Below are positions 1-64,000 of a stretch of DNA of 64,000 nt, in pieces. Source of the stretch: Chloroflexota bacterium (lineage in GTDB: Bacteria; Chloroflexota; Anaerolineae; Anaerolineales; VGOW01). The DNA is taken from the NCBI GenBank assembly GCA_016875735.1, contig VGOW01000008.1, positions 21,183 through 85,182 of the forward strand. Reading direction: 5' to 3'. Both the position numbers and the translations under genes were made by a program. Position 1 is the stretch's first letter. The number at the start of each line of letters is the position of its first letter. The notes under the pieces were generated by a model. That model was not told the origin of the DNA, searched no databases, and saw only the letters and a list, made by a program, of their open reading frames with translations.

Positions 1-105
1 GTGGCAACGCTCATCGCTGCTTGTTGCCGGCGCATTTCAATTTGGCAACACAACGTTGGTGGTTCGCCGCAGACTCGCAGGCCGGGCAATGGCTTGAGGT
101 CGTCA

Positions 106-114
106 TGCTATAAT
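106..114 (+). promoter_or_regulatory. extended -10 promoter element (TGcTATAAT) upstream of add
   Basis: tgctataat at 106-114, about 38 nt upstream of the add ATG. No good -35 hexamer, but the TGn extension is present. Confidence 0.4.
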
Positions 115-151
115 CCCTGCTCAATACGGTGCGCAAGCATCACTCGCAGCC

Positions 152-1177
152 ATGATCAGCCACGCCACGATAGCGGCGCTTCCGAAAATCGAACTGCATC
201 GGCACCTCGAAGGGTCACTGCGGCTCACGACTCTGGCCGAAGTGAATCGCGACTATCGACTCGGCTTCCCCGAAGATGATTTGGAAGTCTTTCGCGGTTA
301 CGTGCAGATCACCGACGAGGGCGGCGACTTTCGACTCTTCCTTTCCAAGTTTGGAAACCTGCGCCGCTTCTATCAATCGCCCGAACTGATCCGCCGCTTT
401 GCTTACGAAGCAGTGGCCGACGCCGCCGCCGACAACATCCATTACATGGAACTGCGCTTCACGCCGATGGCATTGGCGAAAGCGCAGAACTTCGCGCTGG
501 AAGAAGTCACCGAGTGGGTGATCGAGGCGGTGGATGCGGCGCAAAAAGACCTGCCGATCAAAGTGCGGCTCATCGTCAGTTTCAACCGCAACGAAGACGT
601 GAGCATCGGCCAGCGGGCCACGCGCATCGCCATCGACAACATGCATCGCGGCGTCGTCGCCATCGATCTCGCGGGCGACGAGGCCAACTATTCGGCGGAG
701 CCGTTCACCCGGCTATTCTACGAGGCGCGCGAGGCCGGGCTGGGCCTCACCGTGCACGCCGGAGAGTGGGCCGGAGTGCAAAACGTGATGTACGCCATCG
801 AGATGATCGGCGCGCAGAGGATCGGGCATGGGGTGAGGGTGATGGAGAACTCGTCGGCGGTGGCCATGGCCCGCGAGCATGGCATCGTCTTCGAGGTGTG
901 CGTGACCAGCAACGTGCAGTCGGGCGTGTTTCAGCGATTCATCAATCACCCGATTAAAACGATGTGCGATGTGGGCCTGCGGGCCACGCTCAACACCGAC
1001 GATCCGTCGGTGTCGAACATCACCCTTTCGGATGAGGCGCACATCGTGGCGGCGACGTTTGGGTTGGAGTTGGCCGACTTGAATCGGATGACGATCACGG
1101 CGGCGGAGGCCAGCTTTTTGCCGCCGAATGAGAAACAGAAATTGATCGAGCAGTTTAGAGCGGAGCTGGGGGTATAG
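152..1177 (+). CDS. add: adenosine deaminase
   Basis: 341-aa ORF with the N-terminal LHRHLEGS (HxH metal site), plus TVHAGE and NTDDP motifs typical of the adenosine deaminase family. Confidence 0.9.
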   Translation: MISHATIAALPKIELHRHLEGSLRLTTLAEVNRDYRLGFPEDDLEVFRGYVQITDEGGDFRLFLSKFGNLRRFYQSPELIRRFAYEAVADAAADNIHYMELRFTPMALAKAQNFALEEVTEWVIEAVDAAQKDLPIKVRLIVSFNRNEDVSIGQRATRIAIDNMHRGVVAIDLAGDEANYSAEPFTRLFYEAREAGLGLTVHAGEWAGVQNVMYAIEMIGAQRIGHGVRVMENSSAVAMAREHGIVFEVCVTSNVQSGVFQRFINHPIKTMCDVGLRATLNTDDPSVSNITLSDEAHIVAATFGLELADLNRMTITAAEASFLPPNEKQKLIEQFRAELGV

Positions 1178-1192
1178 AAAGCATAGCAGATT

Positions 1193-1280
1193 CGTCATTG
1201 CGAGCGAACGAAGTGAGCGAAGCAATCTTGTGATTGGTTTTGAGATTGCTTCGGCGCAAAAATCACGCCTCGCAATGACG
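1193..1280. repeat. REP-A palindromic element, copy 1
   Basis: Outer arms cgtcattgcgag (1193-1204) and ctcgcaatgacg (1269-1280). Inner arms gaagcaatct and agattgcttc. Related copies at 26497-26574 and 49967-50050. Confidence 0.75.
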
Positions 1281-1294
1281 CTCAATAGAACGCC

Positions 1295-2167
1295 TCACCG
1301 TTTGCGATTCCATTCCTGTATCACAGCCTGCACGGCGGCGCGCGCGTCGGCGTCGGGCAAACCCTCCACCGAGTCGTAACTCATCCCGTCAATCCAAAAC
1401 AGCACATCGGCGGCGGTCTCTGTCACTTTGAGCCCGCGCTTGCTCAATGGCGCGCCGGAGATCGCCGCTTGCAGAAGTTCATCGATCTCTTCCATCATGC
1501 TTTTGATTTTGATCTGCGGCTTCTTTTCCTGCGCGCGCAGATAGCGCAGTTGAGCCATGATGTCCATGCGCGGCACGGTGATGGGCATCTTGGCCGCCTC
1601 TTCGGCGCTCATCAGCACCACCGGCTTTTCGTTGGCGGGCGGCGGCGCCGATGCGGGCGCGGCAGTGGGCGCGGGCGGCGCGATGGGCGGCAGTGAAGCA
1701 ATGGTGGGTGTGGGAGCAATGCTGTTCACAAAATAGTTGAGGTCGCTCAGCGCATCGAGCACGCGATTGGACACCGCCTCATCGTCGATCTCAAATCGCG
1801 TGCGGTATTGCCGGCCATCCACTTCAACCATCAAATCGCCGTTGGGCAAACGACGCAAGCGCAGAATTTCTTTGCTCGTTGCTTTCGGCGCGAGGCTGTT
1901 GAGCCACGCGGGCGATTCGGTTTGCGGCGGGGGATCGAGGATCGGGATCGGGGCAACGGATTCGGCGGACGGGGCGGGGGGGATCGGTGGGGAGGCGATC
2001 TCCGATTTCAGCGCGGGGTCGGCTTCCATCACGGGGCCTGCCGTCTCCGCGCCCGGGGCCGTTCCCGACGGTTTGCCTTCATTTCTCATCATCCAAAGGG
2101 CGATGCCCAAAATCGAAACACCGGCGACGATGCCGATAGCGAGAACGACGGTAGCGAGTCCGTTCAT
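1295..2167 (-). CDS. hypothetical single-pass membrane protein, Pro/Ala-rich linker
   Basis: In-frame ATG at 2167 (MNGLATVVLAIGIVAGVSILGIALWMM is a TM helix) forms an ATGA overlap with the mutM stop. The upstream part of the 607-aa ORF overlaps mutM and looks like a GC artefact. Confidence 0.6.
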   Translation of the reverse strand: MNGLATVVLAIGIVAGVSILGIALWMMRNEGKPSGTAPGAETAGPVMEADPALKSEIASPPIPPAPSAESVAPIPILDPPPQTESPAWLNSLAPKATSKEILRLRRLPNGDLMVEVDGRQYRTRFEIDDEAVSNRVLDALSDLNYFVNSIAPTPTIASLPPIAPPAPTAAPASAPPPANEKPVVLMSAEEAAKMPITVPRMDIMAQLRYLRAQEKKPQIKIKSMMEEIDELLQAAISGAPLSKRGLKVTETAADVLFWIDGMSYDSVEGLPDADARAAVQAVIQEWNRKR

Positions 2168-2964
2168 AGGCGTTGGCAGTGAGGGCAGTAGTGTGTGCCG
2201 CGCCCGCCGACGACGATGCGCCGGATGGCGGCGCCGCAAGCGGGGCAGGGCTGGCCCGCGCGGTCGTAGGCGCGGAAGTGATATTGATGCTGGCCTTGGC
2301 GATACACCCGATCGATGCTGGAGCCTTGATTGCGGATGGCTTGGTTGAGAGTGTACCGCAAACTTCGCCAGAGCGCACGCGCTTCGGCGGCGGCGAGAGT
2401 GTGGCTGAGGCGCAGGGGGTGAAGCCGGGCGCGGTGCAGTGATTCGTCGGCGTAGATGTTGCCCACCCCGGCGATGACGGTTTGATCGAGGAGCAGTGGC
2501 TTGAGGGCGCGGCGGCGGCTTTGCAGGATGTACGCGAGGCTCTGCGCGGTGAAGGAGTCGTCGAGCGGTTCGGGGCCGAGGCTGCCGGTGACATCGTCGG
2601 CGCGGCGGGCGAGGTACACGCGGCCAAACTTGCGCGTGTCGCTGAAGCGCAGTTCGTGGCCGTTGCCGAAATGAAAGACGGTGTGGGCGTGTTTGTCGGG
2701 CGGGGTGGCGGCGGACACCACAGTGAGGTCGCCGCTCATTTTGAGATGGATGAGGAGCACATCTTCGCTGAGTTGAAAGACGAGGTATTTGCCGCGTCGG
2801 GTGATGCCGAGAACCGTTTGCCCGGCGATGCGGCGGATGAATTGCGCCGCGCCCGGCATGGCGACGTGCCGCTTCCATTTGACCGTGGCCCGTTCGATGC
2901 GCTGGCCCACGCACGGCGCGCGCAGGTTGCGGACGATGGTTTCGACTTCGGGCAGTTCGGGCAT
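2164..2964 (-). CDS. mutM: formamidopyrimidine-DNA glycosylase (Fpg/MutM)
   Basis: N-terminal MPELPEVE catalytic motif and a C-terminal CPACG...CPHCQ zinc finger; 266 aa. Confidence 0.92.
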   Translation of the reverse strand: MPELPEVETIVRNLRAPCVGQRIERATVKWKRHVAMPGAAQFIRRIAGQTVLGITRRGKYLVFQLSEDVLLIHLKMSGDLTVVSAATPPDKHAHTVFHFGNGHELRFSDTRKFGRVYLARRADDVTGSLGPEPLDDSFTAQSLAYILQSRRRALKPLLLDQTVIAGVGNIYADESLHRARLHPLRLSHTLAAAEARALWRSLRYTLNQAIRNQGSSIDRVYRQGQHQYHFRAYDRAGQPCPACGAAIRRIVVGGRGTHYCPHCQRL

Positions 2965-2969
2965 TGGGG

Positions 2970-3020
2970 GAAGGATGAAGGATGAATATGGAATGCTGAA
3001 TGCTGAACGCTATGAATGAT
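2970..3020. repeat. heptanucleotide tandem array (GAAGGAT/GAATGCT words)
   Basis: gaaggat gaaggat gaatatg gaatgct gaatgct gaacgct atgaatg, directly upstream of the mutM start. Confidence 0.7.
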
Positions 3021-3050
3021 TCTACGGGCGGCGCGAGTTGCGTGCAAGGG

Positions 3051-3085
3051 GAAACGAAAACCTGCAAGTGAGGAAACCTTGCAGG
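3051..3085 (-). terminator. intrinsic terminator downstream of tRNA-Asn
   Basis: Stem cctgcaag/cttgcagg (3061-3068 and 3078-3085). It is followed on the minus strand by ttttcgtttc. Confidence 0.65.
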
Positions 3086-3094
3086 TTGGGTGTG

Positions 3095-3167
3095 CTCCTC
3101 GGCGTGGACTCGAACCACGAACCGATCGGTTAACAGCCGATTGCTCTGCCGATTGAGCTACCGAGGA
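3095..3167 (-). tRNA. tRNA-Asn (anticodon GTT)
   Basis: The reverse complement folds by hand into a 73-nt cloverleaf: acceptor TCCTCGG/CCGAGGA, D arm GCTC/GAGC, anticodon arm ATCGG-CTGTTAA-CCGAT, T arm CGTGG-TTCGAGT-CCACG. CCA is not encoded. Confidence 0.93.
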
Positions 3168-3178
3168 AGGTGAGGGCG

Positions 3179-3207
3179 ATTATAAAGTGTGGCGGCGGGC
3201 ATGTCAA
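3179..3207 (-). promoter_or_regulatory. consensus sigma70-type promoter for tRNA-Asn
   Basis: Minus strand reads TTGACA, 17 nt, TATAAT. The -10 hexamer ends about 11 nt before the tRNA 5' end. Confidence 0.7.
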
Positions 3208-3370
3208 GCAAAATGCAGTAGGAGTTACGCAGTTGTCGAAGAGCCGCCCATGAATCGCTTCGCGTGAATGACACGAAGTTTGAGACGAGCAATTCGAGAA
3301 ATTCGTGCAATTCGTGGGTAAGAATGAATCGAATTGCGTAATGCAACTTTTGGCGCGCGCCGATGCGATG

Positions 3371-3399
3371 TTGTATTCCCCTCTGTCCTACTCTATAAT
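3371..3399 (+). promoter_or_regulatory. sigma70-type promoter for the DUF2085 gene
   Basis: TTGTAT, 17 nt, TATAAT (3394-3399). GAGGA lies 9 nt upstream of the ATG at 3423. Confidence 0.55.
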
Positions 3400-3422
3400 C
3401 GTCGTCTCGAGGACACTCCCAC

Positions 3423-4262
3423 ATGGCCGTTGCTGACCCTGCTACCGAACAACAATCGCAAGTCACATCCCGCCCGGCCATAACACTGGCGCTGATCGCG
3501 CTGGCGCTTGTGTTCACCGCTTGGTATTTGTACGCGCCCCCCGGCGCAATGGGCAAGGCCACCGCCATCGGCTACGCCATTTGCCATCGCATCAGCGTGC
3601 GCTCTTTTTTCGCCGGCGAGATTCAACTGCCGCTGTGCGCCCGATGCACGGGCATCTATCTCGGATTGATGGCCGGAGTGGCCTTTATGGCGATCATCGG
3701 GCGCGGGCGCGCGGGGGTATTGCCGCCCACACGAGCGATCATGGCGCTGGTGCTGTTCATCACCGTGATGGGTGTGGATGGAGTCAATTCGTATCTCACC
3801 CTCCTTCCCGGATTGCCCCGCGCTTATGAGCCTCAAAACTGGCTTCGGCTTCTCACCGGCCTCCTCACTGGCGTGGCCGTGAGCGGCCTCATCTTTCCCG
3901 TCTTCAATCAAACACTATGGCGCAACTGGATCGAGACTCCGGTGGTGGGCAACTTGCGAGAACTGGCGGCCATCGTGCTGGCGGCGATGATCGTGGCCGC
4001 GCTCGTCCTCAGCGGCAACCCATACATTCTGTATCCATTGGCGTTGATCAGCGCGGGCGGCGTGCTGTTTTTGATGACCATGACCAACTCGGTGATTTTC
4101 ATGCTGGCGACTCGCACCGAGAACAAAGCCGGCCACTGGCGTGACGCCGTCGTGCCAGTGGCCGCCGGACTCGCCATCTCGTTGGCCCTCATTCTGCTGA
4201 TCGATGTGGGCCGTTACACGGTGACGGGCACGTGGGATGGGTTCGTGATTCCGGGAACGTAA
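3423..4262 (+). CDS. DUF2085-family integral membrane protein
   Basis: CHRISVRSFF...PLCARCTGIYLG motif and multiple TM helices. Confidence 0.75.
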   Translation: MAVADPATEQQSQVTSRPAITLALIALALVFTAWYLYAPPGAMGKATAIGYAICHRISVRSFFAGEIQLPLCARCTGIYLGLMAGVAFMAIIGRGRAGVLPPTRAIMALVLFITVMGVDGVNSYLTLLPGLPRAYEPQNWLRLLTGLLTGVAVSGLIFPVFNQTLWRNWIETPVVGNLRELAAIVLAAMIVAALVLSGNPYILYPLALISAGGVLFLMTMTNSVIFMLATRTENKAGHWRDAVVPVAAGLAISLALILLIDVGRYTVTGTWDGFVIPGT

Positions 4263-4270
4263 CGATCGTG

Positions 4271-4334
4271 ATCCACGAAGTTGCACGAAGGGGCATGAAG
4301 AACTCTTCGTGAAACTTCGTGGCCCTTCGTGGAT
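4271..4334. repeat. REP-B hairpin (CACGAAG words / CTTCGTG words), copy 1
   Basis: Left arm atccacgaagttgcacgaaggggcatgaag; right arm ctcttcgtgaaacttcgtggcccttcgtggat. Second copy at 55135-55201. Confidence 0.7.
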
Positions 4335-4362
4335 TGCAGTTGGTGATGGTGGAGACTGTACG

Positions 4363-5103
4363 ATGAACGACTCGGTGGACATGGGCAAGGCATTCATGCA
4401 CTTGTTCGACGACAAAGATTGGATTTCTAAAACCGCCGTCGGCGCGTGCCTCTCGATGGCGCCGATTCTCAACTTCGCCGTCGTGGGCTACGAACTGCGC
4501 GTGGTGCGCAACGTGAGCAGCGGCGAGCCGCAGGCGATGCCGCAGTGGGACGACATCGGCAAAATGTTCACCGATGGATTGCAGTTGGCTTTGGCGCGGT
4601 GGGTGCTGGCCCTGCCTCTCACTATTTTCATCTGCCTTCCCCTCGCGGCCTTCTTCGGCTTTCCCTTCATTGCGGCCATCGCCACCGAGTCGGCTCCCAA
4701 TGCCGATGTGGATCGCGCGATGGGGCTGTCGTTCGGAATGGGAATGATGCTCTTCTTGTTGTGCGGCGGAGTCGCGGCCATTGGCTCGCTGGCTCTCGGC
4801 TTCATCTACCCGGCGATGACCGCCAACTTTTTGCGGCACGGCACGTTTGCCGCCTGCTTCAACTTTCCGCAAATCGTTGGCTTCATTCGCCGCAACGCTT
4901 CCAACTACATCACCGTGTGGGTCAGCGCCATTCTGGCGGGCATCGTGTATTCGATGGCAGCCTCAATCGTGTACCTCATTCCCTGCCTCGGCAGTGTGCT
5001 GGCCCTGCCTCTCAGCGCGGCGGGCGTGTTTTGGATATACATGGTCACCGGCCACGCGCTGGGGCAGGCGCTGGCGTTCGACAAACCGGAGTCCCCGTCC
5101 TGA
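4363..5103 (+). CDS. DUF4013-family membrane protein
   Basis: FDDKDWISKTAVG...VGYELRVV N-terminal signature and several TM helices. The first ATG (4309) lies inside the REP-B hairpin, so ATG 4363 is preferred; 4381 is also possible. Confidence 0.7.
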   Translation: MNDSVDMGKAFMHLFDDKDWISKTAVGACLSMAPILNFAVVGYELRVVRNVSSGEPQAMPQWDDIGKMFTDGLQLALARWVLALPLTIFICLPLAAFFGFPFIAAIATESAPNADVDRAMGLSFGMGMMLFLLCGGVAAIGSLALGFIYPAMTANFLRHGTFAACFNFPQIVGFIRRNASNYITVWVSAILAGIVYSMAASIVYLIPCLGSVLALPLSAAGVFWIYMVTGHALGQALAFDKPESPS

Positions 5104-5142
5104 CTCTACCGGAAGTCAACCTCATTCAAAGGAGCGTGAACA

Positions 5143-5295
5143 ATGGAAGGCAATCAACGGAATATCATCATTGTGGTCGTCGTGGTTTTATTGCTCTGCT
5201 GTTGCTGCGCCGCCATCGGCCTCGTCGGCTGGTTCTACGGCGATCAGATCATGGAGATGTTGGGCCGGACTGTTTCAGCGCCGATGGTGATCTGA
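5143..5295 (+). CDS. small (50 aa) single-pass membrane protein, hypothetical
   Basis: AAGGAG lies 7 nt upstream of ATG 5143. The product MEGNQRNIIIVVVVVLLLCCCCAAIGLVGWFYG contains a TM helix. It is not in the ORF track (<60 aa) and overlaps the 3' end of the convergent DUF402 ORF. Confidence 0.4.
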   Translation: MEGNQRNIIIVVVVVLLLCCCCAAIGLVGWFYGDQIMEMLGRTVSAPMVI

Positions 5296-5758
5296 AATCT
5301 TTCCCTGTAAACGGCCCCTCGCGCCGCGCGGCCAGTGTTTTCAATTCGCTCAGCGCGGCGCGAGCCGCCGCAACTTCCTCCGGCGCGAGCGCCAGCGCCT
5401 CGAACTCATCCTCATCCAACACAAACTCGCGCCCCGAAGGCTGAACAAAAAAATCCAGCGCGAGGTCTTCGGCCCACACCTGCCCCTCCTCGATGCGCGC
5501 CGGGCGCGTGATGTTGCAATACCAGCCCTTCGGCGAATCATCGGCGGCGTCGTGAATCGCAAACACGTTGTACCAGCGATCGGCGTAAAACCATTCCACG
5601 AATCGGTCGCCCGTCGTCAGCGTCACGTAGCCCAACTCCATCCGCTCGCGCGCGAACCGCGCTTCGAGAATCACCCACCCCTCGCCGCGTTCGATCACCT
5701 TGCCCTCATAGGCAATCTTCTCCACGCCGTTGTGATCGAGCTTATGAACCGTGATCAT
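5249..5758 (-). CDS. DUF402 domain protein (nucleoside di/triphosphatase-like family)
   Basis: MITVHKLDHNG...WYNVFAIHD...WYCNITRP pattern. The ATG at 5758 forms an ATGA overlap with the thiQ stop. Confidence 0.75.
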   Translation of the reverse strand: MITVHKLDHNGVEKIAYEGKVIERGEGWVILEARFARERMELGYVTLTTGDRFVEWFYADRWYNVFAIHDAADDSPKGWYCNITRPARIEEGQVWAEDLALDFFVQPSGREFVLDEDEFEALALAPEEVAAARAALSELKTLAARREGPFTGKDFRSPSALKQSGPTSP

Positions 5759-6600
5759 TTCTTGCGGACTCCTTCGGCGCGCAACAGCAGAATGATCTCG
5801 CCCCCGATGGGCGCCGACCATTCGTGGGGCGGCAGAGGCCATGTCCCGATCGTGGTGCTGATCCCGATCTCGCCGTCGGCCCCTCTCTCCACCCGGCCTT
5901 CGATCAGCCGCCCCGGGCCGAGAAACCGCCGCACCCATTCATTGGCCGGGCAGCGATACACCGACTCGGGGTTGCCCGTTTGCTCCACCCGGCCCCCGTT
6001 CATCACCATCACCGTGTCGGCGATGCCGAAGGCCTCTTGCTGATCGTGCGTCACATAAATAGCCGTCTGCCCAAACTCACGCAGGAGCGCGCGCAGTTCG
6101 CCGGTGAGTTGTTCGCGCAGGGCGCGGTCGAGCGCGCCGAGCGGCTCGTCGAGCATGAGCAGGCGCGGGCGCGGGGCCAGCGCGCGCGCCAGCGCCACGC
6201 GCTGTTGTTCGCCGCCCGATAGAGTCTGCACGTCGCGTTTCTCGAATCCGGCCAACCCAACGCGCTCCAAAATTTCCGATGCGGTGCGATGCTTGTCGTT
6301 TCCGCTCAAGCCGAAGGCCACGTTGTCGCCCGCGCTCATGTGCGGGAACAATGCATAATCTTGGAACATCAGCCCGAAGCCGCGCTCGTGGGTCGGCGCC
6401 CCGGCGAGCGACTGATCGTTCCAGTGAACGTCGCCGGAGTCGGGCGTGTCGAGTCCGGCGATGATCGAAAGCAGTGTCGATTTCCCGCAACCCGACGGGC
6501 CGATCACGGTCATCACTTCGCCGGTCTTCACTGCGAACGACACCTCGGAGAGGGCGAGCACGGCGCCGAAAGTTTTGGTGAGATGATGAACGGTGAGCAT
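5755..6600 (-). CDS. thiQ: ABC transporter ATP-binding protein (thiamine/iron-type importer)
   Basis: Walker A GPSGCGKST, signature LSGGEQQR, Walker B LLMLDEP. Last transporter gene of the riboswitch-controlled operon. Confidence 0.85.
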   Translation of the reverse strand: MLTVHHLTKTFGAVLALSEVSFAVKTGEVMTVIGPSGCGKSTLLSIIAGLDTPDSGDVHWNDQSLAGAPTHERGFGLMFQDYALFPHMSAGDNVAFGLSGNDKHRTASEILERVGLAGFEKRDVQTLSGGEQQRVALARALAPRPRLLMLDEPLGALDRALREQLTGELRALLREFGQTAIYVTHDQQEAFGIADTVMVMNGGRVEQTGNPESVYRCPANEWVRRFLGPGRLIEGRVERGADGEIGISTTIGTWPLPPHEWSAPIGGEIILLLRAEGVRKK

Positions 6601-8360
6601 CAGAATTCGGCCACCCCTTTGATTCGCAACTTTTCAATCAACAGAATACTGCTGGCGGTGGCGATCATCAACAGCACGCTCATCGCCAATGCGCGGCCAA
6701 AGTTGAGCGCGCCCGGTTTGCCGATGAATGAATAGATGGCGACTGCGGCGGTGGGCAACTCGGGACGGGTGAGGAGCGCGGTGGCGCCGAACTCGCCGAG
6801 CGAAATGGCGAAGGCGAACGCGGCGGCGACGATGGCCGCGCGCCCGATGATCGGCAGATCGATCCGCCGCCAAACTTTGGCCGGCGACGCGCCGAGTGTG
6901 GCCGCCGCGCGCCGCCACTGCGGGCGGATGCTTCGCCACGTGGGGAGCAGTGTGCGCACGACGAACGGAAAAGCGATGAGCGTGTGCGCCAGCGGGATGA
7001 GCAGGGGCGAGGCGCGCAGGTTGAGCGGCGCGCGATTGAAGGCGAGAAGAAAGCCGAGACCGAGTGTGATGGCTGAGGTGCCGAGAGGGAGAAGAATGAG
7101 GGATTCGAGGAGACCCCCTCCCCGGCCCTCCGCCGTCGAAACTGCGCCGACAGGGGAGGGGGTCGCTAGTGCCCACGCGGTCGGAATCCCCAACAGCAGT
7201 GAAAGCATGACGGTGATGAGCGCGTATCGAATCGAGTTGCCGAGCGCGGCGATGGGCGAAACGAAGAAGGCTTCGCCGCGTTCGTTATCGAACAAGGCGC
7301 GATAGTAGTCGAGGGTGAGGCCGCGTTGAATCTCGCCGCGCTGGCCTCGTTCGGCTTCGAGGCGAGTGACCGATCGCGCGCCGAGGGCGGCGAGCGGCGA
7401 AAGCAGAAGCGCGAACAGCCCGGCGACGATGATCGCGGCGGCGAGTTTGCGCCGAAGGGTGTGCAGTGGCTTTTGTGTGAATTCGGTGGAGCGAAGGTTG
7501 GCGGGAGCGGACAACCGCGCGGAGAGGCGAGTGTAAATGAGGGTGAGGGCGAAGGTGCAGGCGAGTTGAAGGAGCGAGAGCGCCGCCGCCGCTGGTAGAT
7601 CGAAGAAGGCGAAGGTCTGCCGATAGATTTCGACTTCGAGGGTGGCGAAGCGCGGGCCGCCGAGAACGAGGACGACTCCGAATGAGGTGAAATCGAAGAT
7701 GAAGACGAGCAGTGCGGCGGCGAGCAGTGCGGGGGAAAGAAGCGGCAGGGTGACGGCGGCGAAGGCGCGGAGTCGGTTCGCCCCCAGTGTGCGGGCGGCC
7801 TGCGCCAATCGCGGGTCGAGATGACTCCAATAATCGCCGACGAGTCGAATCACGATGGTGGTGTTGTAAAAGATGTGGGCGAGGAGGATGGCGGCGAGCG
7901 AGTGGGTGAGAGCGGGGGTTGGGAGTCGCAGTGAGGCGAGCAGTAAATTGATCCAGCCGCGCTTGCCGATGAGAGCATTGAACCCGGCGGCGACGACGAG
8001 GGTGGGCATGACGAACGGCACGGCGGTGAGGGCGCGCAGAAGACTCTGGCCGCGAAAGGTGTAACGGGCGACGAGATACGCGCCGGGCAAACCGACAGCG
8101 AGAGTGAGCAGTGTGGATAGCGCCGCTTGCCAACAGGTGAAGCCGACAATGCGCCACGTGTCGGCATCGGCCAGCGTGTCGAGCATGGCCGGGCTCACTC
8201 CACGCCCGATGATCGCCGCCATCGGATAAAAGTAGAAGACGACGAAGAAAAGGATGATGGCGATAGAGGTCAGAAGTCGGAAGTCGGAAACCCCGCCCTC
8301 TGACCTCTGACTTTTGCCCTCTGACTTCTGATTACTGACTTCTGTCTTCTGACTCCTCAC
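6600..8360 (-). CDS. thiP: ABC transporter permease with two fused permease domains
   Basis: About 12 TM helices. The proposed GTG start at 8360 forms a GTGA overlap with the thiB stop. The ORF-track extension to 8864 overlaps thiB and is rejected. Confidence 0.8.
   Translation of the reverse strand: MRSQKTEVSNQKSEGKSQRSEGGVSDFRLLTSIAIILFFVVFYFYPMAAIIGRGVSPAMLDTLADADTWRIVGFTCWQAALSTLLTLAVGLPGAYLVARYTFRGQSLLRALTAVPFVMPTLVVAAGFNALIGKRGWINLLLASLRLPTPALTHSLAAILLAHIFYNTTIVIRLVGDYWSHLDPRLAQAARTLGANRLRAFAAVTLPLLSPALLAAALLVFIFDFTSFGVVLVLGGPRFATLEVEIYRQTFAFFDLPAAAALSLLQLACTFALTLIYTRLSARLSAPANLRSTEFTQKPLHTLRRKLAAAIIVAGLFALLLSPLAALGARSVTRLEAERGQRGEIQRGLTLDYYRALFDNERGEAFFVSPIAALGNSIRYALITVMLSLLLGIPTAWALATPSPVGAVSTAEGRGGGLLESLILLPLGTSAITLGLGFLLAFNRAPLNLRASPLLIPLAHTLIAFPFVVRTLLPTWRSIRPQWRRAAATLGASPAKVWRRIDLPIIGRAAIVAAAFAFAISLGEFGATALLTRPELPTAAVAIYSFIGKPGALNFGRALAMSVLLMIATASSILLIEKLRIKGVAEF
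8268..8357. repeat. heptanucleotide array (CTGACTT/CTGATTA words) plus inverted TCAGAAGTCGG words
   Basis: tcagaagtcggaagtcgg followed by ctgacct ctgactt ... ctgactt ctgatta ctgactt ctgtctt ctgactc. It lies at the thiB/thiP junction and would encode the ThiP N-terminus. Confidence 0.65.
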
Positions 8361-9397
8361 TTCACCACAATCTCCGTCCATGTTTCGATCAGCGCTTCGC
8401 GCCGCTCGGCGATGGTTGTTGCATCGAGAATGATGGGCGACTCGACTTGCCCCGAATACTTGACGAAGGCATCGGGCAGCTGCGCCGAGGGCAGGGCGGG
8501 ATACACAAACATATTGAGCGGCATGTCTTCTTGAAACGTTTTGCTCAACATGAAGTCCACCCACGCTTCGGCCAGGCCGCGGTTCTTCGTGCCTTTGACG
8601 ATGCCCACGAACTCGATCTGTCGGAAGCACGATTTCGCTCCGGTGATGCTGGCGGTGGGCGCGTCGTCGAGCGGCGCGGAGGCATATACCACTTCGGCGG
8701 GCGGGCTGGATGCGTATGATACGACGAGAGGGCGCGGCCCCTTTCCGCTCGAACCGCTGAACTCGGTGTAATACGCCGTCTCCCAATCGGCCACCACTTT
8801 CACATCGTTCGCGCGCAAGTCGGCCCAAAATTTGGTGAAGCCGTCGTCGCCGAACGCGGCCCACGTGGCGAGCATGAAAGCGAGGCCGGTGGAAGAAGTG
8901 GCCGGGTCTTCGACGACGAGCAAGCTTTTGTATTCGGGGCGAGTCAGTTCGGCGAGATTGGCTGGCGGCGGCAGACCCTTGTCGGCGAAGTAGGCTTTAT
9001 CGTAGTTGAGGCACACGTCGCCGTAATCGACGGGCAGGGCGCGGTTCTCGGAATCCAATTTGAGCTCGGCGGGAAGGGCGGCGAGGGCAGGCGAGTCGTA
9101 TCGCTCGAAGAGATCGTTGTCGAGGGCGCGCGAGAGGAGCGTGTTGTCCACGCCGTAGATCACATCGGCCAACGGCGACTCTTTATTCAGCAGAGCGGTG
9201 TTGAGCATCCCGCCTGCGTCGCCCGATTTGAGAATTTGCACGGTGGCGTTGTTGGCCGACTCGAATTCTTCGAGCGCCGAGTCGGTGACGGCAAAAGAGT
9301 CGTGAGTCATCACGGTGAGCGCGCGCGGCCCGGCGGGTGTGGGCGCGGCGCACGCGGCGAGAAGAGGGATGAGGGTGAGGATGTGTTTGAGTTTCAT
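8357..9397 (-). CDS. thiB: thiamine-type ABC transporter substrate-binding lipoprotein
   Basis: Lipobox LLAAC and a family-1 solute-binding fold pattern (MTHDSF...SGDAG...). Placement in a TPP-riboswitch operon supports the thiamine assignment. Confidence 0.82.
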   Translation of the reverse strand: MKLKHILTLIPLLAACAAPTPAGPRALTVMTHDSFAVTDSALEEFESANNATVQILKSGDAGGMLNTALLNKESPLADVIYGVDNTLLSRALDNDLFERYDSPALAALPAELKLDSENRALPVDYGDVCLNYDKAYFADKGLPPPANLAELTRPEYKSLLVVEDPATSSTGLAFMLATWAAFGDDGFTKFWADLRANDVKVVADWETAYYTEFSGSSGKGPRPLVVSYASSPPAEVVYASAPLDDAPTASITGAKSCFRQIEFVGIVKGTKNRGLAEAWVDFMLSKTFQEDMPLNMFVYPALPSAQLPDAFVKYSGQVESPIILDATTIAERREALIETWTEIVVK

Positions 9398-10095
9398 GGG
9401 ACAACTCCTTCAGCAGAAGAGATCACAACGCAGACGAGCAAGCCTTCGGCGAGCGATACCGTTGCCGGACTCGATCGGATCACGTTGCTGATTCCGAGCG
9501 TGGAACCGAATCGCAGAATTCCGTTTTCGAGCGGATACTCCAACCCAAACGTGTTCACTCCGTGGGCATCTCCGGCAATGGGGATGAGCGAGGCCGTGTC
9601 GCCTGGCGAGGCGGTGAGGGTGAGCGATCCGGGCCCGCGCACGAACATGATTTGTTGCGACCCGTCGATCAGCCGGATGCGGGCGCTCGTAGTGACGACT
9701 TTAGTCGTCAAGCGACTTAAGTCGCTACTACGAACCAGCAAGAGCAAGTTGGCAAGCGTCTGATCCCAACGCCCGCCGAGCGCGGCGATGACGGTGATCT
9801 CGGTTGCGCCGTTGGCGGTGGCGTAATCGAGCGCGAGTTCCAGATCGGTTTGATCTTTGCGCGCCGGGTAGCGGATAATTTGTGCGCCCAGCGATTCGAG
9901 CGCGTCGAGTTCGGCGGGGAGGACAGAGTCGAGATCGCCGATGAGAACGCGCGGGGTGAGGTCGAGCGCGCGGCAGTGGTTCGCTCCGCCATCGGCGGCA
10001 ATGATGAGATCGCCGGGGTGGATAGCGGCGCGGGCGAGGGCCGCATTGTGAAGTTCGCCGTTGGCGATGATGACTGCGTGTGTGTTGGGCAACAA
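9394..10095 (-). CDS. thiN: thiamine pyrophosphokinase
   Basis: AVIIANGEL...IAADGGANH...GDLDS...KDQTDLELAL motifs. TTG at 10095 lies 5 nt after GGAGG and is preferred. An in-frame ATG at 10140 abuts the aptamer with essentially no SD spacing. Confidence 0.85.
   Translation of the reverse strand: MLPNTHAVIIANGELHNAALARAAIHPGDLIIAADGGANHCRALDLTPRVLIGDLDSVLPAELDALESLGAQIIRYPARKDQTDLELALDYATANGATEITVIAALGGRWDQTLANLLLLVRSSDLSRLTTKVVTTSARIRLIDGSQQIMFVRGPGSLTLTASPGDTASLIPIAGDAHGVNTFGLEYPLENGILRFGSTLGISNVIRSSPATVSLAEGLLVCVVISSAEGVVP
9694..9726. repeat. two adjacent palindromes inside the thiN coding sequence
   Basis: gacgact-tt-agtcgtc (9694-9709) and the perfect 16-mer agcgacttaagtcgct (9711-9726). 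They encode part of the segment VRSSDLSRLTTKVVTTS. Confidence 0.6.
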
Positions 10096-10235
10096 AACAC
10101 CCTCCGCCGGGGAGGGTGTGAGATGAGTGAGTGCGCGCATTCCCTCCGCCGGCATTATCCGGATCAGGTTCGCGGGTCGCAGAGTGCGCTCTCTGCCTCT
10201 CAGCCCGGAGCGTTGCCGCCGAGCTCCCCGTGTTG
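10096..10235 (-). promoter_or_regulatory. TPP (THI-box) riboswitch with SD-sequestering expression platform
   Basis: Minus strand reads GGGGAGCTCGGCGG...GCTGAGAGG...ACCCGCGAACCTGATCCGGATAATGCCGGCGGAGGGA, matching the THI-box consensus. Downstream is an 8-bp helix CACCCTCC/GGAGGGTG covering the SD. Confidence 0.9.
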
Positions 10236-10249
10236 GGTTTGTTGACGGA

Positions 10250-10278
10250 AATATAGCAGGCTAAACAGGGAGCGTCAA
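10250..10278 (-). promoter_or_regulatory. sigma70-type promoter of the thiamine operon
   Basis: Minus strand TTGACG, 17 nt, TATATT, about 15 nt upstream of the aptamer. The -35 overlaps the HEPN stop codon. Confidence 0.6.
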
Positions 10279-10673
10279 GCAGATTCTCCAGATTCGATCT
10301 TCTTGCTCACAAAAGCAAAGGCGTTCTTCGCCTGCTGGTAAAATGCTCGGCCTTCTTCTTTCGTTGGTTCAAGCGGAATGTCGGTGGGATAGCGTCCTTC
10401 AACTGCGAACGGGGTTAGGTCAGCGATTTCCGATTCGAGTTCGGCTAAATCGGGATCGGCGTTGATGCACAAATCGAGCAAGTAACCGAGATCATGTCGG
10501 AAGAGAAAGGGAACATCCTGCGCGGTGAGAAATGCTTTCAGGCTTTTTTCGACCGCCTGCTGACAGTGGAACGCCAGTATCGCGATCGGATACTCTTCGA
10601 AGGTTTGAAGCATTTCGGCGGCGGTGAGGTCGGCTTTAGCCCGGGTCAGCCACTCGTTGGCTTTGGCGCTCAT
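10275..10673 (-). CDS. HEPN domain protein (toxin of an MNT-HEPN pair)
   Basis: MSAKANEWLTRAKADL...AVEKSLKAFL...RHDLGYL pattern; 132 aa from ATG 10673. Confidence 0.8.
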   Translation of the reverse strand: MSAKANEWLTRAKADLTAAEMLQTFEEYPIAILAFHCQQAVEKSLKAFLTAQDVPFLFRHDLGYLLDLCINADPDLAELESEIADLTPFAVEGRYPTDIPLEPTKEEGRAFYQQAKNAFAFVSKKIESGESA

Positions 10674-10983
10674 AGAGGACTTTTCCGGTTTTGAGAATGT
10701 AACTGAGAAAGGATTGCGGATCTTTGACGCAAGCGCGCACCTCGGCAGGCGTGTAAGCGAGAATGTCAATCGGAAACGTGCGCGGGCGCAGGGCGCGGCT
10801 AATCATTTCTTGCCGCTTATCACGCCGCAGATTGGACTCCAACACGACGAGCAAATCAATGTCACTTTCCGGCCTTGCCTCGCCTCCCGCATACGAGCCG
10901 AACAAAACGATCTTTTCGGGCCGAATGCGCTCGACAAGGATTTGGCGAATCTGATGTAAACGCTGTTCCTGCTCAGTTGTCAT
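10636..10983 (-). CDS. minimal nucleotidyltransferase (MNT) domain protein
   Basis: LFGSYAGGEARPESDIDLLVV is the classic GSx(n)DxD nucleotidyltransferase motif. Directly upstream of, and overlapping, the HEPN ORF. Confidence 0.85.
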   Translation of the reverse strand: MTTEQEQRLHQIRQILVERIRPEKIVLFGSYAGGEARPESDIDLLVVLESNLRRDKRQEMISRALRPRTFPIDILAYTPAEVRACVKDPQSFLSYILKTGKVLYERQSQRVADPG

Positions 10984-11019
10984 TGGGGCGTATTATACCT
11001 TCGCCACTCGTGTGAGCGA

Positions 11020-11035
11020 CAACAACATGTTGTTG
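11020..11035. promoter_or_regulatory. perfect 16-bp palindrome CAACAACATGTTGTTG, candidate operator
   Basis: Lies about 20 nt upstream of a minus-strand TATAAT (10992-10997) that sits about 8 nt before the MNT ATG. Confidence 0.35.
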
Positions 11036-11056
11036 GCCCGAAGTTTGAAGATTGCT

Positions 11057-11836
11057 TCACCTCATCCTCCGCTTCCACTCGTCTTTCAACTCTAAACTCG
11101 TCAAATCCTTTGCTTCGAGAAAGTCGGCGAGGAGGCGGTGGAATTTGGGCGGGTCGTCGAGCATGGGGAAGTGGCGGCCATCCTCAAAGATGATCTGGTG
11201 CAGGTTGGGGCGAGCGCCGTTGAGGGCTTCGTCGGCAGGCAGGGCGATGGCTTCGTCGCGCTCGCCGTGCACCAGCAGGGTGGGGGCAGTGGTTTGGTTG
11301 AGATCGGCGGTGAAGTCGGCTTGACTCAAATAGTCGAAAGAGGTTTGGATAGCGGTGGGATCGAGTTTGCGCGTTTCGGCGAGGAGCTCATCACTGCCGG
11401 GCGCTTTGCCCACCAGCCAATCGAGGAGCGCGGCGACGTTGGACGAGGCCAAGCGGGGTTTGATGGCCGCACCGTTCAGCGGCATGTTGATGGTCATCAA
11501 CCGCGCCACCATTTGAGGATTCTGGCTGGCGAATCGCAATGCCACCGCGCCGCCGAGCCCGTGCCCCACTAGCGCCAGTTTTGCCACGCCGAGATGATCC
11601 ATGAATTTGGCGATCAGTTCGACTTGCGAGTCGAGGGAGTAGTTGGCCGATTTTTTGCCCGAGTCGCCGAAGCCCCACAGATCGATGGCGTAGGTGCGAT
11701 ACTTTGTGGAGACGGCCTGCATGATGGGAATCCAATAACGCCACGAGCCGAGCCAGCCGTGGACGAAGAGGATGCCCGGGCCGCGCCCCAGCACTTCGTA
11801 GTGAACAATGTCGTCGTTGATGACGAGTGCGCTCAT
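11057..11836 (-). CDS. alpha/beta-hydrolase-fold protein with nucleophile Ser replaced by Gly
   Basis: HGWLGSW...WGFGDSGK...VGHGLGGAV (GxGxG instead of GxSxG; codon GGG at 11558-11560). The Asp (HGERDE) and His (GRHFPMLD) positions are retained. Paralog of 22821-23609. Confidence 0.85.
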   Translation of the reverse strand: MSALVINDDIVHYEVLGRGPGILFVHGWLGSWRYWIPIMQAVSTKYRTYAIDLWGFGDSGKKSANYSLDSQVELIAKFMDHLGVAKLALVGHGLGGAVALRFASQNPQMVARLMTINMPLNGAAIKPRLASSNVAALLDWLVGKAPGSDELLAETRKLDPTAIQTSFDYLSQADFTADLNQTTAPTLLVHGERDEAIALPADEALNGARPNLHQIIFEDGRHFPMLDDPPKFHRLLADFLEAKDLTSLELKDEWKRRMR

Positions 11837-11882
11837 GTTTTGCGACGAAAGACTACTGACAGCAGGCGGCTGTCGTCTATCA

Positions 11883-12251
11883 TCACTTCTTTCCGAGAAT
11901 CTCGCTCACGCGCTTGATCAGTTGATCGGGCGCGAAGGGTTTGAGAATGTAATCGGTGGCGCCCACTTCGAGTCCGGTTTGGATTTCGGTTTCCTGGCCT
12001 TTGGCCGAAAGAAAGACGACGGGGATGTGTTTGAGTTTGTCGTCGGCTTTCAAATGGCGGCAGGCCTCGTAGCCGGTCATCTTCGGCATCCGCACGTCCA
12101 TCAGAATCAGGTCGGGCAGGAGATCGCGTGTCATGGTAACGGCCTCTTCGCCGTTGGCGGCCTGATGCACGTCGTGCCCGGCGTACTTGAGGGTGAAGGT
12201 GACAAGATCGCGGATGTCGCGCTCGTCTTCGGCTATCAGAATTTTTGCCAT
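11883..12251 (-). CDS. single-domain response regulator (receiver)
   Basis: MAKILIAEDE...LILMDVRMPKMTG...SAKG...DYILKPF; 122 aa from ATG 12251. Confidence 0.9.
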   Translation of the reverse strand: MAKILIAEDERDIRDLVTFTLKYAGHDVHQAANGEEAVTMTRDLLPDLILMDVRMPKMTGYEACRHLKADDKLKHIPVVFLSAKGQETEIQTGLEVGATDYILKPFAPDQLIKRVSEILGKK

Positions 12252-12276
12252 GTCAAGAAGTTTGCTCCATTGAAAT

Positions 12277-15200
12277 TTACGCCGCCGATTCGTTCCCGGA
12301 CGCCAGCTTGAGCCGCACAAAAAAAGTGCTGCCGTGCCCGATGCCTTCGCTTTCAACCCAAATGCGTCCGCCGTGCATTTCCATCAGCCGCTGCACGATG
12401 CTCAGGCCCAAGCCCGTTCCCGATGAAGCCATCACCAACGGGTCTTCGCCGCGATAGAAACGCTCGAAGATGCGGATCTGATCTTCGGGCGCGATGCCGA
12501 TGCCGGTGTCTTTCACGGCAATGAGCAGGGTGTCGCCGTCGCGCCGCGCCGAGAGGGTGACAGCGCCCTCCGGGTGCGTGTAAGTGAAGGCGTTGTCGGC
12601 CAGATTGGTGATGATCTGCGTCAGCCGCTGTCGGTCGCCGAGCGCTGGCGGCAGGCCCGGCTCCACATCGACGATCACTTTCATCGGCTTCTCTTGCGCG
12701 GTGATGCGCCCGTGCAGATGATTGGACACGTCTTCGAGCACATCGGCGACGGAGAGAGGCTCAAGGTTCAATTCTACTTTGCCCGACTCCATCTTGGAAA
12801 TGTCGAGCAGATCGTCCACCAAAATTTTCAAGCGGTCGGCATTAGTCTTGATGAGTTCGACCGCTCGTTGCTGATCGGGCAGAAGGGGCCCGGCCATGCC
12901 CATGAGCAGAATATCGGCGTAGCCTTTGATAGGTGTGATGGGCGTGCGCAGTTCGTGGCTCACCGTCGTCACGAACTCGGTCTTCAGCCGATCGACTTCG
13001 ACTTCGCGGGTGATGTCGCGGAAGATGGACACGGTGCCGAGATATTCGTCGGCGGTCGTCACCGGAGCGAGCAGCACCGACACAATGCGATTGTCTTCGA
13101 GGTTGAGCTGCTCGGAGATGTATTCGCCGGGCCGATACGTCGAGGGATCGGCGCTCCATTTGTCGATGGTGTCGGAGAGGGATTGGGCGCGCGCGCCGTA
13201 GAGCCCCATAAAATCTCTCACCGGATGCCCCAGCGCTTCATCGCGGTTGAGTTTGAGGATGCGCTCGGCGGTGGCGTTGAAGAGGGTGATGTTCCCATAG
13301 GCGTCCGACACAAGCACGCCGTCGGCCACCGATTCGAGGATGGCGCGGCTCTTGGTTGCCTCCACTTGATTGGCGCGCAACATGCCGCCCAGCCGCTCGG
13401 CCTGATCGCGAATGAGGCGGTAGAGCTCGGCGTTGTTGATGGCCGACGTGACTTGATTTCCGGCGGCGGTCACCATCCGCAGTTGATCGATGTTGAAGGC
13501 GTCTTTCACATCGCTGAGGAAGAGCATCGCGCCCAAGCAGTCTTCGCTCGAAAGGAGAGGTACGCAGAGGGCCGAACGATATGCGCCATCGAGAGGCTGT
13601 TGCCGCCAGCGCGAGTCGGTTTCGAGATCGGAGGCGATGGCCGACTCCTGCGAATTGATCACCCAGCCCACCAATCCCTCGCCCCGCCCAAACCCGGCCG
13701 GTTGCCCGCCGGGCGGCAGGTGCATTTCATGGCCGAGCGTGGCGCGATGAATGAGCTGAGTCGTCTGGGGTTCGACGAGGAACAGATCGGCGCGCGCGCC
13801 GCCGATCACGTCGTTGACGAGGCCGAGCGCGCGAGTGAGCACGCGGTCGAGATCGAGGCTGGCTGACAACTCGCTGGTGATGCGCAGCAGAGTCTCCACG
13901 CGGTCGCGCTCTTTCTCCAGCGCGGCGGTGCGCTCGGCCACGCGCTGTTCGAGGCTAGCCGCATAGTTTTGCACGGTGGTGAACAGCCGCGCATTCTCCA
14001 GCGCAATGGCCGCCTGATTGCCAACCTGACTCAACAACCTTAACTGCCCGGCGCTGAATCGGTTGGGCTCGGTGCTCTGCACCAACACCGCGCCGATCGT
14101 CCGTCCGCGCACCAACAGCGGCACACCCAGCCATGAGCGGGCAAGGTCGCCGCGGTTGTATCCGGCCACCGGAAATTTGTCTTTCTGCACATCGCCGATG
14201 AGGAGCGGTTGGCCCGAATTGATGATGTGCTCGCTGAATGAACTGCCCGTGCGCGGAATCTTGAACGGCTCCAGCCGCCGGCCTTTTTCGACGGCTTCGG
14301 CCAGGATCTCGTTGGCCTCCGTCACTTGAACCAGCGCCACCGAATCGGCCCCCAACAATTTTCGCACGTTGTCAAGGGTGACATCGATCAGCCGCGACTC
14401 TTCCAGCACTTGCGAGGCGCTCACGCCGAGATCGAACAGCGCGGCCAACTCGGCGTTGCGCTGGCGGGTTTCGGTGAGCAGGCGCTGGGTTTCTTCGTAG
14501 AGCCGCGCATTCTGAACGGCGACGGCGGTTTGATTGGCAATCGTCTGCGCCACTTCGATTTCGCCGAGCCGGAAACGCGGCCCGTCGGCTTTGCGCTCGA
14601 TAGCCAGGCTGCCCAGCAATGAGCCGCCAGCCGTCAGCGGCACCACTAACATTGTTTTGGCGCCTCGGTTCACCAATTGCAGGCGCGCCGCCGGTTGCAG
14701 TGATTCCGAAAGGGCCACATCGTCGATCACGATGGGGGCCATTGTTTCCCGCAGGCGCTGGGTCACCGACTCGTCTTGGGTGATCGGGCCGAGCAGATCG
14801 GCGGGAGCGGGTTCTTGCAGGCGTTCGGTCATCCCGTGCGCGGCCGAAGCGGACTCGCCGTCGTATAGTGTGGCCGTTGTGTGCGCTCCGCCCATGGCGC
14901 TGCTCATCTCGCGCACCGAAATATCGAGGATGCGGTTGAGGTCGAGCGTGCCGCTCAATTCGCCCGAAACACGATTAAGCAAAACGAGGCGCTGGGTGCG
15001 TTCGTTGAGCTGCATGGCCCGCTGGACACTTTGCTCGAATAACTGGGCGTTGTCGAGGGCCACCGCCACTTGGTTGGCAAAGGCAATGACGAGGTCGGCG
15101 TGATTGGCGGTGTAGAAGTTGGCTTCCACTTTGTCGAGCGCCAGCAGGCCCATCACTTTGCCTTTGCTGATGAGCGGCCCGCCGAGCCACGAGCGTGTGC

Positions 15201-18200
15201 GGCTGATCATGCCCGCCGGGAAACGTGGATCGTTTCGCACATCGGGCACGAGGATGGGGTGGCCGGTGGCGGTCATCTCCTTGAAGAGGGCGCTGTCTTC
15301 CACCTGCACGATTAATCCCAATTGCTCGGCGTCGTTCTCGAAGCCGCGCGCGCTCGCCACGCGCAGGAAATTTTCTTCGTGCAGCAGCCACAGGGTGGCG
15401 CTGTCGTACGGCACCACGCGCCCCACTTGATCGAGCACGAGGGCGATGACGTTTTCTTCGCGCAGGGCCGACGACATGACTCGCGAGGCTTCGGTGAGGG
15501 CTTGCAGTTGGGTGGCTCGTTCGCGCACGTCGGCTTCCAAATGCGCGCGCTCGGTCACGTCGTCCACCAACAGCACCACGCCGGTCACTTTGCCGTCGCG
15601 CCGGAGCGGGTAGCCATAGAAGTTGCTGACGATGAGCGATCCGTCGGGCGCGGAGTCGCGGACGCCGAAGCGCTCGACGGGGCGGTCGTACACGACGGCT
15701 TGAATGACGGAGTCGGCCAACCCTACGTCGCGGTAATACGAACGGAACTCGAACAGGTTTTGGCCGACGAGGGAGTCCGCCCATCCGAATCGTTCCCGCA
15801 TCCAGCCGTTGATGCTGAGCACTTTGCCTTCGGTGTCGAGGACGACGAGGCCCTGCTGGAGCGATTCGAATACGGAGGCGCTGAACTCTTGCAGTTCGCG
15901 GGTGGCGTTGAAGAGGCGGGTGTTGTCGGCGAGGCGTTGTTGGATTTCGGTGTAGAGGCGGATGTTTTCGAGGCTGGCGCCGATTTGCCCGCTGAGGATG
16001 GTGAGCAGATCGATGTCTTCGGTGGAGAAGGGGGTGGGCTCTTTTTGGCTGCCGACGAGCAGTGCGCCGCTGAGCTGTTGAGCCATGAAGATGGGCACGC
16101 CGACGAAGGATCGGATTTGCAGGCTCTGCACTAGTTTGGAGTCGCTCCAGCCGTGCAGGTCGCGGGCGAGGATGGGCGAATGGATCTCGATGATGTGCGA
16201 GAGGGGGTTGCGTTCGGCGAGGAGTGGGTTGAGATCGATGCCGGGGTTGGTGACCGAAGCCTGCGCGGTGACTTGCAGTATCTGCCCGTCTTTGAGCAGA
16301 GCGACGACGCAGGCATCCACGCTTATTTCGACGACGGTGGAGCGGGCGGCGCGATGGAGCAGGGCGTTTTCGGCGCGGGCTTCGGCGGTGGTGCTGGCGA
16401 TGCGGTGGAGGCCGAGCAAGCGGCGGGCGCGCAGTTCAGTCTGCTCGATGAGGTCGCGCAGTTCCTGTTCTTTGCGGCTGAGGGTGCGTGAGACGAGGTC
16501 GAGATCGCGGTACGACTTTTGCAGGTCGTCGAGGCTCTTGCTCAGTTCGGCGGCGCGGCTTTCGGCGGCGATGAAGAGCCGGGCGTTTTCGATGGCCAGC
16601 GCCGCTTGGTTGGCGAAGATTTCCAGAGTCTCGATGATGGCCAGATCGGGGGCGAGACCGCTGCGCGGATCGTCCACCGACATCATGCCCACCGTTTGGC
16701 CGCCGGAGCCGATGAGCGGCACGAACAGAAAATCGTCTTGGTGCCATTTGTTCGAGGCCGTTGGCTCTTCGGCTTGGGGGATGATGACTGCGTCCAACTG
16801 CATGAGTTCTTTGGGGGCGCGGGTGTGGGGCACGTAATACGATTGGCTGATTCGAAATTCGCGTTGCAGTGCGGCGCGGATGTCGTCGAGACGGGCGGGG
16901 GTTTGTTGGAGGCGGTTGAATTCGGCGATGGGCAGGCCGGCGGCGGCGGTGCGGTGGAGGAGTCCGGTGTCCGAGTCGTATTCGCTGATGAGCACCACGT
17001 TGAAGCCGACGGCTTCTTGCACGCCGTAGGCGATGGCTTCGAGGTTGACAGCCAGCAGGCGGTCGGAGCGGACGGAGCGCGAGATTTGCAGGAGCTGCGA
17101 GAGTTGATCGGCGCGGCGGCGCAGAAGTTCGCCGCGGCGTTTTTGTTCTTCGTACCGTTGAGCGTTGCCCACGGCGATGGCGGCTTGGGCGGCGACGGCT
17201 TGCGAGAAGTCGAGCATGGCGCGGTCGAAGCCGTTGGCGCGGCGGCTGTGCAGTTCGACGACGCCGACGATGGAGCCTTCGTAGGAGATGGGGGTGACGA
17301 GCAGTGAGCGAATTCCGGCGTGGCCGGGCGCGGCCAGCGGCGCGTAATGTTCGGGCGGGATGGCGGCCAGCGCATCGGGGGCGGCGAGGTCGGCGATGAG
17401 GTGGGTGTTGCCGCTGAGGGCCACGTCGAATTCTATCGAGTCCAAAGCCAAGTTGCTGTTGTGATCGCCGATGCGGAGGCGGGCAGCGGGGATGGTGGAT
17501 TCCAAATTGAGGAGGACGATGCTTCCGCAATCGGCGCGGGTGGCGCGCACGGCTTCGTTGTAAACGAGTTTGAGGATGTGATCGAGTTCGAGCGTTTGAT
17601 TGAGTTCGCGGCCCACGCGGGTGAGGGCGGTGAGCTGCTCGACGCGGTGGCGCAGGGTTTCATCGGTGGCCGAGGCGAGGCGGGTGCGCTCGATGGCCGA
17701 GGCCAACTGCGCGGCGACGGTGGCGACGAGTTGAACGTCGCTCCGCGAGAACCGTCGTTCGTAACGAGAGCCGAGCCACATTTCGCCGATGCTGCGATCT
17801 TGCACGATGAGCGGCGCAGTGATCACGGTTTCGATCTGATAATGCTCGACTATTCGGCGGTGCAGTTTGGTGATGCGCCGGTCGTGGCTGGCTCGCCACG
17901 AATAGAAGGGTTTGCGGGTGGCGGTGCTGCTCAATTTGAAGTCGGGGTCGTCACTGCGCAGGGTGGCGAACTCGGCTTCGCCCACGCCGCCGCCGAGCTC
18001 CGACCCGCGCTGGGGCGCGAGTTCGCCTTTGGCTTCGTCGAGCAGGAGCACCACACCGAGTTCGGCTTGAATCAGCCGGGCGGTGCGTTCCATCACGCCC
18101 TGATAGATTTGTTCGAGGCTCAACGCCGAGCCGGTGATCTCTGCGATCTGCCTCATCACTTCGGCGTGGCGGACCCGGTCTTCGGCTTCGCGCACGAGGC

Positions 18201-19671
18201 GGGCATTGTCGATGAGCACGGCGGCCTGCCCGGCCAGGGTTCTCAGCAGGCGCGCATCTTCGTCGTTGAAAAGAGTCTTGTTGAGTTTGTTGGCGACTTG
18301 CAGAACGCCCACGCGGTTGCCGCCGACGATGAGCGGCACCATCAGCGAAGCAGTCATGCCGATGGTTTCGGCTTGCTCCTTCAGCCCCAGTTCTTCGATG
18401 AGGGGATCGGCGCGCATGTCGTCGGTGCGCCAGTGATCGCCTTCGCGCCACAGCCGCGCCGATTTGTTGTCGGGCAGGACAGGGATGCGGTATCGCTCGC
18501 GCAGGGCTTCGGGCACGCCGCGAAACGGCGGCTGGCTCACCAGCGCGCGCTCGCCTTCGTCGAAAAGCAGAAAGCCGCACAACTGCACTCCGGCAAGTTT
18601 GGCGATGCTGTCCACGAGGCTGGCATAGAGTTCGCGCGGCTCGGCGAGGGTGGCGGCAGTTTGCGCCACTCGCGCCAACGCCGAAAGTTCGGCGATGCGC
18701 GATTCTTGCTGGGCGTACAACTGCGCGTTGCGAATGGCGATGGCCGCCTGCCCGGCCACCGTTTCGAGCAGAGTCACGTCTCGATCCGAATACGCCTCTC
18801 GCTCGAAAGAAGCGAGTTCGACGGTGCCGATCAGTTCGCTATCTTTGCCGAACAACAAAGGGACGCCGACAACGGATCGGAACGGAAAATCGATGCGATC
18901 GATTTTTGGCTGAGCCTCAGCGTGGTGTTCGAGATCGTTGATGAGCAGAGGGCGTTTGTTGCGCGCGATCCAGCCGGTGAGGCCTTCGCCGATTTGGTAC
19001 GATTGCACGCGCCGCTCGAGGGCGATGATGTAGGTGCGGTCTCCGGCATGGGCGCGAGGCCACAGCACTTGTGAGTCGGAGTCCCACAGATTGATCTCGC
19101 CGATGTCGTAGCGGACGATGCGCCCCACTGTCTGTAAAACGGCGTTGAGGGTGATGTCGAGATTGAGGCTGGAGGAGAGGGCGCGCCCCACTTCGACGAG
19201 GGCGCCGACGGCTTCCGCCGAACGGTTATCGCCGCGCAGGCCGGTGAGCTGGCCGCCTTCACGCAGGGTGATGACGAATTGCTGAGGGTCGCCGGGTATG
19301 AATACGGAGGTGGCTTCGAGCGAGCGGTTGCCAATGGTGACGCTGGTTTGGCCCTCGGTGGCGAAGAGCTCGAGAAAGGCCTCCTGCGGCTGGGCCATGC
19401 GCGCCATGCGGTGAAGGTTGGGGGTTTCGCCGTTGAGGCCGAAGAGTTGGCGGGCGTGATCGTTGGCGTATTCCACCCGGCCGCCTTTGCGGGCGATGAC
19501 GACGGCGCTGTTGAGGCTGGCAACGTCGGGCAGGATCACCGGCATGGACTCGACGGCGGCGGGCGCGCGGGTGCGCGAGAGGGCGCGGGCGCTGAGGAAG
19601 ATCAGGCCGTAGAGCACGCCGCCGATGATGACGGCGGCGATCGCAATCCCAAAGATCGTTGATGTTGCCAT
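12277..19671 (-). CDS. giant sensor histidine kinase: N-terminal TM, about 10 GAF modules, PAS domains, HisKA, HATPase
   Basis: 2464 aa. Ten modules end in the recurring helix N-A-(R/Q)-L-(Y/F). H-box SHELRTPITPIKGY. C-terminal N, G1 and G2 boxes (DTGIGI, GTGLGLSIV). Confidence 0.92.
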   Translation of the reverse strand: MATSTIFGIAIAAVIIGGVLYGLIFLSARALSRTRAPAAVESMPVILPDVASLNSAVVIARKGGRVEYANDHARQLFGLNGETPNLHRMARMAQPQEAFLELFATEGQTSVTIGNRSLEATSVFIPGDPQQFVITLREGGQLTGLRGDNRSAEAVGALVEVGRALSSSLNLDITLNAVLQTVGRIVRYDIGEINLWDSDSQVLWPRAHAGDRTYIIALERRVQSYQIGEGLTGWIARNKRPLLINDLEHHAEAQPKIDRIDFPFRSVVGVPLLFGKDSELIGTVELASFEREAYSDRDVTLLETVAGQAAIAIRNAQLYAQQESRIAELSALARVAQTAATLAEPRELYASLVDSIAKLAGVQLCGFLLFDEGERALVSQPPFRGVPEALRERYRIPVLPDNKSARLWREGDHWRTDDMRADPLIEELGLKEQAETIGMTASLMVPLIVGGNRVGVLQVANKLNKTLFNDEDARLLRTLAGQAAVLIDNARLVREAEDRVRHAEVMRQIAEITGSALSLEQIYQGVMERTARLIQAELGVVLLLDEAKGELAPQRGSELGGGVGEAEFATLRSDDPDFKLSSTATRKPFYSWRASHDRRITKLHRRIVEHYQIETVITAPLIVQDRSIGEMWLGSRYERRFSRSDVQLVATVAAQLASAIERTRLASATDETLRHRVEQLTALTRVGRELNQTLELDHILKLVYNEAVRATRADCGSIVLLNLESTIPAARLRIGDHNSNLALDSIEFDVALSGNTHLIADLAAPDALAAIPPEHYAPLAAPGHAGIRSLLVTPISYEGSIVGVVELHSRRANGFDRAMLDFSQAVAAQAAIAVGNAQRYEEQKRRGELLRRRADQLSQLLQISRSVRSDRLLAVNLEAIAYGVQEAVGFNVVLISEYDSDTGLLHRTAAAGLPIAEFNRLQQTPARLDDIRAALQREFRISQSYYVPHTRAPKELMQLDAVIIPQAEEPTASNKWHQDDFLFVPLIGSGGQTVGMMSVDDPRSGLAPDLAIIETLEIFANQAALAIENARLFIAAESRAAELSKSLDDLQKSYRDLDLVSRTLSRKEQELRDLIEQTELRARRLLGLHRIASTTAEARAENALLHRAARSTVVEISVDACVVALLKDGQILQVTAQASVTNPGIDLNPLLAERNPLSHIIEIHSPILARDLHGWSDSKLVQSLQIRSFVGVPIFMAQQLSGALLVGSQKEPTPFSTEDIDLLTILSGQIGASLENIRLYTEIQQRLADNTRLFNATRELQEFSASVFESLQQGLVVLDTEGKVLSINGWMRERFGWADSLVGQNLFEFRSYYRDVGLADSVIQAVVYDRPVERFGVRDSAPDGSLIVSNFYGYPLRRDGKVTGVVLLVDDVTERAHLEADVRERATQLQALTEASRVMSSALREENVIALVLDQVGRVVPYDSATLWLLHEENFLRVASARGFENDAEQLGLIVQVEDSALFKEMTATGHPILVPDVRNDPRFPAGMISRTRSWLGGPLISKGKVMGLLALDKVEANFYTANHADLVIAFANQVAVALDNAQLFEQSVQRAMQLNERTQRLVLLNRVSGELSGTLDLNRILDISVREMSSAMGGAHTTATLYDGESASAAHGMTERLQEPAPADLLGPITQDESVTQRLRETMAPIVIDDVALSESLQPAARLQLVNRGAKTMLVVPLTAGGSLLGSLAIERKADGPRFRLGEIEVAQTIANQTAVAVQNARLYEETQRLLTETRQRNAELAALFDLGVSASQVLEESRLIDVTLDNVRKLLGADSVALVQVTEANEILAEAVEKGRRLEPFKIPRTGSSFSEHIINSGQPLLIGDVQKDKFPVAGYNRGDLARSWLGVPLLVRGRTIGAVLVQSTEPNRFSAGQLRLLSQVGNQAAIALENARLFTTVQNYAASLEQRVAERTAALEKERDRVETLLRITSELSASLDLDRVLTRALGLVNDVIGGARADLFLVEPQTTQLIHRATLGHEMHLPPGGQPAGFGRGEGLVGWVINSQESAIASDLETDSRWRQQPLDGAYRSALCVPLLSSEDCLGAMLFLSDVKDAFNIDQLRMVTAAGNQVTSAINNAELYRLIRDQAERLGGMLRANQVEATKSRAILESVADGVLVSDAYGNITLFNATAERILKLNRDEALGHPVRDFMGLYGARAQSLSDTIDKWSADPSTYRPGEYISEQLNLEDNRIVSVLLAPVTTADEYLGTVSIFRDITREVEVDRLKTEFVTTVSHELRTPITPIKGYADILLMGMAGPLLPDQQRAVELIKTNADRLKILVDDLLDISKMESGKVELNLEPLSVADVLEDVSNHLHGRITAQEKPMKVIVDVEPGLPPALGDRQRLTQIITNLADNAFTYTHPEGAVTLSARRDGDTLLIAVKDTGIGIAPEDQIRIFERFYRGEDPLVMASSGTGLGLSIVQRLMEMHGGRIWVESEGIGHGSTFFVRLKLASGNESAA

Positions 19672-19703
19672 CCAACGTCACTCGTTCGGCCCGGCGTCGC
19701 CTT

Positions 19704-20591
19704 TCAGTCCTTGTCATTCCGCCGCGCTTCGGCGGCCAACTCAGTGATCTCGCGGATATCGGAGATTTCTTGCTCGGCGGTGACGATGCCCACTTTCATG
19801 ATCATGAGCGGGGTCTGCACGTCGGCGTTGTCGTTTCCCCGACTCATGATGTAGCCCCGTTCCCGATCGATGAACGAGTAATGAGTTTTCACCTCATCGG
19901 CGAAGCGGGCTTTGAGGCGTTCGCGGATAACGGCGGCGGTGGTTTCGGAGGCGATGACGATGAAGTTTTCGCCGCCGGGGTGGCCGATGAAATCGTTGGG
20001 CGTGCCCAGTTCGTCCACCACTTCGCGGATGAGCAGGGCGGTGGCGCGCAGCACTTCATCGCTGGCGACGAAACCGTACACTTCTTTGAACGGGTTGAAC
20101 TGCTCGATCTTGCAGTCGAGGAAGGCCCAGCCGTTGGAGCGCATGAGTTTGCGCAGTTCATCTTCGATGAGGCGGCCCGAAGGCAGGCCGGAGCGCGGGT
20201 CGGAAAGGTTTTCGCGTTGGGCGCGGGCGATGGCGTTTTGCACCCGCAGTTTTAGTTCTTCGATGTCGAATGGTTTTGTAATGTAATCGTCGGCGCCCAA
20301 TTCCAACCCGGCGATGCGGTCGGAGCGCTCATCTTTCTGGGTGAGGAAGATGATGGGGATGTGGCTGGTGCGGATGGTCTGCCGCAGCTGGCGGCAAACG
20401 GAGTAGCCATCCATATCGGGGAGCATGATGTCGAGGATGATCAAGTGCGGCAACTGCTGGCGGGCGGTGTTGAACGCCTCGCTCCCGCGAGGGGCCACCA
20501 TCACGTCATACCCCTGGCCGCTGAAGTAAATCCTCAGCATGTTGGAGATGTCGAAATCGTCCTCTACGATCAGAATTCTGCCTTTTGCCAT
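19704..20591 (-). CDS. response regulator with degenerate GGDEF-like output domain (GGENF)
   Basis: Receiver (ILIVEDD...ILDIMLPDMDG...TQKD...DYITKPF) followed by a GGDEF-fold region with HPGGENFIVIA instead of GG(D/E)EF. Confidence 0.88.
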   Translation of the reverse strand: MAKGRILIVEDDFDISNMLRIYFSGQGYDVMVAPRGSEAFNTARQQLPHLIILDIMLPDMDGYSVCRQLRQTIRTSHIPIIFLTQKDERSDRIAGLELGADDYITKPFDIEELKLRVQNAIARAQRENLSDPRSGLPSGRLIEDELRKLMRSNGWAFLDCKIEQFNPFKEVYGFVASDEVLRATALLIREVVDELGTPNDFIGHPGGENFIVIASETTAAVIRERLKARFADEVKTHYSFIDRERGYIMSRGNDNADVQTPLMIMKVGIVTAEQEISDIREITELAAEARRNDKD

Positions 20592-20667
20592 GTGACTGCC
20601 TCCATGAAACTATGCCCCTTCGTGCGCGGGACTTCAATCTTACTTTAGACCCCTTTTCGCGGCAACC

Positions 20668-21951
20668 TCACCACGACTGTTTCGCCGCCTCTCCGGCGCG
20701 CGGATACAGGCGCTCGTGCCGGCCGGCGGCCTTGAGCGTGTGGTGATCGCTTTCCTCATACGAAATGTTTTTGGCGATCACTCGCCGTTCCGGCGAGGCA
20801 AACAACACCACGTCGGACTCAATCGTCCGCGCCGGGTAAATAATCATGCCGCTGCCGATGCGGCAGTTGTGACCCACACAGCCGCCCAAAACGGGCCGGT
20901 TCGACTCTTCCAGCGCCCCCGCGCCGCTCAACGCCCGGATGGGCGCCGGGATGAGGTTGTAATCGGTGAAGGTGTTGCCCGCGCCGATGAAAGTGTTGCG
21001 CCCGATGACGCACATTTGCAGGCAGGTGTTCTGCGCCACCATCGAGTTCTCCATCAACGTCGTGAGATAGAGGGCGGCGCGGAAAGGCAAAAACGATCCG
21101 TCGCCAACGACGCTGAGCATGAGTTGGCAGCCCTGCGAAATGGTGACGTTGCTGCCGATGATGCAGTTGTCGATGACTGCGCCCGGCTCGATCACCACGT
21201 TATCGCCGATGGTGGTGGGTCCCAAAATGACGGCGGCGGGATGGATACTGCAATTGCGGCCCACGCTGACCAGTTTGGAACACGCCAGCACTTGCCTCTG
21301 CTCCAGCAGGGCTTGCCACAACACTTGCATTTTGAAAGTGAGACTCTGGGCGATCTTCAAATCGGTGCGGGAGGCGCGGCTGAAGAGGCCAAAGATGGCG
21401 TCGGCGATAAAGATGTGCGTCCAGCTTTCGATGGACATGCAGCTGCGAAGCGGCACCTGAAAAGTGAGCTGGCCTTTCTCGGTGGCCATGTATTCGGGGA
21501 TGCGGTAATAGCCAATCTCCCTCGGCTCGAAGTCAATCACCAACGGCTGGGCGCCCGACACTGGCCCGCGCGGGAAATACCACAGATCGGCCAAATAGAG
21601 ATCGCCCACTTGAGTGTAGCCGTGCGCGAGGGGCAGGGCGTGCTGCATGAAGGCTTTGTTATCTTTGCTGATGGCGGCCCGGCGCGGCTTCCCCGACCGA
21701 ACGGCCTCGGCGAAGAAGGCATCAATGTATGGCTTGTCGAAGAACAGATTGTCGCGGTACACAATCTGCTCCACCGGGTCGGGCGGCACTTCGACAAACG
21801 AACCGGAGTCGACTTCCCGCTCTTCGGTGGTGTACGGCGCGAGCAGATCGCGTTGGTGCAGCCACAGCGGCTTGTTTTGGATTCGCAGATCGCGCGCCGG
21901 TTCGTTGAACGGCGAAATGAAATTCTTGTTTTGGAGGATGACTTTGCGCAT
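20668..21951 (-). CDS. left-handed beta-helix (hexapeptide-repeat) protein, putative sugar nucleotidyl/acyl-transferase-like
   Basis: The C-terminal half has repeated [LIV]-G-x-x-x-x hexapeptides (IGDNVVIEPGAVIDNCIIGSNVTISQGC...). The N-terminal about 230 aa carries no motif I recognise. Confidence 0.75.
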   Translation of the reverse strand: MRKVILQNKNFISPFNEPARDLRIQNKPLWLHQRDLLAPYTTEEREVDSGSFVEVPPDPVEQIVYRDNLFFDKPYIDAFFAEAVRSGKPRRAAISKDNKAFMQHALPLAHGYTQVGDLYLADLWYFPRGPVSGAQPLVIDFEPREIGYYRIPEYMATEKGQLTFQVPLRSCMSIESWTHIFIADAIFGLFSRASRTDLKIAQSLTFKMQVLWQALLEQRQVLACSKLVSVGRNCSIHPAAVILGPTTIGDNVVIEPGAVIDNCIIGSNVTISQGCQLMLSVVGDGSFLPFRAALYLTTLMENSMVAQNTCLQMCVIGRNTFIGAGNTFTDYNLIPAPIRALSGAGALEESNRPVLGGCVGHNCRIGSGMIIYPARTIESDVVLFASPERRVIAKNISYEESDHHTLKAAGRHERLYPRAGEAAKQSW

Positions 21952-22152
21952 GAGGGTTTGGCCGCAGGCAGATGGCGACAGACGATGGCCGGGTATTTGG
22001 TTTCGGCCAGTCGCCTTCCGTCCACCGTGTCGATTCTATAGAATACTAGCCCATTGAGCACGGCAAGTAAAGCCTGCCGAGTTGTATCAGCGTTGCGGGT
22101 GCGTTTCAGTTTCGGGGTGGCGGCGCCCGTCGGGCAATTGAGGACAGGGAGG

Positions 22153-22185
22153 AAAAAAAGCCGCTCGGTTTCAGTCGAGCGGCTT
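22153..22185 (-). terminator. strong intrinsic terminator closing the PATAN-GTPase-hydrolase-V4R operon
   Basis: Minus strand GCCGCTCG-ACTGAAAC-CGAGCGGC followed by TTTTTTT. The V4R stop codon lies in the loop. Confidence 0.8.
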
Positions 22186-22809
22186 CTTGTCAATGACGAT
22201 GGTGCAGGCTTCGTCGCCCCGGGCGATGCAGGCCACCTCCTGCGCGGTGAAGTTCTTTCCGCCGCTCACCCAATAGAGCGACTCTTGAAGGATGCCGACG
22301 GCCAAATGGCAGCAGGGGATTTCGGTTTGGCGGCCCCAGCAAATGGGGCAGCGCTCGTTGTGCCAATAGATTTGATCTTCATCGTCGCTGAGGCGCACAC
22401 GCTGATCGGTGTATTTGTTGAACGTGTCGGCGAACACTTCCGCGCCCACTTTGAGTTTCATGTTCAGCGGCAGAAGCCGGAAGGCCAGATCGGCGATGCC
22501 CAGCACCGGGCCGAATTCTCTGAGGCCATATTTGAAGCAGGCTCGCCCGGCGCGCAGGGCCAGCCCGCGCCCGCCGCGCGGCCCGTACATGTCGTCGAGC
22601 GATTGCATGATCGCGCCAATGTCCTCGAAGCGAAACTGCCGGTCGAAGTTGTTGGGCGGGTAGTTGTTGATGAGGTGCCTCATCTTGGCTAAGTTGAGCA
22701 CCGCGTTCACGCCGTTGCGCCCCATGATCTCTTCCATGGCCAGCAAAACGATGCGCCCCATTTTGTTGGGGTAGTGATATTGCTGCTGTACGGCTTCGGG
22801 CTGAGTCAT
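22171..22809 (-). CDS. V4R (4-vinyl reductase) domain protein
   Basis: C-terminal Cys-rich signature CPICWGRQTEIPCCHLAVGILQESL...AQEVACIARGDEACTIVI, typical of V4R. Confidence 0.8.
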   Translation of the reverse strand: MTQPEAVQQQYHYPNKMGRIVLLAMEEIMGRNGVNAVLNLAKMRHLINNYPPNNFDRQFRFEDIGAIMQSLDDMYGPRGGRGLALRAGRACFKYGLREFGPVLGIADLAFRLLPLNMKLKVGAEVFADTFNKYTDQRVRLSDDEDQIYWHNERCPICWGRQTEIPCCHLAVGILQESLYWVSGGKNFTAQEVACIARGDEACTIVIDKKPLD

Positions 22810-22820
22810 AAGAGGCGGCC

Positions 22821-23609
22821 TTAACTGTCGAGAAAATTCTTGAGCACGGCGTTGAAAGTTTCCGGCTCGTCGATCATGGGGAAGTGGCGCGACCCGCGCA
22901 GGACTTCGATCTGCGCGTGCGGCACCCCGGCCTTCAGCGGCTCGTACTGCTTGGGGTGAACGATGGTGTCGCCGACTCCGTACACGCCGAGCGTAGGCAC
23001 GTTCACTTCGTTCAATCGCGGGCGCAGATCGGTGCGGCGCAAACTGCCGATGGAAGCGAAGAATGATTCCAACGTGGTCTTCGACAGATCGCGCTCCAAC
23101 GCCCGATACCAGGCCAGCGGCTCTTTGTTGACGATGAACGGCGAGAACGACCGCACCGCCAGCCGCAGCGCCGAGGGCATGTTGTAGACTACAAAGGCGA
23201 TGGCCCGGTATCCGGCCAGCCGCAAAAAGATGTTGAGCGACGAGCCGACGATGGGCGACCCGACCACCACTACTTTTTGCACGCGCTCAGGGTAGCGCAT
23301 CGCCACGCTCAGGCTCACGGTGCCGCCCATGCTGTGGCCCACCAGCGGCGCCGAGGCGATGCCGAGCTGGGCCATGAACTGATCGACGAGACTCACGAAA
23401 TCGGAGACGGCGTAGGTTTGCCGCTTCTTCCCCGAATCGCCGAAGCCCCAAAAGTCGAGCGCGTAGGTTCGGTAACTGCGCCCCAGTTCTTCCATCGTTC
23501 TCTGCCATAAGCCCCACGACCCGAGCCACCCATGAAGGAGCACCACAGGTTTGCCCTGACCATAGGTTTCGTAGTGAACGATTCCCTGATCGGTGACGAT
23601 TGAACTCAC
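22821..23609 (-). CDS. alpha/beta hydrolase (intact catalytic triad)
   Basis: HGWLGSW...WGFGDSGK...VGHSMGGTV, with a later GVGD and RHFPMIDEP. GTG at 23609 is chosen; the ORF-track ATG at 23681 overlaps the GTPase gene. Confidence 0.85.
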   Translation of the reverse strand: MSSIVTDQGIVHYETYGQGKPVVLLHGWLGSWGLWQRTMEELGRSYRTYALDFWGFGDSGKKRQTYAVSDFVSLVDQFMAQLGIASAPLVGHSMGGTVSLSVAMRYPERVQKVVVVGSPIVGSSLNIFLRLAGYRAIAFVVYNMPSALRLAVRSFSPFIVNKEPLAWYRALERDLSKTTLESFFASIGSLRRTDLRPRLNEVNVPTLGVYGVGDTIVHPKQYEPLKAGVPHAQIEVLRGSRHFPMIDEPETFNAVLKNFLDS

Positions 23610-23631
23610 GTGTAAATGTTCTTTCCAGCGG

Positions 23632-24165
23632 CTAGGCTTCCATCTCCGCCAGAATGCTGTAGAGCAGTTCGAGCAAAACACTCTTCACTGTTTCTTTTCG
23701 GGTGGCCACGCACGGCAGCAGTTTGATGTTCGGGTCGAGGCGCAGGGCGATGCGCAAGTCGTCGATAGACCATGCTTCGGGGTGGTCCTGTTTGTTGGCG
23801 GCCACCACGTAGGGGGTGGGGGCGTAGGCGCGGAACGTCTCTAAAATGCTTTTCGCTTCGCGGAAGGTTTCGGGCCGCGAACTGTCCACCATCACCACAA
23901 ACCCCAACATGCCTTCGGAAAGAATCTCCCACATGAAATCGAAGCGGCGCTGGCCCGGCGTGCCGAACAAATACAACACCAGATCGTTGTCCACAGTGAT
24001 GCGGCCAAAGTCCATTGCCACGGTGGTGCTGTCTTTGATCTTCTCGGCGTCCGACGAGATTTTCCGTTCGGTGGCCACGACGTCGATCTCGCTGATGGAG
24101 CGGATGAACTGCGTTTTGCCCGAACTGAACGGCCCGGTGACGACCATTTTGACTGATTGCGGCAT
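23632..24165 (-). CDS. small Ras-superfamily GTPase (MglA/CvnD-like 'ATP/GTP-binding protein')
   Basis: G1 GPFSSGKT, G3 variant FGTPGQ, G4 NKQD; 177 aa. Confidence 0.88.
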   Translation of the reverse strand: MPQSVKMVVTGPFSSGKTQFIRSISEIDVVATERKISSDAEKIKDSTTVAMDFGRITVDNDLVLYLFGTPGQRRFDFMWEILSEGMLGFVVMVDSSRPETFREAKSILETFRAYAPTPYVVAANKQDHPEAWSIDDLRIALRLDPNIKLLPCVATRKETVKSVLLELLYSILAEMEA

Positions 24166-24183
24166 GAGGCTACTTCGTGGCGA

Positions 24184-25002
24184 TCACAATGAACGGATGC
24201 GCGAAATGAGTTTGTTGACCAATGATTTCTCTTGCTCTTTGGCGGCCTCGGTTTTGGGCTTGCGCTGGGGCAGGGCGCCGGTTTGAACGGTGGGGCGCAC
24301 CACTTCCACCAGCCCGGCTTGCAGCAGGCCGTACACGATCCGCCGGATGTCGAGGTCGCTTAAGTTGTTGGCTTTGGCAATCTGCCGAATGGAGTTCTTG
24401 GGATTGATATAGGAAACGACGCGCCACTCTTCCACGCTGAGGTTGACGTTTTTGAGCCGCGCGTCGGGCTTGTCGGTGAAGCGGAGGGCCATGTCGAGGT
24501 TGGGCAGTTCTTCCTGCAGTTGCTCCCACTCTCTCATGCGCCGCGTGCCTTCGATGATCACGTTCTCCAAATCCACCGACACAGTGATGCGTTCGACCGG
24601 CGGCGCAAGATCCGCCTCGAAATTGAACATGCCTTCCACCCACGTAAACAGGCGAAAGGCCACGTCGATGATGTGTTGGCGGATGCCCTGAAGAATCTCG
24701 GCTTGGGTGACGTATCCGGCGTTGATGAGCAGAAGGCCGAGCGCTTTATCGTTGGCCGCCTCCGGGCGCCGGCGCAGTGCGCGAGTCTGTTCGTCGTTGA
24801 GTTTCCCGGCCTTGCGCAGAATAAAGGCCAGGCTGGCGTCCTCACTGCCGAGTTGGGCGAACACCAACTTGCCCTCGCGGAAGGCCATGCGCGCCGCCTC
24901 GGTAGGGCCTTCAATCGTCAGCGTGCCAGATTTGCGTGCAAGATTGATGAGGTTGAGCAATTGAGTGGTGCTAAAATCTCTCAGGTTGCCTCGAAGTGGC
25001 AT
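24184..25002 (-). CDS. DUF4388 (PATAN) domain protein with C-terminal wHTH-like region
   Basis: N-terminal GNLRDFSTTQLLNLINLARKSGTLTIEG...FREGKLVFA signature. C-terminal LSVEEWRVVSYINPKNSIRQIA...IVYGLLQAGLVEV. Confidence 0.8.
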   Translation of the reverse strand: MPLRGNLRDFSTTQLLNLINLARKSGTLTIEGPTEAARMAFREGKLVFAQLGSEDASLAFILRKAGKLNDEQTRALRRRPEAANDKALGLLLINAGYVTQAEILQGIRQHIIDVAFRLFTWVEGMFNFEADLAPPVERITVSVDLENVIIEGTRRMREWEQLQEELPNLDMALRFTDKPDARLKNVNLSVEEWRVVSYINPKNSIRQIAKANNLSDLDIRRIVYGLLQAGLVEVVRPTVQTGALPQRKPKTEAAKEQEKSLVNKLISRIRSL

Positions 25003-25077
25003 GTATCCCTCGACCCAGAATGATTCTCAGCGATGAACTGCGAAACGCGAGCGGGATTATACCTGTAAGCCCGATAA

Positions 25078-26355
25078 ATGCAAAACTCAGCGATGCGCCG
25101 ATTGATTTTTTTGCCTGCTCTCGCGTGGATAGCCGTTGCCTGCGCGCGCGACTCGGCCCCCGCCACCCTCGTCGTCCCCATCCCCTCCTCCGCCGCGACT
25201 CCGACACTCCCTTTCATCGAACCGACTCTCATCCCCTCAACCCCTCATCCCCTCGCTTTGCCCTCCACCCAAACTCCAACTCCAACTCTCACTCTCACCC
25301 CAGTCCCCACCGGACAAATCGGCCCCTTCAGTTTCCCGCTCGATGTCAATCCGCTCACCGGAGAGACGGTGTCCGATCTGGCGGTGTTGAATCGGCGACC
25401 ACTGGCGATCAAAGTCTCCAACTATCCCTCGTGTGTGCGCCCACAGTCGGGCCTCTCGCTGGCCGATCTCGTCTTCGAGCATTACGCCGAAGGCCCCACC
25501 ACTCGCTTCACCGCCATCTTCTACAGCCACGACGCTCCGTTGGTTGGCTCGGTGCGCTCGGCGCGGCTCATCGATCTCGAAATCCCGGCGATGTATCAAT
25601 CGCTGTTCGCCTTCTCCGGCGCAAGCTCCGGCGTGCTGAACAAACTGAAGGAAGCCGACTTCAAAGATTGGATTCTCTCGCCGGAGTTCGAGCCGGGTCA
25701 CGATGCCTTCTTTCGCGTGCCCATCGAGTCGCTCGCGGCGGAATGTCAAGCATTGGAGCATACCCTGTTCACCAGCGCCGATCGTTTGTGGGCCGACGCC
25801 GATGCCAAAGGCGTGAACGTCCGCCCGGCCATTCTGGGCATGGCCTTCAACGGCGAGCCGCCGTCCGGCGGCCTGCCCGCCAAGATCGCTTCACTCGCTT
25901 ACGATGGCGAATACGTGCGCTGGACGTATAGCGAGACCGCCGGGCGTTACTACCGATACGCCAACGGACAACAGCACACCGACGCCCTCACCGAGTCGCA
26001 GATCATGGCCGCCAATGTTGTCGTGGTGTTTGCCCATCACGTGCTCACCGACATCCTCGAAAACACGTTTGGTTACGATCCGCGCACCGGCAGGGGCGGC
26101 AGTCACTCGATTGAGATTCAATTGTGGGGCACGGGGCCTGCGCTCGTGTTCCGCGACGGGCAAATGTATTCGGTGACGTGGTTGAGGCAGGATCGATTCG
26201 GGGTGCTGGGGTTGGTGGACTCCGCCACCGGGCAGCTGTTTCCGCTGAAACCGGGCAACACTTGGTTTCAACTTGCCCCGCTCGATTCGCCTCTCACCCA
26301 GCCCGAAGCGGAAGCGTGGGAAGTTGCGCCGACGCGGCTGATAGAGACGCCGTGA
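25078..26355 (+). CDS. DUF3048 (YerB-like) lipoprotein
   Basis: Signal peptide/lipobox (AVAC). Conserved block PLAIKVSNYPSCVRPQSGLSLADLVFEHYAEGPTTRFTAIF...VRSARLID. Confidence 0.85.
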   Translation: MQNSAMRRLIFLPALAWIAVACARDSAPATLVVPIPSSAATPTLPFIEPTLIPSTPHPLALPSTQTPTPTLTLTPVPTGQIGPFSFPLDVNPLTGETVSDLAVLNRRPLAIKVSNYPSCVRPQSGLSLADLVFEHYAEGPTTRFTAIFYSHDAPLVGSVRSARLIDLEIPAMYQSLFAFSGASSGVLNKLKEADFKDWILSPEFEPGHDAFFRVPIESLAAECQALEHTLFTSADRLWADADAKGVNVRPAILGMAFNGEPPSGGLPAKIASLAYDGEYVRWTYSETAGRYYRYANGQQHTDALTESQIMAANVVVVFAHHVLTDILENTFGYDPRTGRGGSHSIEIQLWGTGPALVFRDGQMYSVTWLRQDRFGVLGLVDSATGQLFPLKPGNTWFQLAPLDSPLTQPEAEAWEVAPTRLIETP

Positions 26356-26416
26356 ACGGCGGATTGTAAGTGATGCACTTCAATTGGAGCTTTGCATACG
26401 ATCCATCCTAAAGTAT

Positions 26417-26656
26417 CACCGCAGAGACACGGAGCGCGCAGAGTTTTTTGAAGATGCAAAATGCATCGAAGGACTTTCTCAAAGTCATCTTGGAGTGTCA
26501 TGCCGAGGCGCGAAGCGCCGAAGCATCTCAAGATTTGCCCTGAGATTCTTCGCGCCTATGGCGCTCAGAATGACGTTTCGGGCTTTTGTCAATGGACTTT
26601 GGGAACGTTGTGACATGCACTGGTTTTTTCTCCGTGCTCTCTGCGGCTCTGCGGTG
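26417..26656. repeat. nested composite repeat: REP-C arms enclosing a REP-A-like hairpin
   Basis: Outer arms caccgcagagacacggagcgcgcagag (26417-26443) and ctccgtgctctctgcggctctgcggtg (26630-26656). Inner hairpin gtcatgccgagg...ctcagaatgac (26497-26574). Confidence 0.65.
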
Positions 26657-26741
26657 AAATCGTTCTGCACCGTTCCTGCGAGTGTTGCGCTTGCGTTGCG
26701 CCGTAACCCGACTATACTTGACCGAGATTACTGGAGGAACT

Positions 26742-27101
26742 ATGACCGACCTTTCTCGCAAAGACGTGATCATGATCTTGGCCGCCACTCAAAACGCCCG
26801 GCTCGCTGGCGTCGATCTATCGGGCTTGGATTTGAGCGGCCTGAATTTCGCGGGCGCAGATTTGATCCGCGCCAACCTCTCCGGCGCAAACCTCACCTAT
26901 GCCCACATGCGCCACACCCAGCTCGAAGACGCCAACCTCGAAGGCGCAGTGCTGGTCAACGCGAATCTCAAAGAAGCGAATCTCAAAGGCTGCAAGATCA
27001 AAGGCGCGAACTTGAGCGGCGCGAACTTGACCGACGCCAACCTCTTCGGCGTTGAACTCGACCCGACTCAAAAAAGCCACGCCAAAGGCCTCCCATATTA
27101 G
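26742..27101 (+). CDS. pentapeptide-repeat protein
   Basis: GGAGG upstream of ATG 26742. Tandem A(D/N)LxG pentapeptides (LSGLDLSGLNFAGADLIRANLSGANL...). Confidence 0.85.
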   Translation: MTDLSRKDVIMILAATQNARLAGVDLSGLDLSGLNFAGADLIRANLSGANLTYAHMRHTQLEDANLEGAVLVNANLKEANLKGCKIKGANLSGANLTDANLFGVELDPTQKSHAKGLPY

Positions 27102-27221
27102 CGAGACCGATGCGGTTTACGAAACTGCGTCGGCCTGCCTCCCCACCACCATATTTCGCGCGCACACAAATTCGCGCCGTAGTCCCAACGAGATCATGCC
27201 TATGATAAAATTCCCCGCGCC

Positions 27222-28541
27222 ATGTCCCGAACAACTTTACCTCTTTCACTCATTCTCTTTTTGATTCTCCTCTCCGCTTGCAATTCAGCCACCAACCCAA
27301 CCACCCAACCACCCAACCACCCAACCACCCTTCCTCCGGCAGTCACCCTGAACGGCCCCACCCTCACGCCGCCGCCGCCCGCCGTCACTCTCATCTCCCC
27401 CACCGACTCCGTTCAACCGTCGGCCACGCCACTCGCGGCCATCGGCCCCGAAACGTATCCCGCCGGAGTCAACCCGCTCACCGGCCTCCCTGCCGACGAG
27501 GCGGCGCTCAATCATCGCCCGCTGGCGATCAAAATCTCGAACTTCCCGCGATACGTCCGCCCGCAAGCCGGACTCTCACTGGCCGACATCGTCTTCGAGC
27601 ATTATTCTGAAGGCGGCACCACTCGCTTCACCGCCGTCTTTTACGGCAACAACGCCGATCGCATCGGCCCCATCCGTTCGGCGCGGCTCATCGACACCGT
27701 GATTCCCGAAATGTTTCGCGCCGCGTTGGTGGCTTCGGGCAGTTCATCCGGCGTGCTTCAACGCATCGCTTACAAAGATTGGGCCGATGTGTTCGTGGCC
27801 GAAACCAGCGGCTACGGCTGCCCGACTCTGCTGTGCCCCGAAAGCGAAGATGCCAACTCGTTGTTCAGCTCCACCGCCGCCATCCGGCAAGCCCTCGCCG
27901 CAAAGGGATTCGACACTCGCCAATCGTTTCGAGGCGTGGCTTATTTGAATCAGCCGCCAGCGGGCGGCGCGGCGGTGAGCACACTGCGCGTTGAATACAG
28001 CGGTGAAGCGCACACCGAGTGGCACTACAACCCTGTCTCTGCAAGATACGAGCGCTGGTCGGAGACGAGCGCCACCGACATGCAGGCCCACTTCGACGCA
28101 GCCAACAAACAGCAAATCACGGCGGCTAACGTCATTGTCCTCTTCGTCAATCATGTCGTCGATTTCAGCATCCCCGAAGACTTCGACACCGACGGCTTCA
28201 CCGGCCATTTCAGCACCGAAGTGCAACTGTGGGCCACCGGCCCGGCGTGGCTTCTGCGCGATGGGCAGGCGTATCAGGCCACGTGGGTGCGATTGAACAA
28301 AGGCGATATGGTGGGACTCGTGGACGCGAAGAACAACGTCATCCCCCTCAAACCGGGAAACACGTGGTATCAAGTCGTCGGCCTCTACAGCGACTCCGTC
28401 ACCGACGGCGCGAACTGGATCGTGCGCCACAAATCTCCACGCGACAAAGGCGACATCCCCGGCGTGCCCTCGCCCACACCCACCCTCGAAGGCGCAACCC
28501 CCGAAGCCACCCCCGCCGAAACGCCGACAGCGGCGCCGTGA
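27222..28541 (+). CDS. DUF3048 (YerB-like) lipoprotein, paralog
   Basis: Lipobox LLSAC and the same conserved block as 25078-26355 (PLAIKISNFPRYVRPQAGLSLADIVFEHYSEGGTTRFTAVF...IRSARLID). Confidence 0.85.
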   Translation: MSRTTLPLSLILFLILLSACNSATNPTTQPPNHPTTLPPAVTLNGPTLTPPPPAVTLISPTDSVQPSATPLAAIGPETYPAGVNPLTGLPADEAALNHRPLAIKISNFPRYVRPQAGLSLADIVFEHYSEGGTTRFTAVFYGNNADRIGPIRSARLIDTVIPEMFRAALVASGSSSGVLQRIAYKDWADVFVAETSGYGCPTLLCPESEDANSLFSSTAAIRQALAAKGFDTRQSFRGVAYLNQPPAGGAAVSTLRVEYSGEAHTEWHYNPVSARYERWSETSATDMQAHFDAANKQQITAANVIVLFVNHVVDFSIPEDFDTDGFTGHFSTEVQLWATGPAWLLRDGQAYQATWVRLNKGDMVGLVDAKNNVIPLKPGNTWYQVVGLYSDSVTDGANWIVRHKSPRDKGDIPGVPSPTPTLEGATPEATPAETPTAAP

Positions 28542-28636
28542 TCAGAAGTTAGAAGTCGGAAGCCCGAACATTGATTCCGCCTCTGACCTCCAACCTCTGA
28601 CTACTGTCTCCCGACTACTGTCTTCTGACTTCTGAT
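28542..28636. repeat. heptamer-word array (TCAGAAG / CTGACTT family)
   Basis: tcagaagttagaagtcggaag ... ctctgacctccaacctctgactactgtctcccgactactgtcttctgacttctga. Confidence 0.65.
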
Positions 28637-28650
28637 ATACAATCCGCCGT

Positions 28651-30309
28651 GTGAATTCGGAAGACATCGCCCGAACTCCCCGGCCCAAGCCCCTTTCGGA
28701 TCGCCTGCATGCGTGGGCCGAAGCCCAACAAAACGTCACCGCCACCGTGGGCACGGCCTTCGAACTGCCCGACGTTGCCAACCGAGTCCTCAGCGCCATC
28801 GTCAAGATGATTCCGTGCGACACGGCCTCGCTCTTCCTTCGCTATGGCGACGTGATGCGCGTGTGCGCCGTTCACAACCTGCCCGCCGAAATCATCGGCG
28901 CCGAATACGCGCTGGCTTGGCCGCTGGCCGAGCAAATGATGATGACCCGCTCGCCGGTGTGGCTCGACGACGTGCAATCGGATGTGCGAGTGGTGGCCGT
29001 GCCCGACGCCGAACGCGTTCGCGGCTGGCTGGCCGCGCCCCTCATCGTCGGCGAGCGCATGATCGGGCAAGTGTCGCTCGGCTCGCTCATCCCTGCCAGT
29101 TACGGAATTGAAGAAGCCGAAGTGCTGGAGATGATGGCCCGCCAAGCCGCGTTGGCTCTCGAAAACGCGCAGCTCTACAGCGAGGCTACGCGCCGCCTCC
29201 AGCAAATGGCGACGCTCAATGAAATTTCCAGCGCCGCCCTTTCCACGCTCGACTTCGACGAGATCGCTCATCGATTGGCGTTGGCTTTGCGGCGCGCGCT
29301 CAAATACGAAAACCTGACTCTGTGGATGGCGACCGACACCGGCGGGCATCTCGGCCTTCGCCCGGTGGACACCGACTCCGCTCCCATCGCGTGGGGGCAC
29401 GGACTCGTGGGGCAAGCGGCGGCGCAGGGCCGCTCGTTGTGGATGAACGACTCCCCGCAAAATGAATCGGAGGCGGTGTCGCTCGGAGTCACGAGCCTGC
29501 GCTCACAACTCTGTGTGCCCATGAGAATCGGCGAGCGCGTGATCGGCGTAATCGAAACGCATAGTTTTCGCCCGTCGGCATTCAACGATGCCGATGTTCA
29601 TTTGCTGAGCATTGTGGCCGGGCAGTTGGCCGGTGCGGCGGTGGGCCAATTGGCGGCGGGCGTTGCCCACGAGATCAATAACCCCCTCACCACCATTTCC
29701 GGCTTCAGCGAATTGCTGTTGAGCGATTTGCCGCAAGACAACCCGATGCGGAACGATCTCACCCTCATTCGCCGCGAGTCACAGAGAGCGCGCGATGTGG
29801 TGCGCCGCCTGCTCGACTTTGCCCGGCAGACCGGCCCGCACAGCGAGCCCGCCGATATGAACGATGTGGTGCGCGACACGGTGGCGCTGATGCGCAATGC
29901 GGCGGCCACAAAACACGTGCGCGTGACGGAAGATTACGCGCGCGATCTCCCCTGGGCGCGCATGGACGTGAATCAGTTCAAGCAAGTGGTGCTCAACTTG
30001 CTCAACAATTCGATGCAGGCCATGCCCAAAGGCGGAATGCTCACGGTGACGACCGAGCCGTGCGAACGCGATGGCAAGCGCGGCGTGTGCCTCCTCGTCA
30101 CCGACACCGGAGTGGGAATTCCGCCCGAACATATGGAGCGCATCTTCGAGCCGTTCTTCACCACCAAACCCACTGGCGAGGGCACGGGCCTCGGGCTGGC
30201 GGTGAGTTACGGCATCGTGCGCGAGCATGGCGGATGGATCAAAGTGACCAGCGCCGCCGGGCGCACGACATTCACCGTCTCTCTGCCGATAGAGAGAGTG
30301 GACAAGTAG
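28651..30309 (+). CDS. GAF-domain sensor histidine kinase
   Basis: Two GAF modules (ending LENAQLY), H-box [10 protein letters not shown], HATPase boxes ([15 protein letters not shown]). GTG start. Confidence 0.9.
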
Positions 30310-30424
30310 TTGTTTAACCACGAGGGCGCGAAGACCCAAAGGCGCAAAGAGAATAAAAATGCCTTCGTGTCTTCGCGCCTTTGAGTCTTGGTGTTGAACT
30401 ATATTGCGAAAGGAAGGACTTCTT

Positions 30425-31231
30425 ATGGCCCCGCCCCAAGTATTGGTAGTGGATGATGAACGCGCCTCGCGGCTGTCGTTGAGCGAAATACTGCGGCTCG
30501 ACGGTTGCGATGTGCAAATGGCCGCCTCCGGCGAAGAGGCTTTGCAATTGCTGGCGAACAAGCCGATCGATTTGATGATGCTCGACATCAAAATGCCGGG
30601 CATGGACGGAATGCGCGTGCTGGCCGAGTCTCGCCGCATTTCGCCGCAGACCGTCGTCATCATGCTCACGGCGCACGGCACGCTCGACACGGCCATGCAG
30701 GCCATCGAGAGTCAGGCCTTTGCCTATTTGCTCAAGCCCTCGCCGCCCGATGTGATTTTGGACAAGGTGCGGCGTGGGCTGGCGAAGCGGCAAGAGTTGG
30801 CGCACAAGGGCCAACTGCTCGATCAGATCGAGCGCAGTCTCCACGAACTGCGCACCGATTCGTCGTCGGCGACTGCGGAACCGGCCACCCCCAAACTGGT
30901 GAGCGGCGGCGGCATCCTTCTCGACTTCAACCGCCGCGAGGCCACTATCGGCGGGAAGAATTTGCACCTCACCCCCACCGAGTTCCGGTTGCTCACGGCG
31001 TTGATGACTCGGCCCGATCAAGTGATGACGGCGCGGCAATTGGTGCGCGAGGCGCAGGGCTACGAGGCCGACGACCGCGAAGCGCGCGAGATCATTCGCC
31101 CCACCATCAGCCGGTTGCGAAGCAAACTTGCCCCGTACCCGCACAGCGCGAAATGCTTGGTGAGCGTGCGCGGGCAGGGATACATGTTTAGCGAAAGGGG
31201 AGGGGGAGTGAAGGATGAAAGTGGCAGGTAG
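30425..31231 (+). CDS. OmpR-family response regulator
   Basis: AAGGAAGGA upstream of ATG 30425. Receiver (VLVVDDE...MLDIKMPGMDG) plus winged helix (LTPTEFRLLTALM...VRGQGYMF). Confidence 0.9.
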   Translation: MAPPQVLVVDDERASRLSLSEILRLDGCDVQMAASGEEALQLLANKPIDLMMLDIKMPGMDGMRVLAESRRISPQTVVIMLTAHGTLDTAMQAIESQAFAYLLKPSPPDVILDKVRRGLAKRQELAHKGQLLDQIERSLHELRTDSSSATAEPATPKLVSGGGILLDFNRREATIGGKNLHLTPTEFRLLTALMTRPDQVMTARQLVREAQGYEADDREAREIIRPTISRLRSKLAPYPHSAKCLVSVRGQGYMFSERGGGVKDESGR

Positions 31232-31298
31232 CGAGTGGCGGTTGCTGACCACTGTTTACCGATCACCGATCACTGATTACCAATCACCAATTACTACC
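31208..31298. repeat. two heptamer arrays (GTGGCAG words; ACCGATC words)
   Basis: gaaggatgaaagtggcaggtagcgagtggcgg, then accgatc accgatc actgatt accaatc accaatt. Located between convergent genes. Confidence 0.65.
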
Positions 31299-31302
31299 CC
31301 TT

Positions 31303-33258
31303 TCACCCCGCCATCATCTCCTCGATTTGCGCCGCCACTTGCACCGCGTCGCTCGTCTCAGATTGATTCATCCGCAGTTGATTGGCAACGCGGCGCAGAA
31401 TGGATGGATTTACTTGCGCCAATGCTCTCGTCGCCGACTGCCACAGCTGACGCAGATCGGGGTTGGAGTGAGTGGCGGCCAGCACCGCGATCTGCGCGGG
31501 CGACGAGGCGTTGGACCCGGAGACCACGATGTTCTCGCCCAGCTCGCGCCCGGCGTTCGCCCAATAGTAACTGAGCATCGGGTTGATCAATCCGCGCATC
31601 CGGCTCCACAACGGATCATCCTCCTGCACCAGCGAGAAGAACGCCAAATAGTATGGCCGCGACCCGGCGTAGTTGTGATGCACTTGCGAAAGCTCTCCGG
31701 CCTTCACGCTCGCATACGAAGCCATATACCATCGCAAGTCTTCGAGCGTTGCCCCTTCCTCTCCAGCCTTCACCGATTCGGCTTGAATGCGGCAGGCCAA
31801 AAGATAACTGCTGGCCGAGGCGGCGAAATCTTGCGACCGCTGGAGCATAGCCTTCTGCGCCCACGTGTGCGCTTGATGCGGATCAAGGGGCATCGTCTCC
31901 GATAATTGAACCTTTTCGATGTCGGCGCAGATGGGTTGCAGGGCCGGCTCATCGCAAAACGGAATCGCCCCGCGCCCCGGCAGTGAGTATCGCTTGCCGT
32001 CGGTCACAATGCGCCCCCGCGCCACGAGATCATCGAGAAGCGTTTGGATGTAATCGGTTTCGTGCCGGTCGCTCAGCAAAATTGCCGCGAGTTCGGCAGA
32101 ATCGATCTCCAACCCGGCATTCACCACTGCATACACAAACCCCGATTCAGCGCGGCGCACGAAAGTGGCCTCGCTGTCGATGTCCTCGGCCAGCCACACC
32201 GGCACGTGGAAGGAAGTGGTTTGGCCGCCCCGATAATCGAACGCGCGCTGGCGGAAACCCATTTGCCAAATCTGCCGCAGAGTGGTTTTGCTGCGGATGA
32301 GGCCGTGCGACTCATATCGCTCGCGCAATTCTTCGAGCAGTTGATCGGCAGTGCGCCGGCCCGGCTGTTCGCGCAGTTCGCGGTAGAGGTCGCGCAGAAC
32401 GTCGCGGCGGGTGGCGTAATCCACCGACGTCATCTTGAGTCGATTGAAAATCTGGCGGTAAAGAACTTCGTGGGTGTGTTTGGGCGCGGACTCCTCGGCG
32501 AGGGCTTCCACCGGGCTGAGGGCGAATCCGCCGGGGGCGGCGAAATCCTTCGGCGCCACATACAACTGCATCTCTTTGACCAACAGATTCGCCACTTCGC
32601 GCTGGTCGTCGAGCCAGCTCTTGAATTGATCGTAGCCGAAGTTCGCCTCGTTGAATGTGGGATCCATCAACAGCATCGTTTGTTTGAGTTTGGCCGCCAG
32701 CACCGGCACCTCGCCGCGCTGGCCGTGCGCCTGCACTGCTCTCAACAGCACGGTGCGCGCCGACTCCTGATCGGTTGCTGTGGGCTCGGAGACGCCGTTG
32801 ATTTCGCCCAGCGCGGTTTCGAGATACACAAACTCGTCGCACGATTTGACCAGCAGGCGATGGGCAATGTTGCGCGGGCCGATGCCCAGCGTATAACGGC
32901 CATACTCGCGCAGTTTGGTCACCAGCGGGCCGAAGTCACTGTCGCCGGAGATGATGACGAAGGTGCTGATCTGCGAGCGGCTCATGGCTGTTTCGAGCGC
33001 GTCTATTGCCATGCGGATGTCGGCGCGGTTCTTTCCGGCGCGCACCGAATAGATCTGAATCAAGTCCACGGCGTTGTTCATCAGTTCGTCGCGGTAGCGC
33101 GAGAATCGGCTCCAGTCGCCGTAGGCGCGTTTGATCACCACCGGCCCCCGGCTCTGGAGATATTCCATAAGCGGGGTGAGTTCGAAGTCGAAAAATTCTT
33201 GCTCAGCCCAAATGGCTACGTTTTCAAAGTCAATGAAGACGGCTAACTGATCGGCCAT
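31303..33258 (-). CDS. NYN (LabA-like PIN-fold) + OST-HTH/LOTUS protein with long uncharacterised C-terminal region
   Basis: N-terminus AVFIDFENV...AYGDW...IISGDSDFGPLVTKLREYG (NYN), then a LOTUS-like segment (VPVLAAKLKQTMLLMDPTFNEANFGYDQFKSWL). About 400 further residues carry no recognised motif. Confidence 0.85.
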   Translation of the reverse strand: MADQLAVFIDFENVAIWAEQEFFDFELTPLMEYLQSRGPVVIKRAYGDWSRFSRYRDELMNNAVDLIQIYSVRAGKNRADIRMAIDALETAMSRSQISTFVIISGDSDFGPLVTKLREYGRYTLGIGPRNIAHRLLVKSCDEFVYLETALGEINGVSEPTATDQESARTVLLRAVQAHGQRGEVPVLAAKLKQTMLLMDPTFNEANFGYDQFKSWLDDQREVANLLVKEMQLYVAPKDFAAPGGFALSPVEALAEESAPKHTHEVLYRQIFNRLKMTSVDYATRRDVLRDLYRELREQPGRRTADQLLEELRERYESHGLIRSKTTLRQIWQMGFRQRAFDYRGGQTTSFHVPVWLAEDIDSEATFVRRAESGFVYAVVNAGLEIDSAELAAILLSDRHETDYIQTLLDDLVARGRIVTDGKRYSLPGRGAIPFCDEPALQPICADIEKVQLSETMPLDPHQAHTWAQKAMLQRSQDFAASASSYLLACRIQAESVKAGEEGATLEDLRWYMASYASVKAGELSQVHHNYAGSRPYYLAFFSLVQEDDPLWSRMRGLINPMLSYYWANAGRELGENIVVSGSNASSPAQIAVLAATHSNPDLRQLWQSATRALAQVNPSILRRVANQLRMNQSETSDAVQVAAQIEEMMAG

Positions 33259-33263
33259 TTTTT

Positions 33264-33296
33264 AGTCATCAGCTATCAGCCATCAGCCGTCAGTCA
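33264..33296. repeat. heptamer array (ATCAGCC words)
   Basis: atcagct atcagcc atcagcc gtcagtc, immediately upstream of the NYN gene start. Confidence 0.6.
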
Positions 33297-33528
33297 ATTT
33301 TTTCTGACCACTGATTGCCGAATGCCGAAGGTGATTTTTTCGGGCGTTGCGAATAACCGAACGCGCCGTTCCGCCAACCGCTTGGGGCAGGGCTTGCCCC
33401 TGCCCACTGCAGGGCGACGCAACCCCGCCAAAGGCGGGGCAGGTGGTCGCCTCTACGTTCATGGATAGCGGCGCGAGCGACGGCACTGCCGTCGCTCGCT
33501 CGTTATTTCCTATAGAGTCTAAACTGCG

Positions 33529-35211
33529 TTACTCTCGGAGGATATTGTAGCGTACTTCGGGCGCTTTGCGGGCAACGCTTTTTTCGGCGAGGCGGGCGAG
33601 GCGCAGAAGGGTGTGTTCGCTCCAATGTTTGCCCATGGCCTGCATGCCAATGGGCAGGCCGCCGGAATCGTAACCCACCGGGAACGAAATGGCCGGGAGG
33701 CCGACGAAGTTGCCCGGCACGATGAAGCGCATGGCTTCGGTGACCACGCTCAGATCCGACTCGCCGTCGGGCAACACGTCGGGGCGGATGGGCGGGGCGG
33801 TGATGGCGGTTGTGGGGGTGATGATGGCATCCACGTGTTTCATGGCTTCGGCGAAATGCGCCATGGCCCGCGCGCGCACGCGTTGGGCTTGAACGTAATC
33901 GCGCGAGGTGCACGCGCGCCCAATGACCAAATTGACGCGCACGTCGGGCGCGTGATCGCGGCCATGCTCGGCGCGATACTTCTCCATTTCTGCGGCCATC
34001 TCCGAAAGGATGGTGACGGCGTGGGCGATGCGCACGGCGTCGAGTTCGGGGATTTCGATCTCGCGCACTTGCGCCCCGGCGCTCTCGAAAGTTTTGAGCA
34101 TTGCGTTGCAGGCCGAGACGATCTCCGGCGCGGCGTGATCGAACCACGCCCGGTACACGCCCAATGTGAGTCCGCGCAAGTCGGCGTCCCCGAATCGGTC
34201 GAGAGTGATCGGCGGCTGGTGCATCGTGTTTGGGTCATTCGGGTCGGCTCCGGCGATGACGGCATAAGCCAGCGCGCAGTCGGCGGCGGCGGCGGCGAGC
34301 GGCCCCACGTGCGCCACGCTCCAGCACAGCGGGAACGCGCCGTGTTCGCTGATGCGGCCATAGGTGGCTTTGAGTCCGACGACTCCGCAAAACGCGGCGG
34401 GGATGCGGATCGATCCGCCGCCGTCGGCGCCGATGGCCACCGGGCACAAGCCTGCGGCCACTGCCGCCGCCGGGCCGCTCGAACTGCCTCCGGTGTAGTG
34501 GCCGACTCTGTAGGGGTTGCGCGCGGTGCCGTGATGGGCGTTGAAGCCCATCGGATTGATTCCGATCTCGTGCATGTTGGCTTTGCCGATGAGCAGTGCG
34601 CCTGCGGCGCGCAGTCGGGCCACCACCGTTGAATCGGTTCGGGCGGGAGAGCGGCCCAAAAATTTTGTGCCGACGGTGGTGGGGTACGGGATCATGTCCA
34701 CTTCGTCTTTGATGGCGACGGGGACACCGTCGAATACGCTGAGGGGTTTGCCGTCGCGGTGCCGTTGCGCCGAGGCGCGGGCTTGGGCCATCACGTCGTC
34801 GGCGTTGACGGCGATGAAGGCGCGGAGGGCGGGCGAACGCGAGTCGCTTTCTTTGATCGAGTCGAGCACGCGGCGGGCAACGTCTTCGGGAGTGAGACGA
34901 TTGGCGCGGTATGCGTCGGCGTAATCGCGCACGGTGGCGAAGCGAAAGCCATTGGCGGTGGCGGGCGCGCGGGCGATGGAGTCGAGGTCGGGCGCAGGGG
35001 CGGATCCCGTTTCGGTCGATTCGACGAGCGGCGTAAAGGTGGGCGATTCGTCGAGAGTCATGCGCCGGAGTTTGGTGATGCCGCCCGACTCCAAAAGGTT
35101 GCCCATGAGCAATGAGGCGGTAACGGGGTTCTCCACAAGTTCGGTGAAGGCGCGCAGGCCTGCGCCCGCGAGTCGCGGAAGGTTGACGGCTTTGAGATCA
35201 TATTGGCTCAT
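33529..35211 (-). CDS. amidase-signature family amidase
   Basis: GVPVAIKD...[14 protein letters not shown]...[17 protein letters not shown] motifs. ATG 35211 forms an ATGA overlap with the upstream gene's stop. The ORF-track N-terminal extension is rejected. Confidence 0.88.
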
Positions 35212-36095
35212 GGTTTTCTTTCCTTGGTCATGTTTTCGCAGATGAACATTGAGGGGCACACGCGGCTGGCTTCGCCCATTGTTAGCACCCACAGTCGGTT
35301 CGCGCCGTTGGAGCCGCGGCCCAATGTTTCGCGCAGGTAAGTATCCCACGTGGGATGCACATTGGCAAAGTGAAAGGGGGTGTTGAGCCAGTCGATGGAG
35401 GAGGGGCGGGAGAGGCCGTTGGGGTCGCGCACGTAGGTGTCGGCGCCGGGGATGAGGGCAGTGAGCACGCCGGGCCGTTGGAGGACGAGGTCTTCGGCCA
35501 GCGGCAGAAAATCTTGCGCGGCGGGTTCGGCGAATCGCGCTCCGGCGGCCCATGGTTCGCGCCACGGTTGAAAGTAGGAAAGGAAGTTGATGAGCGCCGA
35601 GCCACTGCAATAGACTCCCACTCCGCCGCAAAACCAAAGATAGCGGGCGGCGACGGCTTGTTGCACTTGCGCGTGCGAGTCGCCTTCGGTGTGGAAGACA
35701 ACGGCCAGCACTTCGTAAATGTCAGCCACGCCGTCGTCGGCGAACCACCACTCAGCGCGGTACACGCCGTTGGGATCGGCGAAGTCGCGCAGGGTGCTGA
35801 AGGCCTCGCCTTTCGAGCCTTCGGGGTCTTCGGCGGGAATGTAGGTTGCCAGTGTTTCGGCGATGCCCTGCGTGGCGTCGGGGATGGGGGTGGCGGTGGG
35901 CGGCGGCGAGGTGGGCGTGTTGGTTGGCCCGATGACGGCGACGACGACGAGCGGGGTGGGGGTGGAGCGGGAGGAGAGGAAGGCGTCGGATTGAGGGGAG
36001 GCGGAGCAGGAGGCGAGGAAGAGGGCGGCGGCGAGGAGGTAGGAGACAGGGGGCAGGGGGCAGGGGGCAAGTGGAAGGGTGATAGGGAAACGCAT
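35208..36095 (-). CDS. hypothetical lipoprotein
   Basis: MRFPITLPL...LLAAALFLASC lipobox and a Thr/Pro-rich linker. No recognisable domain. Confidence 0.6.
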   Translation of the reverse strand: MRFPITLPLAPCPLPPVSYLLAAALFLASCSASPQSDAFLSSRSTPTPLVVVAVIGPTNTPTSPPPTATPIPDATQGIAETLATYIPAEDPEGSKGEAFSTLRDFADPNGVYRAEWWFADDGVADIYEVLAVVFHTEGDSHAQVQQAVAARYLWFCGGVGVYCSGSALINFLSYFQPWREPWAAGARFAEPAAQDFLPLAEDLVLQRPGVLTALIPGADTYVRDPNGLSRPSSIDWLNTPFHFANVHPTWDTYLRETLGRGSNGANRLWVLTMGEASRVCPSMFICENMTKERKP

Positions 36096-36168
36096 TGGCA
36101 AGAGGAATGATACTCTATCTATTTGCCGTTCATGCAATCTCGGATACAATCACCGCCGTCACTCAATC

Positions 36169-36207
36169 AAAAGGTGACAGTCACTTTTTAAGTGACTGTC
36201 ACCTTTT
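36169..36207. promoter_or_regulatory. perfect 18-bp inverted repeat (AAAAGGTGACAGTCACTT-TTT-AAGTGACTGTCACCTTTT)
   Basis: Lies in a divergent intergenic region and ends 2 nt upstream of the -35 hexamer of the 36210-36237 promoter. Confidence 0.5.
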
Positions 36208-36209
36208 AA

Positions 36210-36237
36210 TTGACCCACGATGCGATGCGCATATAAT
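36210..36237 (+). promoter_or_regulatory. sigma70-type promoter
   Basis: TTGACC, 16 nt, TATAAT. This places the ORF-track ATG at 36220 inside the promoter and supports ATG 36283 as the start. Confidence 0.6.
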
Positions 36238-36282
36238 GTGGGTATCCTGAAATCCATTCCTCCCTCCTCCTTCATCCTTTTC

Positions 36283-38547
36283 ATGTTCCTCCCCGGCTAC
36301 CCGCCACACCCGTTTCCGCTCTCGCGGCACTTGCCGCCGTTGGGCGAAGGCATCGCCGCCGCTTACGGTGAACAGTTCAGCGCGCCGGGTGATGTGGTGA
36401 TCGACACCTTCGGCCAAACCCCGCGTGTGGCCCTCGAACTGGCCCGAACCGGCCGCCGAGTCATCGTCGCCAACAACAACCCCATTCTGCGCATTGCTCT
36501 GCGCGCCGCGCTCGATCCCATCCCGGCCAAAACACTGCGCGCCGCCCTCACCCGCCTGGCCGATTCGCGCCTCGCCAACGACCGGCTCGAAACCTATCTG
36601 CGCCGAGTCTATCGTTCCATTTGCCCCGATTGCAAAAGCGCCGTCGAAGTGGACGTGTTCCACTGGGAAAAAGAATCGCTGGCCGAAAAATCGTATTACT
36701 GCGAATCGTGCCACGAAGAAAAGACTCGCCCGGTGGATGTGGCCGACAAAGAATTGGCCGCTCGCTTCCCTGCGCGCGGCCCGCATTACCATTGGGCGAT
36801 GGATCGCATCGCGCCGCCCGATGACCCCGACCGCCAACTCATCGCCGACGCCCTCGAAGCCTACACCCCGCGCGCCCTCAGCGTCATCTTCACCATCACT
36901 CACAAAAGCAACGCCCTCAACTTCGATCCGCTCGAACGCCGCGCCATCGAACTGCTTTTGCTCATGGCTTACGATGAAGGCTCGTCGCTCGAAGGCGCGC
37001 GCCCGCGCACCCTCAAACCTCACGTCCGTTTCCGCGAGAGAAACATTTGGCTGGCCCTCGAACGATTGGCGCGCGACGAGGCATGGCAATCCGACGGCGG
37101 CCCGGCGGTGAAATTCGTTTCCCTTGCCGAACTTCTTTCAGACTCCTCCCCCGCCGTTGTTTTGCACGATGGATCGATCCGCGATCTGGCGAAAGCAGTG
37201 CCGCCCAAATCGGCGCCTTGCATGATCACCGCCCTGCCGCGTCCCAACCTCGTGTTGTGGACTCTCTCCACGGCGTGGGCCGGTTGGCTGTGGGGCGAGC
37301 CGTCGGCGCGGGCCATGCGCCAACTCATCCGCCGCCGACGCTACGATTGGGCGTGGCACGAGAACGCACTGCGAAGCGGATTCTCTGCCGCGCACCCGCT
37401 CCTCGCCAAAGGGAGCCGCCTCGTCACCCTTCTGCCCGAAGCCGAACCCGGCTTCGCCCACGCCGCGCTCATGGCCGCCGACGGCGCAAACTTCACCCTC
37501 ATCCGCCACGCCCTGCGCGCCGATCCGTCCGAAGCGCAATTCGTCTTTCAGCCCGATGCCCTCGCCGCCGAATCACCCAACGATCTCGAAGCGGCCATCA
37601 AAGCCCGCGCCGAAGAGTCGGCCTTTGCCGTTTTGCGCGAGCGCGGCGAGCCCACCCGCTGGAACATTCTCGGCGGCGCGATCTTCATCTCGCTGGCCCG
37701 CGATCATCTTTTGCGCGCCGCGGTGGATGAGATCGTCGCCGAGCCGCTCAACTTCGTCACCGACACGGTGGAGACGGCGTGCCTCAATTCGCGGCGGCTC
37801 GTCGATCTGCGCGCCGATGAACATGAAGGCGAAACCGTTCGGGCGGCCAACGTGTGGTGGTGGCTTTCGTTTCCGGGGGACGCCGCCCCCGAACCCCCGT
37901 TTGCCGATCGCGTGGAACACGCGGTGGCGCGCGCGTTGGCGGCGGCCCTTCGCGCCGAATCGGATTCGGCGATGATCGAGCGCCGCGTGTGCGAAAGTTT
38001 CAACGGCTTCAGTTTCCCCGATGGGAATCTTTTTCGGCGCTGTCTCGAATCGTACGGCGAAGAGAAAGATGGGCTGTGGCGTTTTCGCGCCGAAGACAAC
38101 CCGATGGAGCGCGCGGGTGACTTCGAGCGCATTGTGAGCAATTTGGGAACGCTGGGCCGGAGGTTGGGTTATTCGGTCGAGTCGAAACGCAGTGATGAGA
38201 TCGTGTGGCAGAATCCGGCGGTGGGCTCGCCTGCGTATATTTTCAATGTGTCCGACTCGGCGGAGATTGCGCGCTACGTGTGTCTTCCGGCCAAAGGGCA
38301 GGCGGGGCCGGGCGGCGCACATCGAGTGGTCGTCATTCCCGGCGGGCGCGCCGGGCTCATCGATTACAAACTCAAGCGCGATCCGCGTTTGCGGGCCGCC
38401 GTGGCGCAGGGCGGCTGGATGTTTCTCAAGTTCCGGCACGTGCGCCGCCTGCTCGAAGAGCCGATGCTCGACCGCGCCGATCTGCTCACTGTTCTCAGCC
38501 GCGATCCCATCGTCGAACAAAGCGCGGCGCAGTTGCCGTTGCTATAG
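36283..38547 (+). CDS. large hypothetical protein (N-terminal methyltransferase-like Rossmann remnant, Cys4 ribbon)
   Basis: VIDTFGQTPRVALELARTGRRVI resembles a degenerate SAM-binding motif I. A CPDC...CESC zinc ribbon is present. No other motif is recognised. Confidence 0.7.
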   Translation: MFLPGYPPHPFPLSRHLPPLGEGIAAAYGEQFSAPGDVVIDTFGQTPRVALELARTGRRVIVANNNPILRIALRAALDPIPAKTLRAALTRLADSRLANDRLETYLRRVYRSICPDCKSAVEVDVFHWEKESLAEKSYYCESCHEEKTRPVDVADKELAARFPARGPHYHWAMDRIAPPDDPDRQLIADALEAYTPRALSVIFTITHKSNALNFDPLERRAIELLLLMAYDEGSSLEGARPRTLKPHVRFRERNIWLALERLARDEAWQSDGGPAVKFVSLAELLSDSSPAVVLHDGSIRDLAKAVPPKSAPCMITALPRPNLVLWTLSTAWAGWLWGEPSARAMRQLIRRRRYDWAWHENALRSGFSAAHPLLAKGSRLVTLLPEAEPGFAHAALMAADGANFTLIRHALRADPSEAQFVFQPDALAAESPNDLEAAIKARAEESAFAVLRERGEPTRWNILGGAIFISLARDHLLRAAVDEIVAEPLNFVTDTVETACLNSRRLVDLRADEHEGETVRAANVWWWLSFPGDAAPEPPFADRVEHAVARALAAALRAESDSAMIERRVCESFNGFSFPDGNLFRRCLESYGEEKDGLWRFRAEDNPMERAGDFERIVSNLGTLGRRLGYSVESKRSDEIVWQNPAVGSPAYIFNVSDSAEIARYVCLPAKGQAGPGGAHRVVVIPGGRAGLIDYKLKRDPRLRAAVAQGGWMFLKFRHVRRLLEEPMLDRADLLTVLSRDPIVEQSAAQLPLL

Positions 38548-38553
38548 AGGCCT

Positions 38554-39087
38554 ATGAACCAAAAACGCTCTCTCGATTATTATCTTCTTTGGATCATCAC
38601 CCTCATTTCGCTCACACTGAATGTGATCGTCATCGCCTCGCTGCTCAACGCGCGAAGGCAGGCGGCCACTGCCTTTGGACAAGCGGCGGCGGTGGTGGCT
38701 CAGTTGAAACAAGTAACATTTGGCTACAACGTGGTGATTGATGAGGAGATTCCAATCGCTGCCGATGTGCCGGTCAACTTCACGGTGTCGGTGCCCATCG
38801 AGCAAAGCATCCCCATCAACACCATCGTCAACGTGCCGATTGAGTTTCCCATTGTCGGCCAGCGAACCATCACTGTGCCGATTTCGACGACCATCCCCAT
38901 CAGTCTCACGGTGGATGTGCCGATAGACCGAACACTGCCCATCGACGCCACCGTGCCGGTGAGCCTCAGTGTGCCCATCCGCATCAAAGTGGCCGACACC
39001 GCTTTTGCCGAAACGCTCGACGACGTGGAAACGATTTTGCTGGAAATGGCGAAGGAGATGGGGGCGGTGGTGAAGCAGAGTCCGTAA
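38554..39087 (+). CDS. hypothetical membrane-anchored protein with V-P-I repeats
   Basis: One N-terminal TM helix, then more than 10 repeats of (D/S/T)VP(I/V); 6 nt downstream of the preceding gene. Confidence 0.6.
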   Translation: MNQKRSLDYYLLWIITLISLTLNVIVIASLLNARRQAATAFGQAAAVVAQLKQVTFGYNVVIDEEIPIAADVPVNFTVSVPIEQSIPINTIVNVPIEFPIVGQRTITVPISTTIPISLTVDVPIDRTLPIDATVPVSLSVPIRIKVADTAFAETLDDVETILLEMAKEMGAVVKQSP

Positions 39088-39100
39088 CGGGGTGGGGCCG

Positions 39101-39763
39101 TTACTCCCGTTCGAAGCGCACGACCATGGCCGGTTGCGCGGCGTGGAGTTTATACGAGGTCCGAGGGGGCAGAATGGTGAGCTGCCCCTGCTCGAGACGC
39201 GCGCCGCCCTCGTCGAGTTCGATCCCCACTGCGCCCTGAATTGCATATAACAGAGTCCCGCTGGCCGGGCTGGTTTGACTGCTGCCGAATCCATTGGCGA
39301 GAAACGCGGAGAGGCAGTGGCCTTCCATCATTGCCACTGCCGCAGGCTCGAAGGGGCGCGAGCTCTCGTTGGCGAATCCGCTCAAGCGGGCTTTTACCAA
39401 CGGCGCCGAGTCATCGGTCACCAAATAGTTGCGGTGGCCGTTTTTTCTTTGGGGCAGAACTTGTTGGCGGAAGAGGATGACCACCGAGCGCAGAGCCGAT
39501 TGTGAGCGATGGGCCACGCCTTTGGGGATGAGCATGGCTTCGTTGGGGTAGAGGGTGGCTTTGCCCAGTTCGGTTTCGAGGCGCAGGCTGCCCTCGTGGA
39601 CGAGGAATATCTCATCCTCGTCAATGTGCTTGTGCCAATCGAGCTGCCCCTGCGCCACATAAAGATGCGCGCCCATATCGCCGATGAGGCCGAGCAGCAC
39701 GAGCGCGAACGGTTGATCGATGCGTTCGGCTCTTTCGGCGAGGGAGTGAATGGCGAGAAGCAT
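39101..39763 (-). CDS. bicupin-like protein
   Basis: DWHKHIDEDEIFLVHEG...LIPKGVAHRS cupin motif and a second degenerate barrel. ATG 39763 is chosen because the upstream extension is encoded by the heptamer array. Confidence 0.72.
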   Translation of the reverse strand: MLLAIHSLAERAERIDQPFALVLLGLIGDMGAHLYVAQGQLDWHKHIDEDEIFLVHEGSLRLETELGKATLYPNEAMLIPKGVAHRSQSALRSVVILFRQQVLPQRKNGHRNYLVTDDSAPLVKARLSGFANESSRPFEPAAVAMMEGHCLSAFLANGFGSSQTSPASGTLLYAIQGAVGIELDEGGARLEQGQLTILPPRTSYKLHAAQPAMVVRFERE

Positions 39764-39764
39764 G

Positions 39765-39836
39765 GACGAATGACGAATGGCGAATGACGAATGATGAATG
39801 ATGAATGACGGGTTGCCATTCATCGCTCATCGTTGG
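39765..39836. repeat. heptamer array (AATGACG x6) plus short complementary arm
   Basis: aatgacg aatggcg aatgacg aatgatg aatgatg aatgacg, then ggttgccattcatcgctcatcg. Confidence 0.7.
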
Positions 39837-39837
39837 T

Positions 39838-41217
39838 TCACTCCGGCGGCTCGATGTGCACGACAACGCGGTTGAGCTGCGGCAGGTTGGCGTGCAATCT
39901 GCGTTCCACTTCTTCGGCGAGGGCGTGCGCCGCCGTGAGCGGCTCGGCGGCCGATTGGGTGACGTGCACGGTGGCGGCGATGTGCCCGCTGATGTGATGC
40001 ACTTGAATATCGTGCGCCGCGCCTGCGCCGGTGACCGAGTCCGTGATTTCGCGGATTCGGGATTCGAGCGCGTCGGGCTGAGTCGGGTCATCTTCATCCG
40101 GCACCGTATCGCGCAGTGGCTCGATGTGCGTGGTCACACAATCTATGCGTGGCATGGCTTGGCGAATGCGCCGCTCCAATGTGTCGGCGATGGCGTGCGC
40201 TTCGCCCAGCGAAAGAGCTGCCGGAACTTCAACGTGCATCTCCACGCAATACAACCCCGACTTCTCTTCGTGAATGTGCAGATCGTGGACTCCGACTCCG
40301 AGCGCGTCGGCTTCGGCGCGGATACGCACGGTGATCGCTTCCCACTCGGTTGGCGGCGCCCCTGTGGCCGGTTCGATATGAACGACGGCATCCACCACTC
40401 CGGGCACTTCCGATTGGAGCCGCCTCTCCACTTCGCTGGCGATGGCGTGCGCTTGCGCGGTGGACATGGCCGGATCGACTTTGACGTGAACATCAATGTA
40501 AGCCGAGTCGGCGGCGCCGCGCGAGCGAGCGCGATGGGCGTAGCGCACGCCCGGCACTGCGCTGGCGGTCTTCTCGATGAGATAGGGGTTGATCACCGAG
40601 GCGTCGGTGAGAATGTACGAGGTGCGTTTGAGGATGTCGTAGGCGGCGAAGACGATGAGGACGACGACTCCGGCGGCGACGATGAGATCGACCCAACCGA
40701 ATCCGGCCCGGGCGGCGATGAGGGAAACGACCACCGACACGGTGACGAACAGATCGGTGCGGGTGTGGGCGGCGTCGGCGAGGAGAATGTCGGAGTGGAG
40801 GGCGCGGCCCTGCTGAGTCTCGTAGAGGACGATGGCGAGGTTGACGACGAACGTGGCGGCCATGATGGCGATGTCGAGCGGGGAGACTTCGGGCGCGGCG
40901 GGCGCGGTGAGCCGGGCGATGATGCTTTGAACGATCTCCCATGACACGAGGAGCAACATGCCGCCGATGGCGAGGGTGGCAACGGTTTCGTATTTGCGAT
41001 GGCCGTAGGGGTGGTTGCTGTCGGGGGGGCGCGAGGCAACCCACAGACCCAAGAGGCCGATGATGTTCGAAGAGGAATCGATGATCGAATGGAAGCCGTC
41101 GGCGATGACGGAGAGAGCGCCGGTGGCGAAGCCGATGATGAGTTTGACGATCGTGATCAGCACGTTGAGGCCGAGCACGATGAGGAGGACACGGCGGGTG
41201 AGTTGAGAGCGGGTCAT
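39838..41217 (-). CDS. cation diffusion facilitator (CDF) transporter with three tandem C-terminal domains
   Basis: TM region with ADGFHSIIDS and HPYGHRKYE motifs. Three consecutive segments of about 75 aa each end in HIEP. Confidence 0.9.
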   Translation of the reverse strand: MTRSQLTRRVLLIVLGLNVLITIVKLIIGFATGALSVIADGFHSIIDSSSNIIGLLGLWVASRPPDSNHPYGHRKYETVATLAIGGMLLLVSWEIVQSIIARLTAPAAPEVSPLDIAIMAATFVVNLAIVLYETQQGRALHSDILLADAAHTRTDLFVTVSVVVSLIAARAGFGWVDLIVAAGVVVLIVFAAYDILKRTSYILTDASVINPYLIEKTASAVPGVRYAHRARSRGAADSAYIDVHVKVDPAMSTAQAHAIASEVERRLQSEVPGVVDAVVHIEPATGAPPTEWEAITVRIRAEADALGVGVHDLHIHEEKSGLYCVEMHVEVPAALSLGEAHAIADTLERRIRQAMPRIDCVTTHIEPLRDTVPDEDDPTQPDALESRIREITDSVTGAGAAHDIQVHHISGHIAATVHVTQSAAEPLTAAHALAEEVERRLHANLPQLNRVVVHIEPPE

Positions 41218-41290
41218 GATGACAGAGTGTGATACTGCCCTGCATTTTACCCGGCTCTGCGTAATTCTGTGAGGCAGGGAGTCGGGCGAT

Positions 41291-41470
41291 CTACGGCTTG
41301 CCTAAAGTCGTCGCCTTGAAACGATGGGCTTCTCCGGGGAACGCGGATGGACGCAATCCACCAAGAAATCGAACGGGCCGGTGGTGGGTTGCAAATTGGT
41401 CAGGTCGTCCTCGATCCATGCCCCACGGGGCGCGCATTTTGCTGTAGAGCAAGTTGTAAAACCATTTCAT
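41291..41470 (-). pseudogene. 59-codon ORF with strong SD; possible methyltransferase gene remnant
   Basis: GGAGG lies 5 nt upstream of ATG 41470. MKWFYNLLYSKMRAPWG resembles N-termini of class I SAM methyltransferases, but the motif I region is absent. Confidence 0.25.
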
Positions 41471-41502
41471 GCGCGCCTCCGCAGGGGGAGAATAGCATTG
41501 GG

Positions 41503-41895
41503 TCAGGCGCTCTCCGCCTCGGCCTGCCGCGCAAACAGCACGCCGGTGACGATGAAGACGATGTAGCCGACGGTATCGTAACCGCGCGCGATCAAATAGA
41601 TGTCGTCCAGCACGCCGTGCAGAAACTCCAGCCAGACGAGCAGCCAGACCGAGCCGAGGTAGCGGCGCGGATTGCGCGAGGCCCACAGCATGAAGGTGGA
41701 GATGCCCAATATCTCAAACGCAAAGGGCGACCAACCACCCACGAAAGCCATAATAGTGTCGGGGGTGGTGAGGAAGGGAAACGTCGTCATGTCGCCGATA
41801 GAACTTGGGTTGAGGAGGACGAAATATATGTTCATCAGCGCCAACAACAGATAGAATACGCCGACGATGCGGAACCACCAGATGAGTTTCTTCAT
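41503..41895 (-). CDS. hypothetical 4-TM membrane protein
   Basis: 130 aa with four hydrophobic helices; ATG with upstream AAGGAGA. Confidence 0.65.
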   Translation of the reverse strand: MKKLIWWFRIVGVFYLLLALMNIYFVLLNPSSIGDMTTFPFLTTPDTIMAFVGGWSPFAFEILGISTFMLWASRNPRRYLGSVWLLVWLEFLHGVLDDIYLIARGYDTVGYIVFIVTGVLFARQAEAESA

Positions 41896-41928
41896 GAGAG
41901 TCTCCTTGGGTGAATTGAGAACAGAATG

Positions 41929-41950
41929 GGCAAGACCTGTGAGGTCTGCC
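41929..41950 (-). terminator. hairpin downstream of the cytochrome c gene
   Basis: GGCAGACCT-CAC-AGGTCTTGCC on the minus strand. The T-tract is weak. Confidence 0.45.
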
Positions 41951-41954
41951 CCGA

Positions 41955-42932
41955 TTATGGCGCGATGGTGAGATAGGCGTACAGCGCCGCCAGATCATCG
42001 TCGGTCATCTTCGAGGCGTTCTCCCACGGCATAGCCTCCGGGAAGGGCACGCCGTTCGGCTTGAGGCCGGAGCGCATCATTGCCGCAAATTGCGTTTGTG
42101 AGAGTGTGCTGACCAATGGGCGCGGATTGGGCACGGCTGGGCCAAAAGACGATTCGGCCACACCCGTCGCATCTGGCCCATGACAGCCCCGGCATTCACC
42201 GTAGGTCGCCACATACTTGCCGTATTCGACGGATGTGTCCGCGCTCGGCGCGGCGATGGTATCGGGCTTCGGCGCCGGGGCGGGGAACATGCCCGCGCCG
42301 AACAACAGCGCGCCGATGAAGTTGGCGTTGTCGCCGGTGGGGCCATTGGGCGTGACGGCGGGCTGAGAGCGCAGGAAGGCGATGAGGGCTTCGGTGTCGG
42401 CATCGCTCAATTCGCCATAAGGGAGCAAGGACATGAAAACCAACATCTGGCCGTCTTTGTTCACCCCATGCCGGATGGCGCGGAACAATTCGCCGTCGCT
42501 GTAGTTCGCCAGCTTGCCGACGGGGGTTAGATTCTCGGTGGCGACTTGCCCCATGAAACCAAAGCCTTCCGCCTCGCCGATGTTGTAGCCGCCGGAGAGC
42601 GGAAACGTTTCGGTCGGCTCGCCGTTGGCGTCCACCTGGCCGTGGCAACCTACGCAGTTGATGTTTGCCAGATATTCGCCGCGCGCAATTTGATCCGGCG
42701 TGCCTTCCACTTTGAGGCCGGGCGCGGGTTTAGCGCCGGGGAAGTAAAGAATGGCAATACCCCTGCCGCCCGCAAAAGTGACGGCGGCCAGAATCAGCGT
42801 GAGGATGCCCGCGCCGAGTCCACCCGCAATCTTCACCCATAGCCGTCTGGCGCGCACGGCCTTCCACGTGAGCCAGCCTGCGCCGATAGTGAGAAGAACG
42901 AGAACGAGAAAGATGAGGATGTTTACGATCAT
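41955..42932 (-). CDS. membrane-anchored di-heme c-type cytochrome
   Basis: AGGAGG upstream of ATG 42932. N-terminal TM helices and two CxxCH motifs (CVGCH, CRGCH). Confidence 0.85.
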   Translation of the reverse strand: MIVNILIFLVLVLLTIGAGWLTWKAVRARRLWVKIAGGLGAGILTLILAAVTFAGGRGIAILYFPGAKPAPGLKVEGTPDQIARGEYLANINCVGCHGQVDANGEPTETFPLSGGYNIGEAEGFGFMGQVATENLTPVGKLANYSDGELFRAIRHGVNKDGQMLVFMSLLPYGELSDADTEALIAFLRSQPAVTPNGPTGDNANFIGALLFGAGMFPAPAPKPDTIAAPSADTSVEYGKYVATYGECRGCHGPDATGVAESSFGPAVPNPRPLVSTLSQTQFAAMMRSGLKPNGVPFPEAMPWENASKMTDDDLAALYAYLTIAP

Positions 42933-43025
42933 TAAGTTTGCCTCCTGATGAAGTTGAATACGATGGCGCCACTGTAGAAGCAAAGGTGTCCCGCCGTCAT
43001 GGGGCGGGTGTCCCGATTTAGCCGG

Positions 43026-43100
43026 GACAAACAAAAACTCCCAACTCCGAAGAATCAAACTGCCAAACAGTGCGCAGCAATGATTTGGAGTTGGGAGTTT
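43026..43100 (-). terminator. long hairpin terminator built from CCAAACT/GGAGTTGGGAG words downstream of PBP1A
   Basis: The arm at 43081-43100 pairs with the arm at 43036-43058. It is followed on the minus strand by TTTTTGTTTG. Confidence 0.55.
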
Positions 43101-43121
43101 GAGATTCGAGATTCGCGCCTT

Positions 43122-46100
43122 TTATGGCGCGGGGGGCGTCGTCTCCGTCGCCGTGGGTGTGTCGGATGCTGTCGGCGTATCGGTCGGCGTTGCGGTGGCT
43201 GGCTGGGCAGTGAGAGTGTCCGTCGCGGTCGGTGTGTCGGTCGCGGCGAGAGTCGGCGTGGCGCTCGGAGTGTCGGTGGGAGTGAGAGTCGGCGGCACGG
43301 GGGTGTCGGTGGATGGGATCGGCGTTTCGGTCGCCGGGTGTTGAATGATCACGCGCACGCGCGCTTCTTTCGAGTTGCCCTGCTTGTCGAAGACGGTGAG
43401 GCGCAGAGTGGCTTCGACGTCCGGCACATTGGCGGTGTCCCATTGGGCGAGCAGCCCGGCATCTTTCACCGGGTTGCGCACCTCGCCGCTCACGCCGCCC
43501 CAGCCCTGCGGGTCGTATCCGATTCCCCAATCCACAATGTAATGATCGAATTCGCCGTTGGCGATGTCGGCCACGCCGTACACGGGCACGAGGCCGTCGA
43601 GGGTTTGGAATTCGGAAGGCGAGACGATGGCGGCGACGGGGCGCGCGGCGTTGGGGTTGCAGAATTCGGTGGGCGGCGGAGTGATGGGAAATGTGACTCC
43701 GAGTCGCTCGGCCCATTGGCGGCCCTGCTCATTCGTTTCGAGCCAGGTGAGGGCGAACGGATCGGCGATGGTGACGAACGTTTTCTCTTCGGTGTTCGAG
43801 GTGTCGTTGTTGCATTCGGGGCTGGCGCGCAGGCCGGAGAATTTGTCGATGAACAGTTTGACGACAATATCTTTTTCGGGCGGCGCGGGCGGCCGATCGG
43901 CGGCGAAGACTTCGGGGACGACCGGCGGCTCGTTGGGGCGGCGCGGATCGACGATGTTCTTGCAGTAGTTGTTTTCTGCCGCGCCGGTGGCGGCGCAAAT
44001 GTTGGCGGTGATGATGCCCGGCGGTTGCGCGAACGATTCGGGTTGCGCGCCGAGCGCCTCCCACGCATTCTGCATCACGTTGTGCCAAATGGGCCCGGCG
44101 CCGGTGACTCCGCTCACGCCCTGCGCCATTTCGGTGAAGTCGGCGTTGCCCACCCACACGCCCACCACAAGATTCGGAGTGTAGCCAATCGTCCAGTTGT
44201 CGCGGTAGTCGTTGGTGGTTCCAGTTTTGACGGCGGCGGGGAACGAAAGGGCGAGCGCCGAATTGGGGCCGAAGGCAAGCGCGCGGGCGTGATTGTCGGA
44301 GAGGATGGAGGAGATGAGGAAAGCATGTTGAGCGCGCACGATGGGTTGGCCGAGATCGCCGGGCACGGCTTGGCACGGGGGCAGAGTCGGCGCGGCGGCG
44401 AGATCGGTGGGTTGCTCGCACACTTGCGCCCCGTTGGAACTGTCGATGCGAGTGATGGCCACGGGGATGATCTTGCGCCCGCCGTTGGCGAGCACGCCGT
44501 AGGCGTTCGTCATTTCGAGCAGAGTCACTTCGCCGCCGCCGAGCGTGAGCGCGAGTCCGTAATCGTTGCGGTTGAGCGAGGCAATGCCGAGCCGTTCGGC
44601 AAACTTGATCAGCCCATCGGGGCCGGGCGTGTTGGGGTCATCGTACACGCCGACGAATTGCAGGGCTTTGACGGCGGGGATGTTGTACGAATTGGCGAGC
44701 GCGTCGCGCACGCGCACCGGGCCGTGAAAGCGGCCATCGTAGTTCACCGGTTCGTAGGGCGGGTTCGCGCCGTCGGGAAATTTTGTGGGCACATCCCAGA
44801 TCAGAGTCGAGGGCGTCCACCCTTTCTCGAACGCGGCCACATACGTCAATGTTTTGATTGACGATCCCGGTTGGCGCGGACGGATCGCCATGTTGATTTG
44901 GCCGTCCACCGGATCATCGTAACTGTCGGAGCCGACCATCGCCAGAATCGCGCCCGTGTTCGGGTCGAGGGCGATGAGCGCGCCGTCGGTGACGTGGGAG
45001 GCGGCCAACGACTCCACTTGCGCTTTCACTTCCGCTTCGGCGAGGTCTTGCAGCTGGGGGTTGAGAGTGGTGCGCACGCGGAACCCGGCGCGATACAGTT
45101 CTTGCCCGAACTGCGTTTCGAGAATGAAGCGAACGTAATTCACCCAGTGCGGATACTTGGCATCGATGACCGGGGGGATGAAGGTGTGATTCTGAATCTC
45201 GATGATCGCGGCGGCGGCTTCGGATTGGGTGACGCAGAGGCGTTGCTCCTCGCCGCCGATTCGAACGGGGATGCCGGCCCCGGGTTGGGCGCAGTCGCCG
45301 CTGGCTTCGACCATCAACAACAGCACTTGCTTCTGCCGGTCGAAAGTGGTTTCGGGATCGGTGAACACATCGTACACGGCCGGCGACTGCGGAAGACCGG
45401 CGAGGAAGGCGGCCTCGGCGAGGGTGAGGTCTTTGGCGTCTTTGTTGAAATAGGTTTTGGCGGCGGCTTCGATTCCGTAGGCGAGGTTGCCGTAATAAAT
45501 TTCGTTGAGATAGAGTTCGAGGATTTGGTCTTTGCTGTAGCGGCGATTGATTTCGGCGGCGAGGATGATCTCACGAATCTTGCGGTCAACCGATAGCTCG
45601 TAGCACGATGATTCGGAGTCGGGGTCGTCGCACTCGGCGAGGCGGAGGTAGAGGGCGCGGGTGAGCTGTTGGGTGATGGTGGAGGCTCCGGCCAGTTCGC
45701 CGCCGTAACGATAGGCGCGATAGACGGCTTTGAGGATGGCGATGGCATCGAAACCGGGATGGTTGTAGTAGTCGCGGTCTTCGGTGGCGATGGTGGCGGC
45801 GAGGAGGTAGGGCGAGATTTGATCGATGGGGATGCGGGTGCGGCGGCCTTTGTTGGGATCGTTGAGCTCGTACAGCAGTTGGCCCGTCGAGTCATAAATG
45901 TACGTCGACTCGAATTGCGCGGCGCGAGTCGAGAGGTCGTCGGGGTCGGGCAGGGTTTGGGCGATGCGGTAATACTCGACGATGGCCGCCGAGGCAGCGA
46001 GGACGATGGCGATGGCGACGAGGGCGAAGGCGGCGAGGGTCAGGTTGAGGGCGAGGCGTTTCCAGTGAGGTGGCCGGGTGGTCGGGTGGTCGGATGGTGG

Positions 46101-46463
46101 AGTAGTCGAGTGGTCGAGTGGTCGAGTGGTCGGGGCGTGGGGAACGGTGGGGATGCTGGCTTCGGGGTTCCACGGTTTGTCGAGGATGGCGGGGCGGGCG
46201 GCGCGCGTGGCTTCGGGGTCGCGTTCGGGGACGCGTTTGGGCAGGGGCATGCCGCTGGCGTCAAGGTTAACTTTGGGCGAGACGGGGAGGGAGGGTGGGT
46301 GGGTGGTTCCCGCTCCGCTATCGCTTCGGGGCGCTGTCGCGGGGTGGTTGGGCGGTTGGGTGGTTTGAGGTTTGGAGTTTGGGGTTTGAGATTCCGCGTC
46401 GTCGTGCGGCGGGGTTTCGGGCTTTTGCGGTTCGCTGGGTTTGGTCGGCTCGTCCGGGGACAT
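43122..46463 (-). CDS. class A penicillin-binding protein (GT51 transglycosylase + transpeptidase) with low-complexity termini
   Basis: ATIATEDRDYYNHPGFD, RKIREIILA (GT51) and SSIK (transpeptidase). N-terminal Pro-rich region and C-terminal TDTP repeats. Confidence 0.92.
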   Translation of the reverse strand: MSPDEPTKPSEPQKPETPPHDDAESQTPNSKPQTTQPPNHPATAPRSDSGAGTTHPPSLPVSPKVNLDASGMPLPKRVPERDPEATRAARPAILDKPWNPEASIPTVPHAPTTRPLDHSTTPPSDHPTTRPPHWKRLALNLTLAAFALVAIAIVLAASAAIVEYYRIAQTLPDPDDLSTRAAQFESTYIYDSTGQLLYELNDPNKGRRTRIPIDQISPYLLAATIATEDRDYYNHPGFDAIAILKAVYRAYRYGGELAGASTITQQLTRALYLRLAECDDPDSESSCYELSVDRKIREIILAAEINRRYSKDQILELYLNEIYYGNLAYGIEAAAKTYFNKDAKDLTLAEAAFLAGLPQSPAVYDVFTDPETTFDRQKQVLLLMVEASGDCAQPGAGIPVRIGGEEQRLCVTQSEAAAAIIEIQNHTFIPPVIDAKYPHWVNYVRFILETQFGQELYRAGFRVRTTLNPQLQDLAEAEVKAQVESLAASHVTDGALIALDPNTGAILAMVGSDSYDDPVDGQINMAIRPRQPGSSIKTLTYVAAFEKGWTPSTLIWDVPTKFPDGANPPYEPVNYDGRFHGPVRVRDALANSYNIPAVKALQFVGVYDDPNTPGPDGLIKFAERLGIASLNRNDYGLALTLGGGEVTLLEMTNAYGVLANGGRKIIPVAITRIDSSNGAQVCEQPTDLAAAPTLPPCQAVPGDLGQPIVRAQHAFLISSILSDNHARALAFGPNSALALSFPAAVKTGTTNDYRDNWTIGYTPNLVVGVWVGNADFTEMAQGVSGVTGAGPIWHNVMQNAWEALGAQPESFAQPPGIITANICAATGAAENNYCKNIVDPRRPNEPPVVPEVFAADRPPAPPEKDIVVKLFIDKFSGLRASPECNNDTSNTEEKTFVTIADPFALTWLETNEQGRQWAERLGVTFPITPPPTEFCNPNAARPVAAIVSPSEFQTLDGLVPVYGVADIANGEFDHYIVDWGIGYDPQGWGGVSGEVRNPVKDAGLLAQWDTANVPDVEATLRLTVFDKQGNSKEARVRVIIQHPATETPIPSTDTPVPPTLTPTDTPSATPTLAATDTPTATDTLTAQPATATPTDTPTASDTPTATETTPPAP

Positions 46464-46624
46464 GGGGAGATTATAACGTGGAGAAGCCGAGCGGATAACC
46501 GGCCTTCATCGGCGATTGGAAATCGCGACACCAGAAGGCGAAGTCGGCCTTCGCCGACTTGGGTTACAACCTCAGCCCGCGAAGGCGGGCTTTGCTTCTT
46601 GTTGGTGCAGTTTCAACTGCTGTG

Positions 46625-47065
46625 TTATTGCCCGTCCACATCGTCTACATCGTTAATTTCGCATTGCTCCCACTCTCGCCACAGGGCTTGAGAAGCATGA
46701 TGACTCTTCTGATTGCGAATATAGTCGATCACTCGCGGCACATCGTTCTTTGACAGCGTGAATGCGCCGTAGGCTCCTTGCCATTTGAAAAACTTGCCGG
46801 GCGTGATCACGTGTGTGACGAGATGAGACGAAGCGCCTTTGACTCCCTTGAGCAAATCGGCAACGGTGAGGGTCGTCGGCAGGCGCACTAACAAGTGCAA
46901 ATGATCGTCCGCGCCGCCCAGCGCCAGTGGATAGGCTTTCAGCTCTCTGCATTTCTCGTTGATGGCCCCGTAAACCCGCAGTTCAATATCGGGCGTGATA
47001 AGCGGCATCCGATCCCAAGTTGCCCACACGGCGTGCAGATAAAGTTGAGTATAAGGCGCTCGCAT
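46625..47065 (-). mobile_element. IS200/IS605-family Y1 HUH transposase, RAYT-like
   Basis: 146 aa. LYLHAVWATWDR N-terminus, HUH motif DDHLHLLV, conserved WQGAYGAF tyrosine region. No companion tnpB ORF and no terminal inverted repeats seen. Confidence 0.85.
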
Positions 47066-47083
47066 GATTCTGTTATCGGGTTT

Positions 47084-48076
47084 CTAGCTGTTGCCCTTCG
47101 CCCTCCATCTCACCAGCCTCCCATCCTCAACCGCTTCCACCCGCCCATCATCAACCAAAATATCGAGATGCCCCATGATTTCGGAGTGGGCGAGGAAGAA
47201 GTCCATGCCGTGAGAGAGTTTGGGAAAGGTGGGCTGGACGATTTCCCACAGGGTGAGGGGGCGGTCGCAGAGGGCGGCGTAAATTTTATCGGCGCGGCGG
47301 CGGTGAAAGGCGATGCGTTTGCGGACGAGTTCGCGGGCGTTATGAATCAGATCGCCGTGCCCGGGGTAGGCAATGACCGGATCGAGATCGGCGATGCGCT
47401 GCATGTGATGGATGTATTCGACGAGTCGTTTGGGGCGCGGCCCACCGGCCCCGCCCAACGGCGGCGGCTCCATCACCGCGTTGGAGGTGATGTCCGGCAG
47501 AAGGTGATCGTTGGAAAGCAGTTCGCGAGTCGATTCGTTGAAGAGGCAGATCAACCCGCCCGAATGGCCGGGCGTGTGATACACGCGCCACTCCGCGCCG
47601 CCCGCCGTGATGATGTCGCCTTCGTCCACCGTGCGCGTGACTTTCATCGGCTCGTGCCAGCGAGTCATGCCGCGCCCCGACTTCTCCATCACGCCGATGA
47701 TCTCCGCCGGGACTCCACCTTGCGCCCAAATCTCTTCGTAGAACGGCAGGTGGCGGAGTCGCTCGGTTTCGTAATCGGCGAGGTAGGGAATGTTGTAGGG
47801 GTGCGAGAGAACGACTGCGCCGGAGCGTCCGACGATGACGTTCGTGAGGCCGACGTGATCGGCGTGATGGTGGGTGAGGACGAGTTGGCGGATGTCTTCG
47901 ATTCGTTTGCCGTGAAGAGCGAGTCCGCTTTCGAGCGCGGCGAGGGCTTCGGGCGTTTTGGGGCCGCAGTCAACCAGCGTGAGTGAAGCCTGCCCTGAGC
48001 TTGTCGAAGGGCCGTCGAGCAGATATACGTTCACCGGGCCGACGGGGAAGGGGGTGGGGAGGGAGAGGGTATGCAT
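47084..48076 (-). CDS. MBL-fold metallo-hydrolase
   Basis: THHHADHVG metal-binding motif. ATG 48076 is chosen because the upstream extension is encoded by a heptamer array. Confidence 0.85.
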   Translation of the reverse strand: MHTLSLPTPFPVGPVNVYLLDGPSTSSGQASLTLVDCGPKTPEALAALESGLALHGKRIEDIRQLVLTHHHADHVGLTNVIVGRSGAVVLSHPYNIPYLADYETERLRHLPFYEEIWAQGGVPAEIIGVMEKSGRGMTRWHEPMKVTRTVDEGDIITAGGAEWRVYHTPGHSGGLICLFNESTRELLSNDHLLPDITSNAVMEPPPLGGAGGPRPKRLVEYIHHMQRIADLDPVIAYPGHGDLIHNARELVRKRIAFHRRRADKIYAALCDRPLTLWEIVQPTFPKLSHGMDFFLAHSEIMGHLDILVDDGRVEAVEDGRLVRWRAKGNS

Positions 48077-48135
48077 GAAGGATGAAGGGGGAGTGGCAAG
48101 TAGCAAGTGGCAGGTGGCAAGTGTTGATGGAAGGG
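48076..48135. repeat. heptamer array (GTGGCAA words)
   Basis: gaaggatgaaggggga gtggcaa gtagcaa gtggcag gtggcaa gtg. Related arrays at 31208-31245 and 36046-36087. Confidence 0.65.
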
Positions 48136-48354
48136 TGTCGCGCGATTTGCGGGTTGGGGGCATTATACTCGGTGGGGAGGGGCGAGTTGCGGGGAGTATA
48201 ATCGTTGTGGGGAGGCGGGTTGTGAGCGCATGTGATTCATTCATCGACATATTGGGTGAAACCCTTTCGCCTAGCCTCCTCGTGGGGGATATCATGCGAA
48301 GTTTCATTTGCCGAATCCCGAGTTAGCCTCTGAAGTTTGCGAACACGGAAATTA

Positions 48355-49038
48355 ATGAAAGAACAGGTCAAGTCAAAGCAGCGCGTCGCCGACCACGGCG
48401 AAGTGTTCACCAGCGAACGCGAAGTGAACGCCATGCTCGACTTAGTGAAGCAGGAAACCGAGCGGATTGACTCGCGCTTCCTCGAACCCGCCTGCGGGAC
48501 GGGGAATTTCCTGACCGAAATCTTGCGCCGTAAACTGCAAGTGATGGAAAAGAAATATCGGCGCAGTCAACTGGACTTTGAGCGCAATCTCGTTTCTGCA
48601 ATTTCATCCATCTATGGCATTGACATTCTCGAAGACAACGTCATCGCCTGCTGCCAGCGGTTGTTCGAGATTGCGGATGAACGTTATACCGCCATCTTCA
48701 AGAAAAAAGCCAAAGACGATGTGCGGACAGTCTTGCGCTTCATCCTGAGTAAGAACATTATTTGGGGAGACGCGCTGGATCTGAAAACGGTGGGCGCTGA
48801 ACCGCACCAGATCATCTTTTCGGAATGGTCTTTCCCCCTGCACAACAGCCTCATCAAACGGCGCGACTTCGTCTTTGCGGAATTACTGCCCGACGAATCG
48901 AAGAAAACCCGCCAGCCCGATTTGTTTTCCAAGCCCGAACTGGTCTCCGATTTGGGCGAGAAAGTTTTCCTGCCCACTGAGACGCATAGCTACCCGCTGG
49001 TTCATTTCCTGAAGATCGGCGAAGAACTGGTGGAATAG
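48355..49038 (+). CDS. truncated N6-adenine methyltransferase-like protein lacking the catalytic NPPY motif
   Basis: Motif X GEVFTSEREVNAML, motif I LEPACGTGNFL, IYGIDIL, WGDALD. At the position expected for xxxGNPP(Y/F) it reads IIFSEWSF (48811-48834). Ends after 227 aa with no target-recognition region. Confidence 0.7.
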   Translation: MKEQVKSKQRVADHGEVFTSEREVNAMLDLVKQETERIDSRFLEPACGTGNFLTEILRRKLQVMEKKYRRSQLDFERNLVSAISSIYGIDILEDNVIACCQRLFEIADERYTAIFKKKAKDDVRTVLRFILSKNIIWGDALDLKTVGAEPHQIIFSEWSFPLHNSLIKRRDFVFAELLPDESKKTRQPDLFSKPELVSDLGEKVFLPTETHSYPLVHFLKIGEELVE

Positions 49039-49109
49039 AGTAAACGATTAAGCGCGTATCAAGTTGGCATGAAACAGCCTGATAGGAATTGCGGCCAGCG
49101 AAGGCATCT

Positions 49110-49839
49110 ATGAACAAGAGACCGAAAAAGGTTTCAAGCGTTGATACCCGCCATTACTTCGTAGATGAAGGCGGCGACGGCACGTTATTTGCCAGTAAGG
49201 GCAGGGTCATTATCGGAACGCCGGGTTGCTCACGGTTTTTCATGCTGGGGTAAAACGGCGCTGGCTTTTCATGCCAAAGACGATTTGCCCGAAGTGCGGC
49301 GCGAAGTGTTCAATCTCTTGCACGGCTTGGATGGCTTGCGTTTCTTCGCCGTTGTCACCGATAAATTGAGCGTGCTTGAATTTGTGCGCCAGCAAAACGA
49401 GCGCAAGGCCAACTACAGATACAACCCCAATGAATTGTATGATTATTTGGCCAGGCGGCTGTTCAAAGACAGGCTCCATCAGGATGGCAGTTATGAAATC
49501 ATGTTTTCCAAACGCGGAAAGGCAGACCGGACCGCCGCGCTAAAAAACGCATTGGAAACCGCCCGCCTGAGGTTTGCTGAACAATGGAACATAGCCAGCA
49601 ACGCGCCCATGAATGTGACGGCAGGCGCGCCGCAAACTCATGCGGGGTTGCAGGCAGTGGATTATTTCACCTGGGCATTACAACGTTTATATGAATCGGG
49701 CGAAGACCGCTACGTGGAATACTTGTGGTCTTCCTTTCATCTGACGCAAGATATTGACGATAAGCGCAAGGCTGGCTACGGCGCGTACTACACACAAAAA
49801 AAGCCGCTCAACGCGGCGGCTCTTTCATGGAGAAAATAA
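49110..49839 (+). pseudogene. DUF3800 family gene interrupted by a +1 frame change
   Basis: Frame A 49110-49253 (MNKRPKKVSSVDTRHYFVDEGGDGTLF...FMLG-stop) looks like a DUF3800 N-terminus. Frame B (ORF ending at 49839) continues with TALAFHAKDD...GLQAVDYFTWAL. The junction is at ctg-ggg-taa-a (49245-49254). Confidence 0.6.
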
Positions 49840-49966
49840 AAAACCAGTGGATATAGGACTGCGCAGACCGTAGCCTTGCAATCACACGGCATGGAGCCGA
49901 TTTTTGTCCGCTGGTAGTTTCATTAATAATCGGATTTGCCCGTTTTTCAAGCAGGAACTTCGATAT

Positions 49967-50050
49967 GTCATTGCGAGGGCGAAGCCCGAAGCAATCTCCC
50001 CGCCAGCAAGGGGATTGTTTCGCCGCCAAAGAGCGGCGGCTCGCAATGAC
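49967..50050. repeat. REP-A palindromic element, copy 2
   Basis: gtcattgcgag (49967-49977) and ctcgcaatgac (50040-50050), with inner gaagcaatctcccc/ggggattgtttc arms. Confidence 0.75.
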
Positions 50051-50060
50051 ATCAGGATGA

Positions 50061-51629
50061 ATGCGTATGCTCGTCAACTACAACCCCGATGTCCTCTCCT
50101 GCCTCGCCAACCTGTCCAGCGACGAAGTCTTCACGCCGCCGACCATCTCCAACCAAATGCTGGACTTGCTCCCGCCAGAGATTTGGTGCGACCCCAATGC
50201 CACATTTCTCGATCCTGCTACAAAAACAGGCATCTTCCTGCGGGAGATTGCCAAACGCCTGATGGTTGGACTGGAAAAAGCCATCCCCGACAGGCAAAAG
50301 CGCATCAATCACATTTTCACGAAGCAATTGTATGGCATTGCCATCACCGAAATCACCGCCCTGCTCTCGCGCAGAAGCGTGTATTGCTCCAAAAAAGCGA
50401 ACGGCAAATACTCGGTGTGCGAAGGATTCGACACGCCCGAAGGCAACATTGTATTCAAATGGATGGCGCATGAATGGGAAGGTGAGCGTTGTAAATACTG
50501 TGGGGCAAGTGAAAATGTCGCAGAATATAGCCGAAGCGACACGATGGAAAGCCACGCCTACCAGTTCATTCACACTATCAACCCGCAGGAGATTTTCAAC
50601 ATGAAATTCGATGTCATTGTCGGCAATCCGCCGTACCAGTTGAGTGATGGGGGCGGCACAGGTACAAGCGCAAGACCAATTTATCAACTTTTTGTACAAC
50701 AAGCCAAAAAGTTGAACCCGCGCTATTTGACAATGATTGTTCCATCTAGGTGGTTTTCAGGAGGCAAAGGATTAGATGATTTTCGAGATGAAATGTTGCA
50801 TGACACTAGCATTAGGAAGGTTGTTGATTTCCCAAATTCCGCTGATTGTTTTCCCGGTGTAGATTTATCAGGCGGAGTCTGCTTTTTTCTCTGGGATAGA
50901 GACAATAAAGGAAACTGTAAAGTTAGCACGAGTGAAAGCGGAAAAATTACCTCTGAAACAGAAAGACCACTGCTAGAAAAAGACGCAGGTACGTTTATTA
51001 GATACAACGAAGCCATATCTATATTGAGAAAGGTTCAAGAGAAAAACGAAAAAGGTTTCGTAGATATTGTTAGTTCCAATGACCCGTTCGGTTTTGACGT
51101 GCGAGCCGAAAACAGTTGGAAAAGAGTAAAGCCAGAATTTGCTCTGAAACGCTTTGAAAACAGTGTAGCTTTTTATTACAACGGTTGGAAAAGATTTGGG
51201 GTAGGGTTTGTAGAAAAAACCGCTGTTCAAAAAAACGCTGATTGGATTCGTAAATACAAGGTGTTTATAGCAAAAGCCTACGGAGAAAGAGGAAGTTTCC
51301 CGTATCGTGTTCTGGCATTTCCCTATCTTGGCGAGAAAAACAGTTGTTGCACAGAAACCTATCTTGTTGTGGGGCCTTTCGATTCAAAAGCCTTTGCCGA
51401 GAACGCGATTCAATACATCCATACTCGCTTCCTTAGGTTCTTGGTGTTGCTCAAAAAGAACACACAAAACGCTCTTCGCGGTGTTTATTCATTCGTCCCC
51501 ATACAAGACTTCACCGAACCCTGGACAGACGAAAAACTCTACAAGAAATACAAACTGACCAAAGCGGAAATCGAGTTCATCGAAAAAATGGTTCGTCCAA
51601 TGGACAATGGAGACGAAAGCGATGAGTAA
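50061..51629 (+). CDS. Eco57I-like N6-adenine DNA methyltransferase
   Basis: [17 protein letters not shown] (motif X), [12 protein letters not shown] (motif I variant), [11 protein letters not shown] (motif IV), then [14 protein letters not shown]. Confidence 0.88.
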
Positions 51630-54210
51630 CGGCTTCTTCCCGCCGCGCCCCGAGTCGCGTCCCGTCATCTACGCCTACGCAGACACCCACCCGCAATACA
51701 AAGGCTTGCTCAAAGTGGGCTACACGGCGCGCACGGCGGCGGAACGGGTGGCAGAGCAATATCCCACCGCCCGCCCTGGGGCATTGCCCTACCGCATCGT
51801 CTTCGAGCAGTCCGCCATGCGCAAAGACGGCACGACCTTCACCGACCGCGAGATTCACCGTCAACTGCGCGGCATGGGCGTCCAAAATCCCGATGGCGAG
51901 TGGTTCGCCTGCGCGCTCGAAGAACTGCAAGCCGCCTATCTCGCCGTCAAGAGCGGCGAAACGGGCGACGCCGACGCCGAACGCACGCTCGACTTTTCCG
52001 TGCGCCCCGAACAAGCCGACGCGGTGAAAAAAACATCCGCCTATTTCCTCGATTTCAGAAAAGACAGAGCCAACAAGGGCAAGACCCCGCACTTTTTATG
52101 GAACGCCAAAATGCGTTTCGGCAAAACCTTCGCCACCTATCAACTCGCCAAACGGATGAACTGGAAAAAGATCCTCGTCCTCACCTTCAAGCCCGCCGTG
52201 CAAAGCGCGTGGGAATCCGACCTGAAAACGCATCGGGACTTTAAGGGTTGGCAGTTCATCTCGCCCGACGGTTTAGCCTATGCCGACGCCGACAGGCGCA
52301 AACCCATCATCTGCTTCGGCTCGTTTCAGGATTATCTCGGCAGGAACCGAAGCACGGGCGGCATCAAGACCAAGAACGAGTGGGTTCACGCCACGCATTG
52401 GGATTGCGTCATCCTCGACGAATATCACTACGGCGCGTGGCGCGAGAAAGCCAAAGACCTATTCGAAGCCGAAGACAAGGAAGAAATCAAGTTTGCCAAA
52501 GGGGAAGGCGCAGAGTTCCTCACCGAAGTCACCGAAGAGATCGAAGACATCCTGCCCATCACCACCGATCATTATCTCTATCTCTCTGGCACGCCCTTCC
52601 GCGCGATTGCCTCGGGTGAATTCATCGAAGAACAAATCTTCAACTGGACGTATTCTGACGAGCAACGCGCCAAAGCCCATTGGGATGGCGGCAACGCTTC
52701 GACTCCGCTCAGCGCGAGTAATCCCTACGCCATGCTCCCGCGCATGGTTCTGCTCACCTACCAATTGCCCGACTCCATCCGCGAGATTGCCATGCAGGGC
52801 GAATTCAACGAGTTCGATCTCAACGTCTTTTTCTCCGCCGAAGGCGCGGGCGTGTTGGCGCGTTTCACATACGAAGACGAAGTGCAAAAATGGCTCGACT
52901 TGATTCGCGGCGCGTTCCTCGAAACGACGGTGGACAACCTGAAACTCGGCGCGAAGAAACCGCCCATGCCCTTCTCGGACGTGCGCCTGCTCAACGTCCT
53001 CTCGCACACCTTTTGGTTTTTGCCCAGCGTGGCGGCGTGTCACGCCATGGCGAATCTGCTGGCGCAAAAGCAAAACAAGTTCTATCACGATTACAAAGTG
53101 ATTGTCGCCGCCGGCGCATCGGCAGGCATTGGCGTGGACGCGCTGCCGCCCGTTTACGAAGCGATGGGCGACCCGCTCGAATCCAAGACCATCACCCTCT
53201 CGTGCGGCAAACTGACCACAGGCGTCACCGTCAAACCCTGGACGGGCATCTTCATGCTCCGCAACTCATCCAGCCCCGAAACCTACTTCCAGGCCGCCTT
53301 CCGCGTCCAATCCCCGTGGACGATCAACAACCCCGACGGCTTGCATCCCAACGCCGAAGAAGTCATCAAACACGAGTGCTACGTCTTCGACTTTGCCCCC
53401 GACCGCGCCCTGCGCCAGATCGCCGAATACGCCTCGCGCCTGAACGTCAACGAAGCCGTCAGCCCCGAAGCCAAAGTGGCGGAGTTCATCAATTTCCTGC
53501 CCGTGCTGGCGTATGACGGCAGTTCCATGAAGCAAGTGGACGCGGCGGGCATCCTCGATATCGCCATGAGCGGCACGACCGCGACCCTGCTCGCCCGCCG
53601 ATGGGAAAGCGCCCTGCTGGTCAATGTGGACAACGAAACGCTTCAAAGACTCATGGCGAATCAACTGGCGATGGACGCGTTGATGAGCATCGAAGGTTTC
53701 CGCAATTTGAATCAGGACATCGAAACCATCATCAACAAATCCGAAGCGGTCAAGAAAGCCAAGCGCGACGCCAACGACAAGGAACTCAGCGAAAAGCAAA
53801 AGCGCGAATTGACCGAAGCCGAAAAGGAATACAAGAGCAAGCGCAAACTGATTCAGGAGAAGTTGATCAAATTCGCCACCCGCGTCCCCATCTTCATGTA
53901 CCTTACCGACTACCGCGAGCGCACCCTGCGTGATGTGATTACCTTGCTGGAGCCGGGTCTCTTCAAACGCGTCACAGGCTTGGAAGTAAAAGACTTTGAA
54001 TTGCTCGTCAGCCTCAATGTCTTCAACAGCGCCCTGATGAACGACGCCGTCTTCAAGTTCAAACGCTACGAAGACGCCAGCCTCGTGTATACGGGCGTCA
54101 ACAAACACGAAGGCGAAGATATTGGTTTGTATGATACGGTGCTGAACCGAAAGGATTATCAAGCAACGTTTGTGAATGAGTCGGTTGAGACTTACGAAAC
54201 CCGGCGATAA
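51607..54210 (+). CDS. T5orf172 (GIY-YIG-like) domain fused to SF2 helicase/translocase, putative restriction subunit
   Basis: N-terminus [29 protein letters not shown]...DGEWF (T5orf172 pattern). Helicase motifs I (RFGKTF), II (ILDEYHY) and III (LSGTPF). Overlaps the methyltransferase stop by 8 nt (ATG 51622) or 23 nt (ATG 51607). Confidence 0.88.
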
Positions 54211-54283
54211 GGGGAAAGGGGGCCAACAGCCGATGAAACCCAACATTGGTCCCACCGGACACCTTCGCCGAACAATGAAAGAA

Positions 54284-54313
54284 GGCCGGGCAACTGCCCG
54301 GCCTTCTGCTTTC
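54284..54313 (+). terminator. intrinsic terminator of the methyltransferase-helicase pair
   Basis: GGCCGGGC-AACT-GCCCGGCC followed by TTCTGCTTTC. Confidence 0.7.
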
Positions 54314-54320
54314 ATAAACT

Positions 54321-54461
54321 GCTCACGCATCGAGCGCCCTGAGCGAGCGCCGTGGTTTTCGGCGCGAAGTCGAAGGGTGCGGGTCGAGCGCGAGGGCCGC
54401 ATCCTTCGACTTTGCGGCGGCACTGCGCCGCCGCGCCGCTCAGGATGCTTGTCTCGTGAGC
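54321..54461. repeat. nested palindromic element at the right edge of the AT-richer island
   Basis: Outer arms gctcacg/cgtgagc and ccctgagcg/cgctcagg. Inner 20-bp stem cgcgaagtcgaagggtgcgg/ccgcatccttcgactttgcg, plus gcggcggc-act-gcgccgccgc. Confidence 0.65.
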
Positions 54462-54474
54462 GGTTTCCTGCTTT

Positions 54475-54948
54475 CTACCCTTCCTTCGGTTTGCTCATCA
54501 TCAGCGCAACCCACGTTCCCTGTTGCACCACCTCGTCCTTTTGATTCTTCACGCTCAACTTAATCGTCACCGCGCCGCCGCCGAGGCGGGGCAGGGCTTT
54601 GAGATCGGTCACGTCCAGCTCGACGTGAATGGTGTCGCCGATGAAGATCGGCTTGCTGAATTTCCATTCGGTAATTTCGCGGAAGGCCATGATCGTGCCT
54701 TCCATGAACCCGGTTTGCACGGCGAGGCCGGAGGCAATGGAAAGGCCGAGAATCCCGTGCGCGACTCGCTGTTGAAAGATCGTTCCGGCAGAGTAAACGG
54801 CGTCGGTGTGGATCTGGTTGTAGTCGCCGGACAGTCCAGCGAACGAGACGATGTCGGTTTCGGTGACGGTGCGGGCGGCGGTTTCGATGCGCTGGCCGAG
54901 GGCGAAATCTTCAAAGTAAAAGCCGCGTGGGCGAAAGCGTTCGGGCAT
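54475..54948 (-). CDS. MaoC-like (R)-hydratase/dehydratase
   Basis: 157-aa hot-dog fold pattern: FAGLSGDYNQIHTD...VAHG. Confidence 0.88.
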   Translation of the reverse strand: MPERFRPRGFYFEDFALGQRIETAARTVTETDIVSFAGLSGDYNQIHTDAVYSAGTIFQQRVAHGILGLSIASGLAVQTGFMEGTIMAFREITEWKFSKPIFIGDTIHVELDVTDLKALPRLGGGAVTIKLSVKNQKDEVVQQGTWVALMMSKPKEG

Positions 54949-55010
54949 GGGGACTCCTGTGAAGGCGAATTTTCACCGCGAAGGCGCGAAGCAGGCAAAG
55001 ACATTTTTGA

Positions 55011-55081
55011 CCCCTGAGCGCACAGAGAACACGGAGAGATGATTTTCATGAGTCTCTGTGAACTCCGTGCGCTCAGGGGTG
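55011..55081. repeat. REP-C hairpin (CCCCTGAGCGCAC...GAG arms)
   Basis: cccctgagcgcacagagaacacggagag pairs with ctctgtgaactccgtgcgctcaggggtg. Confidence 0.7.
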
Positions 55082-55134
55082 AAACCCATTTCACGGCATT
55101 CTATCATGAGACTCTTTGGGGGCGCTGTATTTCG

Positions 55135-55201
55135 CCCACGAAGAGCACGAAGGAGCACGAAGAGTTTCGAAGGCCTTCGTGTTTCTTCGTGCCCTTCGTG
55201 G
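55135..55201. repeat. REP-B hairpin, copy 2
   Basis: cccacgaagagcacgaaggagcacgaagag pairs with ccttcgtgtttcttcgtgcccttcgtgg. Confidence 0.7.
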
Positions 55202-55206
55202 AAAAA

Positions 55207-55833
55207 TCATTCCCGATGTTTTCTGTGGAAGTCTGCGGCTCTCTCTGCGCCGAGCGATTGGATGGCGCGGCGGTATTCGGCCAGTGTGCGCTGTTTGGCG
55301 GCGGCGATGGCGTAATAAAACTTGGGGCCGCGACTGGGATCGTCCAAATGCATTTCTTCGTGCGAGTTGGGGAACACGAGATGCTTGCGGGCGAATCGTT
55401 GGAAGAGGGGAACGTAGAAGATGAAGTCGCGCCACAGATAGAAGTGCGCCGTTTTCAAGTTCGGGCTGTCGAGAATGGCCGGGTCGAGGCCGTCGATGCC
55501 CTCCGGGCGTGCGCGCTCAATGCCGCCGCGCGCCGCCAGCCACAAATCCACATAATTCGAGTGCGCGTAAAAATCCTGCGCGGTGTGAGTCAGCCGCCCG
55601 AAGGCGGCGCGCATCGCGCGAGGATCGTCGGCGCGGGCGAGGAGGGCGTGCTGTTCTTCGATGTAGGCCGGCGCTTCGCGGATGAGTGAGTTGTCGAAAT
55701 GAATGACGGAGTTGAGCAAGTTGAGCGGCGAGTCTTGCCCGATGTTGGCGGCCACAACTTCATTCAGCGCTTCGGGCGAAAAGTGTTGGCCGACGGACTC
55801 GGCGAGAATGATGGCGTGGTATCGAGCGATCAT
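55207..55833 (-). CDS. hypothetical protein with HTAQDFYAHSNYV motif (HET-C-like)
   Basis: 208-aa ORF. The H-x3-DFY-x-HSN-(Y/W)-V motif resembles HET-C/zinc-hydrolase-like domains; this assignment is from memory only. Confidence 0.65.
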   Translation of the reverse strand: MIARYHAIILAESVGQHFSPEALNEVVAANIGQDSPLNLLNSVIHFDNSLIREAPAYIEEQHALLARADDPRAMRAAFGRLTHTAQDFYAHSNYVDLWLAARGGIERARPEGIDGLDPAILDSPNLKTAHFYLWRDFIFYVPLFQRFARKHLVFPNSHEEMHLDDPSRGPKFYYAIAAAKQRTLAEYRRAIQSLGAERAADFHRKHRE

Positions 55834-55854
55834 CGGCGGAGTCCTTTTTGTTTT

Positions 55855-56886
55855 CTACTGCCTCAACAATTCCATCGTCGCCTTCATCGCCTCTTCGACG
55901 GTTGCGCCGTCATCCCATGAAAAGCCGCGCGCTCCGGCGCGCACTCCGGCTTGTGGCACATTCCACTCGCGCCAAACATATGCGACACGGTTGCCACTGC
56001 AATACGGCCCGTACCGCCGCGGGTCGCTGGGGCCGAGAATCATGACCACGCGCGCGCCCGCGCCCACGGCCATGTGCGTTGCGCCGGTGTCGTTGCCGAT
56101 GTACAACGCGCACCGCTCGGCCAATGCGCCGATCTGCCCCCACGGGCGCGGGCCGAGATTGGCGAAGGGGATGTTGATCAGTCCGCTCACTCCGTCGAGA
56201 ATCTTTTCGTCGCCGAGTCCGCCGACGAGGGCGACGGCCAGCCCGGCCTCGCGCATGATGCCGAGCGCGAGTTGGGCGAAGTGCGGCGGCGGCCATCGTT
56301 TGGCGTCGAAGGCCATGCCGGGGTTGCGCCCGCCGCCGGGATGAATGAGCACGAAAGGTTTATCGGCCAGCCGCGTCTCTTCGAGCGCGGCCAGCCCCGC
56401 TTTGCGGTCGTTGGCGGGCGGCGTGTATTCGACGGCGGCGAATTCAGTGGGGACTCCGATGATGCGGGCGAGATCGAGATAGATGTCGGCTTCGTGGCGG
56501 ATGACGCGGGGAGAGACCGGCGCGCGATGGGTGTACAGCAATCCGCGCCCGCCGCTGTTGAGGCCGACACGGTGACGAACGCCGGAGAGGAAGGCGGCGA
56601 GGCAGAGGAGGGGCGAACGGTCGGGCACGAAAACGGCGTCGTAACTTCCGGCTCGCAGAGCGCGGATGATCGGTGACAAGTTTGAGATTTGAAATTTGAA
56701 GTTTGGAATTTCAAAACGGTTGTCGAGCAGGGGGTTGGCTTCGATGGCCGGGCGGGCGTAGGCGCTCACGAGATAATCGATACGCGACTCGGGATGCGCG
56801 CGGCGAAGCACGCCGAGCAGGGGCGTGGTGAACATCACATCGCCGAAACAGCACGGCTTGAGGAGGGCGAGTGAGTGGAGGGGCAT
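55855..56886 (-). CDS. glycosyltransferase family 9 (heptosyltransferase-like)
   Basis: LKPCCFGDVMFTTPLL N-terminus and C-terminal YIGNDTGATHMA motif. Contains an in-frame heptamer-word segment (IPNFKFQISNL, 56679-56717). Confidence 0.88.
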   Translation of the reverse strand: MPLHSLALLKPCCFGDVMFTTPLLGVLRRAHPESRIDYLVSAYARPAIEANPLLDNRFEIPNFKFQISNLSPIIRALRAGSYDAVFVPDRSPLLCLAAFLSGVRHRVGLNSGGRGLLYTHRAPVSPRVIRHEADIYLDLARIIGVPTEFAAVEYTPPANDRKAGLAALEETRLADKPFVLIHPGGGRNPGMAFDAKRWPPPHFAQLALGIMREAGLAVALVGGLGDEKILDGVSGLINIPFANLGPRPWGQIGALAERCALYIGNDTGATHMAVGAGARVVMILGPSDPRRYGPYCSGNRVAYVWREWNVPQAGVRAGARGFSWDDGATVEEAMKATMELLRQ

Positions 56887-56993
56887 TCAGCAATCAGTGA
56901 TCAGTAATTGGTAATCGGTGATCAGTCAACCGACTTCCGACTTCTGATTTCTGACTCCTAACTTCTGATTTCTGACTCCTAACTTCTGATTCC
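56887..56993. repeat. compound heptamer arrays (TGATCAG/GGTAATC words, then a CTTCTGATTTCTGACTCCTAA 21-mer x2.5)
   Basis: tcagcaatcagtgatcagtaattggtaatcggtgatcagtca, then accgacttccga cttctgatttctgactcctaa cttctgatttctgactcctaa cttctgattcc. Confidence 0.75.
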
Positions 56994-57643
56994 TACCTCA
57001 CCGTAATGAAATCTTTGATGGCCTCGAACGTAGCCGAGCCGATGCCCTTCACGTTCATGATCTGCTCGATGCTGGTGAACGCGCCGTTGGCGTTGCGGTA
57101 GTCGATGATGCGCTGGGCAATGGCCGGGCCGATGCGCGGCAAAGATTCGAGTTCCGCTTGAGTGGCTGTGTTGATGTTGATCAGTTGACCGGTGTTGGTG
57201 GTTGGGTTGCCGGGCGGTTGGGTGGTTTGGGCAGGGGGTGTTGCGGTCGCCGGTTCAGGGGTGGGCGTGGGGGTGCCGGGCCCCACAGTGGGAGTCGGCG
57301 GCGCGGTGGGCGGCAGTTCGGGGATGAACAACGCTTGCCCGTCGATGAGGAGCGCGGCGAGATTGAGTCTCGACACGTCGGCGCGATCGGTCAATCCACC
57401 GGCGGCCTCAATGGCATCTTTGACGATGGCGCTTTTGGGGAGTTGATACACGCCGGGCGTTTTCACTGCGCCTGTGACATGAACACGCAGTGGCACGGGT
57501 GTGATGGTGGGCGGCGGAGGAAGCAGGGTGATGGGGACGCCGGTGGGACGGCGATTGATGAGGATGATGAGCGGCACCGAAAGCAGGCCGACGAATAATC
57601 CAAAGAGGAACGATTTCCAATGTTGCTTGATTGTATCGAGCAC
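56993..57643 (-). CDS. comEA: ComEA-family DNA-binding protein (SLBB + helix-hairpin-helix)
   Basis: C-terminal NINTATQAELESLPRIGPAIAQRIIDYR...GIGSATFEAIK. The start is uncertain: GTG 57643 is preferred because the ATG at 57709 lies in a heptamer array. Confidence 0.8.
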   Translation of the reverse strand: MLDTIKQHWKSFLFGLFVGLLSVPLIILINRRPTGVPITLLPPPPTITPVPLRVHVTGAVKTPGVYQLPKSAIVKDAIEAAGGLTDRADVSRLNLAALLIDGQALFIPELPPTAPPTPTVGPGTPTPTPEPATATPPAQTTQPPGNPTTNTGQLININTATQAELESLPRIGPAIAQRIIDYRNANGAFTSIEQIMNVKGIGSATFEAIKDFITVR

Positions 57644-57686
57644 GAGGTGAATTATAGCGGAGGTCAACGGTATAATGGCGGGGAAT

Positions 57687-57740
57687 AAATTCCAAACTCC
57701 AAACTTCAAACCTCAAACTCCAAACTCGAACTCTAAACTG
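57687..57740. repeat. heptamer array (CCAAACT x7, degenerate)
   Basis: ccaaact ccaaact tcaaacc tcaaact ccaaact cgaactc taaact, directly upstream of the DUF554 ATG. Confidence 0.75.
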
Positions 57741-57742
57741 GT

Positions 57743-58447
57743 ATGGGAACGATACTCAATATCATCACAATTCTCATCGGCGGCGGGCTGGGCATGGCCT
57801 TTGGGGCGCGATTGCCGGAGCGGGTGCGCCAAACGGTGCTCAACGGTCTCGGCTTGTTCACGATGGCGATGGGTTTGCAAATGACACTGCAATCGAAGAA
57901 TATGCTGATCGTGCTGGGCAGTGTGTTGTTGGGCGGCATCCTCGGCGAGTGGTGGGGCATCGACGCCGGATTGACGCGCGCCGGAGCATGGCTTGAGAAA
58001 AGAAGTGGAGGGGCGAGGGAAGAGGATGGAGGAATGGGAAGCCGATTCATCAAAGGGTTCGTGACGGCCTCGCTGGTGTTCTGTGTGGGGCCGATGACGA
58101 TTCTCGGATCGATCAACGATGGGTTGAGGGGCGACATTCAATTGCTGGCGATCAAATCGGCGCTCGACGGGTTTGCCTCGTTGGCCTTCGCCTCCTCGCT
58201 TGGCATCGGCGTGCTGTTTTCGACGCTGACGGTGGCGGTGTATCAAGGGGCGTTGACCCTGTTGGCGGCGCAGGCGCAAGCCTTTCTCACCGAGCCGATG
58301 ATCGCCGAGATGACGGCGGCGGGCGGCGTGCTGATTGTGGGTATTGGCGTCAGCAGTCTGCTCGAACTCAAGCCGATTCGCGTGGGCAACTTTTTACCGG
58401 CCCTCGCCATTGCGCCGTTGATTGTGGCGGTGGTGGCGGCGTTATGA
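57743..58447 (+). CDS. DUF554-family membrane protein
   Basis: MGTILNIITILIGGGLG...CVGPMTILGSINDGLRGD...LAIKSALDGF signature. Confidence 0.85.
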   Translation: MGTILNIITILIGGGLGMAFGARLPERVRQTVLNGLGLFTMAMGLQMTLQSKNMLIVLGSVLLGGILGEWWGIDAGLTRAGAWLEKRSGGAREEDGGMGSRFIKGFVTASLVFCVGPMTILGSINDGLRGDIQLLAIKSALDGFASLAFASSLGIGVLFSTLTVAVYQGALTLLAAQAQAFLTEPMIAEMTAAGGVLIVGIGVSSLLELKPIRVGNFLPALAIAPLIVAVVAAL

Positions 58448-58866
58448 GCAGAACAGCATTGTTTGACGGATTGGTGTTCGACGAGGCCGGGCGCGCGGTG
58501 GAGGCGGCGTCCATCGGCGGCGAGGCGTTTTATGTGGTGGACGACGACGGCTTTCATCGGCACGTTCCGGCGGAAGAGATTGATCGCACTGTGTTGAGAG
58601 AACTGCGCGATCAGATCATGGAAAACCGCAACGCGGTGACGATGGGCGCGATGAAGATGATGGGCTCGGAAGACCTGTTCACCAAAGCGATGATTGACGC
58701 CTCGCTGAACAACATGGACTCGAACTTTGCCAAACTGATGGATGTAGGTTTGCCGGAGCAGGCGCGGCAGTGGCTGGGCATGTTGGGGTTTCGGATCGTG
58801 GTGAATTATCACGGCGAAGTGGTGAGGATGGAATCAGCAGGAATGGCGAGTGATGAGGGGGAGTAG
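58444..58866 (+). CDS. hypothetical protein
   Basis: 140-aa ORF with an ATGA overlap with the DUF554 stop. No recognised motif. Confidence 0.55.
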   Translation: MSRTALFDGLVFDEAGRAVEAASIGGEAFYVVDDDGFHRHVPAEEIDRTVLRELRDQIMENRNAVTMGAMKMMGSEDLFTKAMIDASLNNMDSNFAKLMDVGLPEQARQWLGMLGFRIVVNYHGEVVRMESAGMASDEGE

Positions 58867-58873
58867 AGGCGCG

Positions 58874-61009
58874 ATGCTCATTGACAAGATGAATCACATC
58901 CGATCATCCTTTCACCCCATCATCTTGTCATCCGGCCTGCTCGCGCTCACCCTCGCCCTCGCCGCGCCGTTCTTCGATGTGCCCATGCAGCGCGATCAGG
59001 GCGTGTACGCGGCGTGCGGGAGCATTCTGCTTCACGGCGGCGCGCCGTATCGCGACTGTTGGGACACGAAAGCGCCGATGACGCATTACACATATGCGTT
59101 GGCGCAGGCGCTCTTCGGCATCGATCTGCGGGGGCCGGTCATCCTCAGCGCAGTCACTGCCGCGCTCACCGGCATTGTGTTGTGGCGCATGGCCCGCCGC
59201 TGGTTCGGTGATGGCATCGGGTGGGGCATCGGGCTGGCTTATGCGCTCGTCGTTGTCAGCATCCCGTTCGATATGAACGCGCAGAGCGAAGGCTTCGCCA
59301 ATTTGTTCATTGCGTTGGGCGTGTGGGGAATGATGGCCGGAGCGGGGCGTGGCTGGCGTTGGTTGCCCATCACTGCCGGAATTGCTTTCGCCTTCGCCGT
59401 TGCCTACAAATACACGATCATCATTCCAGTAATGGCTGTCGGGCTGGGAGCGATTCTGGCGGCAGGTGGGTTGGGCACACAGATGAACACGGATGAACAC
59501 AGATCAAAGAACTTGTTTCCGTCTGTGTTCATCGGTGCGCAAAAAAACTTCTATCATCTTCTGTTCACCGCCGTCGGCTTCCTCTCCACCTTTGCCCTCT
59601 TCACCCTCTACCTCCTTGCGCGCGGGGCCCTGCCTCTGGCGCTCGAACACATCGCCTTCATGCTCACCGAGTTTCCAAAAGTGATCGTGAACCCGACTCT
59701 GCTTCTCTTCCCCGGCGAGTCCGGGCCGCCGCTGTTCTATCTTCAACGCACGGCCTCGCAGTTTCTCCGTTTGCCCGTGTTCTATGTTTTGGGTTTGATC
59801 GGCTGTGCCGTTGCTGTCGTTCGCAAACGCGAATGGGCGTGGCTGGCAACGCTGTGGCTCATCGCCACACTGGTGTCGGTCTATCCGCAAAAAGTGATGA
59901 CCCTCTATCATTGGACGCTCGGCTTCCCGCCGTTGATGATCGCGGCGGGCGGAGTCGTTCGGGAGTCGCGTTTGCGCGGGTGGGCAATGGCGGCGGCGTC
60001 ACTGCTGGCGGCGGCCAACATCGGAGCCCGTTTCTATCAGGATCAATGGTTGGTTTCCGAAAGGTATCTCACCGGCCAGCAAACCAAATCAGAGTTTTAC
60101 GAATCGCAAGCCATTCAAGATGAAATCGAAGTGGCCGAATACATGCGCGAGCGCACCGCGCCCGACGATCTCATCTGGGTGTGGGGCAACCACTCGATCA
60201 TGTACTATTGGGCCGACCGCCGCGCGCCAACGCGCTTCATTTTCAACTCGCCGCTCATGGCCGTCATCGGCCCCAACGACTATCAGCCGCGCTGGAAAGA
60301 AGAAGTGCTTGCCGCGCTGTACGCCAATCCGCCGACGTACATCGTCATCACGTGGTATGACCGCACGTGGTTCGATTACGAAAACCCCGTGGATGAGTTT
60401 GCGAAGATACCGGGCTATCAAAATTTTTTGGATCGGTACTATCGGCGCGAAACGTTCATGGGGCGCTTTGCCGTTCATCGTTTGACTCCGTGGTGGAGCC
60501 GACTCAACCCGCCCGATCATTTGGACGCCGTCACCGCCGTTGATCTGTTGGGGCAACTTGATTCGGCGATACTGACTCCCGCGCCCAACCAACCTATCGT
60601 TGCCGCCGACTTTGCACTGCACGACGAACCGCCTCTGCCGACTCTGCTCATGCACCCCGAAGGCCGCGCCGTGTTCGATGTGACTCTGCCGGAGGGCATC
60701 CTCTGCTTCCGGGCCGATCTGGCCCTCGATCCGCAGAGTTGGGGTTGGGGCGGCGACGGGGCGACGTTCGCCGTGTCGGTGAATGGCGAGAAAGCCGCCG
60801 AGCGATATGTGGGCAACACGGATGCGGATCGATTCTGGCAGCCCATGATTGTTGACCTCTCGCGATGGGCTGGGCAAACAGTGTCGCTGACCCTTGCCAC
60901 CGGGCCGGGTCCGAGCGGCGACTTCACCGGCGACCTTGCCGGATGGGGCCTGCCGCGCATCGTTCGCTCTCCGGGCGAGTCGTGCGAGGCGCGGGCGATA
61001 GTGAAGTGA
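58874..61009 (+). CDS. GT-C fold glycosyltransferase (ArnT/PMT-like) with soluble C-terminal domain
   Basis: First-loop RDQGVY...APYRDCWDTKAP motif, more than 10 TM helices and an extra-membrane C-terminus of about 330 aa. The start may instead be 58850. Confidence 0.78.
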   Translation: MLIDKMNHIRSSFHPIILSSGLLALTLALAAPFFDVPMQRDQGVYAACGSILLHGGAPYRDCWDTKAPMTHYTYALAQALFGIDLRGPVILSAVTAALTGIVLWRMARRWFGDGIGWGIGLAYALVVVSIPFDMNAQSEGFANLFIALGVWGMMAGAGRGWRWLPITAGIAFAFAVAYKYTIIIPVMAVGLGAILAAGGLGTQMNTDEHRSKNLFPSVFIGAQKNFYHLLFTAVGFLSTFALFTLYLLARGALPLALEHIAFMLTEFPKVIVNPTLLLFPGESGPPLFYLQRTASQFLRLPVFYVLGLIGCAVAVVRKREWAWLATLWLIATLVSVYPQKVMTLYHWTLGFPPLMIAAGGVVRESRLRGWAMAAASLLAAANIGARFYQDQWLVSERYLTGQQTKSEFYESQAIQDEIEVAEYMRERTAPDDLIWVWGNHSIMYYWADRRAPTRFIFNSPLMAVIGPNDYQPRWKEEVLAALYANPPTYIVITWYDRTWFDYENPVDEFAKIPGYQNFLDRYYRRETFMGRFAVHRLTPWWSRLNPPDHLDAVTAVDLLGQLDSAILTPAPNQPIVAADFALHDEPPLPTLLMHPEGRAVFDVTLPEGILCFRADLALDPQSWGWGGDGATFAVSVNGEKAAERYVGNTDADRFWQPMIVDLSRWAGQTVSLTLATGPGPSGDFTGDLAGWGLPRIVRSPGESCEARAIVK

Positions 61010-61026
61010 CAAGATGACAGGATGGC

Positions 61027-63219
61027 ATGATGACAACACTCTCTTCCGAATCCATTGCCGCCATTGTCGGCGGGTATCACGGCTCGCCGTTCGAGGTGCT
61101 GGGCATTCACCGCACGCCGCGCGGAACGGCGGTGCGCGCGTTTCAGCCGCAGGCCAAAGAAGTGGCGGTGATCGCGGAGGATAGCCTCGCGCGCCCGATG
61201 GAGAGGCTTCACGCCGATGGATTCTTCGAAGCCGTGTTCGATGATCGCGCCGATGTGTTTCGGTATCGATTGAGAATCACATTGCCGGATGGCGCGGCGC
61301 ATGAAACCGACGACCCGTATCGCTTCCCGCCGGTGTTGAGCGAAGACGATCTCTATCTCTTCAACGAAGGCACGCACCTCAAACTGTATGAAAAGTTGGG
61401 CGCGCAGATCGCGGAAGTGGAGGGGGTTCGCGGCGTGGCCTTCGGGGTGTGGGCGCCGAGCGCCGAGCGGGTAAGCGTGGTTGGCGGCTTCAACCAGTGG
61501 GATGGCCGCCGTCATCCTATGCGCCCACGCGGCGCCAGCGGCGTGTGGGAACTGTTCGTTCCCGGACTCGGCGAGGGCGAGCCATACAAATACGAAATCA
61601 AAACGCGATACATGGGATACATGGTGACGAAGAGCGACCCGTTCGGCTTTGCATTTGAGGCGCGCCCGAACACGGCCTCCATTGTCGCCGACGTGAATCA
61701 TTTCGACTGGGGCGATGGCGAATGGATGTCGTCGCGCAAACGGCGGCAGAGTTTGGAGTCGCCGACCTCGATTTACGAAGCGCATCTGGGCTCGTGGCGG
61801 CGCGGCGCAGGCAACCGTTTTCTCTCGTATCGTGAACTGGCCGATCAACTTGTGCCGTACGCGACACAGCAGGGCTTCACGCACCTCGAACTTCTGCCCG
61901 TCGGCGAGCACCCCTTCGACGGATCGTGGGGATACCAAAACACCGGCTACTTTGCGCCGACCTCGCGCTTTGGCTCGCCCGCCGACTTTGCGTTTTTCGT
62001 GGACACCGCCCACCGCGCCGGACTCGGCGTCATCGTGGACTGGGTTCCGGCGCACTTTCCCAAAGATCAACACGGCCTGTCGTTCTTCGACGGCACGCAT
62101 CTCTACGAGCACGCCGACCCGCGACTCGGCGAGCATCAAGATTGGGGCACGCTCATCTTCAACTTCGGACGAAACGAAGTAGCCGAGTATTTGCTCAACA
62201 GCGCCTTGTTCTGGCTCGACAAATATCACATCGACGGCTTGCGCGTCGATGCGGTGGCCTCGATGCTCTATCTCGACTATTCGCGCAAAGAGGGCGAGTG
62301 GATTCCCAACAAGTTCGGCGGGCGCGAGAATCTCGAAGCGGTGGCTTTCATCAAACGCTTCAACGAACTGGCGCATTTGCATTTTCCCGACGCGCTGACC
62401 TTCGCCGAAGAGTCCACCGCGTGGCCGATGGTGTCGCGCCCGACGTATCTCGGCGGGCTCGGCTTTGATCTCAAATGGAACATGGGCTGGATGCACGACA
62501 TGCTTGAATACATGAGCAAGGATCCGATCCATCGCCGACACCACCACAACAGCCTGACCTTCTCACTGCTCTACGCCTTCACCGAAAATTTCATCCTGCC
62601 GCTCTCGCACGACGAGGTGGTGTATGGCAAGCGGGCGCTGTTGGCGAAGATGCCCGGCGGCCAGTGGCAGCAGTTCGCCAACTTGCGCGCGCTGTATGCA
62701 TACATGTTCGCGCATCCGGGAAAGAAACTGCTGTTCATGGGCGGCGAGTTTGGGCAGTGGAACGAGTGGAACCACGACACCGGCCTCGACTGGATACTGT
62801 TCGACTTCGACACGCATCGCGGCATTCAAGCCTGTGTGCGCGATCTCAATCAGTTATATGTGAGCGAGCCGGCCCTGCACCAGCAGGATTTCAGTTGGGA
62901 AGGATTCGAGTGGATTGATTTCCGGGATGTGGATCAGAGCACAGTGTCGTTCATTCGCAGAGGGAAGAATCGAGAGGAGGCCGTCATCGTCGTCGCCAAC
63001 TTCACGCCCGTGCCGCGCGAAGGCTACCGCGTGGGCGTGCCCGCCCCGGGCCGCTACCGCGAAATCTTCAACAGCGATTCGACGTATTATGGTGGGAGCA
63101 ACATGGGCAACGCCGGTAGTCTCTCCGCCGATGAGTCGGCGTGGCAAAACCAGCCGTGCTCGGTGAGAATGTCCGTGCCGCCGTTGGCGGTGGTGTATTT
63201 GAAAAGAGAGCGGTCGTGA
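61027..63219 (+). CDS. glgB: 1,4-alpha-glucan branching enzyme
   Basis: 730 aa. GH13 motifs [30 protein letters not shown]. Confidence 0.93.
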
Positions 63220-63228
63220 GTGTTGCCC

Positions 63229-63687
63229 TCATCTCTCACCGGGAGAGGGGGAATCGAGCTCGTTGATGTTTCCCAAAATCGCAATGGGCGCGGCGGTGAG
63301 GAGCGCCATGCCCAACACTTGCGCGGTTGACCATGCGGACTCGTAAAACAGAATCGGGCTCATATCTGTGGACAGGTGCAGTGCCCATGCGAGCCACAGC
63401 GCAAAGGTCACGCCGACTCCGCTAACGAACATCCTCAGCCACTTGCTTTTTGCCAGCCCCGCGCTCAGGCCGAAGGCCGAAGCGATGAGCGCACTGCCTG
63501 CGGTCATTGCCCAGCCCGTCGGCAGAATATCCAAAAACAACACATCGTAACTGAACAGGCTGAAGAGAAAGGCGATGCTGCAGGGCCAGCACTCGCTGGG
63601 TGAGATCGGGGTTGGTGATTTTTCCGGCGGCGGCGAGGAAGGGTGTGAATGTCGAGGGCGTTGGGGTCTGCCCCTCGCAGACTTCAT
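63229..63687 (-). CDS. hypothetical membrane protein (start uncertain)
   Basis: The C-terminal about 120 aa has 3-4 hydrophobic helices. Several possible starts (63507, 63687, 63933). No motif recognised. Confidence 0.3.
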   Translation of the reverse strand: MKSARGRPQRPRHSHPSSPPPEKSPTPISPSECWPCSIAFLFSLFSYDVLFLDILPTGWAMTAGSALIASAFGLSAGLAKSKWLRMFVSGVGVTFALWLAWALHLSTDMSPILFYESAWSTAQVLGMALLTAAPIAILGNINELDSPSPGER

Positions 63688-64000
63688 ACCGCCTCGGTCA
63701 TCGTCAACCCGGAGAAGGCCAGCATCGTACACGCCGAGGCCGGGAGGATCCCCACCATGAGCAACAAGAACGGGAGCAAGGCCGAAGAGGAAACCGCCAA
63801 CCCAAAATAGAACCCCTGCCAGTGGCGCGCGCAGATTGGCGGATTGAGGTGACACACAACGGGCGGTATTGGACATGGCGGCGGGGCAGTGGGCAGGCGA
63901 GGCAATCACGATACGGCGGGCGGTTTGACACACTGACCGCAGAGAGGAAAGCAGAGTATGAGCGCAACAAAGCGAGGCGCAACCAAGCGCAAGAGGCGAG

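Follow-up and report, generated by a model that had tools for sequence, protein, structure and literature searches.

A PATAN, GTPase, hydrolase and V4R gene cluster as the candidate GTPase half of a two-operon signalling system in Anaerolineae

Prokaryotic Ras-like GTPases work with Roadblock proteins, sometimes also with PATAN proteins, and to our knowledge the signal inputs to these switches are mostly unknown outside Myxococcus. The stretch analysed here (the window; 64,000 nucleotides of contig VGOW01000008.1 from a Chloroflexota bacterium) carries on its minus strand four tightly packed genes for a PATAN (DUF4388) protein, an MglA-family small GTPase, an alpha/beta hydrolase and a V4R protein, which an initial annotation described as a GTPase module without Roadblock. 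This raises the question as to whether the GTPase really functions without such a partner, or whether the window holds only part of a larger system. We favour the latter: with a probability of roughly 0.55, two operons conserved across the class Anaerolineae make up one signalling system, and this locus supplies its GTPase half.

The layout of the cluster is as first described. Spacers of 18, 22 and 11 nt, read from the sequence, separate the four genes, and the open reading frames agree with independent gene calls, since the V4R protein of the window occurs in identical form on three other contigs where the same four genes were called. The strong terminator said to close the group is real: an intrinsic terminator (22153..22188, minus strand) with a 13-bp stem, an 8-nt loop that takes in the stop codon of V4R and a following U-run has a folding energy of -22.5 kcal/mol (z = -4.9), and none of 200 shuffled sequences folded as well. 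A simple terminator scan overlooked it. At the other end, a weak sigma-70-like promoter candidate (25056..25084, minus strand; TTTGCA, 17 nt, TATAAT) precedes the PATAN start by 54 nt, with 10 of 12 consensus matches; it is the sole such site in the region, and one would be expected by chance. Neither the operon nor a conserved GTPase-hydrolase spacer gave a credible Rfam match, and the PADLOC models for anti-phage defence matched none of the PATAN, GTPase, hydrolase, V4R and downstream beta-helix proteins. For the receiver/GGDEF regulator further downstream, PADLOC gave a generic receiver-domain match only.

All four domain calls hold in Pfam, that of V4R being sub-threshold in the window protein but backed by its relatives and by fold search. 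The PATAN protein (24184..25002, minus strand, 272 aa) covers the full DUF4388 profile (PF14332, 1-122 of 122; E 2.4e-27, 95.8 bits, cut-off 25). It shares this domain, with its helical insertion, with the PATAN regulators PatA, PixG, PixE and MXAN_3211, but unlike them it has no receiver domain and ends in a MarR-like winged-helix region (about residues 175-250); a profile of 30 orthologues matches MarR (7kua, E 1.6e-3) and the PilB N-terminus (E 0.017). The GTPase (23632..24165, minus strand, 177 aa) matches ATP_bind_1 (7e-18), Arf (2.5e-8) and Ras (9.5e-8), exceeding the gathering scores of the last two. Its description as MglA/CvnD-like is borne out by G1 (GPFSSGKT), Asp-less G3 (GTPGQ) and G4 (NKQD) motifs that are invariant across 71 orthologues, and by similarity to MglA (3t12, E 4.7e-6 over residues 5-174), although Asgard Arf (8oul, 2e-8) is the better PDB match. 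In Ras, the interval from the GKT motif to the TT pair takes about 17 residues. Here it takes about 28, with TT at 47-48, as counted by eye rather than by alignment to the data set of PMC4316618, and the difference may or may not correspond to the G1-G2 insertion of the MglA family relative to eukaryotic and archaeal GTPases described there. The G3 is of the MglA kind, TVPGQ in MglA, where Thr78 stands in place of Asp (PMC3000849). PATAN genes adjoining those for MglA and MglB are a published association (PMC4316618).

The hydrolase (22821..23609, minus strand, 262 aa, GTG start) is an alpha/beta-fold serine hydrolase (Abhydrolase_1, E 8.5e-32, 111 bits). Gene calls confirm the 262-aa form, and a longer reading frame to 23681 is not a called gene. 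The enzyme was rightly described as intact: its Ser-Asp-His triad (GHSMGG elbow, Asp in GVGDTIV, His in RHFPM) is kept in 71 orthologues. Our searches gave no specific equivalog and no close PDB relative, the best matches being generic meta-cleavage-product hydrolases and arylesterases. An intact hydrolase encoded beside a putative small-molecule-binding signalling protein is reminiscent of RsbQ-RsbP and KAI2/D14, but no resemblance specific to RsbQ or KAI2 was seen in the window enzyme.

The V4R protein (22171..22809, minus strand, 212 aa; V4R_A, the domain being named 4-vinyl reductase in sources) scores 28.2 bits against PF02830 (E 2e-6), under the gathering score of 31, which its orthologues and paralogues pass with 35-43 bits. 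Its AF2 model (pLDDT 92) has an H-NOX/PoxR/Bet3-like fold over the whole protein, and Foldseek matches it to H-NOX, PoxR (5fru), MopR (5kbe) and Bet3/TRAPPC3 (1wc8 and 1wc9, TM 0.65-0.67 normalised to target; also 7e8t_C). The suggested relationship of V4R to the Bet3-type TRAPP fold, which is published (PMC2253512), can thus be upheld. In fold and cysteine cluster, V4R agrees with Bet3, H-NOX and the ligand-binding PoxR/MopR (compare PMC10933270). In V4R_A, Cys154, 157, 167, 194 and 202 are conserved, and in the model, which contains no zinc, the cysteine cluster appears to sit where PoxR and MopR have their zinc site. Fold, cysteines and a predicted ligand sensor role thus resemble those of H-NOX and of the V4R domains of PoxR, MopR and XylR, but V4R_A stands alone rather than at the N-terminus of a sigma-54 activator. 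Elsewhere, proteins of this V4R subfamily also carry TIR, CHAT-FHA and kinase-TIR signalling domains in the same chain, as for a sensor module.

Are these genes neighbours by chance? A locus scan with a close V4R alignment as query returned loci that are all from Anaerolineae, and among the 80 species-level loci sampled around V4R_A, from at least four orders, co-conservation of the four genes is evident. The order PATAN-GTPase-hydrolase-V4R is kept in about 70 of 77 species-level genomes, with PATAN present in 62 of 66 loci, the GTPase in 70 of 74 and the hydrolase in 70 of 77. Adjacency lasts down to 46% PATAN identity; the same order is also found at 71% identity, and Anaerolinea thermolimosa has it as well (PMC8756737). 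As had been suggested, V4R can be counted a genuine partner of the GTPase system, with the proposed GEF/GAP-like function as one possibility. Group-A-like V4R genes occur in another context in four loci (L055, L063, L064, L070).

Conservation extends well beyond the terminator. After V4R, in 68 of 73 loci, follows a left-handed beta-helix (LbH, hexapeptide) protein (20668..21951, minus strand, 427 aa; Hexapep 3e-15, LbH_EIF2B 1e-11) with no detectable domain in its N-terminal 220 aa. A role for it as an eIF2B-epsilon-like GEF was dismissed, as the beta-helix alone matches. Next come a response regulator (19704..20591, minus strand; Response_reg 1e-29, GGDEF 4e-10; in 62 of 67 loci) and a giant multi-GAF histidine kinase (12277..19671, minus strand, 2464 aa, for which the gene calls give GAF, HisKA and HATPase domains; in at least 49 of 65). 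The GGDEF domain of the regulator is degenerate: its GGENF is not kept in orthologues and does not fit the GG[DE]EF active site of diguanylate cyclases. A stand-alone receiver protein (11883..12251, minus strand, 122 aa; Response_reg 9.6e-31, with gene calls on L167 and L168) begins 25 nt after the kinase, and then comes a second alpha/beta hydrolase (11057..11836, minus strand, 259 aa; Abhydrolase_1 3e-30); 18 of 22 loci have a hydrolase after the kinase. On the other side, a divergent DUF3048 gene (25078..26355, plus strand; DUF3048 1e-29) is only loosely conserved (32 of 60 loci) and probably lies outside the system. The annotation had listed both DUF742 and a kinase as missing. The former holds among the scanned ORFs of the window, but the latter does not, given the syntenic kinase 2.5 kb downstream on the same strand.

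The absence of Roadblock is likewise correct for the window but probably not for the system. Neither Pfam (145 ORFs of 88-200 aa, searched for Roadblock and DUF742) nor two home-made Roadblock HMMs (all ORFs of at least 40 aa) found one in the 64 kb, and a local Roadblock gene is also missing from about 66 of 70 orthologous clusters. In four clusters (L036, L038, L040, L076), however, a Roadblock gene lies between GTPase and hydrolase. A weak match to a home-made HMM in a further locus (L017) was discarded, as Pfam did not confirm it. The Roadblock of L076 is 77% identical to that of a second operon, operon B, which encodes Roadblock, a sister-group V4R (V4R_B, 48% identical), a paralogue of the receiver/pseudo-GGDEF regulator (with QLSSTEF as its motif) and a polyprenyl-phosphate-type GT2 glycosyltransferase. 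V4R_B directly follows Roadblock in 60 of 63 metagenomic loci and in 4 of 4 individual look-ups, conservation of this Roadblock is 77-96%, and 79 of 80 operon-B loci have no GTPase. The two V4R groups part cleanly: for A-locus proteins the score against the window V4R exceeds that against V4R_B by 61 to 188 bits, and for B-locus proteins V4R_B is ahead by 79 to 242 bits. Since the V4R pair and the regulator pair are each 48% identical between the operons, a duplicated unit is suggested. Both operons in one genome were seen directly only in L123, where Roadblock-V4R-RR-GT2 is joined to PATAN-GTPase-hydrolase on one strand, and in merged form in L076. The GTPase system of the window thus most likely uses a Roadblock encoded elsewhere in this genome, and we infer that operon B, which the window does not contain, is present there. 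We found no paper reporting a link of V4R to Roadblock or to the GTPase.

How do other readings fare with these data? If the GTPase truly worked without Roadblock, V4R, alone or with the PATAN protein, would have taken over the GAP/GEF role. The lack of Roadblock in the window, the many clusters without a local one, the position of V4R_A nearly always two genes from the GTPase and its Bet3-like fold would all fit, but the four interrupted clusters, the attachment of V4R_B to a GTPase-less Roadblock operon and the union of both in L123 do not, and the complementary pattern of a GTPase without Roadblock in A and a Roadblock without GTPase in B fits one split system better. Moreover, the Bet3-fold subunits of TRAPP work jointly with longin subunits rather than alone, and we judge a Roadblock-free switch quite unlikely. 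The same precedent invites a bolder proposal, a TRAPP-like platform in which V4R_A and V4R_B (Bet3 fold) and a Roadblock dimer (longin-related) would form a multisubunit, ligand-sensitive GEF and/or GAP for the MglA-like GTPase. TRAPP uses several Bet3-family subunits, which the two V4R paralogues would parallel, and gene order here links all three fold types found in the TRAPP core and its client. An Asgard archaeal study found no such operon linkage of V4R, Roadblock and GTPase (PMC10933270). The V4R_A model, however, is no closer to Bet3 than to H-NOX and PoxR/MopR, Pfam TRAPP gives no match in V4R_A at E 0.01, and the fusions to TIR, CHAT and kinase domains speak for a sensor, so that likeness to TRAPPC3/Bet3, eukaryotic or Asgard, lies in fold and in the context of a small GTPase and a longin/Roadblock-type protein and not in sequence; we regard this platform as improbable.

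It is also doubtful, in our view, that the cluster consists of two unrelated units side by side by descent rather than function, namely a PATAN-GTPase polarity or regulatory pair and a small-molecule pathway in which the hydrolase would work with V4R carrying the substrate (a function suggested for BchJ) and with the LbH protein as acyl- or nucleotidyl-transferase. In some loci PATAN-GTPase and hydrolase-V4R are indeed set 250-540 nt apart by a conserved spacer that resembles a terminator plus a promoter, L059 keeps hydrolase-V4R-LbH-regulator-kinase without PATAN and GTPase, and in L064 V4R paralogues lie with HAD, PCMT and MGDG-synthase genes. Against this stand the persistence of the adjacency across at least four orders, the short spacers and single terminator of the window, two loci (L032, L047) that lose the hydrolase yet keep PATAN-GTPase-V4R, and the independent tie of a V4R paralogue to Roadblock. 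The bacteriochlorophyll analogy (BchJ/BchO) for V4R and hydrolase was rejected, as the BchO model gives 45 bits against a cut-off of 172; no photosynthesis genes were seen among the scanned window genes.

Returning to the split two-operon system, one of its closest known counterparts is the MglA/MglB module of Myxococcus xanthus and Thermus thermophilus, with RomR/RomX, which shares the Asp-less G3, PATAN neighbours, associated receiver proteins, a Roadblock partner in relatives and perhaps the G1-G2 insertion (counted by eye here). In contrast to that module, the window and most orthologous clusters have no adjacent Roadblock, the GTPase is only weakly similar to MglA, no motility genes lie nearby, and two V4R proteins, a hydrolase, an LbH protein, a GAF kinase and a GT2 enzyme are not known in Mgl systems. 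The actinobacterial conservons (CvnA-D, Mfp) likewise combine a histidine kinase, Roadblock and a GTPGQ-type MglA-family GTPase into one signalling unit, but they form a four-gene unit that is not found here: DUF742/CvnC is absent, the multi-GAF kinase is not adjacent and Roadblock would lie in the other operon, and conservons have no PATAN, V4R or hydrolase.

How might such a system work? Operon A comprises the PATAN-winged-helix protein, GTPase, hydrolase and V4R_A, followed by the LbH protein, regulator, GAF kinase, receiver and second hydrolase. The GTPase would act as a nucleotide switch, its GTP hydrolysis being controlled by a Roadblock dimer by analogy with MglB and CvnB, and the PATAN-winged-helix protein may serve as effector or scaffold for the GTP form. 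V4R_A and V4R_B could be zinc-stabilised sensors of a small, probably hydrophobic molecule; with one paralogue tied to the GTPase and the other to Roadblock, the switch would become ligand-dependent, and the hydrolase may produce or destroy the ligand, which at this stage is a guess. The GAF kinase and receiver proteins would contribute a phosphorelay input, comparable to the part of RomR in the MglA system. The output, also a guess, is likely envelope glycan or lipid-linked sugar synthesis, as LbH and GT2 would suggest, or transcription via the winged helix.

The system spans hundreds of Anaerolineae species, and in it V4R, from whose fold the TRAPP subunit Bet3 has been proposed to descend, is tied by gene order both to a GTPase and to the Roadblock protein that likely regulates it, a link of which the Asgard study reported finding none (PMC10933270). 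Together with its conserved hydrolase, its phosphorelay and its enzymes of the glycan-synthesis type, this arrangement is a concrete candidate for how a ligand could control a small-GTPase switch in bacteria. The locus also shows that a partner missing from a window need not be missing from the system. Should the TRAPP-like reading be true, this would be the first prokaryotic system to couple a V4R-Bet3 fold in function with a small GTPase, and it could serve as a tractable experimental model for the origin of TRAPP-type regulators.

The four-gene cluster lies on the minus strand and encodes a PATAN (DUF4388) protein (24184-25002, 272 aa), a small GTPase (23632-24165, 177 aa), an alpha/beta hydrolase (22821-23609, 262 aa, GTG start) and a V4R protein (22171-22809, 212 aa), with spacers of 18, 22 and 11 nt as read from the sequence. 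The ORFs are as described in the initial annotation; genes called independently on three further contigs with an identical V4R protein reproduce all four product sizes, which fixes the GTG at 23609 as the start of the hydrolase. The terminator proposed at the V4R stop codon is also convincing, with a 13-bp hairpin followed by a U-run (-22.5 kcal/mol, z = -4.9). In Pfam, the PATAN protein matches DUF4388/PATAN (E 2.4e-27), the hydrolase Abhydrolase_1 (8.5e-32), the GTPase a family of Ras/Arf type, and the V4R protein V4R (E 2e-6), slightly under the gathering score. None of the four matches a specific NCBIfam equivalog, and the cluster proteins have no match to known defence systems. The window also contains two DUF3048 lipoprotein-like paralogues (25078-26355 and 27222-28541) with a pentapeptide-repeat gene (26682-27101) between them; a DUF3048 gene is divergent to the PATAN gene in 32/60 related loci.

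Relatives of the V4R protein number in the thousands, and all those bearing a taxon name are from Chloroflexota. A scan with one genome per GTDB species found a relative in 389 genomes, and synteny was assessed on the best 80 of their loci (62-85% identity), which come from Anaerolineales, Thermoflexales, Ardenticatenaceae and Promineifilaceae. Counting only loci whose contig extends far enough to reveal a given partner, the neighbourhood of V4R retains the hydrolase in 70/77, the GTPase in 70/74 and PATAN in 62/66, so that the four genes are indeed co-conserved. A left-handed beta-helix (LbH) protein (68/73), a regulator (62/67) and a histidine kinase (at least 49/65) are syntenic as well, making the conserved unit, here operon A, larger than four genes. 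In the window these lie past the terminator on the same strand: the LbH gene (20668-21951), a receiver/GGDEF regulator (19704-20591) and a 2464-aa multi-GAF histidine kinase (12277-19671), which contradicts the earlier statement that no kinase is present, followed by a stand-alone receiver (11883-12251, 122 aa) and a second hydrolase (11057-11836), the latter found 3' of the kinase in 18/22 loci. An identical gene order, with Pfam labels, occurs on a contig at 71% V4R identity, and a published table for Anaerolinea thermolimosa lists DUF4388, GTPase, hydrolase and glmU-like genes consecutively (PMC8756737). Complete Anaerolineae chromosomes with operon A include OZ252150.1, NZ_OZ244997.1, NZ_OZ245005.1 and JBGLNJ010000001.1. 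In most A-type loci the LbH and regulator genes are separated by one or two further genes (1.1-2 kb) that the window lacks; on one such contig (P0063) the extra gene encodes a Shikimate_DH-like 365-aa protein, and an unannotated 337-aa gene, also absent from the window, separates regulator and kinase. At another locus (L009:9178-9976) the hydrolase gene is broken into two ORFs (186 and 98 bits) by a frameshift, reflecting pseudogenisation or an assembly error. The cluster is shared by QMZE01000099.1 (L053), labelled 'Archaeoglobales archaeon', and the Thermoflexia contig DUEK01000003.1 (L054), whose translated spacers differ at 1 residue of 163 aa; its presence in the archaeal MAG most likely reflects contamination during binning.

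The hydrolase was described as intact, and its GHSMGG motif, Asp and His are all present and conserved in 71 orthologues, as are the G1, G3 and G4 motifs of the GTPase; the regulator's GGDEF motif is not conserved among orthologues. Among solved structures, the GTPase best matches an Asgard Arf-like protein (2e-8), followed by MglA (4.7e-6, over almost the entire length). Since GTPGQ replaces DxxGQ and a PATAN gene is adjacent, the protein fits the MglA family, as originally suggested; Group 5 of that family has been reported in Chloroflexi, occasionally adjoining PATAN genes (PMC4316618). The PATAN protein ends in a MarR-like winged helix (wHTH) and has a helical insert weakly resembling the PilB N-terminal domain, while the hydrolase and LbH proteins are generic at the sequence level.

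A further question is whether this GTPase operates without a Roadblock partner, as the initial annotation proposed. Locally the gene is missing: among all 145 window ORFs of 88-200 aa, Pfam detects neither Robl_LC7 nor DUF742, and two Roadblock HMMs built from relatives match no window ORF of at least 40 aa. The only real small genes in the Pfam scan encode pentapeptide, receiver, MaoC dehydratase, HEPN/nucleotidyltransferase, IS200-like Y1 transposase and GTPase proteins. Within 10275-10983, a HEPN protein (10275-10769) sits beside a small ORF, and one of the window's small ORFs matches NTP_transf_2 and Polbeta; if that match belongs to the ORF beside the HEPN gene, the two neighbours would form a HEPN/MNT-type toxin-antitoxin pair. 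In the low-GC segment 48000-54300 (0.49-0.52 vs about 0.60), probably a restriction or defence island gained by horizontal transfer, the gene at 50061-51629 encodes an Eco57I-type restriction-modification methylase and that at 51607-54210 a T5orf172/GIY-YIG-like protein of 867 aa.

In several related loci the GTPase-hydrolase spacer measures 250-780 nt, vs 22 nt in the window. Three of these (L036, L038 and L040) contain a divergent Roadblock gene in the spacer (Robl_LC7 E 1.4e-3 in L036 and 4e-6 in L040), and L076 has a canonical one (E 5e-21). Other long spacers, lacking a Roadblock ORF, carry a conserved nucleotide element (L039:8680-8900, L041:8850-9050, L074:8870-9070; also L044, L053/L054 and L058), comprising in order a GC-rich hairpin (GGTCGAAC...GTTCGACC), AACTGTAACC..TTTAACGGAAnTGCAATGrTTTCTCAAT and a TATAcT-like box. 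It has no match in Rfam, and its layout suggests a terminator with a regulated promoter after it.

A profile of more distant relatives revealed a second V4R group (V4R_B), ~48-55% identical to the window protein (V4R_A type). In 4/4 look-ups V4R_B lies directly 3' of a Roadblock gene, followed by a receiver/pseudo-GGDEF regulator (3/4) and a GT2 glycosyltransferase (4/4), an arrangement we call operon B. Its Roadblock protein is highly conserved (77-91% among five aligned copies), and the in-cluster Roadblock of L076 is of this same type. A metagenome scan with this protein gave >574 stretches; the 80 loci kept show Roadblock followed by V4R_B in 60/63, GT2 in 34/38 and the regulator in 27/38. 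Every A-locus V4R (80/80) matches the window V4R better than V4R_B, by 61 to 188 bits, and every B-locus V4R (70/70) matches V4R_B better, by 79 to 242 bits, so the groups are cleanly distinct. Between the operons, the two V4Rs share 48% identity, as do the two regulators, which points to duplication of a V4R-regulator unit.

A GTPase is found in only 1 of the 80 kept operon-B loci. That one locus (L123) encodes Roadblock, V4R_B, regulator, GT2, PATAN, GTPase and hydrolase consecutively on one strand; together with L076, and with a GTPase lacking Roadblock complementing a Roadblock lacking GTPase, this argues that operons A and B form one system. A rival reading of the window's cluster, as two unrelated units that happen to be neighbours, is unlikely. 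A truly Roadblock-free module would agree with the window's own gene content, but the Roadblock genes inside four A-type clusters and the joined operons of L123 speak against a GTPase that works without this partner, and we regard such a module as very unlikely; operon B is probably present elsewhere in the organism's own genome.

The V4R protein invites a further comparison, with TRAPP. A Foldseek search with its confident AF2 model (pLDDT 92, pTM 0.88) retrieves H-NOX domains (TM about 0.6), the phenol-sensor domains of PoxR/MopR, and Bet3/TRAPPC3, among them a TRAPPII subunit. The V4R-Bet3 relation put forward in the initial annotation is real, and published (PMC2253512), but no closer than that to bacterial sensors. 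Five conserved cysteines align with the MopR zinc-site region, where PoxR and Thor-TRAPPC3 also have zinc-site cysteines (PMC10933270). Some proteins of the subfamily carry V4R joined to TIR, kinase-TIR or CHAT-FHA modules, a pattern typical of a sensor domain. A TRAPP-like V4R/Roadblock platform, consistent with the Bet3 match and with the adjacency in operon B, is improbable in our view. In these fusions V4R is the C-terminal domain (TIR-V4R, protein kinase-TIR-V4R and CHAT-FHA-V4R; P0147, P0152, P0179, P0222, P0244 and P0247), which suggests possible V4R-gated effectors of conflict- or signalling-system type. In a third context (L064:5701-11349; also L055, L063 and L070) the V4R subfamily is present as two to three paralogues, whose neighbours encode a HAD hydrolase, a methyltransferase of PCMT type and an MGDG-synthase-like glycosyltransferase; GTPase and Roadblock are absent.

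PATAN genes adjoining MglA and MglB have been published (PMC4316618, which also credits Makarova 2006). The V4R-Bet3 paper makes no mention of GTPases, Roadblock or operons (PMC2253512), and in our full-text searches, covering literature outside subscription-only sources, no paper connects V4R of bacteria with Roadblock or with GTPases of MglA type. The Asgard study states that genes for small GTPases do not, as a rule, share operons with those for Roadblock, longin or TRAPPC3 (PMC10933270). The V4R-Roadblock-GTPase linkage therefore appears unreported in the searchable literature. The best-supported reading, to which we assign a probability of roughly 0.55, is that of a split switch of MglA/Roadblock type, modulated by a ligand and fed by a phosphorelay, its functional steps suggested by gene context. 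The two V4R paralogues would act as sensors, one per side of the switch, the hydrolase might process the V4R ligand, and the PATAN-wHTH protein could serve as effector or scaffold. Given the LbH protein, the GT2 of polyprenyl-phosphate type and the polysaccharide genes that lie close to operon B in L081, the outputs may concern the glycans of the cell envelope, with transcription via the wHTH as the alternative.

Follow-up and report, generated by a model that had tools for sequence, protein, structure and literature searches.

A widespread restriction-modification-like cassette of three genes, including a predicted catalytically dead half-methylase, in an AT-richer island of a Chloroflexota bacterium

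Introduction

Type III restriction systems combine a Res subunit, which carries a C-terminal PD-(D/E)xK nuclease, with a beta-class methylase, Mod. Genes of the DUF1016/YhcG, RhuM, Fic, Bro-N and DarTG families are often located inside Type I operons. The Type ISP enzymes LlaGI and LlaBIII are single polypeptides with an N-terminal nuclease of the Mrr/PD-(D/E)xK type. Another group of relevance here is the T5orf172 domains, which we take from the Pfam clan assignment to belong to the GIY-YIG superfamily, and of which not every one is a proven nuclease.

The combination of a methylase with a DEAD helicase and a protein of the GIY-YIG type was previously predicted to form a Type I-like system with single-strand modification (Morgan et al., 2009; PMC2731913). 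In Bacillus subtilis, DnmA-YeeB-YeeC was found to provide neither restriction nor phage protection (PMC9973331, PMC7261158). Here, we describe an island in a Chloroflexota bacterium that contains one copy of a very widespread and strongly conserved three-gene cassette, hereafter A-B-C, which is restriction-modification-like. Our literature searches found no experimentally tested member of this exact family. The analysis covers a window of 64,000 nucleotides (GCA_016875735.1 VGOW01000008.1:21183-85182), which derives from a population of the Anaerolineales (Chloroflexi).

Results

Composition and extent of the island

A sequence-only reading had drawn attention to an AT-richer segment of about 6 kb with four ORFs, and both the segment and the ORFs proved to be real. 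The GC content of positions 48308-54470 is 52.8%, as compared to 61.1% in the rest of the window, and it is lower than in each of 456 windows of the same size outside the island (mean 61.3%, sd 1.1, minimum 58.8). The suggestion that the island was horizontally acquired is supported. The dip is patchy, with about 51% GC in A and the neighboring DUF3800 gene, 39-44% in the 3' half of the methylase gene and 54-60% in the helicase gene. At third codon positions, the GC content of A (0.69) and C (0.75) resembles that of the host, with 0.73-0.77 in the flanking genes, and the value for B is 0.50. The deviation in composition was hence confirmed but a uniform foreignness was not, since the helicase gene is near the host composition and the island is a mosaic. 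The start of the MBL gene, previously placed at 48307, is called at 48076.

Gene A is a conserved half-methylase

Gene A (48355..49038, plus strand) encodes a SAM-binding half-methylase of 227 amino acids, which corresponds to the N-terminal half of the Pfam domain MmeI_Mtase (1.2e-6). Motifs X, I, II and III are kept, and NPPY is replaced by an invariant QIIFSEWSFP; both this replacement motif and the tail of the protein are invariant in the alignment columns. The protein is 100% identical to a database entry named "SAM-dependent DNA methyltransferase [Chloroflexi]" (P0121), and some of its homologs are labeled "type III restriction endonuclease subunit M" by NCBI. The family is large and comprises 658 clusters at a threshold of E <= 1e-30; of the 150 representatives with the best scores, almost every one is a stand-alone protein with a length of about 120-290 amino acids. 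A had initially been taken for a decayed partner with a destroyed catalytic motif, a view that does not agree with a gene that is full-length, conserved across phyla and, in 67 of the 80 related loci, located directly 5' of B. We conclude that A is a conserved core subunit of the cassette, and its motifs indicate that it is catalytically dead.

Gene B is a methylase with a hypervariable region

Gene B (50061..51629, plus strand) encodes an N6-adenine methylase of the Eco57I family (Pfam Eco57I, 9e-37), which also matches the PADLOC profiles MTase_II (2.9e-61) and REase_MTase_IIG (2.2e-51). NPPY and a four-cysteine insert are both present, and C-terminal to them are a hypervariable region and a conserved C-terminal tail. 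Residues N189-P-P-Y192, C109, C144 and C147 are invariant and C120 is nearly so, and as judged from these motifs B is a complete gamma-class N6-adenine methylase. No nuclease domain is present in B.

Residues 281-440 (50901..51380, plus strand), presumed to be the target-recognition domain, correspond to the part of the island with the lowest GC content; for residues 266-430 the GC content is 0.398 and GC3 is 0.339. The frequency of the majority residue is 0.32-0.56 in residues 281-440 versus 0.6-0.94 (mostly about 0.8) in residues 1-280. The mean pairwise identity of the variable region is 0.345, with 17 clusters among 53 sequences, and it is uncorrelated with the identity in C (r = 0.18). 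Furthermore, population contigs break at 50417-50528 and 51522-51618, and in one contig of this population C is 99.9% identical to that in the window, yet the B allele is only about 55-70% identical. The breakpoint of this allele swap is the B/C junction. These patterns show that the central region of B is hypervariable and exchanged by recombination.

Gene C combines a nuclease candidate with a helicase

Gene C (51607..54210, plus strand) overlaps the end of B, with a database-called start at 51622, and encodes a T5orf172 domain (Pfam, 4.9e-11), an SF2 DExH ATPase (ResIII) and a helical C-terminal region. The T5orf172/MUG113 domain is located at the N-terminus, at residues ~20-115, and its invariant residues are Y22, Y24, G38-Y39-T40, R47 and E98. 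In the ATPase, GKT (172-174), DEYH (271-274), SGT (327-329) and QxxFR (Q562..R566) are invariant. The sequence motifs indicate that both parts of C are intact, the T5orf172/GIY-YIG-type domain as well as the SF2 DExH ATPase to which it is fused.

This domain is a nuclease candidate, and the earlier view that the module lacks a nuclease can therefore not be upheld. No match to a PD-(D/E)xK family was obtained, and the C-terminus gave no match to a nuclease family either. C matches the PADLOC profile PDLC03626 over residues 126-782 (5.1e-30) and is 100% identical to a protein named "restriction endonuclease" (P0001); its homologs carry this name or "GIY-YIG nuclease family protein" at NCBI.

The three genes form a widespread cassette

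We defined the cassette family by the presence of A (~225 aa), B (~520 aa) and C (~850 aa) on one strand in the order A-B-C, a definition that includes the window, where all three genes are intact. The genes occur together in this arrangement in 67 of the 80 related loci, which represent more than 15 phyla and one archaeal bin. Identities across the loci are 73-88% for C, 55-84% for A and 50-70% for B. In most loci the genes follow each other closely or overlap; in the compact loci, of which there are about 43, the intergenic gaps range from -16 to +80 nt. Loci with C alone are visibly degraded. Family members are named "restriction endonuclease" or "restriction endonuclease subunit M" by NCBI.

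Fusions of the helicase and the methylase (C-B) are confined to distant relatives on Firmicute plasmids; such fusions with an A-like partner were identified on pCV56A and an Enterococcus plasmid, and A accompanies such fused enzymes on Lactococcus and Enterococcus plasmids. The small gene adjoining the fused enzyme on pCV56A is 36% identical to A (E = 2e-29). Neighbors typical of defense islands are found on plasmids, with DUF262 and toxin-antitoxin genes in one case (L096) and TIR/HIT and DUF1156-helicase genes in another (L099). Because A is conserved 5' of B and also retained beside the fused enzymes, the module consists of three genes rather than, as first thought, a pair accompanied by two atypical or decayed leftovers; only the DUF3800 gene is decayed.

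Insertions and palindromes in the operon

This copy differs from the cassette norm by a 1-kb insertion between A and B, in which a frameshifted DUF3800 pseudogene is located (49110..49839, plus strand; Pfam DUF3800, PADLOC DUF3800_VII). The N-terminal piece, 49110-49252, ends at a stop, and the remainder continues in the +1 frame to 49839, within the ORF 49165-49839. When joined, the pieces give a full-length Pfam match (positions 2-148 of 149). An independent assembly (L100) is 100% identical over 46323-50450, including the frameshift, so that an assembly error confined to this record is an unlikely cause; the frameshift is real, as first proposed. No homolog of the DUF3800 gene was found in the 80 related loci, and we consider it an insertion and the only decayed gene of the four ORFs. 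At other loci, the genes found inside the operon are DarT-DarG, SoFic, DUF1016/YhcG (PDC-S02), RhuM (PDC-S05) and Bro-N (PDC-S13), all of which are defense candidates.

Fold energies and z-scores confirmed the two palindromes noted previously. A host-type nested palindrome, which folds into a three-way junction, is located just 5' of the B start codon (49965..50052; -51.9 kcal/mol, z = -7.4). This hairpin, which together with the transposase had led to a REP/RAYT label, has a single sibling within the window, at 1194-1279, with the same outer and inner stems. The Y1 transposase, for which RAYT-like is a tentative label, scores just under the cut-off of the NCBIfam IS200/IS605 model (50.7 bits against 55) and weakly against REP_Tyr_transpos (17.4 against 80). 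At the right edge of the island, the second and larger nested palindrome (54319..54463) has a fold energy of -104.1 kcal/mol (z = -8.1). A 14-nt piece taken from it occurs only once as an exact match in the window, and its three matches with 2 mismatches are no more than expected by chance. Finally, a GC-rich hairpin (54275..54306), with a 12-bp stem that contains 9 GC pairs, is located between the convergent C and MaoC genes and may serve as a terminator for both.

Discussion

We favor the interpretation, with a probability of roughly 65%, that the island encodes a three-gene ATP-dependent restriction-modification system, A-B-C, with two insertions, a dead accessory DUF3800 gene and a host repeat. 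The variable region of B would recognize a short and probably asymmetric site, and adenine methylation by B would mark the host DNA. At an unmethylated site, a complex of B and C would hydrolyze ATP and translocate along the double-stranded DNA, and the GIY-YIG-type domain would then cut away from the site, as in Type ISP and Type I enzymes. A might, we infer, be a non-catalytic SAM-binding subunit with a structural or regulatory role, for instance as an adaptor or in sensing SAM or the methylation state. If the operon is a docking site for accessory defense genes, the DUF3800 gene presumably came by insertion and has decayed since.

Structure predictions were poor (pLDDT 48 and 43) and lend this interpretation no support from the folds. 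The analogy that is nearest in domain content, DnmA-YeeB-YeeC, counts against a restriction-modification system by its null phenotype, as does the 1-kb gap with a strong hairpin between A and B, which may disturb co-expression. Both are arguments for another, though unlikely, explanation, namely an epigenetic or orphan methylase module, in which B methylates DNA to regulate genes, the helicase-nuclease no longer restricts, as was concluded for dnmA-yeeB-yeeC in B. subtilis, and A and C either are relics or take part in some other DNA transaction. However, A, B and C are intact in this copy, and both the turnover of the recognition region and the defense genes around the operon are typical of active restriction systems. 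The degradation of loci with C alone also speaks against such a module. Furthermore, the 73-88% identity of C across phyla and the invariant motifs of its ATPase and nuclease domain argue that C is under strong selection and not a relic.

It is less probable still that the cassette mediates methylation-guided exclusion without cutting, similar to BREX or DISARM. C would then block replication as a translocase or recruit other factors, with T5orf172 as a DNA-binding module. B shows a distant similarity to methylases of the PglX type (NCBIfam BREX_1_MTaseX, 6.7e-4, far under the cut-off; PADLOC PglX, 0.0096), and in some phage-satellite proteins T5orf172 domains are reported to bind DNA or to have a regulatory role. 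Yet the residues that GIY-YIG catalysis would be expected to require do not vary in C, and the other BREX and DISARM components are absent according to PADLOC, with no PglZ, BrxC, DrmA/B or PLD. Finally, it is very improbable that the island is a graveyard of several systems, with a helicase-coupled methylase pair next to an unrelated dead methylase and a dead DUF3800 gene: the frameshift and the missing NPPY in A would fit, but A is full-length, conserved beside B in 67 loci, kept beside the fused C-B enzymes, and a member of a large, mostly stand-alone family with an invariant replacement motif and tail.

Within the restriction-modification interpretation, we tentatively suggest that A-B-C could be a distinct and unnamed ATP-dependent class, mobile and conserved, in which an obligatory dead SAM-binding half-methylase, A, gates the motor formed by the GIY-YIG domain and the helicase; it could do so, for example, by detecting SAM or whether a flipped adenine is methylated. 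If so, the cassette would be among the most horizontally mobile and sequence-conserved defense modules known, with about 75% protein identity from the Chloroflexi to the Cyanobacteria, Acidobacteria, Verrucomicrobia and one archaeal bin, and the operon would double as an insertion platform for accessory defense genes.

Comparison with known systems

The sequence-only reading placed the methylase and helicase outside the textbook systems, and our comparisons support that the cassette does not match any of the textbook Types I, II and III. Searches with A, B, C, the fused relative and the family profiles recovered no PDB chain with a significant E-value, and no sequence homology to LlaGI or LlaBIII was detected in this search, which covers Type ISP structures if they are in the PDB copy used. 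It appears that no solved structure is related by sequence and that no member has been characterized.

Compared by description, DnmA/YeeA-YeeB-YeeC and the cassette both encode together a methylase with a recognition domain and no nuclease, an SF2 helicase and a T5orf172/GIY-YIG domain, and both are horizontally acquired, with a local GC minimum and defense neighborhoods. In the cassette, however, the GIY-YIG-type domain is fused to the helicase, B is a 520-aa protein of the Eco57I family rather than a large MmeI-like protein, the half-methylase A is extra, and the gene order differs.

The division of two activities between an SF2 ATPase-nuclease subunit and a methylase that brings its own recognition domain is reminiscent of Type III systems, as is the ResIII match of C. 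But the nuclease domain of the cassette is N-terminal and GIY-YIG-type, the methylase is gamma-class and Eco57I-like, and instead of a single Mod partner there are two methylase-like genes, A and B. Nor is the cassette a single ATP-independent nuclease-methylase of the Type IIG/IIL (MmeI/Eco57I-like) kind, since B has no nuclease and C is an ATPase. An automated tool would nevertheless call it Type IIG, because PDLC03626 matches both proteins, with residues 126-782 of C aligned to profile positions 152-801 and residues 16-512 of B to positions 864-1357 (2e-51). A prior typing is thus partly available, but not for the same architecture: the profile represents a single fused polypeptide of ~1359 amino acids with a helicase region, which makes it ISP-like rather than a classical ATP-independent IIG, whereas the genes in the window are split, the T5orf172 N-terminus is outside the profile and gene A is additional.

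The similarity to Type I systems consists of the embedded DUF1016/YhcG, RhuM, Fic, Bro-N and DarTG genes between the core genes and a recognition module that is swapped by recombination. Here, recognition is built into B, and the island indeed contains no HsdS-like ORF, as had been noted, and no HsdR-type PD-(D/E)xK domain. The Type ISP enzymes have functional parts in common with the cassette, namely a nuclease, an SF2 ATPase with intact motifs (in C), and a gamma-class N6-adenine methylase followed by a recognition domain (in B, residues 281-440). The fused relatives in the Firmicutes have the order of the Type ISP enzymes, nuclease-helicase-methylase-TRD from the N- to the C-terminus, and a mechanism in which site recognition leads to ATP-driven translocation and cleavage at a distance is a likely shared feature. 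The cassette differs from Type ISP in that B and C are separate, overlapping genes in reversed order, that T5orf172/GIY-YIG-type takes the place of the Mrr-type nuclease, and that a conserved dead half-methylase, A, is added. The best reading, by analogy, is that A-B-C works like Type ISP or Type I enzymes but is made from different parts.

A conserved three-gene cassette

The AT-richer island at 48308-54470 contains an intact, and itself ordinary, representative of a very abundant helicase-coupled restriction-modification variant. What makes the family interesting is an extreme degree of conservation, together with a dead-methylase subunit and a recognition module that can be swapped. An ORF and domain search recovered four ORFs on the same strand, where the sequence-only reading had placed them: a short methylase-like gene (A, 48355-49038), a DUF3800 gene, an Eco57I-family adenine methylase gene (B, 50061-51629) and an overlapping gene for a T5orf172-SF2 helicase (C, 51607-54210). 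Because A, B and C recur in order across related loci, we consider the unit to be a three-gene cassette. In a search with the four proteins of the window, the three genes were found on the same strand and in the same order in 67 of the best 80 loci, and in about 43 of these 67 the cassette is compact, with intergenic gaps of -16 to +80 nt. Of the 13 loci lacking the full set, ten are truncated by a contig end; two loci are visibly degraded, with an IS element adjoining C (L020) or with broken genes (L027), and L065 has a copy of A that has diverged too far to reach the score filter.

More than 8000 homologues of C are present in the protein database, and relatives are encoded by 478 species-representative genomes. 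The best 80 loci are distributed over more than 15 bacterial phyla and one Woesearchaeota bin, with an identity of C to the window protein of 73-88% throughout; across related loci, the identity is 55-84% for A and 50-70% for B. A motor that is near-identical across phyla would provide a good model of the horizontal spread of defence genes. The closest relatives are found in the Anaerolineales, and C, A and B are 100% identical to the database proteins P0001, P0121 and P0391, respectively, from a Chloroflexi metagenome bin. A pseudomonad host, which the REP/RAYT label might suggest, was rejected on the basis of these best matches to Chloroflexi/Anaerolineales bins. The genes called in Ca. Brocadia sapporoensis encode proteins of 226-228, 515 and 857 aa, and A overlaps B. 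On a Mycolicibacterium plasmid (L099), the cassette is located beside tyrosine recombinases, a TIR-domain/HIT-domain pair and a helicase-DUF1156 cluster, surroundings that constitute a plasmid-borne defence island.

A catalytically dead methylase paralogue

Protein A retains methylase motifs X (GEVFT), I (EPACGTGNF), II (YGID) and III (GDAL), and has an invariant QIIFSEWSFP at the position of NPPY, with a conserved tail after it. Over the N-terminal 120 residues, A and B share about 32% identity and are therefore paralogues. The family profile of A collected 658 clusters (50% identity level) at E <= 1e-30, and nearly all of the best-scoring 150 representatives are stand-alone proteins of about 120-290 aa. 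In a few longer members (483-549 aa), an A-like N-terminus is fused in-frame to a B-like catalytic half and recognition region. One such chimera, A(1-68)::B(75-end), is encoded along with C at L051:5671-7167, and others, with different junctions, are P0275, P0299, P0303 and P0333. The sequences suggest that these chimeras arose by repeated deletion fusions and that the SAM-binding half of A can replace that of B.

A two-gene version of the system is found on the Lactococcus plasmid pCV56A (L095, 2824-7876) and on an Enterococcus durans plasmid (L097), where a small A-like gene (230-248 aa) overlaps or abuts a gene for a fused helicase-Eco57I methylase of about 1450 aa (1452-1456 aa). The small pCV56A protein shares 36% identity with A (E = 2e-29), and the N-terminus of the fused enzyme has a weak match to DUF4145 and no match to T5orf172. 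The short gene had initially been taken for a decayed partner, a view that we abandon: A is the first gene of the cassette in the 67 loci and is kept beside fused enzymes, and its association with split and fused B/C alike argues for a subunit rather than debris. For annotation purposes, the short "methyltransferase" should be called neither a pseudogene nor an independent methylase.

A helicase with a nuclease candidate

The T5orf172 domain covers residues 20-115, approximately, of protein C, with invariant Y22, Y24, G38-Y39-T40, R47 and E98, and the ATPase motifs GKT, DEYH, SGT and QxxFR are likewise invariant. We place T5orf172 in the GIY-YIG superfamily, following its Pfam clan assignment, and several homologues of C carry the NCBI name "GIY-YIG nuclease family protein." The presence of this domain with its invariant residues provides the system with a nuclease candidate; the domain itself had been named in the sequence-only reading, but not in this role. 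The product of C is 867 aa long, and the gene called in the database (P0001) begins five codons later.

AlphaFold2 models from close-homologue alignments were poor, with a pLDDT of 48 for A and 43 for C, and T5orf172 was the sole confidently modelled part of C. A Foldseek comparison of this C model (pLDDT 43) with the PDB listed generic SF2 helicases and gave nothing at E <= 0.001. In the PDB, neither sequence nor profile searches gave a significant match for A, B, C or the fused relative, nor did a broadened profile of the helicase core.

Exchange of the presumed recognition region

Protein B combines the NPPY motif with a four-cysteine insert between motifs II and IV (50385-50501, residues 109-147), in which C109, C144 and C147 are invariant and C120 is nearly so; the cluster is probably a zinc-binding insert. 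Residues 1-280 are conserved and residues 281-440 are hypervariable, with a mean pairwise identity of 0.345; the 53 sequences compared fall into 17 clusters, and their identity in the hypervariable region does not follow that of C (r = 0.18).

Contigs of the source population from several lake metagenomes (L001, L002, L003, L091 and L100) stop at 50417-50528 and at 51522-51618, around central B. In one of them, L003, C is 99.9% identical to that of the window, but the tail of B is no more than about 55-70% identical at the DNA level, and the identity jumps to 100% near the start codon of C. The GC3 of B is 0.50, falling to 0.34 in residues 266-430. The contig ends and the L003 allele, along with the very low GC3 of the region, indicate that the putative recognition module of B was recently replaced through recombination. 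The L003 and window alleles of B represent a strain-level polymorphism of this module, and such a swappable module could supply new adenine-methylation specificities.

Composition and surroundings of the island

The island is real and of foreign origin. The shift toward A/T that had been noted by eye was confirmed by a sliding GC analysis: the GC content is 52.8%, compared with 61.1% in the remaining window, and falls below all 456 same-size windows outside the island (mean 61.3, sd 1.1, lowest 58.8%). The dip is a mosaic, with about 51% across A and DUF3800, 39-44% in the 3' half of B and 54-60% across C. The GC3 values of A (0.69) and C (0.75) are host-like, those of the flanking genes being 0.73-0.77. 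Housekeeping genes flank the island, with a class A penicillin-binding protein and an MBL-fold hydrolase to the left and a MaoC dehydratase and a glycosyltransferase to the right. A search for an empty site, with the MBL and MaoC genes directly adjoining, showed that the contigs with either gene all come from this one population and all carry the island.

The MBL-fold hydrolase (47084-48076, minus strand) has a weak precomputed Pfam match to the anti-Pycsar protein Apyc1 in the annotation of two contigs (L100 and L101), which may reflect generic MBL likeness only. Adjoining it is a gene for a 146-aa Y1 (IS200-like) transposase (46625-47065, minus strand), which scores slightly under the IS200 cut-off and far under the cut-off for REP-associated transposases. 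Kinship with a Y1 transposase located between A and B in locus L010 was rejected, as the two proteins are unrelated. Elsewhere in the window, a second low-GC patch (about 10.0-11.2 kb, about 54-56% GC) holds a HEPN-domain protein (10275-10769, minus strand), perhaps the product of a small toxin-antitoxin or defence gene, and a third, slightly low-GC patch (25078-28541) lies among two paralogous DUF3048 proteins and an unassigned 223-aa ORF.

The palindromes described previously are real, as judged by fold energy and z: -51.9 kcal/mol and z = -7.4 for that at 49965-50052, and -104 kcal/mol and z = -8.1 for that at 54319-54463. The former has a sibling at 1194-1279 with common outer stems GTCATTGCGAG...CTCGCAATGAC, common inner stems CGAAGCAATCT...AGATTGCTTCG and different loops, and the pair looks like a REP-like repeat family of the Chloroflexi host genome. 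Another palindrome, at 55006-55084 (-50 kcal/mol, z = -9.7), brackets the MaoC gene together with that at 54319-54463; neither of these two matched the 49965 family in the searches run. Counts in a promoter and terminator scan were not above those in shuffled sequence.

Passenger genes in the operon

In the window, A and B are separated by 1 kb that contains the DUF3800 pseudogene and the host-type palindrome. The frameshift proposed for this gene is borne out: the N-terminal piece (49110-49252) stops and the remainder continues in the +1 frame up to 49839, and the product of both parts aligns with 2-148 of the 149 positions of Pfam DUF3800. The independent assembly L100 is 100% identical to the window across 46323-50450, and an assembly error peculiar to the window record is therefore unlikely. 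The gene matches the PADLOC model DUF3800_VII; DUF3800 is an effector-type domain in type VII retrons. It was not found in related cassettes among the 80 loci, and here it is a dead inserted passenger.

About a third of the loci have accessory genes among the core genes (L009, L013, L010, L028, L035, L039, L042, L046 and L076). Between A and B, these encode a DarT-DarG fusion (L009), SoFic (L013) and the IS200-like Y1 transposase of L010; between B and C, they encode DUF1016/YhcG nucleases (PADLOC PDC-S02), RhuM (PDC-S05) and a recurrent 285-aa Bro-N protein (PDC-S13), all on the same strand as the core genes. Type I restriction operons typically carry members of the DarTG, SoFic, DUF1016/YhcG, RhuM and Bro-N families as passengers. 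The A-B-C operon looks like a hotspot for defence-candidate cargo, and its hosting of accessory genes could serve to discover new defence genes.

Proposed function and comparison with known systems

We consider it likely, with a probability of roughly two in three, that A, B and C form an ATP-dependent restriction-modification system. Domain content, intact motifs, a conserved operon, turnover of the recognition region and a defence context are all directly observed. For the enzymology and the role of A, we infer that B would recognize the site and methylate adenine, that a B-C complex would translocate along unmodified DNA and cleave it with the GIY-YIG-type domain, and that A would be a SAM-binding partner without catalysis. 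The main caution on the restriction reading comes from DnmA-YeeB-YeeC, the closest analogue in domain content, which gave no restriction in B. subtilis; Vibrio homologues altered phage sensitivity (PMC9973331; PMC7261158).

The PADLOC Type IIG profile PDLC03626 aligns to both C (5e-30) and B (2e-51), hence the automated label RM Type IIG. However, the profile describes a fused helicase-methylase, whereas B and C are separate genes in the window, so that the sequence-only proposal of a non-canonical system loses ground to a typed profile and retains its point on architecture. That the module fits no textbook Type I or Type III system was correctly seen: it lacks the HsdS of Type I, and differs from Type III in where the nuclease lies, in the kind of nuclease and in the extra methylase-like gene. 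Unlike Type ISP, the cassette is not a single polypeptide, has no Mrr nuclease and shows no detectable homology. The other PADLOC systems (Hma, MADS, BREX and DISARM) were rejected, with only weak, sub-threshold matches to the methylase domain.

Clusters of a methylase, a helicase and a GIY-YIG domain have been predicted to be Type I-like (Morgan et al., 2009; PMC2731913). Neither the A-B-C family nor its half-methylase subunit turned up in our literature searches. If it is an active restriction system, it would be a large family, present in 478 species-representative genomes and counting more than 8000 protein clusters, without a studied member or a sequence-related solved structure. The arrangement of a methylase with a dead paralogue resembles other pairs of catalytic and pseudo-methylases, a pairing that to our knowledge has not been described among restriction enzymes. 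In such a system, the cassette would join a GIY-YIG-type nuclease to a translocating motor, with the dead paralogue of the methylase as a further, conserved subunit.
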